Below are positions 1 to 64,000 of a DNA stretch of 64,000 nucleotides, in pieces (the first letter of the stretch is position 1; each line of letters opens with the position of its first letter). This stretch comes from an uncultured Ignavibacteria bacterium (GTDB lineage: Bacteria > Zixibacteria > MSB-5A5 > SM1-73), in the NCBI GenBank assembly GCA_964580215.1, contig CAZOJT010000011.1, positions 5,884 through 69,883 of the forward strand, read 5' to 3'. The translations under genes and the position numbers were made by a program. The notes under the pieces were generated by a model. That model made no database searches and was not told the origin of the DNA. It saw only the letters and a list, made by a program, of their open reading frames with translations.

Positions 1-431
1 GGAATCCTGAAGTTCTGTCCCATGGCTAATATGGTGATTCCCGGATAGGGCTTGTATCCCAAATAGACATAGTCGACTCCATTGACTTTTCCGTATTCTT
101 CAGCCACTTGGGCCACTACCTGTTCCACCATACCGGGACCGTTTTGATGTAAACAGCATAGCAAAAGTTTTACGTCTTTGGAAAAGCACTGCCTGGTTAT
201 GGCGTAAGACATCGGATGAAGCTCAGCCATGACCTCTGGAGCATAGTCTACCCCGATCATCAACACCTCTCCCGGCACCAGGCTCTCCACAAAATCATAT
301 ACACTTCTGGCCTCCGGGGTGACGTAGAGCGGAACCGCAAAAGACCAGATCGCGGTTACCACTACCACCAACCCTATCACCAGATAGACCCAGCGCCTAT
401 CTAAATTCATCATCCTTTCGTAAAAGGTCAT
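1..431 (-). CDS. 5' part (runs off window) of TM-anchored alpha/beta protein, paralog of 3122..3991 (module protein C2)
   Basis: Not in ORF track. Manual translation from ATG at 431 (SD GGAGGAG): MTFYERMMNLDRRWVYLVIGLVVVVTAIW...GVDYAPEVMAELHPM...DYVYLGY, aligning with IDRRIIF...SFDYDPGSMPELQPM...DYVNLGF of 3122..3991. Confidence 0.85.
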   Translation of the reverse strand, partial: MTFYERMMNLDRRWVYLVIGLVVVVTAIWSFAVPLYVTPEARSVYDFVESLVPGEVLMIGVDYAPEVMAELHPMSYAITRQCFSKDVKLLLCCLHQNGPGMVEQVVAQVAEEYGKVNGVDYVYLGYKPYPGITILAMGQNFRI

Positions 432-440
432 TTCTCCTCC

Positions 441-1070
441 TCAATCTCTTCCCATATAGCCTCTCTCAATTCCTAACATAATCTTTAAGGCGGTAGCAGT
501 CGCCCCCAGACCTACACCTAACCAGAAAGCCCTCTTGGCTGCCATGTTGGGCACCGTCAAGATAAAATTAACCAACCACTGATTTACAGCGGACAGGGGA
601 CCTAAGGGGACCAATCTCAACATGATTATTATTGCCGAAACAAGCAGGATAGTAGCCAAAACTGTTCGGGCCCGGAAGGCCCGGTAGGCGGCAGAGGCGA
701 TATAGAAAGCCAAAAGTGAGAACATGGCCGCCTGTATGGGAATGTAAATATATTCGAAGATGTCCATGAAAAGAGTGCCGTATTTGAGGCTATCCTGATA
801 GTGTGGAACCAAGCCAACGAACACCATGACGAACAGCCCCACCAGGGCCACCACGCTGTATCCCCAGCCTTCTGCTTTTTTCCTAACTTTGGTCACCATC
901 ATGTTGGTCAGGCTATACAAACCTAAAGCCATGGCAAAACAGCCGATCACCATGGTCCAATCCAAAGCCCACTCATATAACGTTTCAAACTCTTCTCGGG
1001 GGATAAAATACTGAATTAACATGAAGAAACCGACACCGGCGACAACAGCGATAGGTAACGTTCTGCGCAT
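441..1070 (-). CDS. Uncharacterised multi-pass membrane protein (module protein B2), paralog of 3998..4645
   Basis: About 5-6 hydrophobic segments; AMFSLLAFYIASAAYRAFRAR and C-terminal GIERGYMG shared with B1. Confidence 0.85.
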   Translation of the reverse strand: MRRTLPIAVVAGVGFFMLIQYFIPREEFETLYEWALDWTMVIGCFAMALGLYSLTNMMVTKVRKKAEGWGYSVVALVGLFVMVFVGLVPHYQDSLKYGTLFMDIFEYIYIPIQAAMFSLLAFYIASAAYRAFRARTVLATILLVSAIIIMLRLVPLGPLSAVNQWLVNFILTVPNMAAKRAFWLGVGLGATATALKIMLGIERGYMGRD

Positions 1071-1083
1071 TTTTATCTCCTAA

Positions 1084-2331
1084 TTAGAGCTGCACTGCAA
1101 ACAAGTTCAAGAAAAACTGGAAATTAAAAGTGGCTGCCAGAGCACCCAGGATTAAAGCGAGCATGACCACTGCCTTCCCCCAGTCCTGACCCTTCAAGGT
1201 TCCCAGAAGTGTCGGCTCCCTTCCCAGATAGGCTGAGGCCGCATAAAGTTCTTCCCCAATTAGAGTGTAATCTGTGGCTGCGACGAAGAAGGGAATCTGA
1301 GCGATCTCGTCCGTGCCGGAAATCTGGATAGAGCCGGCCAAAGAGCCGGTCTCAGCCAAAAGCAAGGACTCAGCATAAAACTTCCCCAGGTAAAAATTGG
1401 TGGCTGGCTTTTCCCTGAGCATTATCCCATTCACCCCGGCCACATAAGCAAACTGCATGGAGGTCAGATAATATATGTTCTCCTCTTTATACTGATCCGG
1501 TCTTCCTGCTTCCAAATAGGCCGCTCTGACCGTCTCCTGCGCCACTGCCATAACTATTGGATCACAGCAGGGAATCAAAATCGGAGTTTGATACTCTGCC
1601 ACCTTCTTGGCTACCCTGCTCAAAATCGTAAACGAAGCTATGGTAGCTATCATGTCTGCGCTGCCCAACCCTAAAATATATAGAATGGGCTTACCCATCT
1701 CCGTGGCTCTACCTATGGCGTCATCCACCGCCTCGATCCCGGCTAGAGGACGGATATAAAGCTTCTTCCCCTTCCGGGCCACAGTGATGAAAACAAGGCA
1801 GAAAGTGGAAAAGAGCAGCACGGCCACCACCACCGGGGTTTTGCCGGTGTGGTACCACTGGCCATAGGCATGAGCGGGCGGAGAGACCTCCGAATCAGAG
1901 AAAAGCCCATCGCCTCTTGCCCTGACCTTATAGTAGAAATCTTTGTGCGGGGGAAGATAGTTGGCGTCTTCTTTTTCCTTAGCCCCTTTGTCCTCGAAGA
2001 CGTTCTCTCCGGCAGGAGCCAGTCCTCGCACCTCGAATTCACCATCAGGGGAATCAGACCTTAATACCTCGTAGGACACCACGTTATTCCGGCCGGCTCC
2101 ATCATCTACAGAAAGCTTCCAGCTAACAGTGATGGAATGCCCGTTGTCATTCGGGGTGTCAAAGGCTTTAACTTCCGTGGGAGGTGCCGGAGGTTGGGCT
2201 AAAGAATCCTCCAAAACTTCAGCTTCTCCCTCTTCTTGAGCAAAAGAGACACAAAACCCTAAGAATAGAAGAGGAATTACAAGCAATAGAATTCGCAAAA
2301 ATTTGTTCCGGAAAACGCTTCTTTTTATCAT
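1084..2331 (-). CDS. Signal peptide + fibronectin type III + TM + DUF6754-like domain protein (module protein A2)
   Basis: FN3-like PAPPTEVKAFD...ITVSW...YEVLRS...YYKVRA; after the TM helix RPLAGIEAVDDAIGRATEMG...DYTLIGEELYAASAYL. Confidence 0.8.
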   Translation of the reverse strand: MIKRSVFRNKFLRILLLVIPLLFLGFCVSFAQEEGEAEVLEDSLAQPPAPPTEVKAFDTPNDNGHSITVSWKLSVDDGAGRNNVVSYEVLRSDSPDGEFEVRGLAPAGENVFEDKGAKEKEDANYLPPHKDFYYKVRARGDGLFSDSEVSPPAHAYGQWYHTGKTPVVVAVLLFSTFCLVFITVARKGKKLYIRPLAGIEAVDDAIGRATEMGKPILYILGLGSADMIATIASFTILSRVAKKVAEYQTPILIPCCDPIVMAVAQETVRAAYLEAGRPDQYKEENIYYLTSMQFAYVAGVNGIMLREKPATNFYLGKFYAESLLLAETGSLAGSIQISGTDEIAQIPFFVAATDYTLIGEELYAASAYLGREPTLLGTLKGQDWGKAVVMLALILGALAATFNFQFFLNLFAVQL

Positions 2332-2352
2332 CTTAGCTCCTTAACAAAACTG

Positions 2353-2431
2353 TCAACGGATGCAGCGGATTCAACGGATTTCATCTGCTTAATCCGTTGA
2401 CTTCATCCGCTCAATCCGTTCCATCCGTTGA
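2353..2431. repeat. Imperfect palindrome built from ~9-bp units (CAACGGATG/CAGCGGATT and their complements)
   Basis: gtcaacggatgcagcggattcaacggatt...aatccgttgacttcatccgctcaatccgttccatccgttga, intergenic. Confidence 0.75.
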
Positions 2432-2450
2432 TAGTCCTATAACCAACTCA

Positions 2451-3107
2451 TCAAATCAAACCCAGCCAATTGCTGAAAAGAAAATACATTCTACCGATTA
2501 AAAGCGACATACGGCTCATCACCGTATATCCGAATAGCGCTCCAAAGGTAATCATCAGAAACCAGATTCCCACCCGGGCGGCTCCTCCAAATGCACCTTT
2601 GTGTTCTTTGGAGAAGAAGAAGTAGATCAAACCGCAGAAGGTTCCCACCACTATCACGATGTTCCCGACGGTGGTGTGCAGATTTCCGCCGACAAACAAG
2701 GGCAAGATGGTCCCCTTCACCTGAATTATGCCGTTGCTCTGTAAGTAACGGGTGAACTGCAAACCGGCGGTGGTTCCCACCACGAAAGCTAAAGACCATC
2801 GGGATAACCAACCCACCTTGGGGAAAAGTCTTAGCAACATCAAAACCCCCAAAAAACCTCCTATAAGATATATCCAGTGATAATCTATCCTACCGTTTGT
2901 GACAAGCTCGGTATAAGCTAACGCCAGATTGTCCACTAATTTGGGCAAAAAGTACTGCCAGAAGATGACCACAAACCAGTAGCCGGCTGATACGCCTACA
3001 AACAGCGCCTCAGAGAATTTATAGAAGGGGTTATCTTTATATAGAAAGCTGAAAATACCTAAAGTCAGGATAGCACCGATCCACACTCCCACAACTTCTC
3101 CACTCAT
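2451..3107 (-). CDS. Uncharacterised multi-pass membrane protein (module protein D)
   Basis: About 6 hydrophobic segments; SFLYKDNPFYKFSEALFVGVSAGY and LMITFGALFGYTVMSRMSLLIGR; SD GGAGG. Confidence 0.85.
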   Translation of the reverse strand: MSGEVVGVWIGAILTLGIFSFLYKDNPFYKFSEALFVGVSAGYWFVVIFWQYFLPKLVDNLALAYTELVTNGRIDYHWIYLIGGFLGVLMLLRLFPKVGWLSRWSLAFVVGTTAGLQFTRYLQSNGIIQVKGTILPLFVGGNLHTTVGNIVIVVGTFCGLIYFFFSKEHKGAFGGAARVGIWFLMITFGALFGYTVMSRMSLLIGRMYFLFSNWLGLI

Positions 3108-3121
3108 CTTTCAACCTCCAG

Positions 3122-3991
3122 CTAAGACCTCTTCCTTTTCCTCAATGAGAAGAAAGCCAGATTACCTATTATGATAAACAAACAGATCACCGCATGGGCT
3201 ACGGCTTGAGAGAACATATATCTCACCGCTATTCCTGGTATTCCCAGGACAGTTTCATATTCAGCTCCACCCTTCATTCCTCCCAAAACTCCAGCCAGTT
3301 GTCCGGTCTGAACGTATGGATACATCGAAGGGGCTTGAACCGCGGTGTTGCCTGCCGCCAATTTAACATGAAAAACGTCCACTGCATATTGCACCCACTC
3401 CTGTGTTCCCGGATACCCGGCCGACAGACTATATATAAGATCTACGTTATCATAGTTTTTGACACCCTTCATCAGAGGAAGCTCAGAAAGAGGCGTCCCC
3501 TGACCATCTTTGGGATATGATTCCTCAAAACTATGTCCCATTCGATCGATCACCACCTCGTTGCCGGCGGTGAATCCTAAATTGACATAATCTATGCCAT
3601 ACTGCAGATTCTTAGCTTTTATGTCTTCATCCTTAAAGACTTCTTCTAAAGCCATGTTTGCCTGAAGCGGACCCTGGGGCCATAAGCCCATGATGATCAC
3701 CTTCAAATCCTTTCTAAAACAATGCCTGAAGAAGGCCTCAGCCATAGGTTGAAGTTCGGGCATGGAGCCGGGATCATAATCAAAGGAGACCAATACCTTG
3801 GAACCCGCGGGAAGTTCTTCGATGGCGTCATACACCCCTCGCACAATCGGAGTTACCGGTATATGCATAGATACTTTAAAAAACAAGGGCACGGCAATAG
3901 CTACGGCGATGAAAAGGAATATTATCCTTCGATCGATGCTTAAAAGCTTTTCCCAAAAGCTCTTCTCTTCTTGGTTGTTTTCCTGATTCAT
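3122..3991 (-). CDS. Membrane-anchored alpha/beta domain protein with N- and C-terminal TM helices (module protein C1)
   Basis: 289-aa ORF; TM RIIFLFIAVAIAVPLFF, soluble core with GGMKGGAEYE, C-terminal TM. Confidence 0.85.
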   Translation of the reverse strand: MNQENNQEEKSFWEKLLSIDRRIIFLFIAVAIAVPLFFKVSMHIPVTPIVRGVYDAIEELPAGSKVLVSFDYDPGSMPELQPMAEAFFRHCFRKDLKVIIMGLWPQGPLQANMALEEVFKDEDIKAKNLQYGIDYVNLGFTAGNEVVIDRMGHSFEESYPKDGQGTPLSELPLMKGVKNYDNVDLIYSLSAGYPGTQEWVQYAVDVFHVKLAAGNTAVQAPSMYPYVQTGQLAGVLGGMKGGAEYETVLGIPGIAVRYMFSQAVAHAVICLFIIIGNLAFFSLRKRKRS

Positions 3992-3997
3992 CTTTAT

Positions 3998-4645
3998 TTA
4001 ATCTCCTCCCATGTAAGTCCTCTCCAGTCCCAATATCACGCGCAGCGCTGAGGAAACCAGCCCCAGAGCTATGCCTATCATGATAGCCCTCTGTCCTGCC
4101 GTCTGGGGGAAATCCATGATCCAGTCTGCCGCATTTCCCAATCGATATCCTTCGGGAAGCCAGACGGTAATCCAGTCTCCGATGGGAACCCGACCCAACA
4201 TCAGCACAAAGGCTGCTACTAAAAGCATGGTGGCTTCCACATTTCTTGCCCGAAAAGCCCGATAGGAGGCTGAAGCGACAAAGAAAGCCAGAAGGGCGAA
4301 CATGGTGGCGGAAAGCGGATAATACACATGGATATAGAGATAGTAGAAGGGTGTGCCCACCTCTGAAAATGACCTCCCGCCGGAGAAGAACAGGCCAGGT
4401 ATGGTTATCACCAAAAATCCTAAAATTACTACTATCCCGAAGGGCCAATCCCTTTGTTTCTTATAAATCTTATCTGCATTGATTCTGAGCAGGTTCAAAA
4501 CCCCTAAATAGATGGCAAATGCGGCTATTATAAAAAACCAGTCTTCGAACATATCTTTCAATATGTTGAGAGGGGGAATAAAGTGGGCGATTATCATGGT
4601 GAGCCCCACCATGGCGGTCAAAACTAAGGGAACCTCTCTTCGCAT
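3998..4645 (-). CDS. Uncharacterised multi-pass membrane protein (module protein B1)
   Basis: ATMFALLAFFVASASYRAFRAR, C-terminal GLERTYMGGD; tight spacing with neighbours. Confidence 0.85.
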   Translation of the reverse strand: MRREVPLVLTAMVGLTMIIAHFIPPLNILKDMFEDWFFIIAAFAIYLGVLNLLRINADKIYKKQRDWPFGIVVILGFLVITIPGLFFSGGRSFSEVGTPFYYLYIHVYYPLSATMFALLAFFVASASYRAFRARNVEATMLLVAAFVLMLGRVPIGDWITVWLPEGYRLGNAADWIMDFPQTAGQRAIMIGIALGLVSSALRVILGLERTYMGGD

Positions 4646-4666
4646 TTTCCTCTCCTCTAATCCTCC

Positions 4667-5914
4667 TTAGAAAAGCTTTTCTGCTAAATTGGGAAGGTTC
4701 CATCCAAAAACTGAATTTAGGGTAAGCAAGACTACCCCTGCAAAAATGACCAAAAGGAAGATGAACTTGCCCACATCCTGTCCCTTGAGACTTCCCAAAA
4801 GCTTGGGGTCCTTGGAAAGATAGGCGGAAGCGGCAAAGAGCTCCTCGCCGATCAAAGTGTAATCACAACAGGCGACGAAGAACGGGAGCTGAGACGGCAT
4901 GGCGGTCCCGGCGATCTGAATAGCGCCAATGGAGTTGGCCGTTTCCGCCAGGATCAATGACTCCGCATAAAACTGCCCCTGAAGAAAAACAACCGCCGGT
5001 TTTTCCCTTATGAAGAGACCGTCCAGTGCAGCGGCGTAACCAAACTGATCATCGGTTAGGTAATAAACCATGTTGTCGTTGTAAGCATCCGGTCTTCCGG
5101 CGTTGAGGTATGCCTCTTTTACCGTCTCTCTGCAAGTGACCATGACTAAAGATCTTGAGACCGGCACCTCCAATTTGGTTTCATATTCAGCCGCCAGCTT
5201 GGCCACCCTTCCCAGAATGGTGACGCCGGCGATGGTCTGCATGCTGTCCATATCCATGATACCGGGTATAAAGATTATCTTTCGTCCCATCTCAGTCGCC
5301 CGTCCCACCGCATCATCCACCGCCTCCAGCCCGGCGATCTTACGGATAAAAAGCTCCTTGCCAGTCTTGGCGCTGTTTATGAAGTAAAAGATGGCAAACC
5401 CGATTATCAAAGCAAGGATAAACAGAGTCAACCTGCTTAAATCGAACCATTGAACCTTGGAAAAAGCCGGATTGCTCGGCAACGATAGGGATGTCCCTGC
5501 CAGTGAGATCACCTTGATTTTGTAAAAATATCTCACCTTATTTTTGGTATCACTGTCGGAAAATGAAGTTGCGCCAGGAGCAGTGTTTCCGATATGTTCG
5601 TAACCTTCATCTCTGTTTGTGGATCTGAGGATTTCGTATTCGGTCACATTGTTTGCTCCTTCTCCGTCGTCAGCCGATTTCTCCCAACTGATGGTGATAG
5701 CGCCCCCTTTGTCGTTGGGGATATCTTTGGCAGTCACGTTGGCGGGGGGAGCGGGAAGAGGGGCTTCTGCTTCCTCGACGGGTTCGCCCTCAACTTCAGA
5801 TGTCTCTTGTGCTTCAACCGGAAATGGTGTGAGCAGGAAAAGAATAGCAAGAAGAAATATCAAGAAGAAAAACGTCGATTTTGATTCAAAAAACGGGGTA
5901 TGTGTTTTAATCAT
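4667..5914 (-). CDS. Signal peptide + FN3 + TM + DUF6754-like domain protein (module protein A1)
   Basis: Signal ending VEA-Q; FN3 PAPPANVTAKD...ITISW...YEILRS; RKIAGLEAVDDAVGRATEMG...DYTLIGEELFAASAYL. Confidence 0.8.
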   Translation of the reverse strand: MIKTHTPFFESKSTFFFLIFLLAILFLLTPFPVEAQETSEVEGEPVEEAEAPLPAPPANVTAKDIPNDKGGAITISWEKSADDGEGANNVTEYEILRSTNRDEGYEHIGNTAPGATSFSDSDTKNKVRYFYKIKVISLAGTSLSLPSNPAFSKVQWFDLSRLTLFILALIIGFAIFYFINSAKTGKELFIRKIAGLEAVDDAVGRATEMGRKIIFIPGIMDMDSMQTIAGVTILGRVAKLAAEYETKLEVPVSRSLVMVTCRETVKEAYLNAGRPDAYNDNMVYYLTDDQFGYAAALDGLFIREKPAVVFLQGQFYAESLILAETANSIGAIQIAGTAMPSQLPFFVACCDYTLIGEELFAASAYLSKDPKLLGSLKGQDVGKFIFLLVIFAGVVLLTLNSVFGWNLPNLAEKLF

Positions 5915-6116
5915 GGCTTTTTAAAAAATAAAAAACCTCCGAAGATGGTTTACCTAAGAAGGTTCAATTTCAAGTAATTTCAAGACGGTTAACTGTTACA
6001 ACTTTATTTTTGATTTCAGCTTTGCCCGGCAAGCCTGAAATGATTTGTAGCATCATAGAGTTCTCGAACCAAACTTGAAAAGCTTCACACCAACTTTACT
6101 CGCCCCTAGATTTTTT

Positions 6117-6145
6117 AATTTACCACAAGGACTCAATTAAGTCAA
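6117..6145 (-). promoter_or_regulatory. Sigma70-type promoter for the A1-B1-C1-D-A2-B2-C2 operon
   Basis: TTGACT-17 bp-TAAATT on - strand. Confidence 0.6.
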
Positions 6146-6327
6146 GGAAAAAATTAGGGTTTGTCAACGCAAATTAAAAATGTCAGGTGCGAAGCATTCA
6201 TACGAATTTTTTGCAAATTTAAAATGTCAGTAATTTATGGTTATGAGCTCATTTTCGTGTAAAGCAAGCGATTTGAGGCATTTCCTTTTTTGATTCAAAT
6301 AAGACAAGCTTTCTATGATTACAAAAA

Positions 6328-6357
6328 GCCAGCACCTAACTTAAGTTAGGTGCTGGC
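6328..6357. repeat. Perfect 30-bp palindrome; related copy at 21225-21252
   Basis: gccagcacctaactt|aagttaggtgctggc. Confidence 0.8.
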
Positions 6358-6444
6358 GCTTATTTCCGCACATCATAAAATAGTTAGATTATTGCTATGT
6401 CGGCATAATGTTGGACCAACACACAACGGCAGATTTTTTCTGTT

Positions 6445-7572
6445 TTATTCCTCCAGCATCTCTACGTTAGCCCGTGGGATTATGGCTTTGGTTCCGTCTG
6501 CGAACTCCACCTCCAGAACCCTGGCAGATGATTCCGATTCTAACTTCTGCAGGGCTGGAGGGAGGCCACTCACCTTACCCAATCGTCCAAAATGGGGCTC
6601 GCGGATCACTCGCACCGGGTAGCCCTCGGTGAGTCCAACAGTCTCAAATTCCTCCACCTCCTTCTTTTTATGCACATCCCCTTCAAACGGAATCACCACC
6701 TCCGGACGGATAACCCCTGCTCGAATCTGAGTGGCTCCATTTATACAAGCCATCTTGCCTTCTTTTGATTTCAAGAGGGAAAACGTCTTCTCAGCCATGT
6801 TCATCTGTCCGAATCCTTCGGTGACCACCAGGGTTATTCCCAATTCCTCCGATCCGGTGATAGCTACACCCAAGTCGTATCCTAAGAAGTCTCTTAAGTC
6901 TTTGTCGTCGAATCCACCCACCACGATTCCCTTAGCACCCAGTCTTATGGCTTTTTTTATGGCATCTGCAGTGACCAACCCCCCCCCAATGACTACTTTA
7001 TCTTTGCACTCCTTCTCGATTAACTTGTCTGTCAACACTTCAGTACTATCTTTCACCACCACCTTGATCTCTCCATGCGTCTCACCTCCGATGCCGAAGA
7101 TACCTTGAATAAAGGATGCCCAGGTGGAAACCGCCACCCCTTCTCTCTCATATACCTCCATCACTTCCCCCTCCAGATATGCCTTGATCTCCACCGGGAT
7201 GGGATTCCCTCGGATCAAAACCTGTCCGGTGACCGAAGAGATGCTCTCCACGCTTCCTTCTGTTTTGGTTTTGCATTCTGAGGAGAAAAGCCCGAAGAAG
7301 CTTTTGCTCTTAGCAATAACCTCTCCATCTTTGACCTTTTCTCCCTCTTTTTTCAGCATATAATGCATTATGTCCTCTGGCGGGATACCCAAAATGTTAG
7401 CCACGTTGATCGGTTGCACGTTTCCCGGAAGCAGGGTTCGAGCCACTACCGTATCCGGCCTTACCTTGTCTCCAACCTTACTGAGAACGTCTCCCTTCAA
7501 TGGAAGTATTCTCTTCTTGGTTAAAAGAACCTTTTCCGTTACTTTAAGTCCCGGCGTATATGCATGACCCAT
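6445..7572 (-). CDS. Conserved hypothetical soluble protein: barrel-sandwich-hybrid-like segment, central alpha/beta domain, C-terminal KOW/SH3-like domain
   Basis: GEVIAKSK...EGSVESIS; KVVIGGGLVTADAIKKA..LGAKGIVVGG; GYPVRVIREPHFGRLGKV; SD AAGGAG. Confidence 0.75.
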   Translation of the reverse strand: MGHAYTPGLKVTEKVLLTKKRILPLKGDVLSKVGDKVRPDTVVARTLLPGNVQPINVANILGIPPEDIMHYMLKKEGEKVKDGEVIAKSKSFFGLFSSECKTKTEGSVESISSVTGQVLIRGNPIPVEIKAYLEGEVMEVYEREGVAVSTWASFIQGIFGIGGETHGEIKVVVKDSTEVLTDKLIEKECKDKVVIGGGLVTADAIKKAIRLGAKGIVVGGFDDKDLRDFLGYDLGVAITGSEELGITLVVTEGFGQMNMAEKTFSLLKSKEGKMACINGATQIRAGVIRPEVVIPFEGDVHKKKEVEEFETVGLTEGYPVRVIREPHFGRLGKVSGLPPALQKLESESSARVLEVEFADGTKAIIPRANVEMLEE

Positions 7573-7592
7573 TTAAATAGCTCCTTATTTTT

Positions 7593-8156
7593 TCACTCAA
7601 AGAATTTATGTTTCTCCAAGAAGTTGTATTTCTCCTTTATCAGATCCTGTGGAAATTTTGGTTTTAGATCACTCACTTTTCTTAATACCATCTGCTTGTG
7701 TTTTATATCATTGTCACACAGACTCTTGGTTTTTTCAAAAACATAGTGTATCGTTGCCAAAAGCTCCAAATCCGCAGGTTCTTCAGAACCAAATGTTTCA
7801 ATAATCTTGTTAATATCTTTTATATTTTTCTGTACAAAACTTTCTGCATCTTTTTCACATCCTTGAGTTGATTTACTCTCGATACGGATGATTTCGTATC
7901 CCATCTTCTTCGGATCCTCTTGGATTTTAATCAAACCAAAAAGTTGCATCATATCTAAGTCCTGTTTCAACGAATCTGAATATGGTCCAAAGTGATAAAA
8001 ATAGAATTCATACTGAAGGGGTAATTCTGAATATGTTTTAAGAAAATAAAACACCTTCTGAATAACGACTTTACCAAAATAGTGCCTTTTTTCACCAAGC
8101 TTGTTTATCACATAACTTATTATTCCGTAACGAGCAAAATCATCCATTGCTACCAT
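7593..8156 (-). CDS. YwgA / SocA-Panacea-like winged-helix protein
   Basis: GKVVIQKVFYFLK...FYFYHFGPYSDSL and LELLATIHY motifs. Confidence 0.65.
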   Translation of the reverse strand: MVAMDDFARYGIISYVINKLGEKRHYFGKVVIQKVFYFLKTYSELPLQYEFYFYHFGPYSDSLKQDLDMMQLFGLIKIQEDPKKMGYEIIRIESKSTQGCEKDAESFVQKNIKDINKIIETFGSEEPADLELLATIHYVFEKTKSLCDNDIKHKQMVLRKVSDLKPKFPQDLIKEKYNFLEKHKFFE

Positions 8157-8181
8157 AGCTGCACCTCCTTCGAGTTGGAAT

Positions 8182-9489
8182 CTATGATTCCTTCCAAGAC
8201 ATTCCTCTGACGTATTCTTTTATCTCGTTCATAATTGATGATTCTTGACAATAGAGCCTTAGTATATCGAATTTTTTAAGGTTCCTAAGGAGATCGGTTT
8301 TGTAACTAATACTGGAGTAGTGTGGATCTGAACCAGCATCTTCGGTTTTGTAAATAAAGTCTTCTTCCTCTTCCAAAAACTTGTTCGGCGCCTCGCTTGC
8401 TCTATCTATTCTGAAGTCTATATCCTTAAATTTTGGTACACCTTTCAGTTTCTCTACATTCTCATAAAATCTTCTCTTTTCCCATCGTGCTGTGGCCTCA
8501 TTTCTCAACTCAACGTAGTGAATAGGCTTATAGTGTTTACGCTCGATAACAACCCGGGCTTTGTCACCTTTCTCACCCTCTTTTTTCATAGCTTCTTTCA
8601 TTAAATGAACAACGTAGTAATCATCGTAGATCAAATATTTTTGTAGGTTTTCAGGATATTTGTTATCAGGGAGAACTGATTTCAAGAAATCTGTTAGATG
8701 AAAATCATATGCTCTTCTAATATCATGAAAATACACCTGCAAAAACATGTAGTATCTTGCCAGAATAAGCCCTTCAGCGGCCAATATGCCACCCTCTTCG
8801 ATTCCTAATACCGGTTGTTGCCTTAATTCTGCTATTAGTAAAGTATTGGTTAAACGGTCTATATCGAAACGACCATAATGCACCCCAGCGTAATGGGAGT
8901 CTCGCCAGAGATAATCCATTTTGTCAACATCTAAGGGACCGTCAATTATTTGTTGCAATAAGGGGTCAACGCCGATGTTTCTTGAAACGAAATCAGCTAC
9001 TTTTTCTGTCGTTATATCCATCTCTTTGATTTCCTGCGATTCGAAAATCTGCTGAAGCTCATGATTTTCTTTAATAATTCTGGCTGTGTATTGTTTATGA
9101 CTTAAACCCGGTCTAAAAAGCTCTTTTTCTCCGACGTGTGAAAAGGCTGGATGTCCAATATCGTGGAGAAGTGCCACGAGTCGGATTAAAGCTCGTTTCC
9201 TGTCTACTTGTTCTCTATCTTGAGTCCAATCTACAATTCTGTCTCCTTTCCCGTCTTTCTCTACTACTGTATTAAAAACTCTATCAGCTAATTCCATGGT
9301 TCCAAGCGAATGAGCAAATCGTGTATGGTCTGCTCCATGATATACTAAATAGGTTGTTCCCAATTGCTTTATCCTTCTCAGTCTTTGAAAAACGGAGGTG
9401 TCGATTATTTTCCGCTCTATGTCATAAACTTTTATAAACCCATGAATCGGGTCCCTGAAAATATGATATTTGCCAAAATAGTCACCCAT
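8182..9489 (-). CDS. HD-domain dNTP triphosphohydrolase-like protein (SAMHD1/YwfO-like)
   Basis: RDPIHG, FQRLRRIKQLG, HTRFAHSLG, ALLHDIGH.AFSH, LDVDKMDYLWRDS. Confidence 0.9.
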   Translation of the reverse strand: MGDYFGKYHIFRDPIHGFIKVYDIERKIIDTSVFQRLRRIKQLGTTYLVYHGADHTRFAHSLGTMELADRVFNTVVEKDGKGDRIVDWTQDREQVDRKRALIRLVALLHDIGHPAFSHVGEKELFRPGLSHKQYTARIIKENHELQQIFESQEIKEMDITTEKVADFVSRNIGVDPLLQQIIDGPLDVDKMDYLWRDSHYAGVHYGRFDIDRLTNTLLIAELRQQPVLGIEEGGILAAEGLILARYYMFLQVYFHDIRRAYDFHLTDFLKSVLPDNKYPENLQKYLIYDDYYVVHLMKEAMKKEGEKGDKARVVIERKHYKPIHYVELRNEATARWEKRRFYENVEKLKGVPKFKDIDFRIDRASEAPNKFLEEEEDFIYKTEDAGSDPHYSSISYKTDLLRNLKKFDILRLYCQESSIMNEIKEYVRGMSWKES

Positions 9490-9503
9490 GAGTTGCGCTC
9501 ACC

Positions 9504-9532
9504 AATATACTGCACTTATGTGCACTTGTCAA
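9504..9532 (-). promoter_or_regulatory. Sigma70 promoter with palindromic operator in the spacer
   Basis: TTGACA-17 bp-TATATT; TGCAC-N4-GTGCA at 9511-9524; ATG 14 nt after the -10, no SD. Confidence 0.65.
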
Positions 9533-9624
9533 GAGAAAAGTTCAAAATTTTTTGCCGGTTCGGTTCTGCCTATTCTTCTCTCCGCTATATTACAATGAAC
9601 TGATAAACGGCCGTGTGCGTTGTT

Positions 9625-11469
9625 TCACAATCTCTCCAACGCTTCTTGGGGGTAGATGTCCAGCGCAATCATCCACTCTTTCAGTTTTTGCACTCTGACT
9701 TTGTGATCAGTCGGCAGATGGAATGGTCTTCCCCGGCAATCGATGATGATTCCGTTCGCTCCTCCATGAATCGTCGTCTCCTCCTTGTTTCCCTTTCCTC
9801 CACCCACATCGAAACCTCGATGCGGCTCCAGGGCTGCCTTACAGGTTAATGGAACTCCGGTCTTTTCATCCAATCCCAGGGGTATTCTTCTCATCTCTCC
9901 ATATTTTACCGAGCTTTCTTCGGTCTTCCCGTCAGGCATGATAAATTTGTAGTCCAAAATCTCCCTTTCCTCTTTGGATTCACCCACCGGTGCGATGCAG
10001 GTGCCCAGATGAATCAAACAATCTTTGTCAAACACCTGAGTGGCGGCTTTGGGGTGAACCGTGGACAGGACACCCAACTGGGGCATCATGAAGATGGAGT
10101 CAACTGCTAAACGGGTTATCCCTTCCGGCAGGAAACCATCGATCAGCATCAAAGCAGCCTGTTGTCTTCGGGGAGCATGAGAGAGCACCCCTCCGGAACC
10201 GACGAGTATGCTCAAACTCATCATGTTAACCAGGGTCTGGCCACCTAACTCCTGCTCAAAGGCATCTCCAATGGTTCTCTGTTGTTGAACTCCTTTCAAA
10301 GCGGTGGCAAAGGACTTATGCTGGATGAATGCCAGCCTTAACGCCTCTTTGGCTATCGCCTGTTCGAAGATCAACTCCTCCATCATCTGAGGGATGGTAG
10401 TCGGTCGGATCATCTTGTTTTTCACCCGGTTTCTCAGATCTCTTTCGTCCATGTGAAAGGGGACCCAACGCATCACATTCTCCAAGCCCGTTTCAGCAAA
10501 AACGTTGGAGACCGAGTAGCTCATTCCGAGATTGGCGCTAACCGTGCGGTTGAAGACTCCTTGAAAAACGGAGAATATATCGGTGGTCGCTCCTCCGATG
10601 TCCACCCCGACCGCCTCGATTCCCTCCTGGTCGGCAATGGTCTTGATGATAAGCCCCACCGCTCCGGGAGTGGGCATGATGGGTGCATCGGTCCAGGTCA
10701 TCAACTTGCGGTAACCGGGAGCCTGTGCCATCACGTGTTCCATGAAAAGATCGTGGATCTTTTCACGAGCCGGCAGGAGATTTTCCCTTTCCAGCACCGG
10801 CCTTAGGTTATCCACGATGTCTAAATCAACTTTGTCCTGCAGAGTCTCTTTGATCGCTTCTCTGGCATCCACGTTGCCAGCGTAGATGATGGGGAGTTTA
10901 TATCCAATCCCCAATCTCGGCTTGGGATCAGCGGCAGAAATCAATTCAGCTATTTCCACCACGTGAGTAGTTGTGCCACCGTCGATGCCACCTGATAAGA
11001 GGATCATATCGGGTCTTAGATGTCTGATTCTTTGAATCTGCTGATGGGGAAGCCTTTTGTCGTTGGATGCGATCACGTCCATGACGATGGCGCCTGCTCC
11101 CAGAGCGGCTCGTTCGGCCGATTCGGCGGTCATGCTTCTGACCACCCCCGCCACCATCATCTGCAGACCCCCGCCGGCTGAGGAGGTGGAAATATAGAGG
11201 TCAGTGCCAATGTTATCCTTAGCGGGTGAGATGATCTTGCCATCCTCATCTAACAGCTTTCTTCCGGTGAGATCTTCCACCTCGCCTACGGCATTTAAAA
11301 CACCCATGGTGACGTCCTCAAAGGGAGTCTCCACCGTGGTGGGCGCTTCTCCCCTCACGATCAATCGATATTCCTCCCCCTTCTTCTCAATCAAGATCGC
11401 TTTGGTGGTGGTGCTGCCGCAATCAGTAGCTAAAATCACATTAATGTCTTCAGGTTTTAGGTCTTTCAT
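9625..11469 (-). CDS. GlmL/MutL-like (glutamate mutase L family) ASKHA-fold ATPase
   Basis: Phosphate-1 DCGSTTTK, phosphate-2 VDIGGATTD, adenosine GSGGVLSH; SSAGGGLQM and IIIDCRGRP family motifs. Confidence 0.85.
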   Translation of the reverse strand: MKDLKPEDINVILATDCGSTTTKAILIEKKGEEYRLIVRGEAPTTVETPFEDVTMGVLNAVGEVEDLTGRKLLDEDGKIISPAKDNIGTDLYISTSSAGGGLQMMVAGVVRSMTAESAERAALGAGAIVMDVIASNDKRLPHQQIQRIRHLRPDMILLSGGIDGGTTTHVVEIAELISAADPKPRLGIGYKLPIIYAGNVDAREAIKETLQDKVDLDIVDNLRPVLERENLLPAREKIHDLFMEHVMAQAPGYRKLMTWTDAPIMPTPGAVGLIIKTIADQEGIEAVGVDIGGATTDIFSVFQGVFNRTVSANLGMSYSVSNVFAETGLENVMRWVPFHMDERDLRNRVKNKMIRPTTIPQMMEELIFEQAIAKEALRLAFIQHKSFATALKGVQQQRTIGDAFEQELGGQTLVNMMSLSILVGSGGVLSHAPRRQQAALMLIDGFLPEGITRLAVDSIFMMPQLGVLSTVHPKAATQVFDKDCLIHLGTCIAPVGESKEEREILDYKFIMPDGKTEESSVKYGEMRRIPLGLDEKTGVPLTCKAALEPHRGFDVGGGKGNKEETTIHGGANGIIIDCRGRPFHLPTDHKVRVQKLKEWMIALDIYPQEALERL

Positions 11470-11513
11470 GTTGCTCCTTCTCTTTTTCGCTTGCTACATA
11501 TTCAGATTATCCA

Positions 11514-11740
11514 GAGGTCTTTGGGATTGTATCCCGAAACCGCGTAGCGGAGCCTTTACGGCTCCGCACAGAGGCGTAAAGCCTCTGCTACGCGGGAATA
11601 ACAGTTTTGTAGGTCGAGCATGGCGAAGTCTGCTCGACATTCTTATGTTTGTCAGGTCTTTTGACGCTGGGATACAATCCCAGCGTCCTCCTAAATGCAA
11701 ATTATATAGAGGTCTTCGGGATTGTATCCCGAAGGCCAGA
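11514..11740. repeat. REP cluster at the 3' side of the RAYT gene
   Basis: GGGATTGTATCCC hairpins (three copies) and GTAG-GTCGAGCA-loop-TGCTCGAC at 11609-11638. Confidence 0.8.
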
Positions 11741-12292
11741 GAAATCTAATTCATCTACCTCCAAAGGGGATTCCTTCTGACATACGAAGTTCCTTGCACT
11801 CGAAAAATAATAATCCTCTGGGTCTTTCGCCAAGCCCTTTCTTACTGGATTGTAATGAATGTACTGAATCTTTTGATTCAAAAACTCTTGCGTAAAGATA
11901 TTTTCATCAAAGAATCCTTCGTCCCACACTTTGTAAATTTGACGTTTGTAGGACTCTGCGCTTCTGGAAAAGAAGGCCAAAAGATTTTCATAGTTCAGTC
12001 GTTTCAGCTTCTCAGTGATTCTTTTTGAGGTAAACTTCTTGAAATCTCTCATCAAATCTGATATGGTTTGGTTTTTGCCTTGATATTCCAAAGGAAGAAC
12101 AATCAAATGTAGATGGTCAGGCATGATGACATAAGAAAACAGCTTCATGCGTGCTTCTTTTCTAAGGAAGTTCAAACTTTTGAGCACTATCCCAGTAATC
12201 TCAGGATTCGATAATATTTTCTTTTTTCCTACAACGGTTGTTGTTACGAAGTACAAGTGACCTGGAATATGATATGATTTGTATTTGGACAT
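11702..12292 (-). mobile_element. REP-associated tyrosine transposase (RAYT, Y1/HUH)
   Basis: LYFVTTT, YVIMPDHLHLI (HUH), FKKFTS, QKIQYIHYNPV (catalytic Tyr), YYFSSA. Confidence 0.9.
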
Positions 12293-12294
12293 CT

Positions 12295-12412
12295 TTTGTT
12301 CCGCTGGGATGCAACCCCAGCGTCCTCACCAGGCTATTTTTTAGGTCGAGCATGGCGAAAGTCTGCTCGACATATTTCTTTGTTGCGGGGTGAGGGCACC
12401 CCGCAACAACAA
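12295..12412. repeat. REP cluster at the 5' side of the RAYT gene
   Basis: cgctggg-atgcaac-cccagcg; TAG-GTCGAGCA...TGCTCGAC at 12342-12371; tgttgcggggtg-aggg-caccccgcaaca. Confidence 0.8.
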
Positions 12413-12424
12413 AACATAACAAGT

Positions 12425-13063
12425 TTACTCCATTAATGCCTGAGCAATAGCGTTGCCAAACTCCTTGGCGGCTGGGGGTCCGCTGGCGGTGATGATGTTT
12501 CCATCTCTCTGAATGCCCTCACCGGTGTATTCTGCCCCTTTATCCTTCAACTTCTGTGCCTCAGACCGGTATACGGTAGCCTTTTTGCCTGACAGAATTC
12601 CCGCATTAGCCAATGTCACCGGTGCAATGCAAATGGCACCTACAATCTTGTTCTGCTTTACCGCTTCATTCAGCATAGAATGGATGGAGAAATCTTCCCA
12701 ATACACACTTGCCCCGGTGCCGCCTATTAGTATGATAGCATCCCAGTCTTCTGGCTTTATGTCGCTTATCAACATATCCGGCTTGACTTCGGCGCCCAAC
12801 ATTCCCCCGGCGGTCTCCAGAGATGCACAGGCTACTTTAACCTCGGCTCCTTTTTCTGTTAAGACGGCTTTTGGCTCTAGAAGCTCCTCGTCCCGGAAGT
12901 TTTCAGGGGCTATGATTATCACCACCTTTTTCCCAGCCAGAGCCTTTTCTTCTTTTGCCACCTCCTCTTTGGGAATCTGAACCTCCTCCTTTTTTTCCTT
13001 GCATCCCCCAAACAGCATTCCCATCAACATGAGCATGCATATTGCTAAAAAGACCTTCTTCAT
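12425..13063 (-). CDS. DJ-1/PfpI family protein with putative lipoprotein signal
   Basis: FRDEEL, ILIGGTGA, GAICIAP (nucleophilic Cys); N-terminus MKKVFLAICMLMLMGMLFGGC. Confidence 0.85.
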   Translation of the reverse strand: MKKVFLAICMLMLMGMLFGGCKEKKEEVQIPKEEVAKEEKALAGKKVVIIIAPENFRDEELLEPKAVLTEKGAEVKVACASLETAGGMLGAEVKPDMLISDIKPEDWDAIILIGGTGASVYWEDFSIHSMLNEAVKQNKIVGAICIAPVTLANAGILSGKKATVYRSEAQKLKDKGAEYTGEGIQRDGNIITASGPPAAKEFGNAIAQALME

Positions 13064-13085
13064 CTTTATCTCCTATGATAGAGAT

Positions 13086-13514
13086 TTATTTCCCTATGAG
13101 AATATATCGTATCTTCTCCTTTAAGTTTTTTTCCCTCCACTGTCTTTTTCTTTGGGATTTTCTTTCCTGCTTTAAGGTCTTTTCTTTTTCTTGTGCCTCG
13201 GAGTCAACCGCCTCTATTCTTTGCAAAAGCCTTTCCACCGTCCCTCTATCTTCCATCATGTTTCTGACCTCATCGTAATCTTTCCAGGAGAAGACCGCCT
13301 GAACGAACGGCTCAAAGAAAGCCATCATCTGACTGCCCACATAATTTAAAGGCTTGACCGATTCCAAAAAAAGTATGGCTGGAACTGACATCTTCCAGTA
13401 GACCACCTTCTGAGCGATCTTGGTGAGAATCTCCTCCTGGTGAGGTGTGAGTTCTTTTTTATCTCCTCCCCTCTGACCCATGGAAAACATGTCCCTGAGG
13501 AAGGCCACAAACAA
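13086..13514 (-). CDS. Conserved hypothetical protein
   Basis: VPAILFLESVKPLNYVGSQ; operon-like spacing. Confidence 0.7.
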   Translation of the reverse strand: MFVAFLRDMFSMGQRGGDKKELTPHQEEILTKIAQKVVYWKMSVPAILFLESVKPLNYVGSQMMAFFEPFVQAVFSWKDYDEVRNMMEDRGTVERLLQRIEAVDSEAQEKEKTLKQERKSQRKRQWREKNLKEKIRYILIGK

Positions 13515-13533
13515 TCACCTCTTTTTCGTCATC

Positions 13534-13968
13534 TTAAATGCGTTCTTTTCTCTGTATGTTTGATTTTACGAAATCAACCACCTGATCTTTGTTCTGGTTA
13601 AATCTTACATAAATCCCCCTGAAGTTTTCCAGCCGGGAAGGTTTTTCAAAGGGGGAAAGCAAAACCCCGTTTTTGTCCACATAAAATGAACGAAATGCGT
13701 CCCACTCTCTCTCCCGCGTGGTGAGAAAGAATCTTACTCTGACCTTCTTCTGGTCGAGCTCATAATGGGTCGGCAGAAAGAAGGATGATAAGGATCCCAG
13801 TATGATGACCACGGAAAGGACAGTGAGCAAGAGACTGGAGGTGGTCAGATATACCACCAACCATACGACGAACAAAAACAGGATGACCAAAATCGAGATT
13901 AAAGTCCTTTTCCTCACCGGATGTGACGACCACTTAAGCACCGTGTTTTCACTCATCTTGTCATTCAT
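13534..13968 (-). CDS. Hypothetical membrane protein (2 TM + soluble C-terminus)
   Basis: ORF with two hydrophobic helices; SPFEKPSRLENFRG. Confidence 0.7.
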   Translation of the reverse strand: MNDKMSENTVLKWSSHPVRKRTLISILVILFLFVVWLVVYLTTSSLLLTVLSVVIILGSLSSFFLPTHYELDQKKVRVRFFLTTREREWDAFRSFYVDKNGVLLSPFEKPSRLENFRGIYVRFNQNKDQVVDFVKSNIQRKERI

Positions 13969-13995
13969 TGACTCAAGACAACCTTCAACAGCAAG

Positions 13996-14283
13996 CTAAC
14001 GCTTATCTTTTTGAGGCAAATCTCCTGGTGTTCTATATCTTTCCTTTCTCACCTGCTCTATCTCGGAAACCAACTCTTCTGGTTTGAATATCTTTTTCTT
14101 AACCAGAAGACGCACTAAAGCCTCTTGAGCCAAGTTATTGGAAAGACATAACTCGTCGAAGGTTACTTCTTTCTCTTTGTCGCCTATTATTACTCTCAGA
14201 GCAACCCTTCTGTCTTTTTCCTCAGTCAACTCACTTCCCCTTGTTTTATGTCGAATATAAACTCCATCATAAGTATAACTCAA
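13996..14283 (-). CDS. Hypothetical protein
   Basis: 95-aa ORF in same-strand gene run. Confidence 0.6.
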   Translation of the reverse strand: MSYTYDGVYIRHKTRGSELTEEKDRRVALRVIIGDKEKEVTFDELCLSNNLAQEALVRLLVKKKIFKPEELVSEIEQVRKERYRTPGDLPQKDKR

Positions 14284-14307
14284 ATCTTTTGATTTTTCAA
14301 CAATTTT

Positions 14308-16080
14308 TCACCTCACTCTTCTCACCCCCCCGTTTTCTAACTTATAGATGGGAATGTAAATATTCTCTCCCCGTGGATTAAAATGAATCTCTCCTGAGGC
14401 TCCTTTGAAATCAAAAGTCCCTAAAAGAGCATCCTTTATCTTTTCCGGCGAGGCGACGTTTTCAAAGATTGAAAGTAAAAGCACCATAGAGTCGTAACCC
14501 AACCTAGAGACTAAATCCGGCTCTTTTTTGTACTGATCTAAGTAAAGTTCTGAGAAATGTTGCCTTTGGGGGTCTTTGTTTTGTGGAAAGGCATCCGAGG
14601 TAAAGATCATCTCTCTATCGATGTTTTGAGCAAACTCCACCACCTGTTGGTTCCCGCATCCCTGGGTTCCGATGATGGTGGCGTAGACGTTGAGGTTGGC
14701 GATGTGGGAAAGAATGTCGTAAATCTGGTTTTGATCTGCTGAGACAAAGAATCCATCCACCCATACCGGAACCTGGTCAAAAAAAGAATCCTCTTCTTCT
14801 GGAAAAGACGAGGGCGAAAATCCCAAAAGCATATTTTTTATTTCCCTCAGACAGGGTGAAAAATCCTGAGTCTCCAAGGGATAATACTTTATTATCACTA
14901 TCTTGCCTCCCAACTCTTCAACAGTCTCTTTGAAGCTTAAAGCTTCTGTTTCATTTTGCCCCTCCTCTGGGATCAGCATAATAAAATCCTGGAAATTCTG
15001 ATTTTGCATAACGTATTCTGCCAGAGCTTCCCCTTTGCTCTGTGGAGAGGGGGAAAGCTGAAACACAAAATCTCCTAAGGAGGCTAAACCTTTTTTGGAG
15101 GCAGTGGGGGTGATTAAAGGAATCTCCGAATACTCTGCCACCACTGCCGCTCCTGTCGCAGATTCACTCCTTAAGGGTCCGATCACGGAAACTACATCAT
15201 CCTCCTCTATCAGCTCCCGACAAAGCTGGACAGCTTCCACAAGGTCTCCTCTGGTATCCTTCACCTCAAGCTCCACTGTTCTTTTGGCGGAAGGATAAGA
15301 GGACAAAGCCAGCTTGATTCCATTCAACAAGCTGGCTCCATAAACGGAGAAGTCCCCGGTTAAAGGGACCAGCACCCCCACTTTGATCGCTTTAGTGGGC
15401 GAGATGGACGCTTCCTGCAGGAGAAGACAAACCTCCTGAATATTTTCTCCATCAGGGAAATTGTCCCGATAGTAGCTTAATGCCTCAAAAGCTTCAGCAT
15501 AATTCTTGCGCTTTAAGCTCTGTTTTCCTGACCAAAAAAAAATTAGGGGGGCAAGTTTTTTATCTGTATTTGTCCTGGAAAGCTCCTCCAGCTCCTTTTC
15601 GGAAAGCCATTTTTCCAACAAAGGCTCAAGCGATCTTCGGACTAAGGTCTTTAACTTTTCGGTTCTTGCCAATTCATAAGCATAGATGAAATTTTGAGCG
15701 GATTCAAAAGTCCTTGCTTGAAGATGTGCAATGTTGCCCAGCATAAAATAACAGGTGGGTGTGAATCTGCTTCGAGGGAACTGACGGATGAACTCTCTGA
15801 ACCTCTCCTGGGCTAAAGTGTAGTTTTTCAGATGGTATTCGCATTTGGCGATCATGAACTGGAAGTAGGAAAATCGGGAGTCGGTGGGAAAAGATTTAGA
15901 CAGGCTAAAGAAAATATCCTCCGCTTTGGAGTAATCCCTTTCAGAATAGCTTTTTTCTGCCTCCTTTAGTTTCTCCTCCGATTGATCTGGATTTATTATT
16001 TGCGGCCAGCTTGCCGAACAAAACCAAAAGAATGTTACCAAAAGCCAGCCGGTTAATAAAAAGATTTTCCTTTTCGCCAT
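14308..16080 (-). CDS. TPR/BamD-like N-terminus + periplasmic binding protein type 1 (LpoA-like penicillin-binding protein activator)
   Basis: Signal peptide, TPR helices, KVGVLVPLTG, VIGPLRS, RLGYDS, FKGASGEIHF. Confidence 0.75.
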   Translation of the reverse strand: MAKRKIFLLTGWLLVTFFWFCSASWPQIINPDQSEEKLKEAEKSYSERDYSKAEDIFFSLSKSFPTDSRFSYFQFMIAKCEYHLKNYTLAQERFREFIRQFPRSRFTPTCYFMLGNIAHLQARTFESAQNFIYAYELARTEKLKTLVRRSLEPLLEKWLSEKELEELSRTNTDKKLAPLIFFWSGKQSLKRKNYAEAFEALSYYRDNFPDGENIQEVCLLLQEASISPTKAIKVGVLVPLTGDFSVYGASLLNGIKLALSSYPSAKRTVELEVKDTRGDLVEAVQLCRELIEEDDVVSVIGPLRSESATGAAVVAEYSEIPLITPTASKKGLASLGDFVFQLSPSPQSKGEALAEYVMQNQNFQDFIMLIPEEGQNETEALSFKETVEELGGKIVIIKYYPLETQDFSPCLREIKNMLLGFSPSSFPEEEDSFFDQVPVWVDGFFVSADQNQIYDILSHIANLNVYATIIGTQGCGNQQVVEFAQNIDREMIFTSDAFPQNKDPQRQHFSELYLDQYKKEPDLVSRLGYDSMVLLLSIFENVASPEKIKDALLGTFDFKGASGEIHFNPRGENIYIPIYKLENGGVRRVR

Positions 16081-16106
16081 ATCATCACAGCCGGACTAAC
16101 TTACAC

Positions 16107-16166
16107 GACCCTTGCCCTCTGCCCCTAAGGGTCAAGGGGCAAGGGTCAGGGGTCAAGGGGCAGGGG
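16107..16166. repeat. 7-bp periodic repeat hairpin
   Basis: gacccttgccctctgcccct followed by aagggtc-aaggggc-aagggtc-aggggtc-aaggggc. Confidence 0.7.
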
Positions 16167-16655
16167 TTACAAGGAGTATTTCCCGAAGTCCTCCGGATTG
16201 ATTCTCTTCAACCTCTCCTTCAGGGTTTCTGGGTCACTTAAATCCAGCCCCTCCTTATCTGGTCTCTTCAACTGGAACAGCTCCTCAGCCACGTAAAGGG
16301 GGACTTTGGTTTTAAGCGCTAAAGCTATGGAATCAGATGGTCGGGCATCGACCTCCAAGATCGACCCATCCGTCTCAATATAGATTTTGGCATAAAAGGT
16401 CTGCTCCTTCAACTCTGTTACCTCAACCTTCTGAACGTTCCCACCCATGGTGGCGATCACCAATTTCAAAAGATCATGGGTCAAAGGTCTTCGAGAGGTG
16501 ACCCCGGATAGCTCCATGGCGATGGCTAAAGCTTCATAATGTCCGATCCAGATAGGAAGCAGTCGATCCGAATCTGAGGTGGACAGAATCACCACCGGTG
16601 AGTTGGTGGTCATGTCAAGTGCCAGCCCGTTCACCTTTGCTTCGATCATGCTCAT
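16167..16655 (-). CDS. Bifunctional nuclease family (DUF151)
   Basis: LPIWIG..EA, RPLTHDLL, TFYAKI, DARPSDSIALAL. Confidence 0.9.
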   Translation of the reverse strand: MSMIEAKVNGLALDMTTNSPVVILSTSDSDRLLPIWIGHYEALAIAMELSGVTSRRPLTHDLLKLVIATMGGNVQKVEVTELKEQTFYAKIYIETDGSILEVDARPSDSIALALKTKVPLYVAEELFQLKRPDKEGLDLSDPETLKERLKRINPEDFGKYSL

Positions 16656-16730
16656 TTTTCCCCCGGGTTTAGACTATTCTAAACAGTTTGCAGTTTGCAG
16701 TATACGGTTCACCGTTTACTGTTTTCTGAC

Positions 16731-17183
16731 TTAGGTTCGCTGTTTTTTCACCACCCACACCTTCAGTGAAGCGATCACATCGCCGGAGATTTTAACGGGC
16801 ACGGTATAGACGCCCAGCGCCTTTATGGGTGTTTCCAATACAATCTTGTGTCGATTGATGTCAAACCCTTTTTCTAAAAGAAGCTCGGCGATGATCTGAG
16901 AGGTGACCGATCCGAAAACCCGATCTTCCTCTCCCACCATCACCTCTGCAGTACAGGAGATCTTTTCCAATTGAATCTTCAGTCTCTCCTCGTGTCTTTT
17001 TCTTTTCAGATCCCCAATCTGTTTCTGTTTAGTTACCTCCCCGATGGACTTTAAGTTTCCCTTGGTGGCGGGGATGGCTAAATTTCGAGGGAAAAGATAA
17101 TTTCGCCCATAGCCATCCTTCACCACCACCACCTCCCCGCATTTACCTAACTTCTCCATATCATCCTTTAAAATCACCTTCAT
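16731..17183 (-). CDS. rplI: 50S ribosomal protein L9 (likely start MKVIL at 17183)
   Basis: MKVILKDD..KLG..GEVV.VKDGYGRNYLFP; VFGSVT; IKALGVY. Confidence 0.95.
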   Translation of the reverse strand: MKVILKDDMEKLGKCGEVVVVKDGYGRNYLFPRNLAIPATKGNLKSIGEVTKQKQIGDLKRKRHEERLKIQLEKISCTAEVMVGEEDRVFGSVTSQIIAELLLEKGFDINRHKIVLETPIKALGVYTVPVKISGDVIASLKVWVVKKQRT

Positions 17184-17251
17184 AGCTTCCTCCTCCAATA
17201 ATGAGGAATGACGAATAAAGTCGTCATCAATCATTCGTCATCCGTCATCAA

Positions 17252-17527
17252 TCATCTGTAAATTTCCCCGGTGAAAGGAAGAAGAGCTAAGTGTCTGGCT
17301 CTTTTGATGGCTAAAGTCAACCTTCTTTGATGCCAGGCACAATTTCCAGAGATGCGACGGGGCACGATCTTTCCTCGGTCAGTGATGAATTTTCTTAACA
17401 GCTTTTCATCCTTATAATCGATTATATCGATTCTGTTCTCACAGAAACGGCAGGTTCTCCTTCTTCTGGTTTCAAACCCGCTCGTCATAAATCTTTTCTC
17501 CGGTTTTTTATTTTGTATTTTTACCAT
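17252..17527 (-). CDS. rpsR: 30S ribosomal protein S18
   Basis: [39 protein letters not shown]. Confidence 0.97.
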
Positions 17528-17952
17528 AAGCTCTCCAGTTCCGTTAATTTTTCTCCCGGACTTTGATTAAAAAAGTCACCTTCTTCGCCTAATGTAACCG
17601 AATCTGTTTTCTTATCCAGAAACTGAACATGCAAAGCCCCTATCTCCACAAAACTGCGCTCGGTGCCATCTTCGTTTTCCTTAAGCCGGTTTTTCAACTC
17701 ACCCTCCACCAGCATGGCTGAACCTTTTTTCAAAAACTGGCTACAGCTTTCAGCCAGCGCCTGCCATGCTACCACTCTGATGTAACATACGTCCTCTCTG
17801 TAGATTCCTAAATTATCTTTAAATTTCTTATTGGAGGCAATTCTGAAGTTTACCATCGGCACGCCGGCGGAGGTGTAACGAAGTTCTGGATCCTTAACTA
17901 AGTTGCCTACAATCAAAACCTTATTAAGGCTGGGCAATCTCATATTCGCCAT
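17521..17952 (-). CDS. ssb: Single-stranded DNA-binding protein
   Basis: [37 protein letters not shown]; position between rpsF and rpsR. Confidence 0.92.
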
Positions 17953-18007
17953 TATCAATAAACCTTCTGTTGCTTGAGGAAACAACAATAAAGTTTTATC
18001 TCCGAAC

Positions 18008-18370
18008 CTATTCAGACGGAGAAATCTTTCCCTTTAGGTCCTCCTCTTTTTCCTCTTTCTCCTCCGCTTTAAGCTTTTCGGGCTTCTCTTCCGATACCAC
18101 AGTTAAGTATCTCAGACAGGACTCGTTCAACTCATATATCCCCTCCAACTCTGTAGGGATATTCCCATCTCCCTCAAAGTAGATCAAAGTATAATATCCC
18201 TGTAGTTTCTTTTTGATAGGATAAGCGAATCTTTTCATCCCCCATTTCTCGGTCTTTACTAACCTGCCTTTGCGGCTTAAGATCAACTCTTCTACCTTTG
18301 TTATCTCCTTCTGGATGGTATGATCATCTAAAGATGGATCCAACACGAATATGGTTTCGTAAACTCTCAA
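18008..18370 (-). CDS. rpsF: 30S ribosomal protein S6
   Basis: YETIFVLDP, WGMKRFAYPIKK..QGYY, LRYLTV; TTG start inferred. Confidence 0.95.
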   Translation of the reverse strand: MRVYETIFVLDPSLDDHTIQKEITKVEELILSRKGRLVKTEKWGMKRFAYPIKKKLQGYYTLIYFEGDGNIPTELEGIYELNESCLRYLTVVSEEKPEKLKAEEKEEKEEDLKGKISPSE

Positions 18371-18486
18371 CTTCTCACCTCCAATCACATCTTTTTATTC
18401 CGCCTTCTTTTATTATTAAAAACATGTTTTCTTCTCAATCACTCAAAATATCTGAGCCAAATTGTTTATAGCATAAAAGAAAAGGC

Positions 18487-19053
18487 TCAAGCATTAAATC
18501 GGCTCATGCTATCTTCTAAACCCCAAATTAATGTATTCTCCACCGCGGTGCAAGCTTTTTCGATCATTCTCTCCGCAGTCTCCTTCTGGTCTTGGTCAAA
18601 CTCCCTGAGCACGAATTCCTCCAGATCCATCCCCTGGGATGCCTCCCCAATTCCCATCCTCAACCTGGCAAAATCGATAGAGTTTAAATGATAGATGATC
18701 GATTTCAAACCTTTATGTCCCCCGTCGGTTCCCTTTTCTCTGATCCTGATTTTCCCCAAGGGAAGATTCACGTCGTCACATAAGACTAAAAGATTTTCCC
18801 TCTCTAATCCGAAATGATCCAAGGCGTCCACCACCGCCTCTCCGCTTACGTTCATATAGGTGAGGGGTTTTATCAGAAAAAAGTTCGTTTCTTTTTCCTC
18901 CTCGATTTCACAGAAAAGATAATCTCCTTTCCCTGGTTTAAAGCCTTTGTTGTTTTTGCTGGCTAATGAATCGATTACCCTATACCCCAAGTTGTGACGG
19001 GTGTTCTCATACCTTTCTCCGGGATTTCCTAAACCGACAATCAGGCTCAACAT
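18487..19053 (-). CDS. pth: Peptidyl-tRNA hydrolase
   Basis: LIVGLGNPG..Y..TRHNLG, KPLTYMNVSG, GGHKGLKSI, RLRMGIG. Confidence 0.96.
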   Translation of the reverse strand: MLSLIVGLGNPGERYENTRHNLGYRVIDSLASKNNKGFKPGKGDYLFCEIEEEKETNFFLIKPLTYMNVSGEAVVDALDHFGLERENLLVLCDDVNLPLGKIRIREKGTDGGHKGLKSIIYHLNSIDFARLRMGIGEASQGMDLEEFVLREFDQDQKETAERMIEKACTAVENTLIWGLEDSMSRFNA

Positions 19054-19389
19054 CAAAAGTAAAATCAACTCACCATCAGCAAAATCACACTTCTACGCTT
19101 CATATACAAAACTTATAATAGAACAATATACTCATTTGTCAAGAAAAAGTTTGATTGATTAAAAGAGCCAGTAAGCTAATACAAAAACAAAAAATGCGTA
19201 TGCATCTTCGATAAGTTTACATACCCCCTACCCTAACCCTACCAAAGGCGGGGTTGACCTACAAAACTGAGACAATCCATCTACCAAATTCAACAAAGCC
19301 AATGCCAAGATTTGTCAAATTAAAAAGTTGTTGACCATAACTTATCTTTTGCTTTTGTATTAACCGGAGAAGCTAAAAAAAGTTCTTGT

Positions 19390-20379
19390 TCAAATATGAA
19401 ACTCAACCACGTGCCCGTCTTTTAGGACGAAATCCTTCTGCACCTTCTGTCCGTCGAAAACTCCTTCGCCCCAAACCCGGGCAAATTTTAAGTTTCTGGC
19501 AAAGTCTTTGTGAATTTCCTTGGTCGCATCCAGTAGCGTGCTGCCCACCTTCAAAATAACCGGGTCTTCAAAATCTGCCCTTTTTCCTGGAGTTTTTGTG
19601 TAAACTCTCAATATCTTTAGGGAATCGAAAATGTATCGTTTAAGTTCCTCCAGATTTATCCCTTCTTTGGCAGAGAGGTGAAAGATGGGAAACCTTTGCC
19701 CGTATGACTCCTTCAAAACGCTGAGATTGGTCTCGCAAAGTGGCATGTCACTTTTGTTGCCCAGGATGATGGTCTTCTTATGAGCGATCCCATCCAGAGG
19801 ATTGGTTTCTCCTTCCTCAGGTTCCAAAAGTATCTTATATCCCTCCAGCTTTTTAAACACCGCCTGGGCTTCCTTAAGCATTGCCTCCGATCCCATATCC
19901 ACCACCAGCGATACCAAATCGGCGTTGCGGACAATTCCTGCCAGCCAGGGCTCCATAAATTCAGCGCCGATGGGAGGAGTGTCCACCAGTTGAACCTGAA
20001 TGTTCTCAAAAGGCATCATTCCACAAAGCGGCTTAGAGGTGCTGTATGGATAAGCGGCAACCTCCGGAGTGGCGTTGGTGAGGGATGCTAAAATCTGAGA
20101 TTTTCCAGCATTGGCAGAACCTATCAACACCACCTGAGCCGCCCCCTCTTTTTCCACAAAAAATTGGTCTCCTCTTCGGGCCGCTTTCTTTTTCTGCTGG
20201 ATTTCCTTTTTGAGCTTGGAGATTCTGGCTTTTAAATCCGCCTGAAGTTTGTCCGTGCCCTTGTGTTTGGGCATAATGGCAAACATCTCATGCAGGATTT
20301 TGAGCTTATCCTGTGGATCTTTCGCCTGTCTATATCTTTTTTCAGCCTCGAAATATTGAGGGGGAAGATTCGCCGGCAC
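19390..20379 (-). CDS. DRG/OBG-family GTP-binding protein with TGS domain
   Basis: PANLPPQY, PKHKGTDKL, GSANAGKS, YPYST, QLVDTPP, NKSD, RVYTK, LKDGHVVEFH. Confidence 0.9.
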   Translation of the reverse strand: MPANLPPQYFEAEKRYRQAKDPQDKLKILHEMFAIMPKHKGTDKLQADLKARISKLKKEIQQKKKAARRGDQFFVEKEGAAQVVLIGSANAGKSQILASLTNATPEVAAYPYSTSKPLCGMMPFENIQVQLVDTPPIGAEFMEPWLAGIVRNADLVSLVVDMGSEAMLKEAQAVFKKLEGYKILLEPEEGETNPLDGIAHKKTIILGNKSDMPLCETNLSVLKESYGQRFPIFHLSAKEGINLEELKRYIFDSLKILRVYTKTPGKRADFEDPVILKVGSTLLDATKEIHKDFARNLKFARVWGEGVFDGQKVQKDFVLKDGHVVEFHI

Positions 20380-20612
20380 GAAAACCACTTCCTCTTTATG
20401 GGGACCTACAGATGAACTTACTTTATATTCTTATTCAGACTATTCGCTCCGGGAAGTTAAAAACATAAAATGAAAAATCCAAAGTTAGCCTTTTAGTTGA
20501 AATTATTGCTCAAATTTTTGGATTTTGAATTGCAGTTTTTACTTTTGCTTTTTTAATTTTGAATTTTGCGAAAACCTTGTCGGAATATGCCATAAACTAT
20601 GGGAATCAATTG

Positions 20613-21128
20613 CTAAAACGGATAGAACCTGGCTTCGGTCCAGTAATCCTCTTGCAGAAATTTCTGCTGATTCACCAGCGCTCTTAGATGTTCTCCCTCC
20701 CAACCAGCCAAATAGTTGAATAGCATCTTCACGTCTTTGTCTTCGGTTTCTTGGGCAGACTTTTTGTAAAACTCGATGGAGTCCTTCTCCAAGAGAATTC
20801 CGATGGAGAGGGCGGTCATCTCAAAATGCGCCTGAGAAAGCCTCTGCTTAAATCCTTTGGAAAAAATGGGACTTTCCGAGGTGGTCCCAAGGATATGTTT
20901 CATATCCTTTACCTCGTCAAACTTAAACTCTCCCTTTTCCTTGATGCTCTGGTATAAACTTTTGAGTATTTCCATATGGTTGGTTTCATCTTTAGCTAAG
21001 GAGGCGAAGACCTCTTTTCCTTTAGCATCTTCGGTTTTCTCCTCAGCCAAACGATAGAATTGATACCCATCATTTTCCACCCGTATGGCGTTTTTCACCA
21101 CTTTCAAGAGTTGTTCCTTTTTTTCCAT
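20613..21128 (-). CDS. Ferritin-like / rubrerythrin family protein
   Basis: Duplicated E..G..FY...LAKDETNH and EKDSIEFY...LAGWEGEH. Confidence 0.88.
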   Translation of the reverse strand: MEKKEQLLKVVKNAIRVENDGYQFYRLAEEKTEDAKGKEVFASLAKDETNHMEILKSLYQSIKEKGEFKFDEVKDMKHILGTTSESPIFSKGFKQRLSQAHFEMTALSIGILLEKDSIEFYKKSAQETEDKDVKMLFNYLAGWEGEHLRALVNQQKFLQEDYWTEARFYPF

Positions 21129-21533
21129 TACCGATCTCCTTTATTTATGTCATTCAAACACCTTTAATATAGACGGAATATTCAGGCTGTCAAGTTTGAT
21201 TCAAATATTAAGTAGAAAGGTAAACCAGAATCTAACTTAAGTTAGGTTCTGGTCACACCAACCTTTCATTCAGTGGGGACACCGTATAGGAATTTCCTCA
21301 CATAGCCGAGAGCTGATCGACAAATAAATTCCGGCACGTCAAGCCCCGCCAAAGCGAGATCTACGACTTTAGCTTGACCAAAGTTGTTGTGGGGATCCCG
21401 CCGTTGGCGAGATGGCTCTCCTTCTTAAAGTTACGACAGGGACAAGCATTGTCTCGACGTAAAACTGAAAACCGAAGACCAAGGGTCTGCCTAAGAGCAG
21501 ACACTCCGGGCCACTTTTTCATCAGTAGCAACT

Positions 21534-22574
21534 TCAGAGTTCGAACAATTTCACTTCACCTTTTCCAGCGGTTATCTCACCAATCCGGTAAGCAGTTTCT
21601 CTTAGAGATGAAAGCTGTCGTAAAACTTTGTTCATCTCTTTCTTTGATACCACCAAAACCAAACCTATTCCCATATTGAATACTTTGAACATCTCCTCGT
21701 TTTCGATGTTTCCCATCTTCTGAATGAGCTTGAATATTGGCGGGACTTTCCATGAGTCGGTAAGAATTTTCGCATCACAGTTTTCAGGCAGGATGCGTTT
21801 CAGATTTCCTTTAATCCCCCCTCCGGTGATATGCGCAATCCCTTTGATCTTAAATTTTCCCAGAAGCGGGAAAATTGATGGTGCGTAGCACCGATGCACC
21901 TTCAAGAGTTTCTTTCCCACCGTGGTCCTCAATTCTTTCACGTAATCATTCACACCCAAACGGGCTTTTCTGAAGATCGCCTTTCGCGCCAGCGAATATC
22001 CATTGGTATGCAGACCATTTGATTTTAAGCCGATGATCTGATCACCGGGAGTTATCGTCGACCCGTCGATGATTTTTTTTCTTTCCACCACCCCTAAGAT
22101 AAATCCAGCTAAATCATATTCACCTTTTTTGTAAAACTCAGGTAGCTCCGCAGTCTCGCCACCGATAAGAGAACACCTCACTTTCTTGCATGCTCTGGAC
22201 AAGCCTTTAATAATCTGTTCTATTACATCAGGGGAAAGTTTTCCAATTCCGATATAATCTAAAAAGAACAAGGGTTTCGCGCCATGCACTAATATATCGT
22301 TTACACAATGATTGACGATATCCTCCCCTACCGTGTTGTGTTTTCTCATCATGAAAGCCACTTTCAATTTAGTCCCCACTGAATCCACGCTGGAAACCAA
22401 AACCGGAGATTTATACTCGCCTCTTCTGAAAGCAAAAAATCCACCAAAGCTTCCGATCTCTTTCAAAACATGAGGGGTAAAAGTTGATCTGGCTAAACTT
22501 TTGATTTTTACTGTCGCTCGATCGCCGGCAGAAATATCCACTCCGGAGTTTTTGTAAGTAAGTTTTTTCTTCAT
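21534..22574 (-). CDS. purM: Phosphoribosylformylglycinamidine cyclo-ligase
   Basis: YKNSGVDI, DSVGTK, GAKPLFFLDY, GGETAE, SNGLHTNGYSL, AHITGGG, FNMGIG. Confidence 0.97.
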   Translation of the reverse strand: MKKKLTYKNSGVDISAGDRATVKIKSLARSTFTPHVLKEIGSFGGFFAFRRGEYKSPVLVSSVDSVGTKLKVAFMMRKHNTVGEDIVNHCVNDILVHGAKPLFFLDYIGIGKLSPDVIEQIIKGLSRACKKVRCSLIGGETAELPEFYKKGEYDLAGFILGVVERKKIIDGSTITPGDQIIGLKSNGLHTNGYSLARKAIFRKARLGVNDYVKELRTTVGKKLLKVHRCYAPSIFPLLGKFKIKGIAHITGGGIKGNLKRILPENCDAKILTDSWKVPPIFKLIQKMGNIENEEMFKVFNMGIGLVLVVSKKEMNKVLRQLSSLRETAYRIGEITAGKGEVKLFEL

Positions 22575-22666
22575 TTTTTCCTCGCTTATCAGCTCTCACT
22601 TCTCTGATTAAAAGTTTGATTGAAACAATTTTATAGCAAACGAATTAAATAAATTGACATGATCAC

Positions 22667-22770
22667 TCTCCCCCTTACCCCCTCCCATCAAGGGAGGGGG
22701 TAAATTTATGACGGAGACCCGTCTGGGAAGTCCCCTCTCCCCTTGTGGGAGAGGGTTAGGGTGAGGGGTA
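22667..22770. repeat. CCCCTCTCCC/GGGAGAGGG-type hairpin repeat; related copies near 28480, 29740-29800, 32085-32140
   Basis: ccctctccccttgtgggagagggttagggtgaggg. Confidence 0.65.
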
Positions 22771-22897
22771 TATAAACTTATTTCTTGCGTTTGTATTAGT
22801 TGGATGATGAATCCGAATCACAAACTTACCGTTAAATCATTTTCAGAACAGATCACATTCCTTCTCTAAATCAATACTTCAAATTCTTTCAATAACC

Positions 22898-23560
22898 TCA
22901 CAAAAGCCTTTGGCCGTTTATCTCCAGTTGAAATTTAAGTCCCAGAAACTCTGCCGCCCTTCGACAGACCAGCATTCGAGACAAAAAGATCTCAAAATAT
23001 TCCATCACCTGAGAGATGGAAGTATCGATCTTAATCTCTAAGGTGATGATCTTTTTCTCTTCCTCCACCCGCAAGAAAGAGCTTTTAGCCGCGTAGTTCA
23101 CCCGATCGTGGATGTCCTGTTTGATCATTTCCAGGGTGCGCACCCGGGAACTGTGCACATCCGACTTATCTGCCAAAATCACCGCCGCACAGATGTCAGA
23201 CACCGGTTGACCATCTTTTTCATCATGATTTCCGATGGCGGCTATTACATCCATGACGTTCTCTGTGGGCATCTTCATCGCCGAAAGGATGGAGTGGGCT
23301 AAGATCGCTCCAGTTTGTGCATGATAATCCCGGTTGATCACATTTCCGATATCATGCAAATAGGCGGCAATAGAGGCTAAATGCGCCCGCTTTTCTGGAT
23401 ATTTTAACCTGTCCATGATGTTATAAGCGATGTTTGCGGCTAAGCTGGCATGTCTTTCGCCATGCTCGGTATAACCGATCACCCCTAAGATTTCATCTGA
23501 CTTCTTGATCAAAAGTTTTACCAGTTCGTTTTTTTTGACATCCTCAACCGTTATCATCAA
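22898..23560 (-). CDS. HD-domain phosphohydrolase
   Basis: GYTEHGERH, AYLHDIGN, IGNHDE, ILADKSDVH. Confidence 0.85.
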   Translation of the reverse strand: MMITVEDVKKNELVKLLIKKSDEILGVIGYTEHGERHASLAANIAYNIMDRLKYPEKRAHLASIAAYLHDIGNVINRDYHAQTGAILAHSILSAMKMPTENVMDVIAAIGNHDEKDGQPVSDICAAVILADKSDVHSSRVRTLEMIKQDIHDRVNYAAKSSFLRVEEEKKIITLEIKIDTSISQVMEYFEIFLSRMLVCRRAAEFLGLKFQLEINGQRLL

Positions 23561-23646
23561 TTTTCACCTCTTAAAGAGTTTCTCCAAATTAAAAGTGATC
23601 TCCTCGAACAAACTAAAAGAAAGGTGGATGCAAGTATGTTTTTGCC

Positions 23647-26130
23647 TCAAAGCATATCCATAGGATCCACATTAACAGTTATACGAACCTCTTTTTTCTT
23701 TTTTGCATTTTTCTCCTCCTCCAAAATCTTCCTGATCAAACTGCTTGCATTGGTAATGCTCCTTGTCTTTATCAACAACTGCCAGCGATATCGACTTTTT
23801 ATTTTGGAGAGTGGCGCCGGAGCAGGACCTAAAATTCCCATGCCTTTTTGCTTTCCCGACTTAGCCCTTCGCTTCAGCATGGAAGAGAAACTTTGTGCGC
23901 GGGTGGTGACCCCCTTTAAACTTCTGCTGGAGAAAACCACTAAGATCAAATGATTGAAAGGAGGATAACCTAACTCTCTGCGTTGTTCTAACTCTCTTTT
24001 ATAGAATTCTTCAAAATCATGTGAAGCGGCAAGTTTAATGGTCCATTCTTGGGGATAATAAGTTTGAATTATCACCTCTCCTTCCCGTTTGCCCCTACCA
24101 GCTCTGCCTGCCACCTGAGCAAGCAATTGAAAGGTTCTCTCCTTTGAACGGAAATCGGGCAGATCCAAGCCCAGATCAGCGGAGATTACTCCCACCAGTG
24201 TCACATCGGGAAAATCCAAACCTTTGGTGATCATCTGAGTTCCCACAAGAATGCCAAACTTTTTTTTGCCAAAATCGGAAAGCAGCCTTTTGTGAGCCCC
24301 TTTCTTGAGAGTGGTATCCAGATCCATTCGCTGCATCAGCGCTTTGGGGAAGTCTTTCTTGAGCTCTTCCTCAATCTTCTGAGTTCCTGCTCCCCTGTAC
24401 ATAAATCTGTGACCCTGACAATTAGGACAAAGATCTGGTGCGCTACTATGATAACCACAGTAGTGGCATCTCAAAGAGAAGTCGGTTCGATGAAAGGTTA
24501 AAGTTATGTCACAGCGGGGACATTTTTCGATATGACCACAATCCTGACATTTGACGAACGTAGAAAATCCCCGTCGATTCAAAAACAAAAGCACCTGTTC
24601 TCCTTTTTCCATCCTGTCTTGCAAAAGAACCCTCAGACTGGAGGAGAGAAAATTTCGGTTTCCTTCTTTCCTTTCCCGGGTGAGATCAACGATCTTAACC
24701 TGAGGAAGTTTTTGTTCCTCCACTCTTTCCTTCAACTGGCACAGGGTATATTTTCCCTTCTGAGCATTATAATAAGATTCCAGACTGGGGGTGGCTGAGC
24801 CTAAAATAACCACAGCGTCGTTTAATTTAGCTCTCACAGTTGCGACATCTCTGGCATTGTATCTGGGGGCAGGATCATCTTGCTTATAGGAAGGATCGTG
24901 CTCCTCATCCACCACGATGAGTCCCAGATTTTGGAAAGGTGAAAAAACAGCAGACCTGGCTCCCACCACGATGGGAAGCTCACCATTTCTCACCCTCCTC
25001 CAGGTGTCAAACCTCTCCCCTGCTGACAGCCGGGAGTGAAGACATCCTACCTTTTCCTTAAAGTTAGCCTTAAACCTGGATATAATCTGGGGGGTCAGTG
25101 ATATCTCCGGTACCAGGATCAAAGCCTGTTTTCCGTCTTTCAAGACTTCTCTTATAGCTTCTATGTAAATCTGGGTCTTGCCACTTCCGGTGATTCCGTG
25201 AATCAGAAAAGGGGAGTAAATACCTTTTCCCAAAGTTGCTTTTATTTTCTCCAGGATTTCTTTTTGTCCTTTATTCAAAGACGTCGGTTGTTTTTCTAAA
25301 AGATCCAGCCCCCAATCGCCTTCTCTTATTTTTTCCACTGAGATAAATTCAATCAAGCCTCTTTTTTCCAATCCCTTGAGAGAAGATGCACTGACTTTAT
25401 GCTGGCTTGTAAGCTTTTTCCAGGACAGCTCTCCCTGGTTTTCTAAAAGCAAATTTAGACATTTTGCCTGTGCCACAGATTTCTTTTTTAAAGCCAAAAT
25501 TGCTGATCTCAAAAGTTCCAAATTCTCAGAAGTACTATCAAAATTCTTCAGCCTCACTATCTTCTCATGTTGAATTCGCACACCCGGCCTTCCCAAGCGT
25601 TCGTCGATTTCAATCTCTCCCTTTTTATTAAGGTCATATAGTTCTGCATAGAGACCTTTTGCCTTGAGAGTTCTGGCAAGCCAGGAGAGCTTTCTCTCTT
25701 TGCCGTCAGCTAAAATCTCCAGAATTCTTTTCTGCCGTGCGGAAAGCCTCTTTGCCGATTCGGAGTAATCCTTTAACCTTTGACCTTTGACCTTTCTTTT
25801 CACCCACATCTCACTTTTTAGCATAAGTTCAGACGGAAGAGCCGTCCTCAAGGTTTCACCCCAGGAGCAAAGGTAATAGTCAGAGACCCATTTGGTGAGC
25901 TCAAGCATCTCTCCTGAGAAAAGAGGATAGGGATCCAGAAGGTCTATGATCTCTTTGACATTTGAAACGCTGGCAGTTGCGGTTAGCCCCACCACGAAAC
26001 CGGTCACGATCCTCTTTCTGAGAGGAACTAACACCCTGAACCCCAGATCCATCTTTCCCTCAAGATGTGAGGGAATCCGGTATACAAACGGCTCTGATAG
26101 AGGGAGTGATAAAGCCACCTGGGCGAACAT
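23647..26130 (-). CDS. priA: Primosomal protein N' (replication restart helicase)
   Basis: GITGSGKT, LVPEISLTPQ, VDEEHD.SYKQ, four CxxC zinc motifs, GTQMITKGLDFP, QVAGRAGR. Confidence 0.97.
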   Translation of the reverse strand: MFAQVALSLPLSEPFVYRIPSHLEGKMDLGFRVLVPLRKRIVTGFVVGLTATASVSNVKEIIDLLDPYPLFSGEMLELTKWVSDYYLCSWGETLRTALPSELMLKSEMWVKRKVKGQRLKDYSESAKRLSARQKRILEILADGKERKLSWLARTLKAKGLYAELYDLNKKGEIEIDERLGRPGVRIQHEKIVRLKNFDSTSENLELLRSAILALKKKSVAQAKCLNLLLENQGELSWKKLTSQHKVSASSLKGLEKRGLIEFISVEKIREGDWGLDLLEKQPTSLNKGQKEILEKIKATLGKGIYSPFLIHGITGSGKTQIYIEAIREVLKDGKQALILVPEISLTPQIISRFKANFKEKVGCLHSRLSAGERFDTWRRVRNGELPIVVGARSAVFSPFQNLGLIVVDEEHDPSYKQDDPAPRYNARDVATVRAKLNDAVVILGSATPSLESYYNAQKGKYTLCQLKERVEEQKLPQVKIVDLTRERKEGNRNFLSSSLRVLLQDRMEKGEQVLLFLNRRGFSTFVKCQDCGHIEKCPRCDITLTFHRTDFSLRCHYCGYHSSAPDLCPNCQGHRFMYRGAGTQKIEEELKKDFPKALMQRMDLDTTLKKGAHKRLLSDFGKKKFGILVGTQMITKGLDFPDVTLVGVISADLGLDLPDFRSKERTFQLLAQVAGRAGRGKREGEVIIQTYYPQEWTIKLAASHDFEEFYKRELEQRRELGYPPFNHLILVVFSSRSLKGVTTRAQSFSSMLKRRAKSGKQKGMGILGPAPAPLSKIKSRYRWQLLIKTRSITNASSLIRKILEEEKNAKKKKEVRITVNVDPMDML

Positions 26131-26419
26131 ATGACCTTTCTATTTTGTTCAGTTTGACTTCTCCGACACTTTTTGCAATTTAAAGCCGATTTGAGGGGAT
26201 GTCAAGTAAACAGAAAGACATATCTGCAGATGACAAACACAAATCCCTTGTACATCACGGATGTCTCCTTTATGACGCAAATGTCATGGTAACAAGCCAT
26301 GGCATCCGCTCCAAGGAAGAAAACCGTCTGTCAAAGACTAAACAAAGTTCTTGATTTCACATTTAATTTTACTAAATTTTGTATCGATGGAACTTAAAAG
26401 GTACAAACAGGAGAGTTAA

Positions 26420-26794
26420 ATGAAAATAGGTTTGAAGGAATTTGGTTTCACAGTTGCGGGTTTTATAATCGCTTTTCTTGTTCAGGAATACGCTATCCAA
26501 AGACATGAGCATATAAAGAGAGCCGAAAAAGAAGTTTTAAAACAAAAAATTGAAAGAGAGAATCAAGTTTTAATTAGAAGGCTTGAAGAGGATTTTGAAG
26601 CGTTTAAAGATAGTATTACTCAAGTGTTGATAAAAAAGAAGGAGCAATTTGTAGCGGAACGAGGAGAACCACCAGATGGTTTAAAGCAAGCTATGGAAAT
26701 GAGATTCAACGCAGAAAAAAATAGAGTATTAGCAAAAAAGAGAAGGGAGATAGACCGAGAAATTGAAGATTTGGAGATGCGACTTGACTTCTAG
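26420..26794 (+). CDS. Hypothetical N-terminally anchored coiled-coil protein
   Basis: SD GGAGAG, N-terminal hydrophobic helix, charged helical body; AT-rich. Confidence 0.6.
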   Translation: MKIGLKEFGFTVAGFIIAFLVQEYAIQRHEHIKRAEKEVLKQKIERENQVLIRRLEEDFEAFKDSITQVLIKKKEQFVAERGEPPDGLKQAMEMRFNAEKNRVLAKKRREIDREIEDLEMRLDF

Positions 26795-26940
26795 TATTAT
26801 AGCTACAAACCTTTTCAATAAGAATATTTGTCAACTACCGAATATATACAAATAGTTTCCGCAATTTCTATTGTAATCTTGATTTTTTATTACCCGAAGG
26901 AAAACCGCGCCAGCAAACAGGTGCACTCCGGTTTGCCAAG

Positions 26941-28467
26941 CTAATCAACCCACCGCTGTTCATTTTGTGGGGTGACGATTATAGCTGATTTTCCAGCGAC
27001 GGGGCATTTGGTCTCGCAGATTCCGCAGCCAATACAGAGATCTTCTATCATATAAGGGCGTTTTACCATTCTTTCAGACCCATCAAAATGAATAACCTTT
27101 TCTTCTTTCAACTCAATCGCCTTGGGGGAGGTGGGACAATGTTCCTGGCACACCAGGCAGTTCTCGTTTTTATAAAAGGGGATACAACGGTCTCTATCTA
27201 TATAAGCCAGACCAATTACCGTCTTCTTTTTTGTCTCCAGGTCCAGAATGTGGATTGCATCAGTTGGGCAAACTTCTGTGCACATGGTGCAGTTGAACTC
27301 ACAATAACCATATCGAGCAACTCCAACGGGAGTCCACATCCCTTCCAGTCCCCCTTCTAAGAATGCCGGTTGCAAAAACCTTCCTGAGGTGGAGCATACC
27401 TTTATGCACTCATGACAGCGAATGCACCGATCCAGAAATTCACTCTCCTCCCTTGCTCCCGGAGGCCGGATCAGAAAGACTTTAGAATTTCTGCTTACGA
27501 AATTAGTCTTCAAGATTCCCACCGATACCAAACCAGCCATCACAGAACGAATCAATCTTCTCCTACCCAGATCAAATTTGTATGGCTCAATTTTGCCTTT
27601 GAAGTTAATTGAGGTGACATGCGGTGGGCAATCTTTTACGCAGTCAAAACATTGGATACATTCCACATCATCGGTGAGCCTGAAATCCCTTTTTATGGCA
27701 TCCATCTTACATATCTTCTGGCACACAGCGCAGTCCGTGCAATCAAAGCTAACCCTTCTTCTCCAAATCTGGAACTTAGAGAAGAGAGCAAGAAGAGCCC
27801 CCAGAGGACAAAGGTATCTACACCAGAATCTGCGGGATATAAATTCGGCAATCAAAATCGCCAGGAAGATCAAAAGTACCCACCCGGACATGCGGAAGAA
27901 AGTAAGTTGGTCGGGAAGAAGGGTGGATGAGAAAAAGTTGTGCATTCTGCTCAGTCCATCCTGAAAGGAACTAACCTGAAAAGCCAGACCGAATATTCTA
28001 TTTGATATCAATGTGATAATCGGCCAGATAGAAAGAGTTATAGATCGGGCAAACAAAGCGATGGGATCGAAAAACCAGAAAAGCTGAGAGGAGAAGACGG
28101 CACCAATTAGAAGAAAAATCAGGATCATGTATTTTATGTATTTGAGTTTGGGGTAACTTTTTCCCGCTTTGTTTTTGAAAACGTAGCTGGTTACATCCAG
28201 AGTTGTTCCCAAAGGACAAACCCAACCGCAAAAAAATCTTCCCAGAGGTATGGTAAGAGCCAACACAAAGATTGCCCAGATGAATGTATTTATGAAAGCA
28301 CGGGCGGAAACCATGGCGGAAAGACCGATCAACGGATCCATCCGCAAAAAAAGGTCAACCGGGATTTTGATCTTCAATGGATAGCTGGCTACAAGAAAGA
28401 GAAAGAAAAAGAAAAGAAGAAAGAGAATTTGGGAGATTCGTCTAAGAGTTTTCAATGTGTGCCCCAT
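26941..28467 (-). CDS. Membrane 4Fe-4S binding protein (NapH/MauN-like fused to NapG/MauM-like ferredoxin)
   Basis: FFCGWVCPLG, WCRYLCPLG, multiple CxxCxxCxxxCP, RPPGA, CIGCGICETKCP. Confidence 0.9.
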   Translation of the reverse strand: MGHTLKTLRRISQILFLLFFFFLFLVASYPLKIKIPVDLFLRMDPLIGLSAMVSARAFINTFIWAIFVLALTIPLGRFFCGWVCPLGTTLDVTSYVFKNKAGKSYPKLKYIKYMILIFLLIGAVFSSQLFWFFDPIALFARSITLSIWPIITLISNRIFGLAFQVSSFQDGLSRMHNFFSSTLLPDQLTFFRMSGWVLLIFLAILIAEFISRRFWCRYLCPLGALLALFSKFQIWRRRVSFDCTDCAVCQKICKMDAIKRDFRLTDDVECIQCFDCVKDCPPHVTSINFKGKIEPYKFDLGRRRLIRSVMAGLVSVGILKTNFVSRNSKVFLIRPPGAREESEFLDRCIRCHECIKVCSTSGRFLQPAFLEGGLEGMWTPVGVARYGYCEFNCTMCTEVCPTDAIHILDLETKKKTVIGLAYIDRDRCIPFYKNENCLVCQEHCPTSPKAIELKEEKVIHFDGSERMVKRPYMIEDLCIGCGICETKCPVAGKSAIIVTPQNEQRWVD

Positions 28468-28520
28468 AAGTAACCTTTCCCCCTTCAGTCCCCCTCTCCA
28501 CTTTGAGGCTGTGTCGTAAT

Positions 28521-28602
28521 GTCATTCTGAGGCGTCAGCCGAAGAATCTCGATTTTGTAACTTATTGGAATTATTAGATTCTTCGCTTCGCTCAGAATGA
28601 CA
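28521..28602. repeat. GTCATTCTGAG...CTCAGAATGAC repeat; related copies 38623-38683, 40578-40643, 63120-63184
   Basis: gtcattctgaggcgtcagccgaagaatctc...agattcttcgcttcgctcagaatgac. Confidence 0.75.
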
Positions 28603-28684
28603 ACTGTACGCTTTTAAAGGTTACGACACACCCTCCTTTGGCGGGGGGACTCGGGGAGTGAGATCTTTCAAGAAATTCAGAAAA

Positions 28685-29614
28685 TCACCCCAGACTCACC
28701 CTCTTTATATTCACCTTGCTCAAATCTATTTCACCCAACCCGAATTTATTCGATTTAACCAAATACCCTAAATCTGTCGGCTTAATATTAAAAAGTGTTG
28801 CGCCGTAAGCATCCACGGTGGCGATCTGTGTTCCAGCGATTATGGTCTTTTTCTCCTGCACGTCTTTTAGGCTTCCGCCCTGTGGACCATTTTTTACTAA
28901 TATTCGGTAAGCATCCAGAATGGTTAACTGGGGGCGGACAAAATTTGCCAGATCAGCCAATTTATCATCTATGTTTAAATGTATCTTTCCCCGATCGCCG
29001 CCCATGATTCCCATCAGGTTCTTTATTCCCATAGTTAATCTGGTCAAACCATGATTCTTGGCTATGGGCACGTTTATCAGAACGTCCGCCTCTAAGGCAG
29101 GCTTGTACATGTACCATTGTTTTAACACTTCACCTTCCGGAAACTTCATCTTGGAAAAACCAGCACTCACAACCAGGCTTACATCTGCTCCCGCTTCGGA
29201 CGCTGCCTTTTTTATGCCGGAATTCCGGTAACATCGGGAAGCGGTGTTGCAAGGGCGATCGAACACTTTGACTTTCTTTGCCCCGGATTCCAGACACAGC
29301 TTTATCACCTCCGCCACCACCTGTGGATTGGTATTTGCCGCCTGTTCCGGGCTTCGATCCCAGCCGATGTTGGGCTTGACCACCACCACATCCCCTCTGG
29401 AGACAAATCTCTTCATCCCTCCCAAAAGCTCAATCACCTGGCGGGTCATTGAAGCCGGGTCACCGTCGGTCACCACTGCCAGATCCGGAATTATCTCCTT
29501 TCCCTTGAGAGTTTGAGCTATAACATCCGGCAGCCCAAACTGTGGTAAACTCAATGATACAGCAGTTCCCAAGGATACTTTGATGAAGTCTCGGCGAGTA
29601 ATTTTATGTTTCAT
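28685..29614 (-). CDS. DUF362 domain protein with Tat signal
   Basis: TRRDFIK; VVVKPNIGW, NTNP, INVPIAKNH, LTMGIKNLMG. Confidence 0.9.
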   Translation of the reverse strand: MKHKITRRDFIKVSLGTAVSLSLPQFGLPDVIAQTLKGKEIIPDLAVVTDGDPASMTRQVIELLGGMKRFVSRGDVVVVKPNIGWDRSPEQAANTNPQVVAEVIKLCLESGAKKVKVFDRPCNTASRCYRNSGIKKAASEAGADVSLVVSAGFSKMKFPEGEVLKQWYMYKPALEADVLINVPIAKNHGLTRLTMGIKNLMGIMGGDRGKIHLNIDDKLADLANFVRPQLTILDAYRILVKNGPQGGSLKDVQEKKTIIAGTQIATVDAYGATLFNIKPTDLGYLVKSNKFGLGEIDLSKVNIKRVSLG

Positions 29615-30150
29615 TTTAAGACTTTCAGATTGTATAGGCTCTATGTTTTTATTTTATTCATTTCCCGCCTTTTTCCAAACATAGAGGGATAATGCTTCAA
29701 TCTATTTTTTGCATTGGAGACAAATATTGTGCGTTTTTTTACCTCTCCCCCCATCCCCCTCTCCATATGATGGAGAGGGGGAGATAGGGGGTGAGGTTTT
29801 TAAAATGTCAACTTTATTAAGCCCTGAACATTCCCGTTTTCATCAAAAATTCCAGCCACTAAAATGGTGAAGAACCCTAATTATATATGGAAAAGAGCTG
29901 TTTTTCTTTGATTTGCTTCTCATCTTTTTTCTGGACATAGATGGTTCAATCTTTAGCGCCTATTGAAAAAGCTATACTTTGGGGCGGGATAAATTCCCGC
30001 CCCTATGGGAGAGGATAGCTCATTTCCCATAGGGCAGGGCATTTAGCCCTGTTAATAGAGCTTTTCAACACTCTCTTTGCCTTACACCTAATAGAATCTG
30101 CTCAATCGATTCGATCGCTCAAATCTTGTGCAAAAACCTTCCCGTTTCCG

Positions 30151-31074
30151 TTACTGTTCCCTTAAATCCAAAGAATTCTTTGTTGAATTCAGAAGCCAAA
30201 GGATATTCTCTCTATCTTTCCCTTCAAAAACCACTATGAGATAATTTCCCTCTAAGTCAATCCCAGGCAGTTTTTTCTCTTTTATCTCAAACATCCTATC
30301 TTCGATGGAAGATTTGTTTTTCAAATAAAACTTCTTGAGGTTTTCTTGTGCTTCTTGTGCTTTGATGGTATCAGGATACTGAATCAAAAGGAGTTTCAAA
30401 CTATCCTTACCCAACGTGAAATCTGCTAACACACAATCGGTTTTCTCATTCAAATTCAGGATGTCCTGATCAGAAAAAAAATAGAGGTTTTTCAGGATAA
30501 TCTGCTTGTGAAAAAAATGAACTGAGCCAGGGATTAGACTATCCGAAGGTATTTTGGAAACAAGCTGAGGAAGCTTGCCTTCTTTTTTGATCTTCCTATC
30601 GATCTTGTTCCCCAGCTTTAAAATAATCTCTTTTAAATCTTTCCCCAGTCCCAGAATCCTTACAAAGAATTTATCTTTCCAGAATCTTAAGAGTCCATCG
30701 CTGTAAATCCCCCTCTGACCAATTTTCACACTTTCCCCCTCCAGATCAAACGAGAAAATACCATAAGCATCGGCGGAGGAATTCATCTGCCAGATCTCTA
30801 TCATTATAGATTTTTCTTTTAGAGTATCTTTAAGTTCGGGTAAGTATCTTTGAACCACCAACTGTTGAAAATCATATGCAAGATAAAGCTCCGCCCCTCC
30901 ATCTATGTAGTCAAAGAGAGTCTTCCGGTTATATATCTCCGTTGCTTCAGATTTAATCCAGCCTCCCTCTGCATCGGGAATAAGTTCTATTAAACTATTT
31001 GTAGCAGAAACACTATTCGGGTTGGAAAAACAAATCAAAAGAGAAGAAAGAAAAAATTTTAAAATCGCTGGCAT
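30151..31074 (-). CDS. DUF6599-like exported protein
   Basis: LFDYIDGGAELYLAYDF, EIWQMNSSADAYGIFS, FWKDKFFV; start at MPAIL inferred. Confidence 0.7.
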   Translation of the reverse strand: MPAILKFFLSSLLICFSNPNSVSATNSLIELIPDAEGGWIKSEATEIYNRKTLFDYIDGGAELYLAYDFQQLVVQRYLPELKDTLKEKSIMIEIWQMNSSADAYGIFSFDLEGESVKIGQRGIYSDGLLRFWKDKFFVRILGLGKDLKEIILKLGNKIDRKIKKEGKLPQLVSKIPSDSLIPGSVHFFHKQIILKNLYFFSDQDILNLNEKTDCVLADFTLGKDSLKLLLIQYPDTIKAQEAQENLKKFYLKNKSSIEDRMFEIKEKKLPGIDLEGNYLIVVFEGKDRENILWLLNSTKNSLDLREQ

Positions 31075-31315
31075 AAACAAAGAGAATTTTACATTCGGAC
31101 GGACTTGTTTTCTCAACGGGCGAAACTCTGTAGATGCCCCGCCAATGGCGGGGCATCTCACAAGATGAACGATTCAACTCAGTTAATTCAACCGACTACA
31201 CAAGCAAGTTATCTTTATTTGAAACGAACTGTCGTGGTTTACTATTTGCCAGCTATTGGCAAGAACCTCTGCAAGAAATATAATTATCAGGGTAATCAAA
31301 TTCTAAAAACTTTTC

Positions 31316-32047
31316 TTATCCTGTTTGAATCCAGGGGAACCATTGGTTTAAAAGACCAGCTATATAGCCAAAGGAGCCTATAAAGATCAAGAATCCGATG
31401 ACGACCAATAACAAACCACTTATGATTTCTATGGTTCGGAAGTGTTTTCTCACCCACCCAAAAACGCCCAGAAAAGTGTTGAAGCTTACAGCAGTTATCA
31501 AAAACGGAATGCCCAATCCTAAAGAATAAGAGGCGAGAAGCATCACTCCCTTTCCTACCGTCCCCTGATTGGAGGCTAAAAGCAAAATCCCACCCAAAAT
31601 CGGACCGATACAGGGGGTCCAGCCGAAGGCAAATGCCAGACCAACCAAAAAGGAGCCTAAAGGACCTAAAGGTTTACTCCTGGTGTGGAACCTTTTTTCA
31701 TAATTCAGGAAGGAAATTTTAAACACGCCCATCATATGCAATCCCAAAAGTATGATGATGACTCCAGCGATTTTGTTGAAAAGGGAAAGCTTGGACAAAA
31801 GAAACTCACCAACAAAGGTTGCCGAAGCACCCATGGCGGTAAAAACAAAGGAGAACCCCAAGACAAACAAAAGCGTATTTAAGGTCACCTTTTTTAACGC
31901 TTCAGACTTTTTGTCCGCACCTTTCATCTCCTCCAATGAGACCCCGGAGATAAAGGAAAGATACCCCGGAATCAAAGGGAGAACGCAAGGGGAAATAAAA
32001 GAGATTATTCCTGCAGTAAAAGCCGCCAGAAGGGAGATGTTTTCCAC
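31316..32047 (-). CDS. ccdA: Cytochrome c biogenesis protein CcdA / DsbD transmembrane domain
   Basis: FISPCVLPLIP and FGWTPCIGPILG. Confidence 0.92.
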   Translation of the reverse strand: MENISLLAAFTAGIISFISPCVLPLIPGYLSFISGVSLEEMKGADKKSEALKKVTLNTLLFVLGFSFVFTAMGASATFVGEFLLSKLSLFNKIAGVIIILLGLHMMGVFKISFLNYEKRFHTRSKPLGPLGSFLVGLAFAFGWTPCIGPILGGILLLASNQGTVGKGVMLLASYSLGLGIPFLITAVSFNTFLGVFGWVRKHFRTIEIISGLLLVVIGFLIFIGSFGYIAGLLNQWFPWIQTG

Positions 32048-32381
32048 TTATTCCTCCAGCTGATTGGTCAAAGTATACGGGTTTTTTACCTCTCCCCCTA
32101 TCTCCTCCCGCCTTTGGCGGGGGGATGGGGGGTGAGGTTTCAATTGACTCCAGTCTCAATATCCAGTTTTATCAAGTCCCTAAGATTCTGGTTCTTATCA
32201 AAAATCTCATACACCACAATGAAAGAGAACTTAAGATATTTACCTGTGATTACGCATCGCTATGGGAAAAATTTGAAATTGGGATGACAGAAAACCAATT
32301 TAACGACGATCTACTCATGTCTTGCAGAACATTCATTTATTTCTCTAAAAGGAACTTTATGAAATTTTTCGAAAAAAATCA

Positions 32382-32423
32382 TTGACAAGTAGTGTCTTTA
32401 TGCATAACTTGTGTATGCATAAA
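32382..32423 (+). promoter_or_regulatory. Sigma70 promoter with inverted-repeat operator over the -10
   Basis: TTGACA-17 bp-TAACTT; TTTATGCATA-N7-TATGCATAAA at 32397-32423. Confidence 0.65.
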
Positions 32424-32599
32424 ATTTATTCGATAAGCGTGTATAGCTTCATTACTAACTTGCCGAGGGGGCAAGTAACATAAAGGTTCGTTCTTTGGCA
32501 GAGGAGGTGATGCGATGCAGAATCAACAATCTAAGCCAGGAAGGCCGAGTTTAACCAAAGACACCTTAAACTTGAAACCAATAACCAAAGGAGTGAAAA

Positions 32600-35500
32600 A
32601 TGACTAAGAAGCTATTTGTTTTCGTGGTTTTAGTTCTGGGTGGCATCCACGCTTTTACGCAAATCGCACAGGCAAGCCCCGACCCTATACCCTTCACTGC
32701 GCCGGTCAACTATTGGACTGGAGATCCGGTTTCCGTTTTCTGCGCGGACTTGGATGGTGATGGAGACTTAGACATCGCTGTCGCAAATTTTGATCGTAAC
32801 CATGTGTCCGTTCTGAAGAACAACGGAGATGGTACCTTTCAGGATCCAGTCAACTACGCAACAGCGGGCAATCCTAGCTCCGTTTTCTGTAAAGATCTCG
32901 ATGGCGACGGAGATCAGGACTTGGCCGTTGCAAATGCAGGGAGCAAGAATATCTCCATCTTGAAGAACAATGGAAATGGAATCTTTCAACTTGACGGTAA
33001 CTACGCGATAGCGGGAAATCTAGGAGATCATCCCCAGAACATCTTCTGTGCTGATTTGGACAATGATGGCGATCCGGACTTAGCGGTATCAAATCGGACT
33101 ACCGATTATGTTTCTATATTAAAGAACAACGGGGATGGGACTTTTCAAACTAAAGTTGACTATGCTGTAGGAGGCCGTCCTTATTCTGTTTTTTGCGGTG
33201 ACCTGGATGGAGATTCAGATTTTGACCTAGCCGTAGCAAATGGTTATGATGACAATGTGTCCATCTTAAAGAACAATGGAGACGGCACTTTTCAACCCTG
33301 GGTCCATTGCCCGGTAGGAATTGCGCCTCAAGCCGTTTACGGCGCCGATCTCGATGGTGATGGCGATGTGGACTTAGCCGTAGCCAATTGGACTACTGAC
33401 AATGTCTCGATCTTAAAGAACAATGGCAATGCAACTTTCCAACCTGCAGTCCACTATGGAGCGGGAGATGCTCCGCAAGCTGTTTTCTGCGCGGATCTGG
33501 ATGGGGATTTGCATCCGGAAGTAGTTGTGGCAAACAGATATAGTGGCAATGTTTCTATATTAAAGAACAACGGAGACGGCACCTTTCAAGCAGTAGACAA
33601 CTACCTAACAGGACCTGAGGCTCACTCTGTTTTCTGTGCAGACCTGAACGGCGATGGGTATTTGGACTTAGCTGTTGGAAATGCCGGTACCAACGAAGTC
33701 TCTATTCTGATTAACTTGACCATGCCCGCTCCGCCAGATGAATGGGAGACGCTTGAATTTTCCGGAAGAACTTGGCACGTCAAGAAGGCTGAGACACCTG
33801 TGGGGCCTGGCAAGAATTATTTTACGGCCAGAAAGAGTGACATCTGGGTTGATGAAGCCCAGGACGAACTTCACTTGAGAATACTTTACCGACACGGCAG
33901 ATGGTATTGCTCCGAGGTTTATTCGGATGAATCGTTTGGATATGGAGAATACGTCTTCGTCTTCTATTTAGCAACCGAGGCAATTGAGGATCCGCCACCC
34001 AATGCCGTCCTAGGTTTATTTACCTGGGATACCACAACGTGTGTATCAGACGCGAACAGCGAAATAGACATAGAAGTCTCAAAATGGGGAGATAATAGTG
34101 CTGATAGCATTCTTCTATACGCTGTGCAACCCACAGGGGATGCCATCTACACGGAACGTTTCAGAAAGTTTCCCATGGACCTCAATGACGACTATTCAAC
34201 CCATGTATTCCAGTGGACCCCTTACAGGGTTCAGTTCTGGAGCTATCATGGTCAGGATTATCCAACGAACGATCTAATTCCGGAGTGGGATTTTTTTGAC
34301 CCCGAAACCTGTCGCTCCAAGAGTGATGAGGAATGTACCTCAGAGTGCATAGACATACCGAAACCCGGTCCTGCCACGAATGTGCGTATGAACCTATGGC
34401 TTTGTGACTGCGATGGCGACAAAATCGGAGATCCGCTTTCGAATGATACGAGCGAAGTATTTGAAGTCATCATAAAGGCATTTGAGTTTGTGGAAGCTCC
34501 AATTCTGAAGTTTGTGAAGGGTTCACCAGTTGACGTGAGAATAACCACGCCAGATAGCAATATAATTGACAGAGAAGTCAACGAAATCCCTGGCGGGAGA
34601 TATGAAGTGTATGAGTTAACCCCTGGTGATAGTGGGGCAACTGTTACGATCCCTTATCCGCCAGCGGGCGTCTATTATGTTGAAGTAATACCGTGGCCGA
34701 CCGCAGACCCAACCGCCACATACTCTGTCATCGCAGTATTTGAGAATGATACCACTATCCTGGCCCAGGACGTTCCGCTTGCAGCCGCACCTGATTATCC
34801 TTATAGATTCTGGACAATCCCGATTGGCTCAATTTCAGGTAGTGTTTCGGACTCCTTGGACGGACTATTGGGAGTCACAATTGATCTATTCGATAGCAAC
34901 GGCACATTGGCTCAGTTTGCCATCACAGACACCTCTGGATTCTTCGAATTCGACAGCGTGGACGTCGGCGACTATAACATTTCAATAGTTACACCGTTGG
35001 GCTACGTGGCAGATTTTGAGTCAAGACCAATAACGGTGACCATGAACGCAGATAGCGTTGTCAACTTCACGCTCCATGCCCTGGAAATCGTGCCTTCGCA
35101 AAGAAGCATGGGCTACTGGAAACATCAGGTGAATGTCCATTTGTCTGGAAAAGGTGGCGCACAAGAAGGCCTGGCTGAGATGTCAAATTACATGGGCCTT
35201 ATCGGAGAACACTTCAACAACAATCTGGCCAATCCCATAACTATATTCGAAGTACCTCAGCCAGCATCCCAGACTGACAGCCTTGAGGTTCTCCAAGACC
35301 TTCTCACAGTCAGAGGAAATGCCGGCATGAATGCCAAGGCAAGACAACACCTAATTGCAGTGTTGCTCAACGTTGTGTCGCTGAAACTCCATCAAACAAC
35401 TCCAATTAGCGAGGACAATGCCTCTGTATCCCAAGCCATAACATACTGCCACCAGCTCATCGCAGATTCAGACCCAGCCAATGATGAGACTGCAAAAGAC

Positions 35501-35896
35501 ATTGCAGATCAGATTAACAACGGCCTCTTAGTGGCTTCGGGAGTGATTCCTTTGACCACACCAAATATTGCCTATAAAGGCACCGGAGATCAAGAGGCTC
35601 AGACGCCAAGCGCTCCAAAGGAATTCTCACTCTCGCAGAACTATCCAAATCCCTTCAACCCGATATGTGAGATCGCATATGTTCTTCCAACTGACTGTCA
35701 AGTAACGCTCAGTATCTATAATATCCTTGGGCAAAAAGTGAGAGTTCTACTGGATGAGTATCAAAGCGCAGGAGATAAGTCGGTGAAATGGGATGGGAAA
35801 GACGATCAAGGACAAGAGGTGACAAGCGGAGTCTACTTCTACAGGATTCAGGCGGGAGACTTTGTGCAGTCTAGGAAAATGGTACTGATGAAGTAA
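32600..35896 (+). CDS. Secreted FG-GAP repeat + GH16-like + Ig/carboxypeptidase-regulatory-like + FlgD/T9SS-type C-terminal domain protein
   Basis: Seven DLDGDGDxDLAVAN repeats; EIDIE motif; FSLSQNYPNPFNP...IYNILGQKV...WDGKD...SGVYFYRI. Confidence 0.88.
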   Translation: MTKKLFVFVVLVLGGIHAFTQIAQASPDPIPFTAPVNYWTGDPVSVFCADLDGDGDLDIAVANFDRNHVSVLKNNGDGTFQDPVNYATAGNPSSVFCKDLDGDGDQDLAVANAGSKNISILKNNGNGIFQLDGNYAIAGNLGDHPQNIFCADLDNDGDPDLAVSNRTTDYVSILKNNGDGTFQTKVDYAVGGRPYSVFCGDLDGDSDFDLAVANGYDDNVSILKNNGDGTFQPWVHCPVGIAPQAVYGADLDGDGDVDLAVANWTTDNVSILKNNGNATFQPAVHYGAGDAPQAVFCADLDGDLHPEVVVANRYSGNVSILKNNGDGTFQAVDNYLTGPEAHSVFCADLNGDGYLDLAVGNAGTNEVSILINLTMPAPPDEWETLEFSGRTWHVKKAETPVGPGKNYFTARKSDIWVDEAQDELHLRILYRHGRWYCSEVYSDESFGYGEYVFVFYLATEAIEDPPPNAVLGLFTWDTTTCVSDANSEIDIEVSKWGDNSADSILLYAVQPTGDAIYTERFRKFPMDLNDDYSTHVFQWTPYRVQFWSYHGQDYPTNDLIPEWDFFDPETCRSKSDEECTSECIDIPKPGPATNVRMNLWLCDCDGDKIGDPLSNDTSEVFEVIIKAFEFVEAPILKFVKGSPVDVRITTPDSNIIDREVNEIPGGRYEVYELTPGDSGATVTIPYPPAGVYYVEVIPWPTADPTATYSVIAVFENDTTILAQDVPLAAAPDYPYRFWTIPIGSISGSVSDSLDGLLGVTIDLFDSNGTLAQFAITDTSGFFEFDSVDVGDYNISIVTPLGYVADFESRPITVTMNADSVVNFTLHALEIVPSQRSMGYWKHQVNVHLSGKGGAQEGLAEMSNYMGLIGEHFNNNLANPITIFEVPQPASQTDSLEVLQDLLTVRGNAGMNAKARQHLIAVLLNVVSLKLHQTTPISEDNASVSQAITYCHQLIADSDPANDETAKDIADQINNGLLVASGVIPLTTPNIAYKGTGDQEAQTPSAPKEFSLSQNYPNPFNPICEIAYVLPTDCQVTLSIYNILGQKVRVLLDEYQSAGDKSVKWDGKDDQGQEVTSGVYFYRIQAGDFVQSRKMVLMK

Positions 35897-35918
35897 CGAG
35901 AAAAAGGTAGAATCCACC

Positions 35919-35951
35919 AAGAAGAGCCCCGCCTCTGGCGGGGCTCTTCTT
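35919..35951. terminator. Intrinsic terminator between convergent genes
   Basis: aagaagagcccc-gcctctggc-ggggctcttctt followed by GTTTT. Confidence 0.7.
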
Positions 35952-36092
35952 GTTTTACAAATGTCAATCGAAAGCTTTTTATTTAATAGTTGCGTCAGGA
36001 GCTCTACTCTTGACGCTTTGAAAGGTGTCAGGACTGAGGTCCTGACACAACAACAAAAGTCTTTCATCATCTTGAGGGCAAAAGTCTTTTCT

Positions 36093-37079
36093 TCAGGATA
36101 AATCCTTTCTCAATTTGTCCATCTCCTCCCGAATTATCTTTTCCAGAAACTCAGGGCTTATTTTTTTTGCCACCTCTTGAGCAATCCTTTCAGAAATCCT
36201 TTCCTTTAAATCTAAAAATAGTGGGGCGAACTGAGACCGACTGACCTCTTCCCTTGCTGAAGGTTTCACTGCTGTCGATTTTTCCTTATCCGGTCCCTCC
36301 ACTTCCTGTTTCAACTCTTTCAAGAAATCCTCATATCCTTTCTCATGCTCATTTATCTCATAGATTTTGCTTTCCTTTTTATGGTCTGTTTTTTTGTCTG
36401 TAATTTTCTGATCAAATAGGATTGGCTTCTCCTCCAGATGTGAATCTACTTTTTCATCCTCCTTGGTCTCCTTTTTTAGCTCGGACATAAACCAGTCAAA
36501 TCCATGAACTCCCTCTCCATCTGAAGCTCGAGCGGATGATTCTAAACTCTCCATAAGATCCATGGTCTCAACAATATCCAAAATGTCATCTGATTTTTCC
36601 TTCTGGATAGGAGGAGCAGTTTTCTGAGTTTTCTTTTTGTCTAATGTATCATCTTTCCCAGGAGGAAAGTCTTCAGTTGCTTCTCGCTCATCTTCTGACG
36701 GAAAGGTTTTCTCCTTTTCAAGTAGCCTCTCCACATGATCCAATATCTCCCTGGGGTTAAAAGGCTTGGTGATGAAGGCATCTGCACCAATCAACCTTAG
36801 TTCCTGCTTTTTTTCTACTTCATCTTCGGATAAAAGCATTAGCACCGGAACATCTTTTAAGCTTTGGTTCTGCTTAAGCTCTTTGCATACCTGCCCGCCG
36901 TTCAGGATAGACAAGGAATCATCCAGGAAGATGAGGTCGGGTTTGTTTGCCTTAGCAATTCCTAAGGCTTTCGCTCCATCGTCAGCTAAAAACACTTCAT
37001 ACCCGTGTTTTCTTAACAGAGATTCGGCTACGCTTCTCACGGTAGGGCTGTCATCCGCCACCAAGATCTTACGGTTCAT
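36093..37079 (-). CDS. Response regulator: receiver + acidic disordered linker + C-terminal helix (RomR-like architecture)
   Basis: ILVADDS, PDLIFLD, FITKPF; ends ERIAQEVAKKISPEFLEKIIREEMDKLR. Confidence 0.8.
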   Translation of the reverse strand: MNRKILVADDSPTVRSVAESLLRKHGYEVFLADDGAKALGIAKANKPDLIFLDDSLSILNGGQVCKELKQNQSLKDVPVLMLLSEDEVEKKQELRLIGADAFITKPFNPREILDHVERLLEKEKTFPSEDEREATEDFPPGKDDTLDKKKTQKTAPPIQKEKSDDILDIVETMDLMESLESSARASDGEGVHGFDWFMSELKKETKEDEKVDSHLEEKPILFDQKITDKKTDHKKESKIYEINEHEKGYEDFLKELKQEVEGPDKEKSTAVKPSAREEVSRSQFAPLFLDLKERISERIAQEVAKKISPEFLEKIIREEMDKLRKDLS

Positions 37080-37210
37080 AGTTCACCGTTCATAGTTTTT
37101 GGTTCATCGTCCATTGGGGAGAAGAGAATCACTAATGTAGATTGCCCTACAATTTCTCTTCTTGGTTCGGGCGGGGGTTAAACCCCCGCCCGATCAAGCT
37201 AAAGGTGAAG

Positions 37211-38041
37211 TCATCTTTTTTCCCATTGCTTAGACAAAAGTTGGCTGGCTTGCTCTAAGGTCTTCTTTTCCTCTTTGGTAAGATTATCGTAACCCACCTG
37301 ATTTATCTTATCCAAAATCTGATCCACCCTTTCCATCAACCTCTGTTCCTTTTCCCTTTTCTTATTAATGGCTTTCATTCTACGTTGATGTCTAAAACTC
37401 TTCAAATGGGTGAGGTATGTTGATAATCGGAAGATTGCGGGAATTCTAAAGTCGGCTTTGATATACAGATAACCGATAATCATTCCCCCTAAGTGGGCAA
37501 AATGCCCTATTCCATCCGAGGTATGCCTGAAAGAGGCTAAAAACTCGATCACCGCAAAGAAAATCACCAGATACTTGGCTTTCACCGGAAAGATGAAATA
37601 GAGATAAATTAATCTATTGGGGAACATGAGAGCGAACGCCACCAAGATTCCGAAGATAGCTCCAGATGCTCCAATGGTGGGAATATGTGAATTAAACGAA
37701 AGGATGAAAGTAAAAAGCCCCGCCCCTATGCCGGTGATGAAATAATACTTCACAAACTCCTTTGTCCCCCAGGTTCTTTCTATCTCACATCCAAACATCC
37801 ACAGAGCAAACATATTGAAAAGAATATGAAACAAGCCCCCGTGAAGAAACATATATGTGACCGGTTGCCAGATGAAGCCCTCTTTCACTAAGGTTGGTGT
37901 TAACCCGAAAAGATAGATTAGCTCAGAACCCCACAGAAATTCCAGAACAAAAATCCCCACATTTGCCAGCAGGAGATATTTGACCGCTTTTGTGATTCCC
38001 CAGGGTCCAGAGCTGTAAGTTCTGTATCCGTAGTAGCTCAT
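37211..38041 (-). CDS. Rhomboid family intramembrane serine protease
   Basis: TYMFLHGG..HILFNM, IGASGA, HFAHLGG, C-terminal VDQILDKINQVGYDNLT. Confidence 0.93.
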   Translation of the reverse strand: MSYYGYRTYSSGPWGITKAVKYLLLANVGIFVLEFLWGSELIYLFGLTPTLVKEGFIWQPVTYMFLHGGLFHILFNMFALWMFGCEIERTWGTKEFVKYYFITGIGAGLFTFILSFNSHIPTIGASGAIFGILVAFALMFPNRLIYLYFIFPVKAKYLVIFFAVIEFLASFRHTSDGIGHFAHLGGMIIGYLYIKADFRIPAIFRLSTYLTHLKSFRHQRRMKAINKKREKEQRLMERVDQILDKINQVGYDNLTKEEKKTLEQASQLLSKQWEKR

Positions 38042-38149
38042 ATATTTATCTATCGGAGAGCATGACAGTTTATTTAAAACAGAACTAAGAAATGAGATCT
38101 CTGAAAAATTACTTTAAAAAGGCAAATTGGGGTGTTCACCTTTAGGGAC

Positions 38150-38945
38150 TGTTGAAAACGTGTTTTTGGAGTGCGAAAGCTTGTCCGAAGTATCCCCCGC
38201 CTTTGGCGGGGGGCTTTCGCAATTTCTTGAAATCCGGAGTCGTAGGGACAACCCTTCCTTCGACTTTGCTCCCTCCGGGTCTGAGCCTTCCTTCTCCCGC
38301 CAAAGGCGGGATCAGGACGAAGTGCAGGGTCGAAGACAGGATGGTGAACTTGTCCCTCGACTTCGCTCGGGACGGTGAGCTTGCCGAACTGTCGAACCGT
38401 GTGGCTGTCCTTTCTTCCTCACAGATGATTATCAGGATTAAGCAGATACAAGCATCTTTCTAAAGATCCTGCGGGCAGACAATCTGCTGCAAAAATCCGC
38501 TAAATCAGTTTCATCTGCTGTGAAGAAAAGTACCGGACAGGGACACTTCTCCCGCCAAAGGCGGGCTCAGTGCAGGCAAGCCCTGTCCCTACGGTCGCGT
38601 GTGTCATTCTGAGTCCCGCCGCAGGTGGGGCGAAGAATCTAAAAGCGAGATGCTTCCCCCGCCAAAGGCGGGGTCAGCATGACACGTCCGTGATAGCCGT
38701 TGGGACCCCGCCGTTGGCGGGATGGACCTCCTTTTTTTCTCACAGCTGATTATCAGGATTAAACAGATTAAAACATCTTTTCTCAAGATCCTGCGGGCAG
38801 ACAATCTGCTGCAAAAATCCGCTTAATCAGTTTCATCTGCTGTGAGGAAAACTTGTAGGGACAGCCCTTCAGGGTGAATCTCTTTCCTTCGACCCTGAGG
38901 TCTCAGGACCGAAGGGCAGGATGAACCCTCGTGGCTGTCCGCTAT
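38150..38945. repeat. Mosaic of REP/MITE-like elements including two ~117-bp copies (38411-38529, 38735-38851)
   Basis: Near-identical cagctgattatcaggatta...catctgctgtgaggaaaa copies with TTTTCCTCACAG-type terminal inverted repeats; several CCCGCC-N3-GGCGGG hairpins. Confidence 0.8.
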
Positions 38946-39029
38946 CTTAGGTAATTCCTATTACCGAAGCATCAGAAAATAGTGGGCCATGCAATAACAT
39001 GGGTAAATCGCGCGATATTAACGCATATT

Positions 39030-40070
39030 TCAGTTGCGGCGGCTCATTTGCTTACGTGCTTTAGCCTTGAGACCTGTTATTAGGCCAATATTTTGGCTGA
39101 TTCGGCGATATTTCACCGAGCTGAATCCTGTCTCCTTGAGTGAACATAATATGCTAGGCTTGGTTTGTCCCTTGGGCCTTATCGACAGATACCCGTGCAT
39201 AAACGCAGAAGGTGACGGCGCTTTTGATCTTGACGGGGGAAAACAACTTCTTACTACCATACCGCCGTCCGGCAGTCTCTCGTAAGCCATCTTCATGACT
39301 CGGGTGTCGATATAACCGATGTTCCAGAACATTATGATATCGAAGCCGCGGGGGATAGACTTGTTCATGTCGCCAGCCAGCGTCTTTATCCGGTGAGACA
39401 AACGTTCTTCACGAATAATTTCGCTGGCGGCATCGCATACGAACTTAAAATCAAAGATGCAGGCCGTTAGCTGTGGGTATGCCCGCGCCAGTGCGAAAGA
39501 CATAACGCCCGACCCGCCACCCACATCCAAAAGTGACTGGTAGTTTGACAAATCCAGATTCTTAGCCAGGATTTCAGCATCGGGCTTGTTTAGATCGTAG
39601 AGTGCACGGGTGAATTCCCTGGCCCAGCGAGGATCTTCCTGCGCAAGTTCGTAATCAGGTTTGCGCTCCTTGCCCAGTATCTGCTGCCAATCCCTGCCGC
39701 TTGATATTACATCCTCCATGACCGACAGGGCCTCATAGTCTTTAGCGCACTCATATGACCAAAGCCTTGTCCAGTCGATTGACCGCGCCTGTAGGAAGTG
39801 TCTGTTGGCAAGCGTGGAGTTACGATACAAATTGTCTTTTTTCTTCAAAAGCCCTAGGAAGACCAGAAAATCGAGGAAGGGCTCACAGTGTTTGCGATGA
39901 ATGCCCGCACGTCTACCTAGCTCAGCAGCGGACAATTCCTCTCCGTGGAGCTTTCGAAAGACTAAGAGTCTTTCCGCCGCTATGACACAGCGTGAGGCCT
40001 GGAAAATCGTCTCCAGGTCCAGTTTCTCCAATACCCTCTTGGGTAGCTTGTCCAACGTCAATTCTCTCAT
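39030..40070 (-). CDS. SAM-dependent methyltransferase (O-methyltransferase type 2, with dimerisation domain)
   Basis: LLDVGGGSG, LAGDM, N-terminal winged-helix segment. Confidence 0.85.
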   Translation of the reverse strand: MRELTLDKLPKRVLEKLDLETIFQASRCVIAAERLLVFRKLHGEELSAAELGRRAGIHRKHCEPFLDFLVFLGLLKKKDNLYRNSTLANRHFLQARSIDWTRLWSYECAKDYEALSVMEDVISSGRDWQQILGKERKPDYELAQEDPRWAREFTRALYDLNKPDAEILAKNLDLSNYQSLLDVGGGSGVMSFALARAYPQLTACIFDFKFVCDAASEIIREERLSHRIKTLAGDMNKSIPRGFDIIMFWNIGYIDTRVMKMAYERLPDGGMVVRSCFPPSRSKAPSPSAFMHGYLSIRPKGQTKPSILCSLKETGFSSVKYRRISQNIGLITGLKAKARKQMSRRN

Positions 40071-40328
40071 CAGATTGGACTCCTATGATACTTAATCCAG
40101 TTGTGTCGATCCACTCCTCAGTACGATTGCTCCACACTTTGAATCATGTCATCTGATAGGTGTGAAGCCGCTCTTTCGAAGCATCAGAACCATCTGTTCG
40201 CCTATTTTTTCTGATGCAACGGTATTAGTCTCAAGATCCTGCCAGAGGCGGGAGAAAAGCCGATGCTCGAAAATTCGGTTTTTCCCTCCCTTTATGGGAG
40301 GGAATAAAAGGGAGGGTAAAACAATCAA

Positions 40329-40643
40329 CGCCATTGGCGGGATGAATCTCCTTTTTTTCCTCACAGCTGATTATCAGGATTAAGCAGATACAAGCATCTT
40401 TCTAAACATCCTGCGGGCAGACAATCTGCTTCAAAAATCCGCTAACTCAGCTTCATCTGCTGTGAGGAAAAGCCGTAGGGACAGCCCTCGGGGCTGTCCG
40501 CTTTCGGGTTCGGACAGGGACCCCGCCATGGCGGGATTTCGCAAGCTCAACAAGCCCTGTCCCTACACTCCCATTTGTCATTCTGAGTCCCGCCGCAGGC
40601 GGGACTCAGAATCTAAAAGCAAGATACTTCGCTCAGCATGACA
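40329..40643. repeat. REP/MITE mosaic including third ~117-bp copy (40355-40471)
   Basis: Same element types as 38411-38870. Confidence 0.8.
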
Positions 40644-40708
40644 CTGCGGCCGGTGCGTATGGGCTAACCTTGTGTTCGCGCTGCCGTGAGGGGAGGTTCA
40701 TTCGGCTC

Positions 40709-42094
40709 CTACGCGCTGTCAGGAGCCGAACGCTTCTCAGGCTGAGAAAACTCTAATTGAGCAGAAGTGGGCAAGCCTTCCCTGTACTGGTCGTCTTGAG
40801 CATAAAGGTAACAGTCTAGGGCTTGAGCTTCCCATCGTTCGGTAGCACCTGGCTGTTCCTTCTTCTGCCTTCTGACGCTGGCGGCTATCTGATTTAACTC
40901 CGCCAGTAGTGCGAACCTTAGATCGGTCTCGTTCCCCTTGAATTCCCTCGCCTTTCTGCGCTCGATGACATCTGTCCGTAGCAGCGAACGTGGTCCGCCC
41001 GGAGGATACTTCCTCATTCTTGCTGGCATCCTCCTAATGTAGTCGCCGAGTCGCCCGACGATAGAACCGTAGAACCGCTTGCCCAGAAACGCCGACACTG
41101 CTAGTAGATATTCAATCTGCATTCCGGGCGGGCGCGTAGACACGGCTTCCACTAGCATCTCCTTGATCGCTGCGCCTGGACAGCCCCTCAGCCAGTAGAA
41201 GACGGGGACTTCTTTGAACAAACAGAATCTGGCTACGTGTAGCCGCTGCTTCGGGGTGAGTTGGAGTTTCTGTCTCGCTTCATACCAATCCCAAAGTTCA
41301 TGGGGCGGCGGTAGCGTAAGTGAGTCCCGGGATGACATCGCCATCCACGCAGCTATCGCCTGATCAAGCGTCTTGGGTGCCACGGTGAAACTCATTCCTT
41401 TAACGGGTATTGCGTCAGGCGCGTCATCTATGATGAAGCGCTTATGCGATTCATCCGCTGGATCTTCAGAAAGCACGAACACCTCGCTTTCCGCTGGAGC
41501 CTCTACAACGCGCGCTATCTTGCGGAAAAGAGATTCTCTGAACTCCTCGATTCGCCTATTCACTATGTCATCAAAATCTCTATCATCCGCCAAATGCACC
41601 CCCGCGCTTCTTCTTACATAGAAAGTCCCTCTTCGAAGAACAACCTTTTCTGTGCCACTTGGATACGTGAAGCTTCCATCCTTCCATATCACATGAGTGA
41701 TTCTACATGATCTCGGGATGAGAAGTGCAACGAGACGCTTGCCTCCTGACGAGAAAGCCTTGCTCCGGAGCAAAGTGATTTGAGGTTCGACGAAACGATT
41801 TACCTTTTGCATTATTTTGTTCGAGTCCGCGAGCGTACGCACGATCTCAGGATTGAGGCCAACTGGCTCAAATGAGGCGTCTCGTACGCCGAAGAGAATG
41901 TAACCTCCCAGCGTATTGGCGAAGGCCATTATGTCCTTAGTGATTTCAAGCCAATCCCGCTCGCTAACCGGATCGATAGTCTCTTTGTAGTCTATTAGCC
42001 AATCCTCTTCGCGGTAATTCGTGAGAAATTCAAGCGCTTCGTCCGAGAGAGGATCCTCGGAGTCAAGGAATTCTTGAACGCTTTTTGGTGTCAC
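40709..42094 (-). CDS. Schlafen/AlbA_2 domain protein with uncharacterised C-terminus
   Basis: EEDWLIDYKE, KDIMAFANTLGGYILFGVRD, FYVRRSAG. Confidence 0.85.
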   Translation of the reverse strand: MTPKSVQEFLDSEDPLSDEALEFLTNYREEDWLIDYKETIDPVSERDWLEITKDIMAFANTLGGYILFGVRDASFEPVGLNPEIVRTLADSNKIMQKVNRFVEPQITLLRSKAFSSGGKRLVALLIPRSCRITHVIWKDGSFTYPSGTEKVVLRRGTFYVRRSAGVHLADDRDFDDIVNRRIEEFRESLFRKIARVVEAPAESEVFVLSEDPADESHKRFIIDDAPDAIPVKGMSFTVAPKTLDQAIAAWMAMSSRDSLTLPPPHELWDWYEARQKLQLTPKQRLHVARFCLFKEVPVFYWLRGCPGAAIKEMLVEAVSTRPPGMQIEYLLAVSAFLGKRFYGSIVGRLGDYIRRMPARMRKYPPGGPRSLLRTDVIERRKAREFKGNETDLRFALLAELNQIAASVRRQKKEQPGATERWEAQALDCYLYAQDDQYREGLPTSAQLEFSQPEKRSAPDSA

Positions 42095-42326
42095 CTACTG
42101 CCTCCGCACGAGATTAGCCGGTGCCATAGGAAATGCACCCGTCCGTTACCTTCGCAAATGTCGCGCAAGACGGCTGCCATGAGCCGCTCTCGCAGGACCC
42201 TCCAGCAATCACGTCTATGTGTCCACTACAAGAAGTTACTGCCTTTTTCCTGAATAGTCAATCCTTTTCTACCTAGGTTCTCCCTGGGAAGAACTGTATT
42301 GGCGCAAAAAGAGGGTGGGCAATCGT

Positions 42327-44300
42327 CTACTCAGTTCTCGTGCGGCGGAAAAGGAAGTAGCCCAACAGGGCGAAGATGGCTAAAGAGAGTATATCACCCA
42401 ATGATCCTGAGAGGAGAAAGCCCACCCCTTTTGGCTTTCCCAGGAAGAATGCATACAAAGCTATGCCCACACCCAACAACCCCTCACCAGCTATAAGCCC
42501 GGAGCCGAAGAGAATTCCCTTTTCTCTTCTTTGGTTAAGCTCTACTTCTTTGCTCTTATATTTTTTCTCTATGAAACGCCTTATGCATCCTCCAACAAAG
42601 ATGGGTGTCATGGTGGAGACTGGCAGGTAAAGCCCCACTGCAAACGGAAGGGAGGGTAAGCGGAAAAGTTCAACTATGCCGCTAAGCGCGGCTCCGGCGA
42701 TAACAAAACCCCAGGGAATCTGAGCCTGCAAAACCCCTTCTATTACGGTCTTCATCAAAGTTGCCTGAGGGGCGGGCAGGTCGGTTGAGCCAAATTCATA
42801 AGCGCTGTTTAAGATCATCACTGCACCGCAGACGGCAAAGGCGGAAGTCATTGCGCCGATAAGCTCTCCGATCTGCTGTCTGTTGGGGGTAGCTCCCACC
42901 AGGAATCCGGTCTTGAGATCCTGGGAGGTATCACCGGCTATGGATGCGGCCACACAAACCACGGTGCCCACGGTCAAAGCCGCCACCATGCCCACTTCAT
43001 CGGTCCAGCCTAAAAGCACGAAGATCAAACTGGTGCCCAGAAGAGTCATAATGGTCATACCAGAGGTGGGATTGGAGGAGACCCCCACCAGACCGACTAT
43101 ACGGGAGGATACGGTAACGAAGAAAAAAGCAAATATGGCTATGCACAAAGCACCCATCAGTCTGATATAAATGGATTCCACATTGCCCAGTATATGAGGC
43201 ACCAAAGCGATTATCAAAACTATTACAGCCACACCTCCAAGAACATAGGTAATGGGCAGATCAGCCTGGGTTCTATCTCTTTTGGGTTGAACGGTCGGGG
43301 TATGCGGTGAGGTTTTCTTCATTCTGGATTTCATCTCATCCAGGCTCAATTTGAAGGATTTCACCATGGTGGGAATGGATCTTATGATGGTGATTATACC
43401 TCCGAAAGCAACTGCTCCAGCTCCTACATATCTTATGTATCTATTCCAGATCTCCGAGGGGCTCATATCGATTATGAGTTTGGTGGTTTCAGGGAACAAG
43501 GGGATGGTCATTCCTTCCCCATAGTAAGCGATCAGAGGAATCAATATCACCCAGGAGATCAAACCCCCTGCCACCATGATAAATGATATGCGGAATCCCA
43601 GAATGTAGCCCACGCCCAAAAGAGCAGGAGTGGTCTCAATGCCTATCTGTGCCTTTTTCAACCCGGGAATAGCGGAATGCACTTTATCTTTCCACAGGTG
43701 CAGAAAGCCGATGAAAAACTTGTAGAACGCGCCGATTCCCAATCCCAGAAAAACATTGCTGGCTTTGGCTCCTCCGGCTTCGCTGGCAACCAGAACCTTG
43801 GCACAAGCGGTTCCTTCAGGATAGGGGAGCTTGCCATGTTCCTGGACGATTAGGAATCTTCTCAGCGGGATCATAAAAAGAATGCCCAAAAGCCCTCCCA
43901 ACAGAGCCAGGCTTGCCATCTGGACCAACGTGGGGTTCAAACCCCATAAGAATAATGCCGGAATGGTGAAAATAACTCCTGAAGCCAGGGACGAACTGGC
44001 AGACCCTACGGTCTGAGAGATGTTGTTCTCCAGAATGGTGGTTTTGCCGAAAAGAGGTCTGGCAAAGCGAAAGAAAGCCACGGTCATTACCGCTACGGGA
44101 ATAGAGGTGGAGACAGTCAAGCCGGCTTTTAAACCTAAATAGGCGTTAGCCGCTCCAAACATTATCCCGAAGATGATCCCGGAGATCACCACCCTAGGGG
44201 TGAACTCCGGAAGAATTTTTTCTCTTGCCACGTAGGGTTGGAACTCTGGGCCTGAGATCGATTGTGAATTATTTGGTTTTTTTTGCATATGACTATTCAA
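42327..44300 (-). CDS. OPT-family oligopeptide transporter
   Basis: YLGLKAGLTVSTSIP, ENNISQT, YPEGTACA, SNPTSG, DLKTGFL, APQATLM. Confidence 0.95.
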   Translation of the reverse strand: MNSHMQKKPNNSQSISGPEFQPYVAREKILPEFTPRVVISGIIFGIMFGAANAYLGLKAGLTVSTSIPVAVMTVAFFRFARPLFGKTTILENNISQTVGSASSSLASGVIFTIPALFLWGLNPTLVQMASLALLGGLLGILFMIPLRRFLIVQEHGKLPYPEGTACAKVLVASEAGGAKASNVFLGLGIGAFYKFFIGFLHLWKDKVHSAIPGLKKAQIGIETTPALLGVGYILGFRISFIMVAGGLISWVILIPLIAYYGEGMTIPLFPETTKLIIDMSPSEIWNRYIRYVGAGAVAFGGIITIIRSIPTMVKSFKLSLDEMKSRMKKTSPHTPTVQPKRDRTQADLPITYVLGGVAVIVLIIALVPHILGNVESIYIRLMGALCIAIFAFFFVTVSSRIVGLVGVSSNPTSGMTIMTLLGTSLIFVLLGWTDEVGMVAALTVGTVVCVAASIAGDTSQDLKTGFLVGATPNRQQIGELIGAMTSAFAVCGAVMILNSAYEFGSTDLPAPQATLMKTVIEGVLQAQIPWGFVIAGAALSGIVELFRLPSLPFAVGLYLPVSTMTPIFVGGCIRRFIEKKYKSKEVELNQRREKGILFGSGLIAGEGLLGVGIALYAFFLGKPKGVGFLLSGSLGDILSLAIFALLGYFLFRRTRTE

Positions 44301-44453
44301 AAAACGGAGAGGCCGGGATTCTAATATGAGTGTTTTCGCAAGTTGCTCTCTGCCATTAAATTACGAAATAAGTCTTTGGCTCTCAAGAATTTCGAACTTT
44401 TATTTGTTTTGATATGTTTTTAGTTATTTTTACTCTGGATGGACACAATTTGG

Positions 44454-47434
44454 TCACAATGTGGGAGTCGTGCTTGGGGCTCCATCCGTGTGTGAAAAAA
44501 CTTTCTTTTTCAGCATTTGTACGGACTTTGTGATTGCATTGATAAAATTATCCTTTGCCAATTGCCCATCTTCAGCAGACAATTCTGTTTTTGGTCGTTC
44601 TGTTTGTGAATCCTCTGCATGAGGTATTGGGGCTTCTACACGCAATGCGTGGACGGTGCCAAAACAAGATCCAATTAATTTAAAATCTGCTTTCGACTTA
44701 AGAAACTCGTATCTGCTATTCACCTTGGAGCTACGCCTTAGAGAGACATATTTTCGATCGTCATCTTGAAATAGTTCATCTTTGAAAGCGTCCAAGATTC
44801 TTTTGCTAATTAAATCACAAACATTGTCCAAAAGAGTAGCATAAAGGGAATAGCTACCACTAAGCCAGGATTTGTAAGCCTGATGGCACTGAGACTTAAT
44901 TGTCTCCGCTTTATCTCCAAATATTGCAGCTAAGTCCAATTTTGGGTCAGAAAATGTAGGGTGTTTATCAGTTAAATTCCGCATTATTTCTAATAGCTCG
45001 AAGTCACCAATGTTTGAAATGAAACCGATGGCGCGATCAATGCCGTTAACCATCTTAGGCAGGTGAGATTCCTCCGCTCTGAGCTTTTCCAAAAATGGGA
45101 TATCCTGGGAACTTCCCACCCTTCCTATTGCCTCAACTACCGCTATTCTGATCGCCTTTTCGGGATGGGCAGTAGACGGATCAACAAACGGCTTTACCAA
45201 CTGAAAACCTCGTTTATCGTCTAGTTTTCCGATTACTCTTATCCAAATTATTATTACCTCTATATTGTCTTGGCTTGGTTCTTCTTTAGAAACTCTTGCA
45301 AATATGTTGTCTAAAGATTGCTTAATAACACCTTCCAGCTTCTTCTCCTGACTCTTGGCTTCTAATAACGGATCAATGCTTTCCTCAGAGCAGATTTTAC
45401 CTAATGAAACATATGCAGTTTCCCGAACTTCTTTATTCTGCTCAGTGAATCTTTCATGAAGTGCTTCTAAAACACTGTTGGGACAATGAGACTTTATTTT
45501 ATAGTCAAAGATGAGTCCCGCAGTTTTCGCTGCCGTCTCCCGAATTTTAGGGGTTCTTCCATTATTTATATTTTGCACTAAAATGTTTTTTGCATCCGAG
45601 GTATATCTTTCAATTAAATCCTCGAGAAGTTTTGTTGTGTACGGCTCTGAAATTGTGGAAGTCAATCCCTTAACTATGATCGAAACGTCAATAAGATTAT
45701 GTTCATGTAGTGTATCGTAAACCCACTCGTTAAATACATCATCTTCTGTAAGATACCGGGCTAAAAACTCTTTGCTCTCCTGCTTCCAAGAGCTTACAAT
45801 ATCTTTTGAAACCCACTTTTGAAACTGGATTCTATCCTTCGTAGCCTTACTACCATTGTAGCAATAGTTAGACGCTGTACGGATCAGTACTTCCAGAATC
45901 TTTGCTCTATGTTCATTTAGCCTGCAGCCTTCGGTCAGTATATATTTTGACGGAGTTCGGTTTTGCGTCACTAACCAATCATCTGCTACTCTTTCCACAA
46001 ATTTTTCCCCGGTGCTGGGATTGCTTAAGAATCTATTAATTAGTTTCTTTAAGCCGTCATTTAGTGCCTCCAGTTTCTCTGTTACTGTCTTGGACGAGAG
46101 CCTTATTAAGGGATAGAGACAATTCTTCGCGCAAAGGTGCCAATCTTCATTGAGGATTTCAGTTTTGAATAATGGCACTAGAATAGTCTGCAATTCGTTA
46201 AAATAAGTGGGAAGATATCTTCTTAGTCTTTCTTCGTCTTCATAGCACTCTTTGGCGAAAAATTCGAGGCTCTTGGTAATATTTCTTACGAAAGCCTCTT
46301 TATTGTTGGGAATGTTCTGGTTTTGTCTTAAATAATTCCGGCACTCTCCATAATTTGGGTTCGCATTTTCGAATGTCTTTCTAATGACATCTATTGGCTT
46401 CTCGGAGTAGCTCTTATTCAAATTTGGAAGTATGTGACCTTTATTAGTATTCCATTGCCCAGTGTTAACATATCTAAGCAGCGCATTGATCGTTTTGACG
46501 CTATCTTTTTTGCAGTTGTTCAATATTTGAATTATTGAAGACCCTGCAGACTTATTAAGTGGCCAGTCACAGGTTGCTATCGAGATCACGTTAATCAGAT
46601 CCGGGTCTATCATATCTTTTATCAAGGATGCCAAGTTTTCATTCAGCCCTTGATCCTGATTCACCTGAGGTAGAATTTGTTCTATGACTTTATCAATTCT
46701 TCTTTTTTGCTTGGTAGTTTTCTTCAAGTCTTTGATTATACCTAAAAGAGGAAAGACAACTTTTGAGTTATTAACGTCCCCTTCAATCTTATCGAGAACA
46801 GAGTCAACAAGTGAATCAAACCCCATCTTCGCAAGATACTTGGCCCACTGCTCTCTGTAGACGTCTGGGCACGAAGGGTCCGAGATTTTTTCTAAAATCC
46901 CCAGAGCCGATTCTTCATTTTTCAACGAATCGGACGAGAGAGCTTCAAACGCAGAGATGATAAAGGCAGGGCGCTGTTGCATTGCCTCATGTGTCGAAGG
47001 GAAGTATTTTTCCTCTTTGATGATACTGTATAGCAGCGCTAAGACCTTGTCCTTTTTTTCTTTGAACCTAATTTCTTAATAGCATCACATTGAGTTTTAT
47101 AGAATCTCTGATTCTTAGCTACGTGCACTAGAACATTGGTCGCAGCATCAGTTGGATTTTGAGATAAGGCCTCAATGCATTGAGTTCTGATTGGCTCCTG
47201 CGACTTCTCGGTCGAAGCAAATAGAATAGAGCCGATTGCTAAAGCGGACCTTTGGTCTCTTACCTGAGCTATCCGTTGGACTACTTTTTGAAGGTAGCTT
47301 TGATCAAATCCCCAAGCGGTTTGAACAATAAAGTCTATGTCTTTTGAATCTAAGCTCTTGATAGAGTCCAAAGCTTGGATTCTTATGTTTTCGTCTTCAT
47401 CTAACAACTCTTTCCGTGCTTTTTTCGAGATCAT
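44454..47434 (-). pseudogene. ~990-aa HEAT/ARM-repeat protein split into ORFs 47039..47434 and 44454..46982 by a 1-nt frameshift at an A7 run
   Basis: -1 frame is open across T7 at 47053-47059, giving ...KLGSKKKDKVLALLYSIIKEEKYFPSTHEAMQQRP...; HEAT-like VRETAYVSLGKI, IRIAVVEAIGRV; AT-rich. Confidence 0.7.
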
Positions 47435-48340
47435 AGATTACTTACTCCAATTTGTTATCGTCCATCAAGCTAAGTGTCGGAACCTGAATGATATTACAAT
47501 AAAGCGTGAAATCGGCAGAATGTCAATTAATTTGTTGTGGCCAAACCAGCGGTTAACAGAAAACAGGTTAAGGACCTTATTCAATGCGAGAACAACAAAA
47601 ATGCTTGCATTTTTGGTCTTTCAAACGGGCTTCTAATGAGTAAGCTTATGTTTGAGGAAAAAGCGAAGCTATGGCTTCCTTCCACTTCCTCTCTCTTTTC
47701 TCTTTTCTATTTCAAAGAGAGAGGATGGGGGTGGGGTTTTCAAATCCCGCTAATCCTGCGGATTATCAACTTCATCAAATCCTTAAGATTTTTATATTGC
47801 TCGTCACGAAAATGTACAGAGGTTTCTGAAAAAGCCTTTGGAGATCGGAAATTGGAGTGTCCCGCTTTAGCGGGACCAAAAAAAACGCGTTTATCTTTCA
47901 AGGACTTACTAAGCGGAGCATATAATTGTTTACATCCCCCCTAAAGAAATGGGGGGAAGGGGGGATTCGTATGAATGCATACGCACATTCATACGAATAA
48001 TAAGATGTAAACTGTTTCCTGCTCCTCTTAGTAAAAGGTCAAGCTAAAGTCGTAGATCCCGCTTCGGCGGGGCTTGACACTCCAAAATAACAACTCAAAA
48101 ACTTACTTTTTCTGAGTTCTCGCACACGGTAACGGATTCACCCTGAATGGAAAGGGCGTCCCGTTACCACCGAGGAGAACTTTATCTTATCAAGGAGACT
48201 ACAAATACTTATGGTGCAGATTTTCCTTGGGTGCGAACCATACGGTTCATACCGTAGGATTAATAGAAGAATTCGAACTTGCGCCACGCTTCGGAGCAAT
48301 TAAACCATGAACTATGAACCATGAACTGTGAACAACAAAA

Positions 48341-48412
48341 AAGGAGCGGGTATCTGAATAAAAGGGGGTTTTAAGGGGGGCAATAAGGGAAACTCAGATA
48401 ACCCGCTCCGGG
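48341..48412 (-). terminator. Probable terminator hairpin with large loop downstream of the peptidase gene
   Basis: ggagcgggttatctgag...ttcagatacccgctcc followed by TTTTT on - strand. Confidence 0.5.
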
Positions 48413-48452
48413 GCTTTAATATTCTTTTTTAGTCTGTACTAAAAACTATCCC

Positions 48453-50627
48453 TCATTTCTGGGGAGGAGGTCCTCCTCTGAATAGGTAATTTATTATATA
48501 CAGCACATCTCCTAATTCTATTTGACCATCGCTGTTAGCATCTCCTGCCTCCAGCGGGTCAGGAGCCGGTCCATCCCGGTAAAGGTAACTGATCAGGAAA
48601 ATGACGTCGCTTAAGGTTATACGACCGTCTCCATTGGTATCCCCCCGCAAGAAGCTTCCTGCCACAATCGCCTTCTCCACATTGCTCCAGGCTCCCCACT
48701 GATTCTGGGCGTCTTTTGCCCTCACCTTATAGAAGTAAGCTCCTTCCTCCTGTCCGGAGATCTGATAAAATGTGTCAGCGATGGCATCAGAGAGGGAGAC
48801 CACACTTTGGTATCTTTCAAATGGAAAGACATCGTCTGCATAAAATCCTTCCTCATCGACGTAGGAATCGGTCACGTAACGGAGGCGAAGATATATCTCA
48901 TCTCCAACATGGTCAGCCAGATTGAATTTTCCCTCTATCCAACCACTGGAGTATCCTGTGATTCCTTTGCCCAGGTTATTCCCGTGCGGATTGTAGTCAG
49001 TGGTGATGTTTCCCGGGATGGAGAAGAAGCTGTTCCCCCCATCCGTGGATATCTCCACATAAGCGTAGTCCCAGTCTCCCTCTATATCATACCAGCACCA
49101 CATTTTCAAGGTATCGCCGGGTTGAACGTTAATGCTGTTCTGCACGGTAACCTTATTATTCAACCTATTTCCCTGCCCGGAATAAAAGCTATGTGTGGGC
49201 GAGTGGCTTCTGGCGGCAGAGACGGTGAATCCATCCAGATCCCAATTCTCATACCCATCCTCCACATCATAGGTGATCCTTTCAAATCCGGTCATCTCCA
49301 CCAGTTCAAAGACGGATGCTGGATTTAAAGTATCATAATGAGACCAAAAGATGGGATAATCGGAGTATACACTATCTATTGGAGCCAAGACGGGCGAGAC
49401 CGGTGGGAGTATCTTATATGGATTGTCCGCCAACTCCGCCCACAACAGGTTCGGTTCGAGCATGAGTTGACAAAGCGGCAATATTCGGCCGGAAGGGGGC
49501 CAGAATCCATCATCGCCATTGCCGATTTCGGGAGAAATGGCGATGATCTTTGGCTTTGAGACGGTGTCTCCGTATTCCCAATCGAAGCTTCCTCCATTTA
49601 CCGGATACATAGCTTCCCAGCAGGTTGTGGGAACATAACCACAGAAGACCGCCATGGACCCTGCAATAGCCACAAAGAGGTTGTGATCCGGGGTATATAT
49701 GTAATCATAACCCCAGGGATAGAGAAGCCACTCCCCGTAAGTGTGATTGTCCAGGGACATCGTAAAATTCCTGCTGTTTATAAAATCTCTCATAACCTGG
49801 GTGGTCGGCTCGGAAAATGGTCCTGTTCCTCGGTAGGTTTCATCTGAGCAATAGGGGCTGGAGCCGGAATTATCATACCCCCACATATAGCCCCAGTTTC
49901 GATTCAAATCCACGCCCCAGTCTTCTCCCCCACAGTTTCGCCGATTTTTTCGCCACATTCCACCACCGCTTGGATTGGTATATTGATTATAGCAATATCC
50001 ATCCGGATTGACCACCGGAACAAACCACAGTTCCCTATTGTCTACCAGAAAGGTGGCTTGAGAATCCGTGCCGTAGTTGTCCAGAAGGTACCACATGAAA
50101 TACAAAAGCACTTCCATGCCCGCTGGTTCGCGCGCATGGATCAAACCGTTGAAAAAAACCTCCGGCTCATCTTCGTCCACAATCGGATTATCCGAAATCT
50201 TGAAAGCCCAGATAACGCTGTCTTCCAAACTATGACCAATATCTATCTTGGCGGTGGTAAGGGAAGGATAAAGCTCATGCATAGAATCCAGAACAGCCTC
50301 CACCTCTTTATAAGTATGATATCCCCCCATATCTTTGATTCTGTCCAATCTGCTCTGATAGAAAGCCACCAGGTCCTCATGCACTATCTCTACCTCATAT
50401 CCTGACGAACGGAGTTGATCAACTTCCTCCCGGTCAGTGACGATGTCGATGTATTGTCCATATTTAACATAAGCCACATCCAGATTGAGTTTGAAAATTT
50501 CCTTCATTTGCGCCTTAAAAGCCAGATGGATCCTTGCCTGCATGACCTGCTCTGCTGATACATCTGAAAAGAGGAAAACAACACAGAATAAAGACAACGC
50601 TATCGGTAGAATTCTTGAGATTTTCAT
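48453..50627 (-). CDS. Secreted M14 zinc carboxypeptidase + immune-inhibitor-A-like beta-sandwich + dockerin
   Basis: HAREP, WRKNR, GVDLNRNW, DNHTYG; dockerin RGDTNGDGRITLSDVIFLISYL...GDANSDGQIELGDVLYIINYLF; start MKISR inferred. Confidence 0.9.
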   Translation of the reverse strand: MKISRILPIALSLFCVVFLFSDVSAEQVMQARIHLAFKAQMKEIFKLNLDVAYVKYGQYIDIVTDREEVDQLRSSGYEVEIVHEDLVAFYQSRLDRIKDMGGYHTYKEVEAVLDSMHELYPSLTTAKIDIGHSLEDSVIWAFKISDNPIVDEDEPEVFFNGLIHAREPAGMEVLLYFMWYLLDNYGTDSQATFLVDNRELWFVPVVNPDGYCYNQYTNPSGGGMWRKNRRNCGGEDWGVDLNRNWGYMWGYDNSGSSPYCSDETYRGTGPFSEPTTQVMRDFINSRNFTMSLDNHTYGEWLLYPWGYDYIYTPDHNLFVAIAGSMAVFCGYVPTTCWEAMYPVNGGSFDWEYGDTVSKPKIIAISPEIGNGDDGFWPPSGRILPLCQLMLEPNLLWAELADNPYKILPPVSPVLAPIDSVYSDYPIFWSHYDTLNPASVFELVEMTGFERITYDVEDGYENWDLDGFTVSAARSHSPTHSFYSGQGNRLNNKVTVQNSINVQPGDTLKMWCWYDIEGDWDYAYVEISTDGGNSFFSIPGNITTDYNPHGNNLGKGITGYSSGWIEGKFNLADHVGDEIYLRLRYVTDSYVDEEGFYADDVFPFERYQSVVSLSDAIADTFYQISGQEEGAYFYKVRAKDAQNQWGAWSNVEKAIVAGSFLRGDTNGDGRITLSDVIFLISYLYRDGPAPDPLEAGDANSDGQIELGDVLYIINYLFRGGPPPQK

Positions 50628-51144
50628 TGTTACCTCTGTCCAGATTGACTTCATACTAACTTTTTCGAACCTATGAAAAATTCACGCTTTCAGATCGAAG
50701 AGAAATCCTTAAGTCAACTTGTTGAACCTCCATTGGAGGCTACATTTTTTTCAAAACGAAGCGGTTTAAATGAAATCTTAACTTTCCTTAAGTTCAATAT
50801 AATTGCTATCCCGAATTTGTCAATTAGAAGCTTTGCTTAATATTTAACCAGAAATTACCACCATCAACTTTTCGGCGAATCCGATTCTTTTGTTGCTTTT
50901 GGCAAGCAGACGACTGCTTATCCGGTAAAAAACAGATTCAGTCTATATATAAAGAATAAAATCCCTTACTTATTCGATATGGGAAGCCTTCTCTTTTAAT
51001 AGTAAAAACAAGATGCGTCTTTTATCTGACTAAACAGGCTCTTTTGCACCACATGTTAATAGACTGCGCACCTTGCCCAACCATATGGTTGACAAAAAAA
51101 CTCAATTCAAGTGAACCAACAGAGATATAATCCCACCCCGTCTT

Positions 51145-51822
51145 TTATTTTTTATCTTTTACCCCCGGCTCTGGGGACTTTTTCGCCTCTTTTTCTTTTC
51201 CCGCCTTCGACGGGACCTCCGATTTCTTCTTGCTTGTGGAAGTTAGAGGAATTCCACCCTTTATCAATGCTCTGGAGTTGTCAAACGCCGGATAGATGCC
51301 CTTCACATCCGGGGTAACGAACTTCAGCAAATTAAATGGCTTGATTAAGGTGGTGTCCATATAGAAATCCTGAAATTTCTTACTTTTGGGAACGGTGAAG
51401 TATATTCTCGCCACCTCTCCATCGCCCTTTTTCAGAGGAGGTTTGGTTCCTGACCAATCAGCTATCAGCCCAATCAACAATGTCTGGCGAACGGTATCTC
51501 TATTCACTGTTTTTGTTTGGAAATACTCTGTTCTGGTATTCGAGAATTTCGCAGAGTCACACCTAATGGAGCTTTTCCCATTACCGTAACGAAAGGGCAA
51601 GGTCATCGCTATTAGATCCTCGTCATTGAACACAGAGACAGATGCGGTCACCTGGTTGCTTTTTTCATCCTGAAATACCACGATCCGGCAGGTATCTGGC
51701 TTGCCAAACCGATCCTTCTGGGCAAAAGAAGAGGATGAATACAAAATCATCCACACCAAGGCTACTGTAACCGCTAAAGTCAGACGGATGAAAGGATGTG
51801 TGTCTCTCATCATTTCCTCCAT
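51145..51822 (-). CDS. Secreted cohesin-like domain protein with Lys-rich tail
   Basis: Signal peptide; VSVFNDEDLIAMTLPFRY...DSAKFSNTR...LLIGLI...PLKKGDGEVARIYF...MDTT resembles cohesin beta-sandwich. Confidence 0.6.
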   Translation of the reverse strand: MEEMMRDTHPFIRLTLAVTVALVWMILYSSSSFAQKDRFGKPDTCRIVVFQDEKSNQVTASVSVFNDEDLIAMTLPFRYGNGKSSIRCDSAKFSNTRTEYFQTKTVNRDTVRQTLLIGLIADWSGTKPPLKKGDGEVARIYFTVPKSKKFQDFYMDTTLIKPFNLLKFVTPDVKGIYPAFDNSRALIKGGIPLTSTSKKKSEVPSKAGKEKEAKKSPEPGVKDKK

Positions 51823-52175
51823 TTTTAAATGGTTAAAAAGCTTAGTTTCTCAGTCTAAATATCATACGGACAAAATTTCCTTACTCCAAACTCCAAACGG
51901 GTATTATTCACCCGACATTCATTTACCGTTGGTGAAAAACACCAACGGGGAGCAGGTCTTATTATCCTGCATTTAATACGACCACTGACTGCCGTCTGCC
52001 GACCGCGGACGGCTTTGTCTTCATGGATACCTTCCTTCTTTAAGATAATATATCTTCTTGAAGAAGAAAAGGCAACTTATATTTATGGTAAGTTGCAGAA
52101 TCATTCATGGTGAACCATAAATCGATCTTTAGGTGGTTCTTCGACAGCCGCGTGTCATACGTCTGTTGGTCGCTT

Positions 52176-52621
52176 TTATAAATAATCTTTCAAAACCAGG
52201 ACCTTTATTTTTTCTATCTGTTTGAGCTTCTTATCATTGGTGAGAAATGCATCCGCTCCAACATCAATAGCCACGGAAATCTGAATAGCATCAATGGTTC
52301 TGAGGTTTGAATATCGTCCTCGTAACCTCCCCCCTTTCTCAGCTATACTTGCAGAGATTTCTATCAGGCTAAGATTTTTTCATGTTTGAGAAACTCTGCG
52401 AATTTTCTTGCTAACTTTTCATCTTTGGCTTCAATTGGTTTTGGCAAAACCTCAGCAAGGGTTATAACAGAGGAAAAGGCGCTCAATTTACCTGACTGAA
52501 AAGAATTAACCACTTCTTTGGCAAGTGGCCCAAACTGAGAATGTGCTTCAATATAGTAGATAATTGGCGCTGTATCTATAAAGATAGTATTTATTTGGTC
52601 AAGCTCATCGGAGAGAGTCAT
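52176..52621 (-). pseudogene. PIN-domain (VapC-like) toxin with 1-nt frameshift
   Basis: IFIDTAPIIY...SVITLAEVL; second frame NLSLIEISASIAEKGGRLRGRYSNLRTIDAIQISVA...FLTNDKKL; 446 nt, break at T6 52375-52380. Confidence 0.85.
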
Positions 52622-52842
52622 ACCCGATCCTCTCTCAAACCATTAACATACTTTTGGGCATCTTCTCCTTCCCATAACCCTTTTCCGAGTCCATAAAGTT
52701 TATTCCAGTCAAGTTCCTTTTTCATAGAAAGACCAGTCTTTCTTAATTGATAAATAAGCCTTTCTAACAATTTTAACTGCTCCTGAGGCGCCAGTTTCTC
52801 TATCTCCTTTTCAATTTTTTCCAAGGTTGTACCTTCTCTCAT
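52618..52842 (-). CDS. Putative antitoxin of the PIN toxin
   Basis: 74 aa, ATGA overlap with toxin; LYGLGKGLWEGEDAQKYVNGLREDR. Confidence 0.8.
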   Translation of the reverse strand: MREGTTLEKIEKEIEKLAPQEQLKLLERLIYQLRKTGLSMKKELDWNKLYGLGKGLWEGEDAQKYVNGLREDRV

Positions 52843-52863
52843 TCTTAAACTCCTCTTTTGTTC

Positions 52864-52977
52864 GTCACGGACGCCCTTCAGGGTGAATCCTTTCCCTCGA
52901 CCCTGAGGTCTTCCTTCGACACTGAGTCTCAGGACGAAGTGCGGGACCGAAGGGCAGGATGAGCCCTCGTCCGTGAC
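52864..52977. repeat. Nested hairpin element
   Basis: gtcacggacg-CCCT-[insert]-CCCT-cgtccgtgac. Confidence 0.75.
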
Positions 52978-53143
52978 GCCTCAAGGTAATAGATTCATCT
53001 TGAACGGGCAAGGTGTCCATTACCAACACAGAGATTTTCATTCCATTCCCTGCTGGTGAATAACATCAACGGGGAGCAAGTTAAGTATCACAGTCTTATT
53101 ATCCTGCGTTTATTCGACTGCCGACCGCGGACGGCCGACGGCT

Positions 53144-54394
53144 TTAAATAATATTCTCCCGCATGGCGCAGAACTCTCCACACATGGTGCATTTTTGGAA
53201 GTCCGATCCAACCTCTCCCCTCTTTTTTTTTGCTCTTTCTGGATCCAGGCTTAAACCGATCATCCGTTCCCAGTCAAATTTCTTTCTTGCCTGGGAGATG
53301 AGATTATCTTGTTGCTCTGCCATTCTCACCCCTTTGGAGATATCTGCGGCATGGGCAGCGATTCTGGAGGCGATGATTCCTTCTCTGACATCTTCTAAAT
53401 CCGGCAAACCCAGATGTTCAGACGGGGTGACATAACAGAGGAAATCTGCTCCTGCGGATGCCGCCACCGCCCCGCCGATGGCAGAGACGATATGGTCATA
53501 TCCGGGAGCGCAATCGATCACCAGAGGACCCAGAACATAAAAAGGCGCTTGGTGGCAAAGCTTTTTTTCCAGAAGCACATTAGCTTCGATCTCATGAATG
53601 GGGATATGTCCGGGACCCTCCACCATCGCCTGCACTCCTTTCTCTTTTGCTCTCTCCACCAGTTCTCCCAATATCAGAAGCTCCTCCATCTGAGTGCGAT
53701 CGGTGGAATCAGCTATACTGCCCGGTCTTAAACCATCCCCTAAACTCAAAGTGGCGTTATATTCTTTGGTCATATCCAGAAGCTCATCATAAAACTCATA
53801 TAAAGGATTTTCTTTATTGTTATGTTTCATCCACCTATACAGAAAAGACCCTCCCCGGCTGACGATGCCGGTAGTTCTCTTCTTTTCATCAATTATAGGG
53901 AGGGCTCTTCTGGTTAGTCCACAATGAACCGTGAGAAAATCGACTCCGGATTTGAGATGATCCTCGATAACGGAGAAAAGGGACTCTTTGGTCATCTCCA
54001 CCAATGATTTTCCATTCCGAAACAGTTTACAGACTGTCTCATATATGGGGACCGTCCCCACCGGAATTTTTGATTCCTTTAGAATGTTTATACGCAAGTC
54101 CCGAACCTCTCCTCCGGTGGAAAGATCCATCACCGTATCTGCCCCCAATTCCATAGAGAGCTTAAGCTTTGCAAGTTCCAAATCAAAATCGACTCTGTCC
54201 GGGGAAGTTCCTAAGTTCACATTTATCTTGGTCTTCAAACCCTTGCCCACTCCCACTGGTTTTGTCCACTTTCGTAGCTTGTTCTTGAGGATAACGATGG
54301 TTCCTTCCTCCACCCCTTCCGTTATGATGGCTGGATCTAACGCTTCCTCTTGGGCCACGCTTTGAATGTCTTCATCTTTCACATTTATAATCAT
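53144..54394 (-). CDS. thiC: Phosphomethylpyrimidine synthase ThiC family (radical SAM; BzaA/B/F not excluded)
   Basis: KINVNLGTS, DTVMDLSTGG, GIVSRGGS, SLGDGLRPG, MVEGPGH, PSEHLGLP, C-terminal CTMCGEFC. Confidence 0.9.
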   Translation of the reverse strand: MIINVKDEDIQSVAQEEALDPAIITEGVEEGTIVILKNKLRKWTKPVGVGKGLKTKINVNLGTSPDRVDFDLELAKLKLSMELGADTVMDLSTGGEVRDLRINILKESKIPVGTVPIYETVCKLFRNGKSLVEMTKESLFSVIEDHLKSGVDFLTVHCGLTRRALPIIDEKKRTTGIVSRGGSFLYRWMKHNNKENPLYEFYDELLDMTKEYNATLSLGDGLRPGSIADSTDRTQMEELLILGELVERAKEKGVQAMVEGPGHIPIHEIEANVLLEKKLCHQAPFYVLGPLVIDCAPGYDHIVSAIGGAVAASAGADFLCYVTPSEHLGLPDLEDVREGIIASRIAAHAADISKGVRMAEQQDNLISQARKKFDWERMIGLSLDPERAKKKRGEVGSDFQKCTMCGEFCAMRENII

Positions 54395-55163
54395 TAATCT
54401 TCATCTCCAACTAAACTCATGCTAGCTCTGAGATGGTGGAATCTGTTTGGACCAGGAAGCTTTCCTCCTTATGATTGCCCAACTTAATTTTGTGGTCGAA
54501 GACTCCAAAGACTTGCATTTTGATATTCCTTCCTGTAATATCTGATGCAAGCCATTTTATTGTAGGTTAATATAAGCTATCGGTTTTGTCAAGCAATTAT
54601 TTACACGATTCGACCTTATTGCCATACGGCAGGTGAGGATGAAGCGTTGGGAGGCTGAAAGGTAGCATAAGCTCAATCATCTTCTCCGCATGAGGATCAA
54701 TTAGAAGGGATCAAGAAAAATGCATCGTGTTATGGAGTTTCCCTATCTTTTTCAAGCATCGGATTCATCCTGAAGGATAACAGAAGTATCTTCCTGTTCC
54801 GGGCACGAAATCTTTCCACAGGATCGTGTGGATACCTCCCATGCATTTCGCGTTGGTGAAGCCTGCTGGCCATGCACGGACGTGCCCGTCTGGGCTCCAA
54901 GAGCCAGCCATCCAAATCAGACATTACCAATCGAAAAAGGTAATGTGAAAAGTGGTTGACAAGGTTGCATAAATGATTATAATGTGTCATATAAACAGAA
55001 AGGCTGTGAGCAACCCGACACGGAATTGAGGGGAGTTGAGTGAAATAAGAGGAAAAGTGGGAACTTCTTATAGAGGAACAAACAGCATCCATTTCCCGTT
55101 TCATACAGACTGTATACTCGTTGTTAAGTGGACAACGTATAATATAGCTGATAGGAATTATAG

Positions 55164-56609
55164 ATGGCAACAACTCAAATCGAAGCAATGAATCTCGATG
55201 GGGATGTACCACAGGCGGCAATGAAAGGACTCGACCGCATTGAAAAGCTGAACCGCGATGCCGAAGCGCGGTGGGCAGAAAAACTGCAGGTTGATGCCTC
55301 GCTCACTCGCGCACTTGTGAGCTTTCAAGCCAACAAGAGCAGAGCCGTTTATCGTTGGTTCAAATTTAAAGAGGCTTTTTCCGCAGGCCTCGTCGAGCAT
55401 CTGCTGCGCAGGTATCGAATCGCCAGCGGTATTGTGCTTGATCCATTTGCAGGAAGCGGGACGGCTTTGTTTGCAGCAGGCGGTTTAGGGATGAGGACCG
55501 AAGGGATCGAACTGCTACCGATAGGTCAAACCATCATCACGACGAAGCAGTTGATTGATTGGCAGTTGACCGACGCGGATGTTGGACGATTGGCCTCTTG
55601 GCGGGATAAGCGCCCGTGGCGTCAGAGCAAGGCTTCTATGGCGATCAATGAATTGCGGATCACACGTGGCGCATATCCGGCAGAGACGCTTGAGGCGATG
55701 GGGCGATTTCTCGCTGCGTCAGAACAAGAGGGAGAACGCGTGAAGGCCATCCTGCTCTTTGCCCTGCTGTGCATCCTTGAAACTATCAGTTACACGCGGA
55801 AGGATGGGCAGTATCTCCGCTGGGACTATCGCTCTGGCCGATGCCAAGGGAAAAAGAGGTTCGACAAGGGCGAGATTTTAGGCTTTGACAAAGCGATCAC
55901 GGACAAGCTGGATGACATTGTTACGGACTTGTGTTCCTCTGATTTTCCCGAGGATTTGTTCGCGACGACTCGCTCGAAGGCTGATGTCAAGCTGCACGGT
56001 GGTTCATGCCTTGCCATTCTGCCAAAACTCAAAGCAGAGGCCTACAACTGCCTGATCACCTCTCCACCCTACTGCAATCGCTACGACTATACGCGCACCT
56101 ATGCTCTGGAACTCGCTCTTCTTGGTGTTGACCAGGAAGGATTGGTCAGACTCAGACAGGAAATGTTGAGTTGCACGGTGGAAAACCGTGCCAAAGACCT
56201 TCTGGCGTTGAATCCAGAATGGAAACCGGCAATGATGGCCGCTGATAGACAACCGCTCCTTAAAAGCATCCTTGCCTACTTGGATTCGCAGAAGGAACTC
56301 GATCTACTCAACAATGACGGAATCCCTCGCATGGTGCGCGGATACTTCTACGAGATGGCTTGCGTTATTTTTGAGTCCGCGCGGGTGCTGAAGCGAGACG
56401 CTCTTCTCATCATGGTCAACGACAATGTGCGATACGCCGGGGCAGCTATCTCCGTAGATATTATTCTCTCCCAAATTGCTGAGCAATTGGGGTTCGAGCC
56501 GAAGCAGATTCTTGTGCTGCCCAACGGAAAAGGAAACAGCAGCCAGCAAATGGGTGCTCATGGCCGCGAAGCGCTGCGTAAATGTGTGTATATCTGGCGA
56601 AAGAAATAG
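55164..56609 (+). CDS. Site-specific DNA methyltransferase (N4-cytosine type, M.AvaI/M.BsoBI-like)
   Basis: [31 protein letters not shown]. Confidence 0.9.
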
Positions 56610-57565
56610 CAAATGCCGAAGCCATATTCCAGCACCTCAGATCCAGCAAGAGCCTTGAGACAACCTACGAGGCGGTTCGAGCGGGATTCGTTGCGCTTGC
56701 GCTGGAAAAGAATCGCCGTGCTACGCCCTTTGTCGCTCAAGCAAGAGCATTAAAAGCCGCGGCCAGCAGAGCCAAGTCACCCGCTGGCTTGCTAAAGATT
56801 CCTGAAATTCAACCGGCATTGCTGACGGCGGCTGGAGTTTCAGACAAAGCAGTAAATCACCTGCAAGGCACTGACAAGCGCGAAGCCGTGAACGGCCTTA
56901 TCAAGAACTTTCTCGAGCCAGCAGGCGCGAACTTCATCGAGGAGCTTGTCTTTCGATTTCTGCTAACACGTGGCGATACGCTCGGTGGCTCGATGCGAAA
57001 CATCGGTGGCTTCATGGCTCAGAAGAAACTCACGCGAGCCATTGTCGCCTACTTGAAACTGGTGGGATACCAGTGCCAGTGGCTACACAGCGAGACCAAC
57101 ACTTGGGCCGAACTACCGCAGGAGGTCGCCGATGTCGAACTGTCGTTGCGTGGCCTCTGCTGGGATACGAGCAAAGGGCCGAGAACGCTCCTTTATAACC
57201 TGACCGTCCCGTTGTTCCGAAACAACGTGGACTTGTCGCTGTTCAACTGTGCTGCAAAAGATCTGACTCGCGAAATAATCAAGACACCATCCGCTTACAT
57301 CGCACTTGGCGAACTCAAGGGCGGCATTGACCCGGCTGGAGCGGACGAACATTGGAAGACGGCTCGCACTGCGCTTGATCGGATTCATGAAGCTTTTGCA
57401 AAGCAGAAACTCAAACCACATACTTTCTTTATCGGAGCAGCCATTGAAGCCAAGATGGCCACGGAGATTTGGGAAATGCTCAAGCGAGGCAATCTGGAAA
57501 ATGCCGCAAACCTCACCGACGAGGATCAGATTGCCTCCGTTACGAGTTGGCTTTGCTCATTGTGA
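56582..57565 (+). CDS. Type II restriction endonuclease, AvaI/BsoBI family
   Basis: [41 protein letters not shown]. Confidence 0.93.
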
Positions 57566-57638
57566 TTCGCGAAAGAAACAGTTGTCATGCCTCGCAATGC
57601 GTTCCGCCGGATGGCAACTCCGCTGCGCTGCATAGTCC

Positions 57639-58340
57639 GTAGGTCAGGTGCCCTGAGCACCTGACACCAAGATAAGTCAGTAGCACGTAGCTACTCACCT
57701 ACCCACTGAATATGAAGCGTCTGACCAGTGCATGCACACGGACGGAGATTTAGCTACGCTCCATTGCTCCACGTGAGCTTGGTCGTTATCATCCTACGTC
57801 CTCAGGTTGAAAATCCCGCCAAAGGCGGGGGTGGAATAAACCCCATTCTGATACCTAACCCGCAGTCTCTCTTACCACAAAGAGCAAATTTACAACAACT
57901 TCAATGTTGAAAAGGATAGCTCCACCTTTATGGGAGTGTGAAAAAGACGCTTTTGGAGTGCAAAAGCTTGTTGAAGCAAAGCGTAAATCCCGCTTTGCGG
58001 GGCTTTTGCGGTTTTCTGGATGATGAATAATGGTACGTGTACAGATACTCCCCTTGTGGGAGACGAATGATCCCTTCAGGGTGAACCCTCTTTAATCACC
58101 GCCGGATGGCTGAAAAAAAATTTAAAAAACAATCACCAGTATGGTCAGTAAGGTCAGAAACACCGGTTTCGTAGGTCAAGCATGTCCTTCTCCCGCCAAA
58201 GGCGGGATCTAGATGAATCCGTTGACCGTTTTGTCTCCTCCCACAGAGAGTTCGTAGGTCAACCATGTCCGAAGGACTGGTTGACAAATCTATTGTCTGA
58301 GTCTCAGGACGAAGTGCAGGACAAGTCCGTTGACTATCCG
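57639..58340. repeat. REP mosaic downstream of the R-M system
   Basis: GTAG-GTCAGGTGC-cctga-GCACCTGAC; CCCGCCAAAGGCGGG at 57815 and 58192; cccttcagggtgaaccct near 58073. Confidence 0.7.
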
Positions 58341-58341
58341 T

Positions 58342-59160
58342 TTAACCCGCTGACCGCTTTGCCTCCTCCCATAAAGAATCCAGAAGGGGGAGTCCGGCCT
58401 CCTTGAGCGGAATCTTCTTTCGCTTTAGCTGTTTTTCCACATAGTTGAATCTTTTCACAAACTTGTCTATGGTCTTTCCCAGCGCAAATTCAGGATTGAT
58501 GTTTAGATGTCGACAAAGGTTCACCCAGGAGAAAAGGATATCCCCCATCTCCTCTTCCATTTCTGTCTGTTTGATCCTCTTCTTTCTGGATGCTCTTTTT
58601 AGCTCATCTATTTCCTCTTCAATTTTTGAAAAGACCTCGTCTGCTCTTTTCCAATCGAAATCAAATCTTGCCACCTTCTCCTGCACCCGATAGGCTTTAA
58701 GCAAGGCGGGCAAATGACGGGGGATGCCGGAAAGGACTGATCTGTTTTTGACCCCGGTAGTGCTCAATTTTATATGTTCCCAGTTCTTTAATACCTCCTC
58801 TGACGAGATAGCCTTCTTCTTTCCGAATACATGGGGATGCCTTGTTTTAAGCTTGTCACTCAGATGTTTGATCACCTCATATATGTCAAACTTCCTTCTC
58901 TCTTTTGCTATCTGAGCATGAAAGACTATCTGCAAAAGCAGGTCTCCTAACTCCTCCTTTAATTTCTCGTCGTCGCTTATCTCGATGGTGTCCAAGACCT
59001 CATATGCTTCCTCAATCAAATAGGGCAGAAGCGATTTGTGTGTCTGCTCTCTATCCCAGGGGCATCCTTTTTTGGATCTGAGCTTAGACATCAATCTGAT
59101 TAAGTCAGGAAAAGTATCTTTTTTGTTCTTTCCGCGGGATCCTTTGGACATGATTCTCAA
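58342..59160 (-). CDS. mazG: Nucleoside triphosphate pyrophosphohydrolase
   Basis: GCPWDREQT, EEAYEV, EELGDLLLQ, RHPHVF, EEEMGDILF. Confidence 0.96.
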   Translation of the reverse strand: MRIMSKGSRGKNKKDTFPDLIRLMSKLRSKKGCPWDREQTHKSLLPYLIEEAYEVLDTIEISDDEKLKEELGDLLLQIVFHAQIAKERRKFDIYEVIKHLSDKLKTRHPHVFGKKKAISSEEVLKNWEHIKLSTTGVKNRSVLSGIPRHLPALLKAYRVQEKVARFDFDWKRADEVFSKIEEEIDELKRASRKKRIKQTEMEEEMGDILFSWVNLCRHLNINPEFALGKTIDKFVKRFNYVEKQLKRKKIPLKEAGLPLLDSLWEEAKRSAG

Positions 59161-59446
59161 TACCAGTTTTTGTGACCATCATTTTTGTTAAGTAATATAA
59201 ACATTTCACCCCGCCGGACAAAATCTTTTTAGGGATTTTTTGAAACAAGGACTCTAAAAAGTTCCTTTAAAGTTCAAAAATTCATCAACTAATCAATAAT
59301 GCCATAATTTACATAAACAAACTGTTTAATTTTAAAGCAAATTCTCTTTCTACGCTTATAAGCGGTTCGGTTGTAGACGATAAACTGATTAGTTAATTGA
59401 GGGGGTAAATCTATCCTATAACATAAATCTCAAAAGGAGGGCTTCC

Positions 59447-59989
59447 ATGAACGGCGCCATGTTTAACAGTTTGGCTCGTTTTATTGATAAAAATTATCCC
59501 CAGGTCTCCTTTACCGAGCTGTGTCAAAAGGCATCTTTAAAAACCAACGTGTTTGCTGAGTTGACCTGGTATCCGGATAAAGATTTTACAAAAATCATGC
59601 AAGCTTTAGGTGACCAGACGGAGACGGAGCTTACCACCCTGTACAGAGAGTTCGGGCGGGAGACCTTCTCCTATTTTGCGGATATATTCAGTGATTATAT
59701 GAGCGGGGTCAAAAGCTTCAGTGATCTGATCACAGCGGTAAACAGGATTCACCATAATATAAAACGGGATGGTCTGGGAACCCCTCCTCGACTGGAATTC
59801 AGAAAAGCCTCGCCCAACTATTTTGAAATAAGATATTCTTCTGACAGGAATTTGGATGATTTCTTTTTGGGAATGTTAGAGGGAGCTATCAAATATTTCC
59901 AGACAGATGTAAAAATACTGGGAAGAAAACAACGAGGGAAACTGATTGTTACCATCAGGATCAAAGAGTCAGAAATGGTAATGGTTTAA
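59447..59989 (+). CDS. Heme NO-binding (H-NOX/HNOB) domain protein
   Basis: MNG start, YPD, proximal His102, PPRL, Y130-x-S132-x-R134, GMLEGA. Confidence 0.85.
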   Translation: MNGAMFNSLARFIDKNYPQVSFTELCQKASLKTNVFAELTWYPDKDFTKIMQALGDQTETELTTLYREFGRETFSYFADIFSDYMSGVKSFSDLITAVNRIHHNIKRDGLGTPPRLEFRKASPNYFEIRYSSDRNLDDFFLGMLEGAIKYFQTDVKILGRKQRGKLIVTIRIKESEMVMV

Positions 59990-60318
59990 GCAACAGCAAT
60001 TTTTGAAAATTCAAGTCCGAATTTGTCCATTTGGACTCAAATAAGGATCCTGGGGACAAGACCAGGGAGTTGATTAGATTAAAGTTTCAGGGTCGTTGAG
60101 AGAGTCTTAGGGCGAGATGAATTCTCGCCCCTATCTCTCTGAAAGGTCACCTTGTCAAGAACTATTTTGGAGGCTTTCCCCGTTAATGGTACAATTTTTT
60201 TTGTTCGTCCCGGATTCACCCTGAGCGGACGAGGTGTCCGTGACCAAAATGCGGTTGATAATGGAAGAGGTCGTCTCTTACCGAGAAAGAAAACAGGGTT
60301 GAAAAGCGGGCAGGAATC

Positions 60319-61716
60319 TTACATTTTTCTCTTCCATTTTGTCCCTTCGGCGGTATCCTCCAGGACGATCCCTTTTCCCTCCAACTCTTTTCTTATCTGG
60401 TCTGCCAGCTTGAAGTTCTTTTTATCTCGGGCTTTGACCCTTTTCTCAATCAACGCCTTTACCTCTTCATCTAAGATCAGCTCCTCTCTTTTCAGCAGTC
60501 CCAAATTTGAGTCAAAGCCATTCAGCACTTCCAGGACCTTACTGGCATCCGATTTGGAGATTTTCTTTTCTTCCATCAATTTATTCACATCTTTGACCAG
60601 AGTGAAGGCCACACCTAAAGCTTCAGAGGTGTTCAAATCGTCGTCTAATGCCTCTTCGAAATCCTTTTTTGCCTTTTGTAGAATCTCTTCTATTTCCGGA
60701 TTGCCTTTTTCACCTTTGACCAGCTTCAGATTGTCCACAAAATCGTAAAGCCTTTGCAGAGCGAACTTCGCCGCCTCCAGTCCATCCAAGGTGAAATTCA
60801 ACTGCTGTCGATAGTGGGTAGCCATAAGCAGATACCTGATGGCGATGGGATTATATCCCTTGTTCAAAAGGTCCCGCAGGGTGTAATAGTTGCCAAACGA
60901 TTTTGCCATCTTTTTTCCCTCCACCATCAAGAATTCATTGTGCAACCAAAAGTTGACAAACCTCTCTCCGGTGGCGGCTTCGGATTGAGCGATCTCATTT
61001 TCATGATGGGGAAAGATCAAATCCACTCCTCCGGTGTGGATGTCAAAATGCTTGCCCAGATATTTCATGCTCATGGCAGAGCACTCGATGTGCCATCCGG
61101 GCCGACCCTTTCCCACCTCGGTCTCCCAGAAAACCTCGCCATCCTTTTCCTCCCATCCCTTCCACAAAGCGAAATCTGCCACCTGTTCCTTTTCGTATTC
61201 ATCAGATACCACTCTGGCGCCAGCCTTTAACCCGGACATGTCCATGTGAGACAACTTTCCGTATGCGGGGAAGGTAGCTATTCTGAAGTAAGTCGAACCT
61301 TCGTTCTCATATGCATGTCCCTTATCCAGCAGATTCTTGACCAAAGCCTCCATGTCCTTTATATGAGCGGTCGCCTCCGGGTAAATGTCGGCTGGGTGAA
61401 TGTTTAGGCTTTTCACGTCCTCAAAGAATGCCTCCTTATACCTTTTGGTATATTCACCTAACGAAATCCCCTCCTTCTGTGATCCACCAATGGTCTTATC
61501 GTCGATGTCGGTTATGTTCATTACATAGGTGACCTTATAACCTTTATACTCCAGATAGCGATGCAGTATGTCTCCGAAAACATAAGCTCGGAAATTTCCA
61601 ATGTGGGCAAAGTCATATATTGTGGGGCCGCAGGTATACATCCTGACCTCACCCGGATGAATGGTGTAAAACTCCTCTTTTCTTCGGGTTAAAGTATTGA
61701 AAAATCTAAGCGCCAT
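60319..61716 (-). CDS. cysS: Cysteine--tRNA ligase
   Basis: CGPTIYD..HIGN, DFALWK, GRPGWHIECSAM, HHENEIAQS, KMAKS. Confidence 0.98.
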   Translation of the reverse strand: MALRFFNTLTRRKEEFYTIHPGEVRMYTCGPTIYDFAHIGNFRAYVFGDILHRYLEYKGYKVTYVMNITDIDDKTIGGSQKEGISLGEYTKRYKEAFFEDVKSLNIHPADIYPEATAHIKDMEALVKNLLDKGHAYENEGSTYFRIATFPAYGKLSHMDMSGLKAGARVVSDEYEKEQVADFALWKGWEEKDGEVFWETEVGKGRPGWHIECSAMSMKYLGKHFDIHTGGVDLIFPHHENEIAQSEAATGERFVNFWLHNEFLMVEGKKMAKSFGNYYTLRDLLNKGYNPIAIRYLLMATHYRQQLNFTLDGLEAAKFALQRLYDFVDNLKLVKGEKGNPEIEEILQKAKKDFEEALDDDLNTSEALGVAFTLVKDVNKLMEEKKISKSDASKVLEVLNGFDSNLGLLKREELILDEEVKALIEKRVKARDKKNFKLADQIRKELEGKGIVLEDTAEGTKWKRKM

Positions 61717-61856
61717 GGTGACTGTCCTCTTTTTGTTGTTTTATTCTCCAGCAAATCTATAAACTGTAGTTGCCCGATTCATCGGGCTTGAATTGCCCAA
61801 TAAATTGGGCAACTACAAAGCCATTATATTTTTCCAGCTTACAAATGTCTTATCGC

Positions 61857-62600
61857 TTAATTCTTGAAGAGACTTAACACTGTTTCTGGCAATTCTTTTA
61901 ATTCTACTATCTGTGCATCTGGAGTTATGGGAGCGGAATAATCCCTTCCCTCGTGATACGCAAGTATCCCTTTCATCCCCACCTTCTGCGCACCGCCGAC
62001 ATCCTCGATCAATCTATCCCCCACAAAGACTGCCTGCGAAGGCTTCACGTTAAGCTCACTTAAAGCCTTCAGGAAAATCTGCGGATGGGGTTTTCTGACT
62101 CCCACCTCAGAGGAGAAAAGGTGGTTGTCCAGATAGGAATATAGCCCGAATCTTTTCAGCTCACTTAAGTGAAATCTCTCCGGAAAGATGGTGTTGGAGA
62201 CAAGACCGATTTTGAAATTTCTCTCTTTGAAATATCTCAAAACGTCCTCTGCCCCATCTATTAGGGTCAATTGATCGGTTATAGGTTTATAGTATACCTC
62301 TATGAAACTGTCATATAATCCATCGGAAGTGCTCAGATTCAAAATGTTGAAAAACTCCCAGGCAACCCTCCCGACTTTAAATTCCTTAAGATTGTTCTCT
62401 ACTTCTCTTCGAGCCTTCAAGAATTCGCTATCAAGTAATTCAGAAAATTCGTCAAACTCAGGCAGATTCAAATTCTTCTGTCTCAAAAACTCATAGCCTT
62501 TTTCTGCACACACTCTCCCCAGAACATCCCAGGTGGAGTTTTCGAACTCAATAAGAGTGCTGCCCATGTCAAACAGAATAGTCTTTAGCTTTGCATTCAT
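61857..62600 (-). CDS. HAD-family hydrolase
   Basis: FDMGSTL, LVSN, RKPHP, VFVGDRLIEDVGGA. Confidence 0.9.
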   Translation of the reverse strand: MNAKLKTILFDMGSTLIEFENSTWDVLGRVCAEKGYEFLRQKNLNLPEFDEFSELLDSEFLKARREVENNLKEFKVGRVAWEFFNILNLSTSDGLYDSFIEVYYKPITDQLTLIDGAEDVLRYFKERNFKIGLVSNTIFPERFHLSELKRFGLYSYLDNHLFSSEVGVRKPHPQIFLKALSELNVKPSQAVFVGDRLIEDVGGAQKVGMKGILAYHEGRDYSAPITPDAQIVELKELPETVLSLFKN

Positions 62601-63238
62601 GCTGACACCTTATGATCTTCCACAATCGAAGACAATGTTGGGTTCAACATTTTCAACAAAGAATTACTTTACATACGGTTTTGGAACAGATTTGTTTATT
62701 CTTTTCACGATTATTGAATTCTGCATAAAGAATGGAACATTCTTCCTTCTCTCCCTGTGCCTGTCGGGTCCCCGACCCGACAGGCAGCTCCCGCCAGGTC
62801 AGGGGACCTGGCGGGCACAGAATATACTATCGTTCCATTGAAAATGCGAGAAGCAATAAATGGTGGGATTAAAGCAACATCGTTTGTTGGAGACAAGCCC
62901 TATACCAGATGGTATAGGGTAAGCTCCGACGCTACAGAGTTTTCTGAAAATGTAGTGTCGCACCTCTGCCTGCCCTGAACGTAGTTAAAGGGTGTGCGAC
63001 GTAATTCGTTCTCCAATTTCTATTTGAGAAACAGATTCAGGAATTGCCACAGCTTCAGAGGTTTTTATACAGATATTACCAAGAGCATAAAATAGTTTAC
63101 TTTGAAAGGCCCAAGTGGCCATTGCGAGGGGCGTAGCGACGTGGTTCCGCTCTATGGCGGGACTTCGCTTCGCTCGCAATGACGATTTCGTTACAATGTA
63201 AACTATAAAATGCTCCCAGTAATAAGTGATAATCTTCG

Positions 63239-64000
63239 CTATGGTTTTTTCTTTTTCAAAGCTAATTTTGCAATTCTATCCACCAGTTCCGGGAAACCGA
63301 TGCCTAAAGCTTTGGCCGCCTTGGGCACCAGGCTGGTGGCGGTCATGCCGGGAAGCGTATTCATCTCTAGGCAGTAAAATCGCCTATTCTCTCCATATCT
63401 GAAATCCACCCTGGCGTATCCTTCACATCCTAAAACCTTAAAGGCTTTCAGACCTATTGTTTGAATTTCTTTGGTCTTCTCTTGAGGAATTTCAGCCGGA
63501 CACACATAGTTGCTTTTGCCGTGAGTGTATTTGCACTCATAATCGTAGATTCCATGCTCCGGGATAATCTCCACCACTGGCAAGGGGGTATCTCCCAGTA
63601 TTCCAACCGTGAGTTCCCTTCCTGAAATATAATTTTCTATCAAAATTTGACTGGAGAATTCTAGAGCACATTCAAATGCTTTTTTCAAATCTTGCTTTTT
63701 ATTCACCACGGTAAGCCCTACGGTGGAACCCTGATCGTTGGGCTTGACCACACAGGGAAAGCCGAAGTTTTTCTCAATTCTCTCTTGGATGGATGCAACA
63801 TCGGAGAGTTCGCAACCCTCTATTAAGAACCACTCAGGAGTTAATATGCCTTCCCGTTCGAACATCTTTTTGGACATAGCTTTGTTCATAGCCAGAGCGC
63901 TGGCTAATACACCAGAGCCGGTGTAAGGTTTTGCGGTAAGGTCTAAAAGAGCTTGAATGGTTCCATCCTCCCCCTGCCCCCCATGAAGAGCCAGAAACAC
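63239..64000 (-). CDS. ddl: D-alanine--D-alanine ligase (5' end outside window)
   Basis: LHGGQGEDG, VVKPNDQGST, YDYECKY, RVDF, LEMNTLPG. Confidence 0.95.
   Translation of the reverse strand: MFLALHGGQGEDGTIQALLDLTAKPYTGSGVLASALAMNKAMSKKMFEREGILTPEWFLIEGCELSDVASIQERIEKNFGFPCVVKPNDQGSTVGLTVVNKKQDLKKAFECALEFSSQILIENYISGRELTVGILGDTPLPVVEIIPEHGIYDYECKYTHGKSNYVCPAEIPQEKTKEIQTIGLKAFKVLGCEGYARVDFRYGENRRFYCLEMNTLPGMTATSLVPKAAKALGIGFPELVDRIAKLALKKKKP

Follow-up and report, generated by a model that had tools for sequence, protein, structure and literature searches.

Among described proteins, the closest to the ATPase of this locus are GlmL/MutL and Or-4, with which it shares the Pfam family PF13941, the ASKHA fold and intact nucleotide-binding motifs. 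Known relatives of the family are annotated as enzymes or accessory factors. Elsewhere among actin-fold ATPases, PilM (with PilNO), GspL and FtsA are parts of envelope machines, where they dock to bitopic membrane proteins. The locus compared here with these systems lies in a 64,000-nt stretch of DNA, called the window throughout, from an uncultured Ignavibacteria bacterium (assembly GCA_964580215.1, contig CAZOJT010000011.1, positions 5,884-69,883; GTDB lineage Bacteria; Zixibacteria; MSB-5A5; SM1-73). A sequence-only reading had placed in positions 1-11469 a candidate ATP-driven membrane system composed of an orphan ATPase, a 375-aa protein and four types of membrane protein (A to D). All the open reading frames that it named are present on the minus strand where it put them, but the anatomy is different: the membrane genes form repeated cassettes, two further families (F6 and F9) move the right limit out to 13968, and two unrelated insertions break up the system, whose transcription units number at least two. 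The best explanation of the locus is that it represents one copy of an ancient, multi-phylum, two-module gene system, recurrent in numerous phyla that have received little study.

The ATPase gene (9625..11469, minus strand, as are all the genes below) encodes a 614-aa protein whose actin-fold motifs are complete, as first reported. It matches Pfam MutL (PF13941) over profile positions 1-450 of 450 with 430.3 bits (E = 1.1e-128; gathering cut-off 27 bits). The MutL/GlmL-like core occupies residues 12-484 and is followed by a clade-specific, beta-rich C-terminal extension of ∼130 aa, which GlmL lacks. The phosphate-1, phosphate-2 and adenosine motifs (DCGSTTTK, DIGGATTD and GSGG) are invariant in 21 ATPase orthologs; by these three motifs the protein belongs to the ASKHA superfamily and is predicted to hydrolyze ATP. 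The proteins of the system are among the most conserved in these genomes, with ATPase identities of 58-91% between phyla. The dedicated family models score the ATPase below their cut-offs: NF040745 (NCBIfam GlmL, methylaspartate mutase accessory protein, equivalog) gives 234.5 bits against 475, NF040744 (NCBIfam GlmL-related ornithine degradation protein Or-4) 223.2 against 600, and TIGR01319 (GlmL family, subfamily model) 174.1 against 204.05.

The absence of a B12 mutase from the window, noted at the outset, holds both by Pfam and by the B12-binding motif. Precomputed Pfam matches over 1-21 kb contain no such enzyme, of the 25 ORFs of ≥200 aa that lie beyond 14 kb, 20 were scanned with Pfam and proved negative, and the DxHxxG...SxL...GG motif does not occur in the open reading stretches of ≥90 codons in the window. 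Likewise, glmE/glmS, oraE/oraS and kamD/kamE were not found beside the ATPase, either among the scanned window ORFs or in 160 related loci from other organisms, where no mutase family is recurrent. This sets the ATPase apart from GlmL and Or-4: its constant partners are the 375-aa protein (p375) and F6, often together with ABCD, and this recurrent linkage bears out the proposed pairing with p375 and A to D rather than with a mutase. On the evidence of the window and of these loci, the ATPase does not serve a B12 mutase as an accessory factor, and the name ‘glutamate mutase L’ that such proteins carry in public records is probably misleading.

The soluble partner p375 (6445..7572), recovered as an ORF call at the expected place, combines an N-terminal barrel-sandwich hybrid, a beta-rich middle region, a Rossmann-like alpha/beta domain and a C-terminal KOW/Tudor-like barrel. 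Its AlphaFold2 model is only of moderate quality (pLDDT 66; 64-66 for the models of p375 and A), and the Foldseek matches are limited to KOW/Tudor-like folds; no sequence relative was found in the PDB, while PF13375 (RnfC_N) or PF25984 is present in some homologs. The family is large, with at least 2909 clusters at 50% identity (E-value ≤0.001) in homolog searches that covered at least 8000 candidates for p375 and as many for A. Genomic neighborhood analysis ties p375 closely to the ATPase: its gene follows that of the ATPase in 44 of the 51 loci that extend far enough downstream, and two independent proteins (P0254 and P0371, 63% and 48% identical to the window ATPase) are ATPase-p375 fusions. 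The two proteins thus appear to form one physical unit.

F6 (13086..13508, ∼140 aa) and F9 (13534..13968, 144 aa, supported by ORF and gene call) belong to the conserved system, although in the window a DJ-1 gene and a Y1 transposase gene part them from the ATPase. F6 has a conserved hydrophobic/amphipathic core (PAILFLES-KPLxFxGSQ) followed by a charged tail, and has no Pfam or PDB match. One of the two commonest neighbors of the ATPase (55 of 76 ATPase-centered loci, plus 12 A-centered loci), it is encoded directly upstream of the ATPase or between the p375 gene and A, and abuts the ATPase without intervening genes in five loci (L005, L066, L071, L073 and L080). Members of the F9 family, which has no Pfam entry, immediately precede F6 in 6 genome loci and several metagenome loci. 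In F9, a putative small membrane protein, one hydropathy stretch exceeds the threshold (residues 23-41); by our own reading of the sequence, a second transmembrane segment (TM) and a PH-like soluble domain may also be present.

The membrane genes are organized as a tandem four-gene repeat, with a complete cassette A1B1C1D1 (5914..2451), a second A2B2 (2331..441) and the start of C2 (431..1). As had been recognized, the cluster leaves the window at its left edge, where C2 is cut at position 1. On contigs with identical proteins the array goes on: D2 comes next, then a third cassette with an A that has no FN3; gene calls at two such loci (L084 and L085) read C2, D2, A3, B3, C3, D3 and then a ThiI-like gene, and the full-length C2 has 281 aa on contigs sharing identical neighboring proteins. 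A1 (4667..5914, 415 aa) has a predicted topology of signal peptide, periplasmic FN3, TM, cytoplasmic DUF6754 alpha/beta domain and C-terminal TM. This agrees with the architecture first described, to which the last TM is an addition. A1 and A2 (1084..2331, of the same architecture and 47% identical to A1 by BLASTP) are full-length members of DUF6754 (PF20539), with 407 bits (2.6e-122) and 387 bits (3.5e-116), respectively, against a cut-off of 27 bits; DUF6754 is a domain of unknown function of which no account was found in the literature searched. The FN3 assignment is supported by a PDB profile match to a multi-FN3 titin chain (3.1e-14) and by Foldseek, whose top matches are all FN3 (E ∼4e-6); A1 was modeled with AlphaFold2.

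The predicted membrane nature of B, C and D is likewise upheld, with about six TMs each in B and D. In B1 (3998..4645, 215 aa), the motif ASxxYRAFRAR is invariant and falls in a loop predicted to be cytoplasmic; the paralog B2 (441..1070) is 40% identical to B1. B has no consistent Pfam match and no PDB match. Its only ABC-related Pfam hits are sub-threshold, to TMD0_ABC (21 of 42 members; best E 8.1e-05) and ABC2_membrane_3 (2 members), with window B1 reaching 11 bits against the 27-bit cut-off; these were read as compositional similarity of TMs. C1 (3122..3991, 289 aa) is predicted to consist of an N-in TM, a ∼220-aa alpha/beta domain, which like FN3 would be periplasmic, and a C-terminal TM with a basic tail. 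D1 (2451..3107, 218 aa) bears the invariant motifs YKDNPFYK and FFSKEH. Neither C nor D has a match in Pfam or the PDB, or any ABC-related match. In total, six of the eight conserved families (B, C, D, F6, F9 and p375) have no Pfam family, solved relative or literature that could be found, and the remaining two have a DUF label only (A) or a borrowed name (the ATPase).

The tight operon spacing claimed for the whole cluster is true within the cassettes (6-21 nt, with 119 nt between successive cassettes), but not between p375 and A1, where 530 nt hold both a terminator and a promoter. The intrinsic terminator after p375 (6328..6357, minus strand) is a strong one: its 13-bp stem includes 8 G-C pairs, and a T-run comes after it. 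The promoter predicted for the ABCD array (6117..6145, minus strand; motif scan and intergenic alignment) reads TTGACT, 17 nt, TG-n-TAAATT, and when the intergenic regions of five Zixibacteria loci are aligned, CTTGAC...TGGTAAATT is the only block that stays invariant. Judged by these predicted signals, ATPase/p375 and ABCD are separate transcription units in the window.

Four genes of the region are insertions outside the system. A pair of genes that the sequence-only reading did not mention, encoding an HD phosphohydrolase (8182..9489, 435 aa; PF01966 and PF19276) and a YwgA-like protein resembling the DarG C-terminus (7593..8156, 187 aa), sits between the ATPase and p375 and recurs in none of the 160 related loci. 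The HD protein is YwfO/dGTPase-like (PADLOC dGTPase, 4.5e-11; a cluster member is named ‘HD superfamily phosphohydrolase’), and the YwgA-like protein matches DarG in NCBIfam (5e-15 over DarG residues 175-320) and PADLOC (5.7e-17; a cluster member is named ‘YwgA’). The pair has the YwfO/YwgA-type arrangement, an HD and HD_assoc_2 protein followed by a small YwgA-like protein, but an anti-phage role is unproven because the NCBIfam dGTPase scores fall far under the cut-off. A promoter-like site (9532..9504, 11/12 match) precedes the HD gene. The other insertion comprises the DJ-1/PfpI gene (12425..13063, PF01965), whose product has an N-terminal hydrophobic, lipoprotein-like signal, and a Y1 transposase-like gene of the IS200/REP-associated type (11702..12292, PF01797).

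Genomic neighborhood analysis shows that the genes of the system co-occur in other genomes; the co-occurrence extends over several phyla and takes at least four gene orders. The A-B-C-D order is kept in nearly all of the 80 A-centered genome loci, with one to three cassettes per locus. Among 24 A-centered loci flanked by ≥5 kb on each side, 9 have ATPase/p375 genes within 10 kb of A, and among 22 ATPase-centered loci flanked by ≥6 kb on each side, 11 have A to D genes within 10 kb of the ATPase, so that both modules fall within 10 kb in about 40-50% of well-flanked loci and are apart elsewhere. The linked A-centered loci include Zixibacteria, Ignavibacteria, Fermentibacteria/Aegiribacteria, Coatesbacteria, Acidobacteriota and Planctomycetota. 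The arrangements include F9-F6-ATPase-p375-ABCD, ATPase-p375-F6-ABCD (a compact seven-gene run, e.g. L160), ABCD-F6-ATPase-p375-ABCD and a divergent layout. In many lineages, including WOR-3, Gemmatimonadota, Eisenbacteria and Poribacteria, ABCD is found alone nearby, and some loci have F6-ATPase with neither p375 nor ABCD close by. No other gene family recurs to a comparable degree in the 160 loci. A functional link between the ATPase and the membrane cassettes is thus well supported.

What the link consists of is less certain. The reading that we prefer, at a probability of roughly 0.4, is a shared ATPase-p375 engine that drives ABCD in envelope-directed transport or remodeling. The cytoplasmic module would comprise the GlmL-clade ASKHA ATPase and p375 acting as one unit, probably anchored to the membrane by F6 and F9. 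The inner-membrane module would be a four-subunit ABCD complex, of which each genome has between one and three old paralogous versions. In it, B and D form the polytopic core, A supplies the highly conserved cytoplasmic DUF6754 and usually also a periplasmic FN3, and C supplies the periplasmic alpha/beta domain. ATPase-p375 may dock on the cytoplasmic domain of A; ATP binding and hydrolysis would then change the conformation of the B/D core, and this change would be passed to the periplasmic domains, in a direction and to an effect that we can only infer. One engine could serve several paralogous membrane units, much as one ATPase is common to several ECF/ABC transporters. Several observations count against such a shared engine: the modules are more than 10 kb apart in about half of the well-flanked loci, a terminator and a conserved promoter of its own separate ABCD from p375 in the window, and we know of no primary transporter that runs on an ASKHA ATPase. 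The analysis identified neither a substrate nor an outer-membrane partner nor a transport-type motif for the system. That the ATPase drives the membrane complex at all, as a transporter, sensor or modifier, goes back to the sequence-only reading, whose association of ATPase and membrane proteins in place of a mutase survives with a longer parts list; this driving role we infer.

The same separation of the modules suits other explanations. ATPase-p375 may be a chaperone or reactivase that uses ATP to assemble, repair or reload ABCD, for example by cofactor or subunit exchange at DUF6754, while leaving its work cycle unpowered; the reactivases EutA and DdrAB would be its analogs, with the annotated role of GlmL. 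A maintenance factor of this kind fits modules that are often unlinked and separately transcribed, one ATPase module per up to three cassettes, and an ATPase whose sole detectable relatives are the GlmL and Or-4 accessory proteins. We nonetheless regard it as unlikely, given that the reactivase activity of GlmL is itself an annotation, that no cofactor-binding motif was found in A to D or B12 motif in the window, and that ATPase, p375 and DUF6754 are unusually conserved for an accessory factor. The separation could also reflect the lack of any functional link, with ATPase/p375 lying next to ABCD by inherited synteny and the ATPase serving a B12 mutase or another enzyme encoded elsewhere. Inherited synteny is inadequate because the adjacency recurs across distant phyla with rearranged orders and orientations; moreover, no mutase was found in the window or the 160 loci, and the ATPase stays under every NCBIfam GlmL/Or-4 cut-off. 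This explanation is disfavored as highly improbable.

The neighboring genes and domain contents bear on two further possibilities. It is conceivable, though doubtful, that ATPase-p375 is a soluble ATP-dependent enzyme of the kinase, carboxylase or ligase type, like its hydantoinase/oxoprolinase relatives, and that ABCD moves or processes its substrate or product, being then a membrane enzyme or secondary transporter of the same envelope or metabolic pathway. The weak Pfam matches of the ATPase to Hydantoinase_A and Hydant_A_N and the enzyme-typical Rossmann-like and barrel-sandwich-hybrid domains of p375 are consistent with this, as are frequent metabolic neighbors (of 80 loci, 15 have gcvT-H-PA-PB immediately 5′ of F6-ATPase and 14 have cdsA as a neighbor). 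Yet these gene links may reflect lineage synteny, the membrane-type F6 and F9 are tightly placed with the ATPase, and neither a catalytic motif nor a ligand was identified. A cytoskeletal or positioning role, in which the ATPase polymerizes, as other actin-fold proteins do, and arranges ABCD in the envelope, possibly with Tol-Pal, seems still less probable. Extreme conservation across phyla, as seen in this ATPase, is typical of filament formers, and tolQ-tolR-tolA-tolB-pal-cpoB or exbB-exbD-tonB adjoins the system in 21 of 160 loci; but this is just 13% of the loci, phylogenetically clustered, polymerization of the ATPase is without support, and the GlmL and hydantoinase relatives are, to our knowledge, not filament formers.

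Returning to the shared engine, the proteins fall outside any characterized complex, as had been supposed, by Pfam, NCBIfam, PDB sequences and the literature searched. The N-terminal barrel-sandwich hybrid of p375 recalls RnfC/NqrA (the RnfC_N homologs included), and the sizes of B, C and D are loosely similar to those of NqrD/E/C. Unlike Rnf/Nqr, however, the system lacks redox motifs, none of its subunits has an Rnf-Nqr, FMN-binding or Fe-S Pfam match (for B, C and D, with 39-42 orthologs each, at E up to 1), and A has no counterpart there. With ECF/ABC transporters it shares a single ATPase module for up to three paralogous membrane cassettes, but it has no P-loop/ABC domain (no ABC_tran match among the cluster proteins), and its membrane subunits are unrelated to ECF/ABC components in Pfam. 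Sequence kinship with PilM-PilNO, GspL and FtsA is at the superfamily level only, the system has no pilus or secretin genes, and the partners here include two polytopic proteins and the soluble p375; the analogy would lie in a cytoplasmic ASKHA protein encoded beside bitopic proteins with periplasmic domains.

The system reaches across Zixibacteria, Ignavibacteria, Planctomycetota, Acidobacteriota and further phyla, which are dominant in sediments and soils, and this breadth suggests that a piece of their envelope or membrane biology has been missing. At its boldest, and here we are skeptical, ABCD with ATPase-p375-F6-F9 would be an unrecognized class of envelope machine, in which an ASKHA ATPase is the direct power source for transport across the inner membrane or for mechanical work across it, with up to three paralogous membrane units to a single engine. 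Its distribution would be wide, taking in the FCB and PVC groups, Acidobacteriota and many candidate phyla. Should the ATPase indeed drive the complex, membrane machines would have a new principle of energy coupling, an ASKHA engine in contrast to the P-loop, AAA+, P-type and rotary ATPases.

The system is built from two fixed units. One is the four-gene cassette ABCD, encoding the membrane proteins A to D; the other joins the ATPase, a 614-residue GlmL/MutL-like ASKHA protein, and the 375-residue soluble protein p375 with F6, and sometimes F9, both small conserved membrane-associated proteins encoded upstream of the ATPase. Every system-relevant open reading frame called in the window lies on the minus strand, and the order runs F9 (13968..13534, 144 aa), F6 (13508..13086, ∼140 aa), ATPase (11469..9625), p375 (7572..6445) and then a first cassette with A1 (5914..4667, 415 aa), B1 (4645..3998, 215 aa), C1 (3991..3122, 289 aa) and D1 (3107..2451, 218 aa). 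A second cassette follows with A2 (2331..1084, 415 aa), B2 (1070..441, 209 aa) and the start of C2 (431..1), which crosses the window edge. Contigs encoding identical proteins place the remainder of C2, D2, a third cassette (A3-B3-C3-D3, with A3 lacking the FN3 domain) and a ThiI-like gene beyond that edge. The best homologues are found in Candidatus Zixiibacteriota.

Genomic neighborhoods were compared in 80 genome loci centered on A (flanks up to 10 kb) and 80 metagenome loci centered on the ATPase. The order A-B-C-D is kept in nearly all of the A-centered loci, which hold one (49 loci), two (12) or three cassettes (19). By their record titles they span Zixibacteria, Ignavibacteria, WOR-3, Eisenbacteria, Gemmatimonadota, Stahlbacteria, Coatesbacteria, Fermentibacteria/Aegiribacteria, Poribacteria, Acidobacteriota, Planctomycetota (Gimesia, Isosphaeraceae, Phycisphaerae) and ‘Deltaproteobacteria’. 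Genes for the ATPase and/or p375 occur in 29/80 of these loci, and in 9/24 of those with at least 5 kb on each side of the array. All-against-all clustering of their open reading frames placed F6 (12 loci) and F9 (6 loci) directly upstream of the ATPase and revealed no further family of comparable recurrence.

In the reciprocal sample, the ATPase gene is followed by p375 in 44 of the 51 ATPase-centered loci whose downstream flank reaches 2.5 kb or more. F6 occurs in 55/76 loci, and A-D genes in 11/22 of those flanked by 6 kb or more on each side. Gene order varies by lineage: besides F9-F6-ATPase-p375-ABCD, we found compact co-directional runs of ATPase-p375-F6-A-B-C-D (L141, L150, L154, L157, L160, L165), an ABCD-F6-ATPase-p375-ABCD arrangement (L098) and (ABCD)n arrays divergent from ATPase-x-p375 (L122, L127, L132). 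The two units adjoin far above chance, in rearranged orders and across phyla. This adjacency is not universal, as some ATPase-centered loci carry F6-ATPase alone, or ATPase-p375 with no ABCD inside 10 kb, so the modules can be dispersed within a genome. No B12 mutase family recurs in the 80 ATPase-centered loci. Together with the counts from well-flanked loci, this bears out the proposal of the sequence-only reading that the ATPase goes with A-D and not with a mutase.

The sister loci contain further variants. Tandem ATPase-p375 pairs (two per locus, L113 and L121), whose second, divergent pair is 57% (ATPase) and 41% (p375) identical to the query, with a longer p375 of 461 aa in L113, show that the cytoplasmic module itself can be duplicated. 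In Ignavibacteria-type loci (L012, L013, L020, L055, L090-L093), an extra secreted protein of ∼260 residues with no Pfam match is encoded between ATPase and p375. In WOR-3 loci, D is followed by a DUF4388 protein and then by a gene judged roadblock-like by eye, which has no Pfam match. In 15/80 ATPase-centered loci (e.g. L087, L099, L102, L133; Pfam identities verified on the L087 copies), (F9-)F6-ATPase is immediately preceded by the glycine cleavage genes gcvT-gcvH-gcvPA-gcvPB, and a lipoyl/barrel-sandwich-type fold is common to GcvH and the p375 N-terminus; this adjacency may reflect lineage synteny or a functional link.

Several genes in the window are missing at the corresponding positions of the related loci and represent insertions here. 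Genes for a DJ-1/PfpI protein with a lipoprotein-like N-terminus (13063..12425, minus strand) and a Y1 (IS200/REP-type) transposase (12292..11702, minus strand) part F6 from the ATPase over 11702-13063; the F6 and ATPase genes adjoin directly or overlap in several further lineages. Between ATPase and p375 sits a module (7593-9532) encoding an HD phosphohydrolase (9489..8182, minus strand, 435 aa; HD and HD_assoc_2 domains, weak dGTPase matches) and a YwgA-like partner resembling the DarG C-terminal domain (8156..7593, minus strand, 187 aa), with a promoter-like site ahead of it (9532..9504, 11/12 match). Since it is absent from 160/160 related loci, it could be a defense-type or toxin-antitoxin-type insertion.

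Within the cassettes, the operon-tight spacing described by the sequence-only reading holds, with intergenic distances of 21, 6 and 14 nt in cassette 1 and 13 and 9 nt in cassette 2, and 119 nt between the two. It does not extend to the p375-A1 junction, a gap of 530 nt (6444..5915) that contains a predicted terminator 3' of p375 (13-bp stem, 6357..6328, minus strand) followed by a predicted promoter (TTGACT, 17 nt, TG-n-TAAATT; 6145..6117, minus strand). In an alignment of this intergenic region from five Zixibacteria loci, the ABCD promoter is the sole invariant block. The terminator and the conserved promoter together indicate that the ABCD array has its own promoter in this lineage. An RNA leader before A1 was considered and rejected: Rfam returned no riboswitch or other known RNA element in the 530 nt, and the alignment gave the promoter alone.

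The ATPase matches Pfam MutL end to end (1.1e-128) and continues past this match in a C-terminal extension of ∼130 residues. Its DCGSTTTK, DIGGATTD and GSGG motifs are invariant among 21 orthologues, whose alignment has a mean column identity of 73%, and in tblastn comparisons between phyla pairwise identity to the window ATPase is 58-91%. Against the three GlmL-type NCBIfam models, it scores below every cut-off (234 versus 475, 223 versus 600 and 174 versus 204).

p375 itself has no Pfam match; PF13375 (RnfC_N) or PF25984 is present in some homologues, and some carry the JGI name ‘NusG’. In its AF2 model (pLDDT 66), the N-terminal half is beta-rich, a Rossmann-like alpha/beta domain follows, and the chain ends in a small barrel, for which Foldseek returned only KOW/Tudor-like folds. 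An exhaustive profile search yielded at least 2909 p375 clusters (50% identity, E-value ≤ 0.001). Two proteins of ∼1000 residues stand among the best matches listed; over their first 600 residues they share 63% and 48% identity with the window ATPase. These are independent ATPase-p375 fusions with the domain order of the gene order, and they are the strongest evidence that ATPase and p375 form one unit.

Protein A consists of a signal peptide, an FN3 domain, a transmembrane helix (TM), a DUF6754 domain and a C-terminal TM; the positive-inside rule places FN3 in the periplasm and DUF6754 in the cytoplasm. In its AF2 model (pLDDT 64) the second half of DUF6754 is poor, and Foldseek gave FN3 only. 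C has an N-in TM, a periplasmic domain of ∼220 residues and a C-terminal TM with a basic tail, while B and D each have about six TMs and invariant polar motifs. Searches with 39-42 orthologues each (E up to 1) gave B, C and D no consistent Pfam match, with compositional TM matches only; F6 and F9 likewise had no consistent Pfam match. Profile-profile tests detected neither hidden paralogy (A/C, B/D, p375/A, p375/C, p375/ATPase) nor any internal repeat within B or D.

We propose that ABCD forms an inner-membrane complex reaching from the cytoplasm to the periplasm and that the ATPase module would act on it, most plausibly via DUF6754 of A, the only large, extremely conserved cytoplasmic domain. 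A single ATPase module would serve several paralogous cassettes. The reading we favor, at a probability of roughly 0.4, is an ATP-driven transport or remodeling machine. In its main rivals, the ATPase would assemble or repair ABCD in the manner of a reactivase, be a soluble ATP-dependent enzyme of the same pathway as ABCD, or act as a cytoskeletal organizer. Two other candidates were rejected. A B12 link of the ATPase fails because the window contains no B12 motif and no mutase was found there or in the 160 related loci; an RnfC/NqrA identity, prompted by a barrel-sandwich-hybrid domain and the subunit sizes, fails on zero Rnf/Nqr matches.

Adjacent genes hint at an envelope role. tolQ, tolR, tolA-like, tolB, pal-like, cpoB-like or exbB-exbD-tonB genes adjoin the system in 21/160 loci (e.g. 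L090, L092; L015, L021, L022, L030; L063, L071, L080), a modest and phylogenetically clustered signal; in some of these loci, a CarboxypepD_reg-Plug-TonB-dependent-receptor(-like) gene directly follows D.

Elsewhere in the window, genes for a BsoBI-type restriction endonuclease (PF09194, 4e-149) and a DNA methylase lie side by side (55164-57565), apparently forming a type II restriction-modification system, and a 461-aa Schlafen/AlbA_2-domain protein (40709-42094) weakly matches PADLOC PDC-S50. A large FG-GAP-repeat protein (32600-35896) carries a Por_Secre_tail (T9SS sorting) domain, a sequence feature indicating that the source organism uses type IX secretion. Past 14 kb, 22/25 open reading frames of at least 200 residues share the minus strand with every cluster gene, and GC skew is negative in 29/32 two-kb bins, its cumulative value falling steadily to -2.83 at the end; both are consistent with a single replichore.

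Sequence and profile comparisons of ATPase, p375, A, B, C, D and F6 with the PDB found no relative except for the FN3 domain. The literature searched offered nothing relevant on DUF6754/PF20539, PF13941, TIGR01319 or GlmL-like proteins; the one paper retrieved deals with ThiC, a radical SAM enzyme, and has no bearing on the system, and whole-word hits to ‘GlmL’ were mostly ‘g/mL’ artefacts. The ensemble is not described in Pfam, NCBIfam, PADLOC (ATPase and p375 only), PDB sequences or this literature, and its components match no characterized complex there, in line with the initial suspicion that the system was new. Although the ATPase belongs to Pfam MutL, it falls under every curated GlmL/Or-4 threshold and stands without the mutase context that defines those proteins; at most, it works ‘like’ an accessory or engine ATPase. 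On these grounds, we rate the system as lying outside the known kinds of system.

What the first reader, a model, noticed from the sequence alone, without database searches (positions are those of the whole stretch)
40709..42094. Stand-alone Schlafen/AlbA_2 protein with an unassigned ~270-aa C-terminal region
Seen: AlbA_2 motifs including E..W.IDYKE acidic residues, GC-richer than neighbours, next to a repeat mosaic, and no P-loop in the C-terminus. Established: Schlafen domains are tRNA/rRNA endoribonucleases, and prokaryotic members fused to variable domains have been linked to anti-phage defence. Inference: the C-terminal region is a novel phage sensor.
Basis: partly seen in the sequence, partly recalled or inferred. 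Interest (0 to 1): 0.55.

Follow-up and report, generated by a model that had tools for sequence, protein, structure and literature searches.

The report
Stand-alone bacterial Schlafen defence nuclease candidate
This gene encodes a bacterial relative of the human antiviral Schlafen tRNA-cutting enzymes, joined to a conserved helical domain of unknown fold, and it sits at a chromosomal spot where sister species carry known anti-phage systems, so it is very probably one more single-gene phage defence of a kind first described in 2026.

Summary
Window 40709-42094 (-) is an intact 461-aa gene. Residues 30-164 are a Schlafen/AlbA_2 domain (Pfam E 1.3e-14) carrying the catalytic E30-x4-D35-x-K37 motif. 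The remaining ~270 residues match no Pfam or NCBIfam family and contain no P-loop.

That region is a long helix, a conserved linker and an all-helical domain. The helical domain models confidently (pLDDT 92.8) but has no convincing relative among solved or viral structures.

More than 220 full-length homologues occur in many phyla. None of the 69 loci examined has a conserved neighbour gene, so the gene stands alone. None of 40 related genomes, including 13 congeners, has an orthologue.

In congeners, the slot directly after the conserved OPT transporter gene holds CBASS, Thoeris, or DRT5 plus AbiJ. The gene therefore occupies a defence hotspot.

The C-terminal module also occurs once each behind an Mrr-type nuclease and a HEPN (DUF3644) RNase. 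This fits a regulatory or sensor module, but nothing here shows sensing.

Prokaryotic Schlafens with varied, often unannotated sensor domains were published in 2026. This is a new variant of a known kind, of moderate interest.

The parts
40709..42094 (-). Whole gene: 461-aa stand-alone prokaryotic Schlafen (pSlfn) protein, GTG start, stop at 40709-40711
   Evidence: It aligns full-length to more than 220 homologues of 43-81% identity.
42101..42105 (-). Shine-Dalgarno-like GGAGG, 6 nt before the GTG start
   Evidence: Read directly from the sequence.
42011..42094 (-). Residues 1-28: N-terminal helical extension with the near-invariant D14-P15-L16 motif
   Evidence: Alignment A1; model.
41585..42010 (-). 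Residues 29-170: Schlafen/AlbA_2 nuclease core
   Evidence: Pfam PF04326, E 1.3e-14. Model pLDDT is above 90. VIA Z is 11.7 (3lmm), 10.9 (SAMD9 tRNase) and 8-9 (SLFN5/11/12/13/14). Foldseek probability is 1.00.
41984..42007 (-). Residues 30-37, E-D-W-L-I-D-Y-K: the predicted catalytic E-x4-D-x-K motif
   Evidence: E30 and K37 are invariant and D35 is conserved in at least 90% of 51 homologues. The motif aligns to E205/E210/K212 of rat SLFN13 and to E17/D22/K24 of CbCash. E17Q/D22N abolishes CbCash activity.
41501..41584 (-). Residues 171-198: long conserved helix after the nuclease core
   Evidence: Model; mean pairwise identity 0.55.
41420..41500 (-). Residues 199-225: conserved linker that models as disordered (VVEAP..SEVF...FII.D)
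   Evidence: pLDDT below 50, yet mean pairwise identity is 0.44.
40799..41419 (-). Residues 226-432: the C-terminal module. It comprises the PDAIPVKGMSFTV.P motif plus an all-helical, solenoid-like domain. The module shared with other effectors starts at about residue 211-218.
   Evidence: Domain-only model: pLDDT 92.8, pTM 0.89. No Pfam hit in 58 members. No structural relative: Foldseek PDB best E 0.39, VIA best Z 4.6, BFVD best E 0.37. The same module sits behind Mrr_cat in P0200 and behind DUF3644/HEPN in P0215.
40712..40798 (-). Residues 433-461: unconserved, disordered tail
40276..40700 (.). Mosaic of short interspersed repeats directly downstream of the gene
   Evidence: 49 matches in the organism's own genome; copies in congeners.
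42327..44300 (-). OPT oligopeptide transporter gene: the conserved flank of the variable slot. Similarity to congeners ends at its stop codon.
   Evidence: Pfam OPT, E 5e-107. Orthologues of 84-91% identity occur in five congeners, and a sixth match at 81% is cut at a contig end. blastn similarity stops at 42327-42337.

Best explanation
This is a single-gene anti-phage system of the prokaryotic Schlafen (pSlfn) class.

The N-terminal AlbA_2/Schlafen domain is a metal-dependent endoribonuclease with catalytic E30, D35 and K37. By analogy with RorSlfn5, CbCash and human SLFN11, it cuts tRNA and shuts down translation in the infected cell.

A prokaryotic Schlafen has only one nuclease lobe, so the active enzyme is probably a homodimer or a higher oligomer. 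The conserved helix, the linker and the helical C-terminal module (residues ~211-432) are proposed to hold the nuclease inactive until an infection cue is bound, and then to permit the active assembly.

Shown here: the domain, motif, fold and conservation; the lack of a partner gene; the accessory, horizontally spread distribution; the position in a defence hotspot; and the reuse of the C-module with two other nuclease effectors.

Inferred: RNase activity, tRNA as the target, oligomerisation, and the sensor role and its ligand.
For: The domain and motif are present. The Schlafen fold is matched at Z 8-11.7, with a clear drop to 5.5 below the Schlafen/AlbA_2 rows.

The motif Ex4(E/D)xK is the one published for 5,930 pSlfns, two of which protect E. 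coli from phages (PMC13056530). CbCash E17/D22 are required for tRNA cleavage (PMC13462974).

The gene has no orthologue in 40 relatives, including 13 congeners. Homologues of 41-52% identity occur in Burkholderiales, Nitrospirales, Blastocatellia, Verrucomicrobiota, Anaerolineales, Ignavibacteria, Latescibacterota, Flavobacteriaceae and Thermodesulfobacteriota.

Directly after the orthologous OPT gene, G003 has a CBASS cyclase plus a 2TM/Cap15 effector. G001 has ThsA, ThsB and TIR-TM. G005 has Drt5 (E 5e-199) plus AbiJ. G005 and G013 share both flanks, with the far-flank protein 97% identical, yet carry different cargo.

The C-module is fused to Mrr_cat in P0200 (39% identity) and to HEPN/DUF3644 in P0215 (34% identity), which matches PADLOC candidate PDC-S19. 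DUF3644 is a HEPN RNase used by the validated systems HEC-08 and Ishtar.

The nuclease core is more conserved (0.53) than the C-domain (0.35), as reported for pSlfn5.

Some homologues lie next to TIR, SLATT, MADS, HEC-05, PDC-S09, toxin-antitoxin and IS genes.
Against: There is no functional data.

In the window itself the neighbours within 10 kb are ordinary genes: OPT, a HEAT-repeat protein, an O-methyltransferase, a rhomboid protease and a response regulator.

Many homologues also lie among housekeeping genes, and I could not compute a per-locus defence score.

The two alternative fusions are each seen on a single contig. A scan of 46 further metagenome loci found no other fusion.

The residue matching the third catalytic acid of SLFN13 (D248, equivalent to D72 here) varies as D/N/S/G across the family.

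The C-domain is conserved across phyla with invariant W, R and P residues. That is unlike a fast-evolving sensor of a phage protein.

The family was not found in IMG/VR.
Confidence: 0.65

Rival explanations
1. It is a defence or toxin nuclease, but the C-terminal module is not a sensor. Instead it is a structural part that drives oligomerisation or holds the RNA substrate, much as the PPR domain of PRORP holds tRNA. Activation would then come from something else, such as expression level, a host factor or a modification.
For: A single-lobe Schlafen needs a partner lobe. In CbCash the fused domain builds the dimer and the filament. The C-domain is conserved across phyla with invariant aromatic and arginine residues. 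Its weak structural neighbours are mostly helical-repeat RNA-binding proteins: LRPPRC at Z 5.5, plus PPR and PUF proteins. Two of its three effector partners are RNases.
Against: The structural scores are at noise level for helical proteins (Z at most 5.5). The module also pairs with an Mrr-type PD-(D/E)xK nuclease, nominally a DNase. In every characterised pSlfn the fused domain controls activation.
Confidence: 0.2
2. It is a selfish toxin or inter-element competition gene that arrived with mobile DNA, not a host defence. It would be kept by addiction or simply be in transit.
For: The distribution is patchy. IS elements and toxin-antitoxin genes lie near several homologues. One homologue (L019) is split by an inserted 471-aa ORF. 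Several copies are broken. The gene is flanked by interspersed repeats.
Against: No antitoxin-like partner is conserved in 69 loci. The gene is intact here and lies in a slot that holds bona fide defence systems in congeners. It was not found on viral contigs. No integrase or transposase lies next to it in the window.
Confidence: 0.08
3. It is a housekeeping or regulatory nucleic-acid-binding protein. AlbA_2 proteins were long annotated as DNA-binding or 'ATP-binding' regulators with no role in conflict.
For: Public names for homologues are 'ATP-binding protein' and 'Putative DNA-binding domain'. 30.4% of published pSlfns are not near defence genes. The neighbours in the window are ordinary.
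Against: The gene is absent from all 13 congeners searched. The catalytic motif is strictly conserved. It occupies a defence hotspot. Its module is shared with HEPN and Mrr nucleases.
Confidence: 0.07

Closest known systems
RorSlfn5 (pSlfn5), Raoultella ornithinolytica; Nat Microbiol 2026, PMC13056530
   Same: Both are single-gene proteins with an AlbA_2/Schlafen nuclease carrying Ex4(E/D)xK joined to a C-terminal accessory domain. In both the nuclease is more conserved than the accessory domain. Both are accessory genes in variable regions.
   Different: RorSlfn5 has an immunoglobulin-like sensor that recognises the T5 tail assembly chaperone. The domain here is all-helical, has no Pfam family and has no structural relative. 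Its trigger is unknown and no activity has been shown.
CbCash (CRISPR-associated Schlafen), PDB 9ylu; Nat Commun 2026, PMC13462974
   Same: It is the best prokaryotic sequence match among solved structures (E 1.1e-6 over residues 29-141). It has the same E-x4-D-x-K variant (E17/D22/K24) and the same conserved Asp in the KD..A.AN segment.
   Different: Cash is fused to Csx15, is switched on by cA4 from a type III CRISPR system, and forms filaments. Here there is no Csx15, no cyclase and no CRISPR partner, and no conserved neighbour at all.
[quoted passage not shown]
   Same: It is a stand-alone Schlafen with an unannotated C-terminal region, reported to give broad abortive-infection defence.
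   Different: No Enterococcus relative appeared in any search, so it is probably a different C-terminal domain.
HEC-08 and Ishtar (HEPN/DUF3644 single-gene defences) and PADLOC candidate PDC-S19
   Same: One relative of the C-module (P0215) carries a DUF3644/HEPN domain that matches PDC-S19 at E 1.4e-69. This shows the module serves an RNase effector already used in validated defences.
   Different: HEC-08 has zinc-finger-like C-terminal domains and Ishtar has a beta-rich one. The window protein itself has no HEPN domain and does not match PDC-S19.
Human SLFN11/SLFN13 and the SAMD9 tRNase domain
   Same: They share the fold (Z 8-10.9) and the aligned catalytic E/E(D)/K residues.
   Different: Mammalian proteins have two nuclease lobes in one chain and a helicase or other large domains. 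Here there is one lobe and no P-loop. The equivalent of D248 is not conserved in the family.

Membership tests
Prokaryotic Schlafen nucleases (pSlfn; Pfam PF04326 SLFN_AlbA_2) | PF04326 domain above Pfam's gathering score | tested here: met
   55.2 bits against a cut-off of 25.3, residues 30-164. 49 of 58 family members also match.
Prokaryotic Schlafen nucleases (pSlfn; Pfam PF04326 SLFN_AlbA_2) | Catalytic Ex4(E/D)xK motif | tested here: met
   E30-x4-D35-x-K37. E30 and K37 are invariant and D35 is conserved in at least 90% of 51 homologues. The motif aligns to SLFN13 and to CbCash E17/D22. The motif definition comes from PMC13056530.
Prokaryotic Schlafen nucleases (pSlfn; Pfam PF04326 SLFN_AlbA_2) | Schlafen/AlbA_2 three-dimensional fold | tested here: met
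   On a predicted model (pLDDT above 90 in this domain), VIA Z is 11.7 for 3lmm, 10.9 for the SAMD9 tRNase and 8-9 for SLFN5/11/12/13/14. The next unrelated row scores 5.5.
Prokaryotic Schlafen nucleases (pSlfn; Pfam PF04326 SLFN_AlbA_2) | Third active-site acid (D248 of rat SLFN13, D252 of SLFN11) | tested here: inconclusive
   The aligned residue is D72 in the window protein, but it is D/N/S/G across homologues. D54 is invariant and also present in CbCash. Model coordinates could not be inspected.
Prokaryotic Schlafen nucleases (pSlfn; Pfam PF04326 SLFN_AlbA_2) | Association with defence genes or defence islands | tested here: met
   The same slot after the OPT gene holds CBASS, Thoeris or DRT5+AbiJ in three of four congeners examined. 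The neighbourhoods of distant homologues are mixed.
Prokaryotic Schlafen nucleases (pSlfn; Pfam PF04326 SLFN_AlbA_2) | Phage-triggered tRNA cleavage and protection from phage | not testable with these tools
   This needs expression, phage challenge and RNA sequencing.
pSlfn classes with annotated partner domains (HisKinase, HTH, DUF5929, Ig-like, DUF262, TBP-like) | One of these domains fused to the Schlafen domain | tested here: not met
   No Pfam family other than PF04326 was found at E up to 1, either in the window protein or in the C-terminal part of the 58 scanned members of alignment A2. The model is all-helical, not Ig-like. An Atlas lead to DUF5929 (score 0.77) was not borne out.
Cash (CRISPR-associated Schlafen-Csx15) | Csx15 Rossmann-like cA4 sensor and a type III CRISPR partner | tested here: not met
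   The match to 9ylu covers only its Schlafen part, residues 16-135. The C-domain is all-helical. No neighbour is conserved.
PADLOC candidate PDC-S50 | Match along the PDC-S50 profile (387 positions) | tested here: not met
   Only 22.8 bits, E 1.1e-5, with residues 19-83 matching profile positions 7-70.
Mammalian group III Schlafens (SLFN5/11/13/14) | Two-lobe nuclease plus a C-terminal P-loop helicase | tested here: not met
   There is a single AlbA_2 lobe and no Walker A motif.

The most novel reading that the evidence does not exclude
The helical C-terminal module (residues ~211-432) may be a new, effector-independent sensor or switch fold that bacteria plug onto at least three nuclease classes: Schlafen, HEPN/DUF3644 and Mrr. 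It is conserved across many phyla with invariant Trp, Arg, Pro and Asp residues. That suggests it detects a conserved cue, such as a nucleic-acid feature, a nucleotide or a host component altered by infection, rather than one fast-evolving phage protein.
Probability: 0.3. Interest if true: 0.6.

Novelty: new variant of a known kind. Interest (0 to 1): 0.42.

Why it matters
Schlafen nucleases link human antiviral immunity to bacterial phage defence. What remains open is how the many fused domains switch the nuclease on.

This family offers a clean case. The protein is small and stands alone. Its catalytic motif is intact. Its partner domain models confidently as a fold with no known relative and is reused with two other nucleases. 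Hundreds of natural variants are available for comparison.

The work also marks a defence hotspot downstream of an OPT transporter gene in this genus. One occupant there, in G013, is still unidentified.

Tried and rejected
- **Context look-up:** Context therefore came from the search for related loci, the genome search and the fetch from genomes.
- **Conserved partner gene:** none in 23 loci, then none in 69.
- **Fold of the C-domain:** Foldseek against PDB gave a best E of 0.39. VIA-align against 48,161 chains gave a best Z of 4.6, all generic helical repeats. BFVD gave a best E of 0.37. The second look on the full model gave LRPPRC at Z 5.5. None is convincing. This shows neither that the fold is new nor that it is unrelated to them.
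- **Sequence profile against PDB:** only designed repeat proteins matched the C-part, at E 0.2-0.4.
- **ESM Atlas:** scores were at most 0.78, in the chance range. The DUF5929 lead was not confirmed by Pfam on 58 members.
- **Viral contigs:** no relative in IMG/VR.
- **More alternative fusions:** a word-based search with the C-part returned only AlbA_2 forms and fragments. The first C-module alignment was too diverse for a pattern scan. The narrower one found 46 metagenome loci: 43 with a clear AlbA_2 N-domain, one short ORF with only a weak match, and two C-terminal fragments. None showed a new fusion.
- **RNA genes and signals:** no Rfam family or tRNA nearby. The promoter and terminator scan was uninformative.
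- **GC as evidence of transfer:** weak, because GC3 is not distinctive.

Full report
**The gene**

Window 40709-42094 on the minus strand is an uninterrupted 461-codon frame. It starts at GTG, with GGAGG six bases upstream.

Pfam places SLFN_AlbA_2 (PF04326) on residues 30-164 at 55.2 bits, against a cut-off of 25.3. NCBIfam gives nothing. PADLOC gives only a weak partial match of residues 19-83 to candidate PDC-S50.

There is no Walker A motif.

The gene is 0.520 GC against 0.450 for the window. Its immediate neighbours are 0.49-0.50 and third-position GC is not distinctive, so composition is weak evidence.

The 425 bases downstream are a patchwork of short repeats. They have 49 matches across the organism's own genome and copies in congeners.

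**The family**

A word-indexed search found 223 proteins. A full HMMER pass over 1.84 billion representatives found 1,322 hits at E up to 0.001, 99 of them at E up to 1e-30.

The close ones are 430-470 residues long and align from end to end at 43-81% identity. The '270-aa unassigned region' is therefore a conserved part of a defined family, not a random tail.

In named genomes, 23 loci carry close relatives (some broken or cut at contig ends), at 32-61% identity over the best aligned segment. They come from Burkholderiales, Thiodiazotropha, Nitrospirales, Blastocatellia, a verrucomicrobial MAG, Anaerolineales, Woeseiaceae, Ignavibacteria, Latescibacterota, Eudoraea, Halieaceae, Thermodesulfobacteriota and Smithella.

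All-against-all comparison of neighbouring ORFs found no gene that travels with it. This held in 23 loci and again in 69 loci. The protein works alone or with unlinked partners.

**The nuclease domain**

The AlphaFold2 model has a mean pLDDT of 84.8, and above 90 over most of residues 11-180.

- Foldseek matches residues ~1-190 to DIP2311 (3lmm), the SAMD9 tRNase domain, SLFN13, SLFN11, SLFN5, SLFN14 and SLFN12.
- VIA-align gives Z 11.7, 10.9 and 8-9 for these, then drops to 5.5.
- A family profile matches the PDB sequences of SLFN13, SLFN5 and the prokaryotic CbCash.

In those alignments E30, D35 and K37 fall on E205, E210 and K212 of rat SLFN13, and on E17, D22 and K24 of CbCash. The published pSlfn signature is Ex4(E/D)xK (PMC13056530). 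CbCash E17Q/D22N loses tRNA cleavage (PMC13462974).

E30 and K37 are invariant, and D35 is conserved in at least 90% of the 51 aligned homologues.

One point is unsettled. The residue aligned with the third acid of SLFN13 (D248) is D72 here, but D, N, S or G in relatives. D54 is invariant and shared with CbCash.

**The C-terminal part**

The full model shows four pieces after the nuclease core:

- a long helix, residues 171-198;
- a stretch that models as disordered although it is conserved, residues 198-237;
- an all-helical domain, residues 243-431;
- a disordered, unconserved tail.

Folded alone with 58 sequences, residues 226-445 give pLDDT 92.8 and pTM 0.89.

Despite that confidence, nothing solved or viral resembles the domain. 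Foldseek against PDB gives a best E of 0.39. VIA-align against 48,161 chains gives a best Z of 4.6. BFVD gives a best E of 0.37. The hits are generic helical repeats (HEAT, TPR, PPR) at scores the tool's own notes call common for helical models.

No Pfam family matches the C-part in any of the 58 sequences of alignment A2, 49 of which carry PF04326. An Atlas lead to DUF5929, a known pSlfn partner, scored 0.77, in the chance range, and Pfam did not confirm it.

Mean pairwise identity across the family:

| Region | Mean pairwise identity |
|---|---|
| Nuclease core (29-170) | 0.53 |
| Helix (171-198) | 0.55 |
| PDAIPVKGMSFTV.P motif (226-241) | 0.65 |
| Helical domain (242-432) | 0.35 |

This is the same ordering reported for pSlfn5, where the sensor varies more than the nuclease.

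**Modularity**

Two hits of the exhaustive search carry the C-module behind a different head.

- P0200 (570 aa) has Mrr_cat at residues 29-135. Its residues 353-567 match residues 211-434 here at 39% identity.
- P0215 (460 aa) has DUF3644 at residues 11-183. It matches PADLOC candidate PDC-S19 at E 1.4e-69. Its residues 239-457 match residues 218-438 here at 34% identity.

DUF3644 is a HEPN RNase domain (PMC3710099). It is the effector of the validated systems HEC-08 and Ishtar. The module is therefore used with three nuclease types, the usual pattern of a regulatory or sensor part with exchangeable effectors.

There is a caveat. Each fusion is known from one contig, and a scan that returned 46 further metagenome loci found no other such fusion. 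Their low identity to the AlbA_2 forms argues against assembly chimeras but does not exclude them.

**Genomic position**

None of 40 related genomes has an orthologue, including 13 of the same genus. They have only distant AlbA_2 paralogues of 26-30% identity.

The OPT transporter gene next door is conserved at 84-91% identity in five congeners, with a sixth match at 81% cut at a contig end. Nucleotide similarity ends at its stop codon. What follows differs between genomes:

| Genome | Cargo directly after OPT | Evidence |
|---|---|---|
| G000 (this window) | the pSlfn gene | |
| G003 | CBASS cyclase (PADLOC E 9.9e-127) and a 2TM/Cap15 effector | |
| G001 | ThsA (E 9.2e-90), ThsB (E 1.6e-65) and a TIR-TM protein | |
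| G005 | Drt5 reverse transcriptase (E 5.1e-199) and AbiJ | |
| G013 | an unknown 416-aa protein and a trypsin-like peptidase | |

G005 and G013 share the far flank, a dockerin protein that is 97% identical, yet carry different cargo. This is a defence hotspot, and the pSlfn gene is its occupant in this genome.

In this genome the far flank is different. The genome has no orthologue of that dockerin protein.

Within 10 kb in the window the other genes are ordinary. A type II restriction-modification pair lies 13 kb away, at 55164-57565.

Around distant homologues the three genes on each side are a mixture:

- housekeeping genes;
- IS elements (rve, IS66);
- toxin-antitoxin genes (PIN, DUF2442);
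- defence-type genes (TIR_2 twice, SLATT_5, MADS genes, HEC-05, PDC-S09).

I could not turn this into a per-locus score.

**Reading**

The most likely account is a single-gene pSlfn defence. The nuclease is kept off until the helix, linker and C-module respond to infection. It then cuts tRNA and stops translation.

Dimer or oligomer formation is inferred. The protein has one Schlafen lobe, whereas SLFN11 works as a dimer around one tRNA and CbCash as dimers in filaments.

What the module senses is unknown. Its conservation across phyla, with invariant Trp, Arg, Pro and Asp residues, fits a conserved cue better than a single phage protein. It fits an oligomerisation or substrate-holding role equally well. 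That is the main rival.

**Novelty**

Prokaryotic Schlafens as phage defences were published in 2025-2026. That work described 55 domain architectures and found 17.2% of proteins with unannotated fusions, grouped in 558 clusters (PMC13056530). A stand-alone Enterococcus Schlafen with an unannotated C-terminus was shown to defend (PMC13552941).

The family here is known almost only from metagenome-assembled genomes, so it was probably outside the RefSeq complete-genome set used in that survey. That is my inference, not something I checked.

This is a new variant of a known kind. It has a well-defined partner domain that deserves a bench test, but the concept is not new.

Noticed in passing
L100:3335-4900 (G003), L102:310-2636 (G001), L103:2423-5103 (G005), all directly after the orthologue of window 42327-44300: This is a defence hotspot downstream of the OPT transporter gene in this genus. 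It holds CBASS (cyclase + Cap15/2TM) in G003, Thoeris (ThsA, ThsB) plus TIR-TM in G001, and DRT5 plus AbiJ in G005. Similarity between genomes ends at the OPT stop codon.
   Followed up: yes
L101:6723-8939 (G013): In G013 the same hotspot slot holds a 416-aa protein with no Pfam or PADLOC match, plus a trypsin-like peptidase with a weak PDC-S45 match. Its flanks are shared with G005. This may be an undescribed defence pair.
   Followed up: partly
protein P0207 (337 aa, one 1,052-base ENA contig): An AlbA_2 domain of this subfamily (45% identity over residues 6-153) runs straight into a Cas1 domain (Pfam E 1.1e-24). It is either a real Schlafen-Cas1 fusion or an assembly artefact. It is known from a single short contig.
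   Followed up: partly
window 55164-56609 (+) and 56582-57565 (+): A type II restriction-modification pair (PADLOC MTase_II E 1.4e-154, REase_II E 9.2e-120) lies 13 kb from the Schlafen gene.
   Followed up: partly
G000:C43:4922-5458 (locus L082), outside the window: The same genome has a second, distant AlbA_2 protein. It is a 441-aa open frame with 28% identity to residues 16-193 (Pfam PF04326 E 7.7e-18) and a different C-terminal part.
   Followed up: partly
window 38402-38884 and 40276-40700: These are short interspersed repeat units. A search with window 40276-40700 gave 49 matches in the organism's own genome, plus copies in congeners, where they also lie beside the hotspot cargo. They bracket the O-methyltransferase gene at 39030-40070, which has no counterpart at this place in the congeners examined.
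   Followed up: partly
L019:9998-12939; also L005, L008, L011, L018, L021: One homologue (Blastocatellia MAG) is split by a 471-aa ORF that recurs in L021, which looks like an insertion sequence. Several other homologues are broken by stops or frameshifts. Most of these are long-read MAGs, so sequencing errors are possible.
   Followed up: partly
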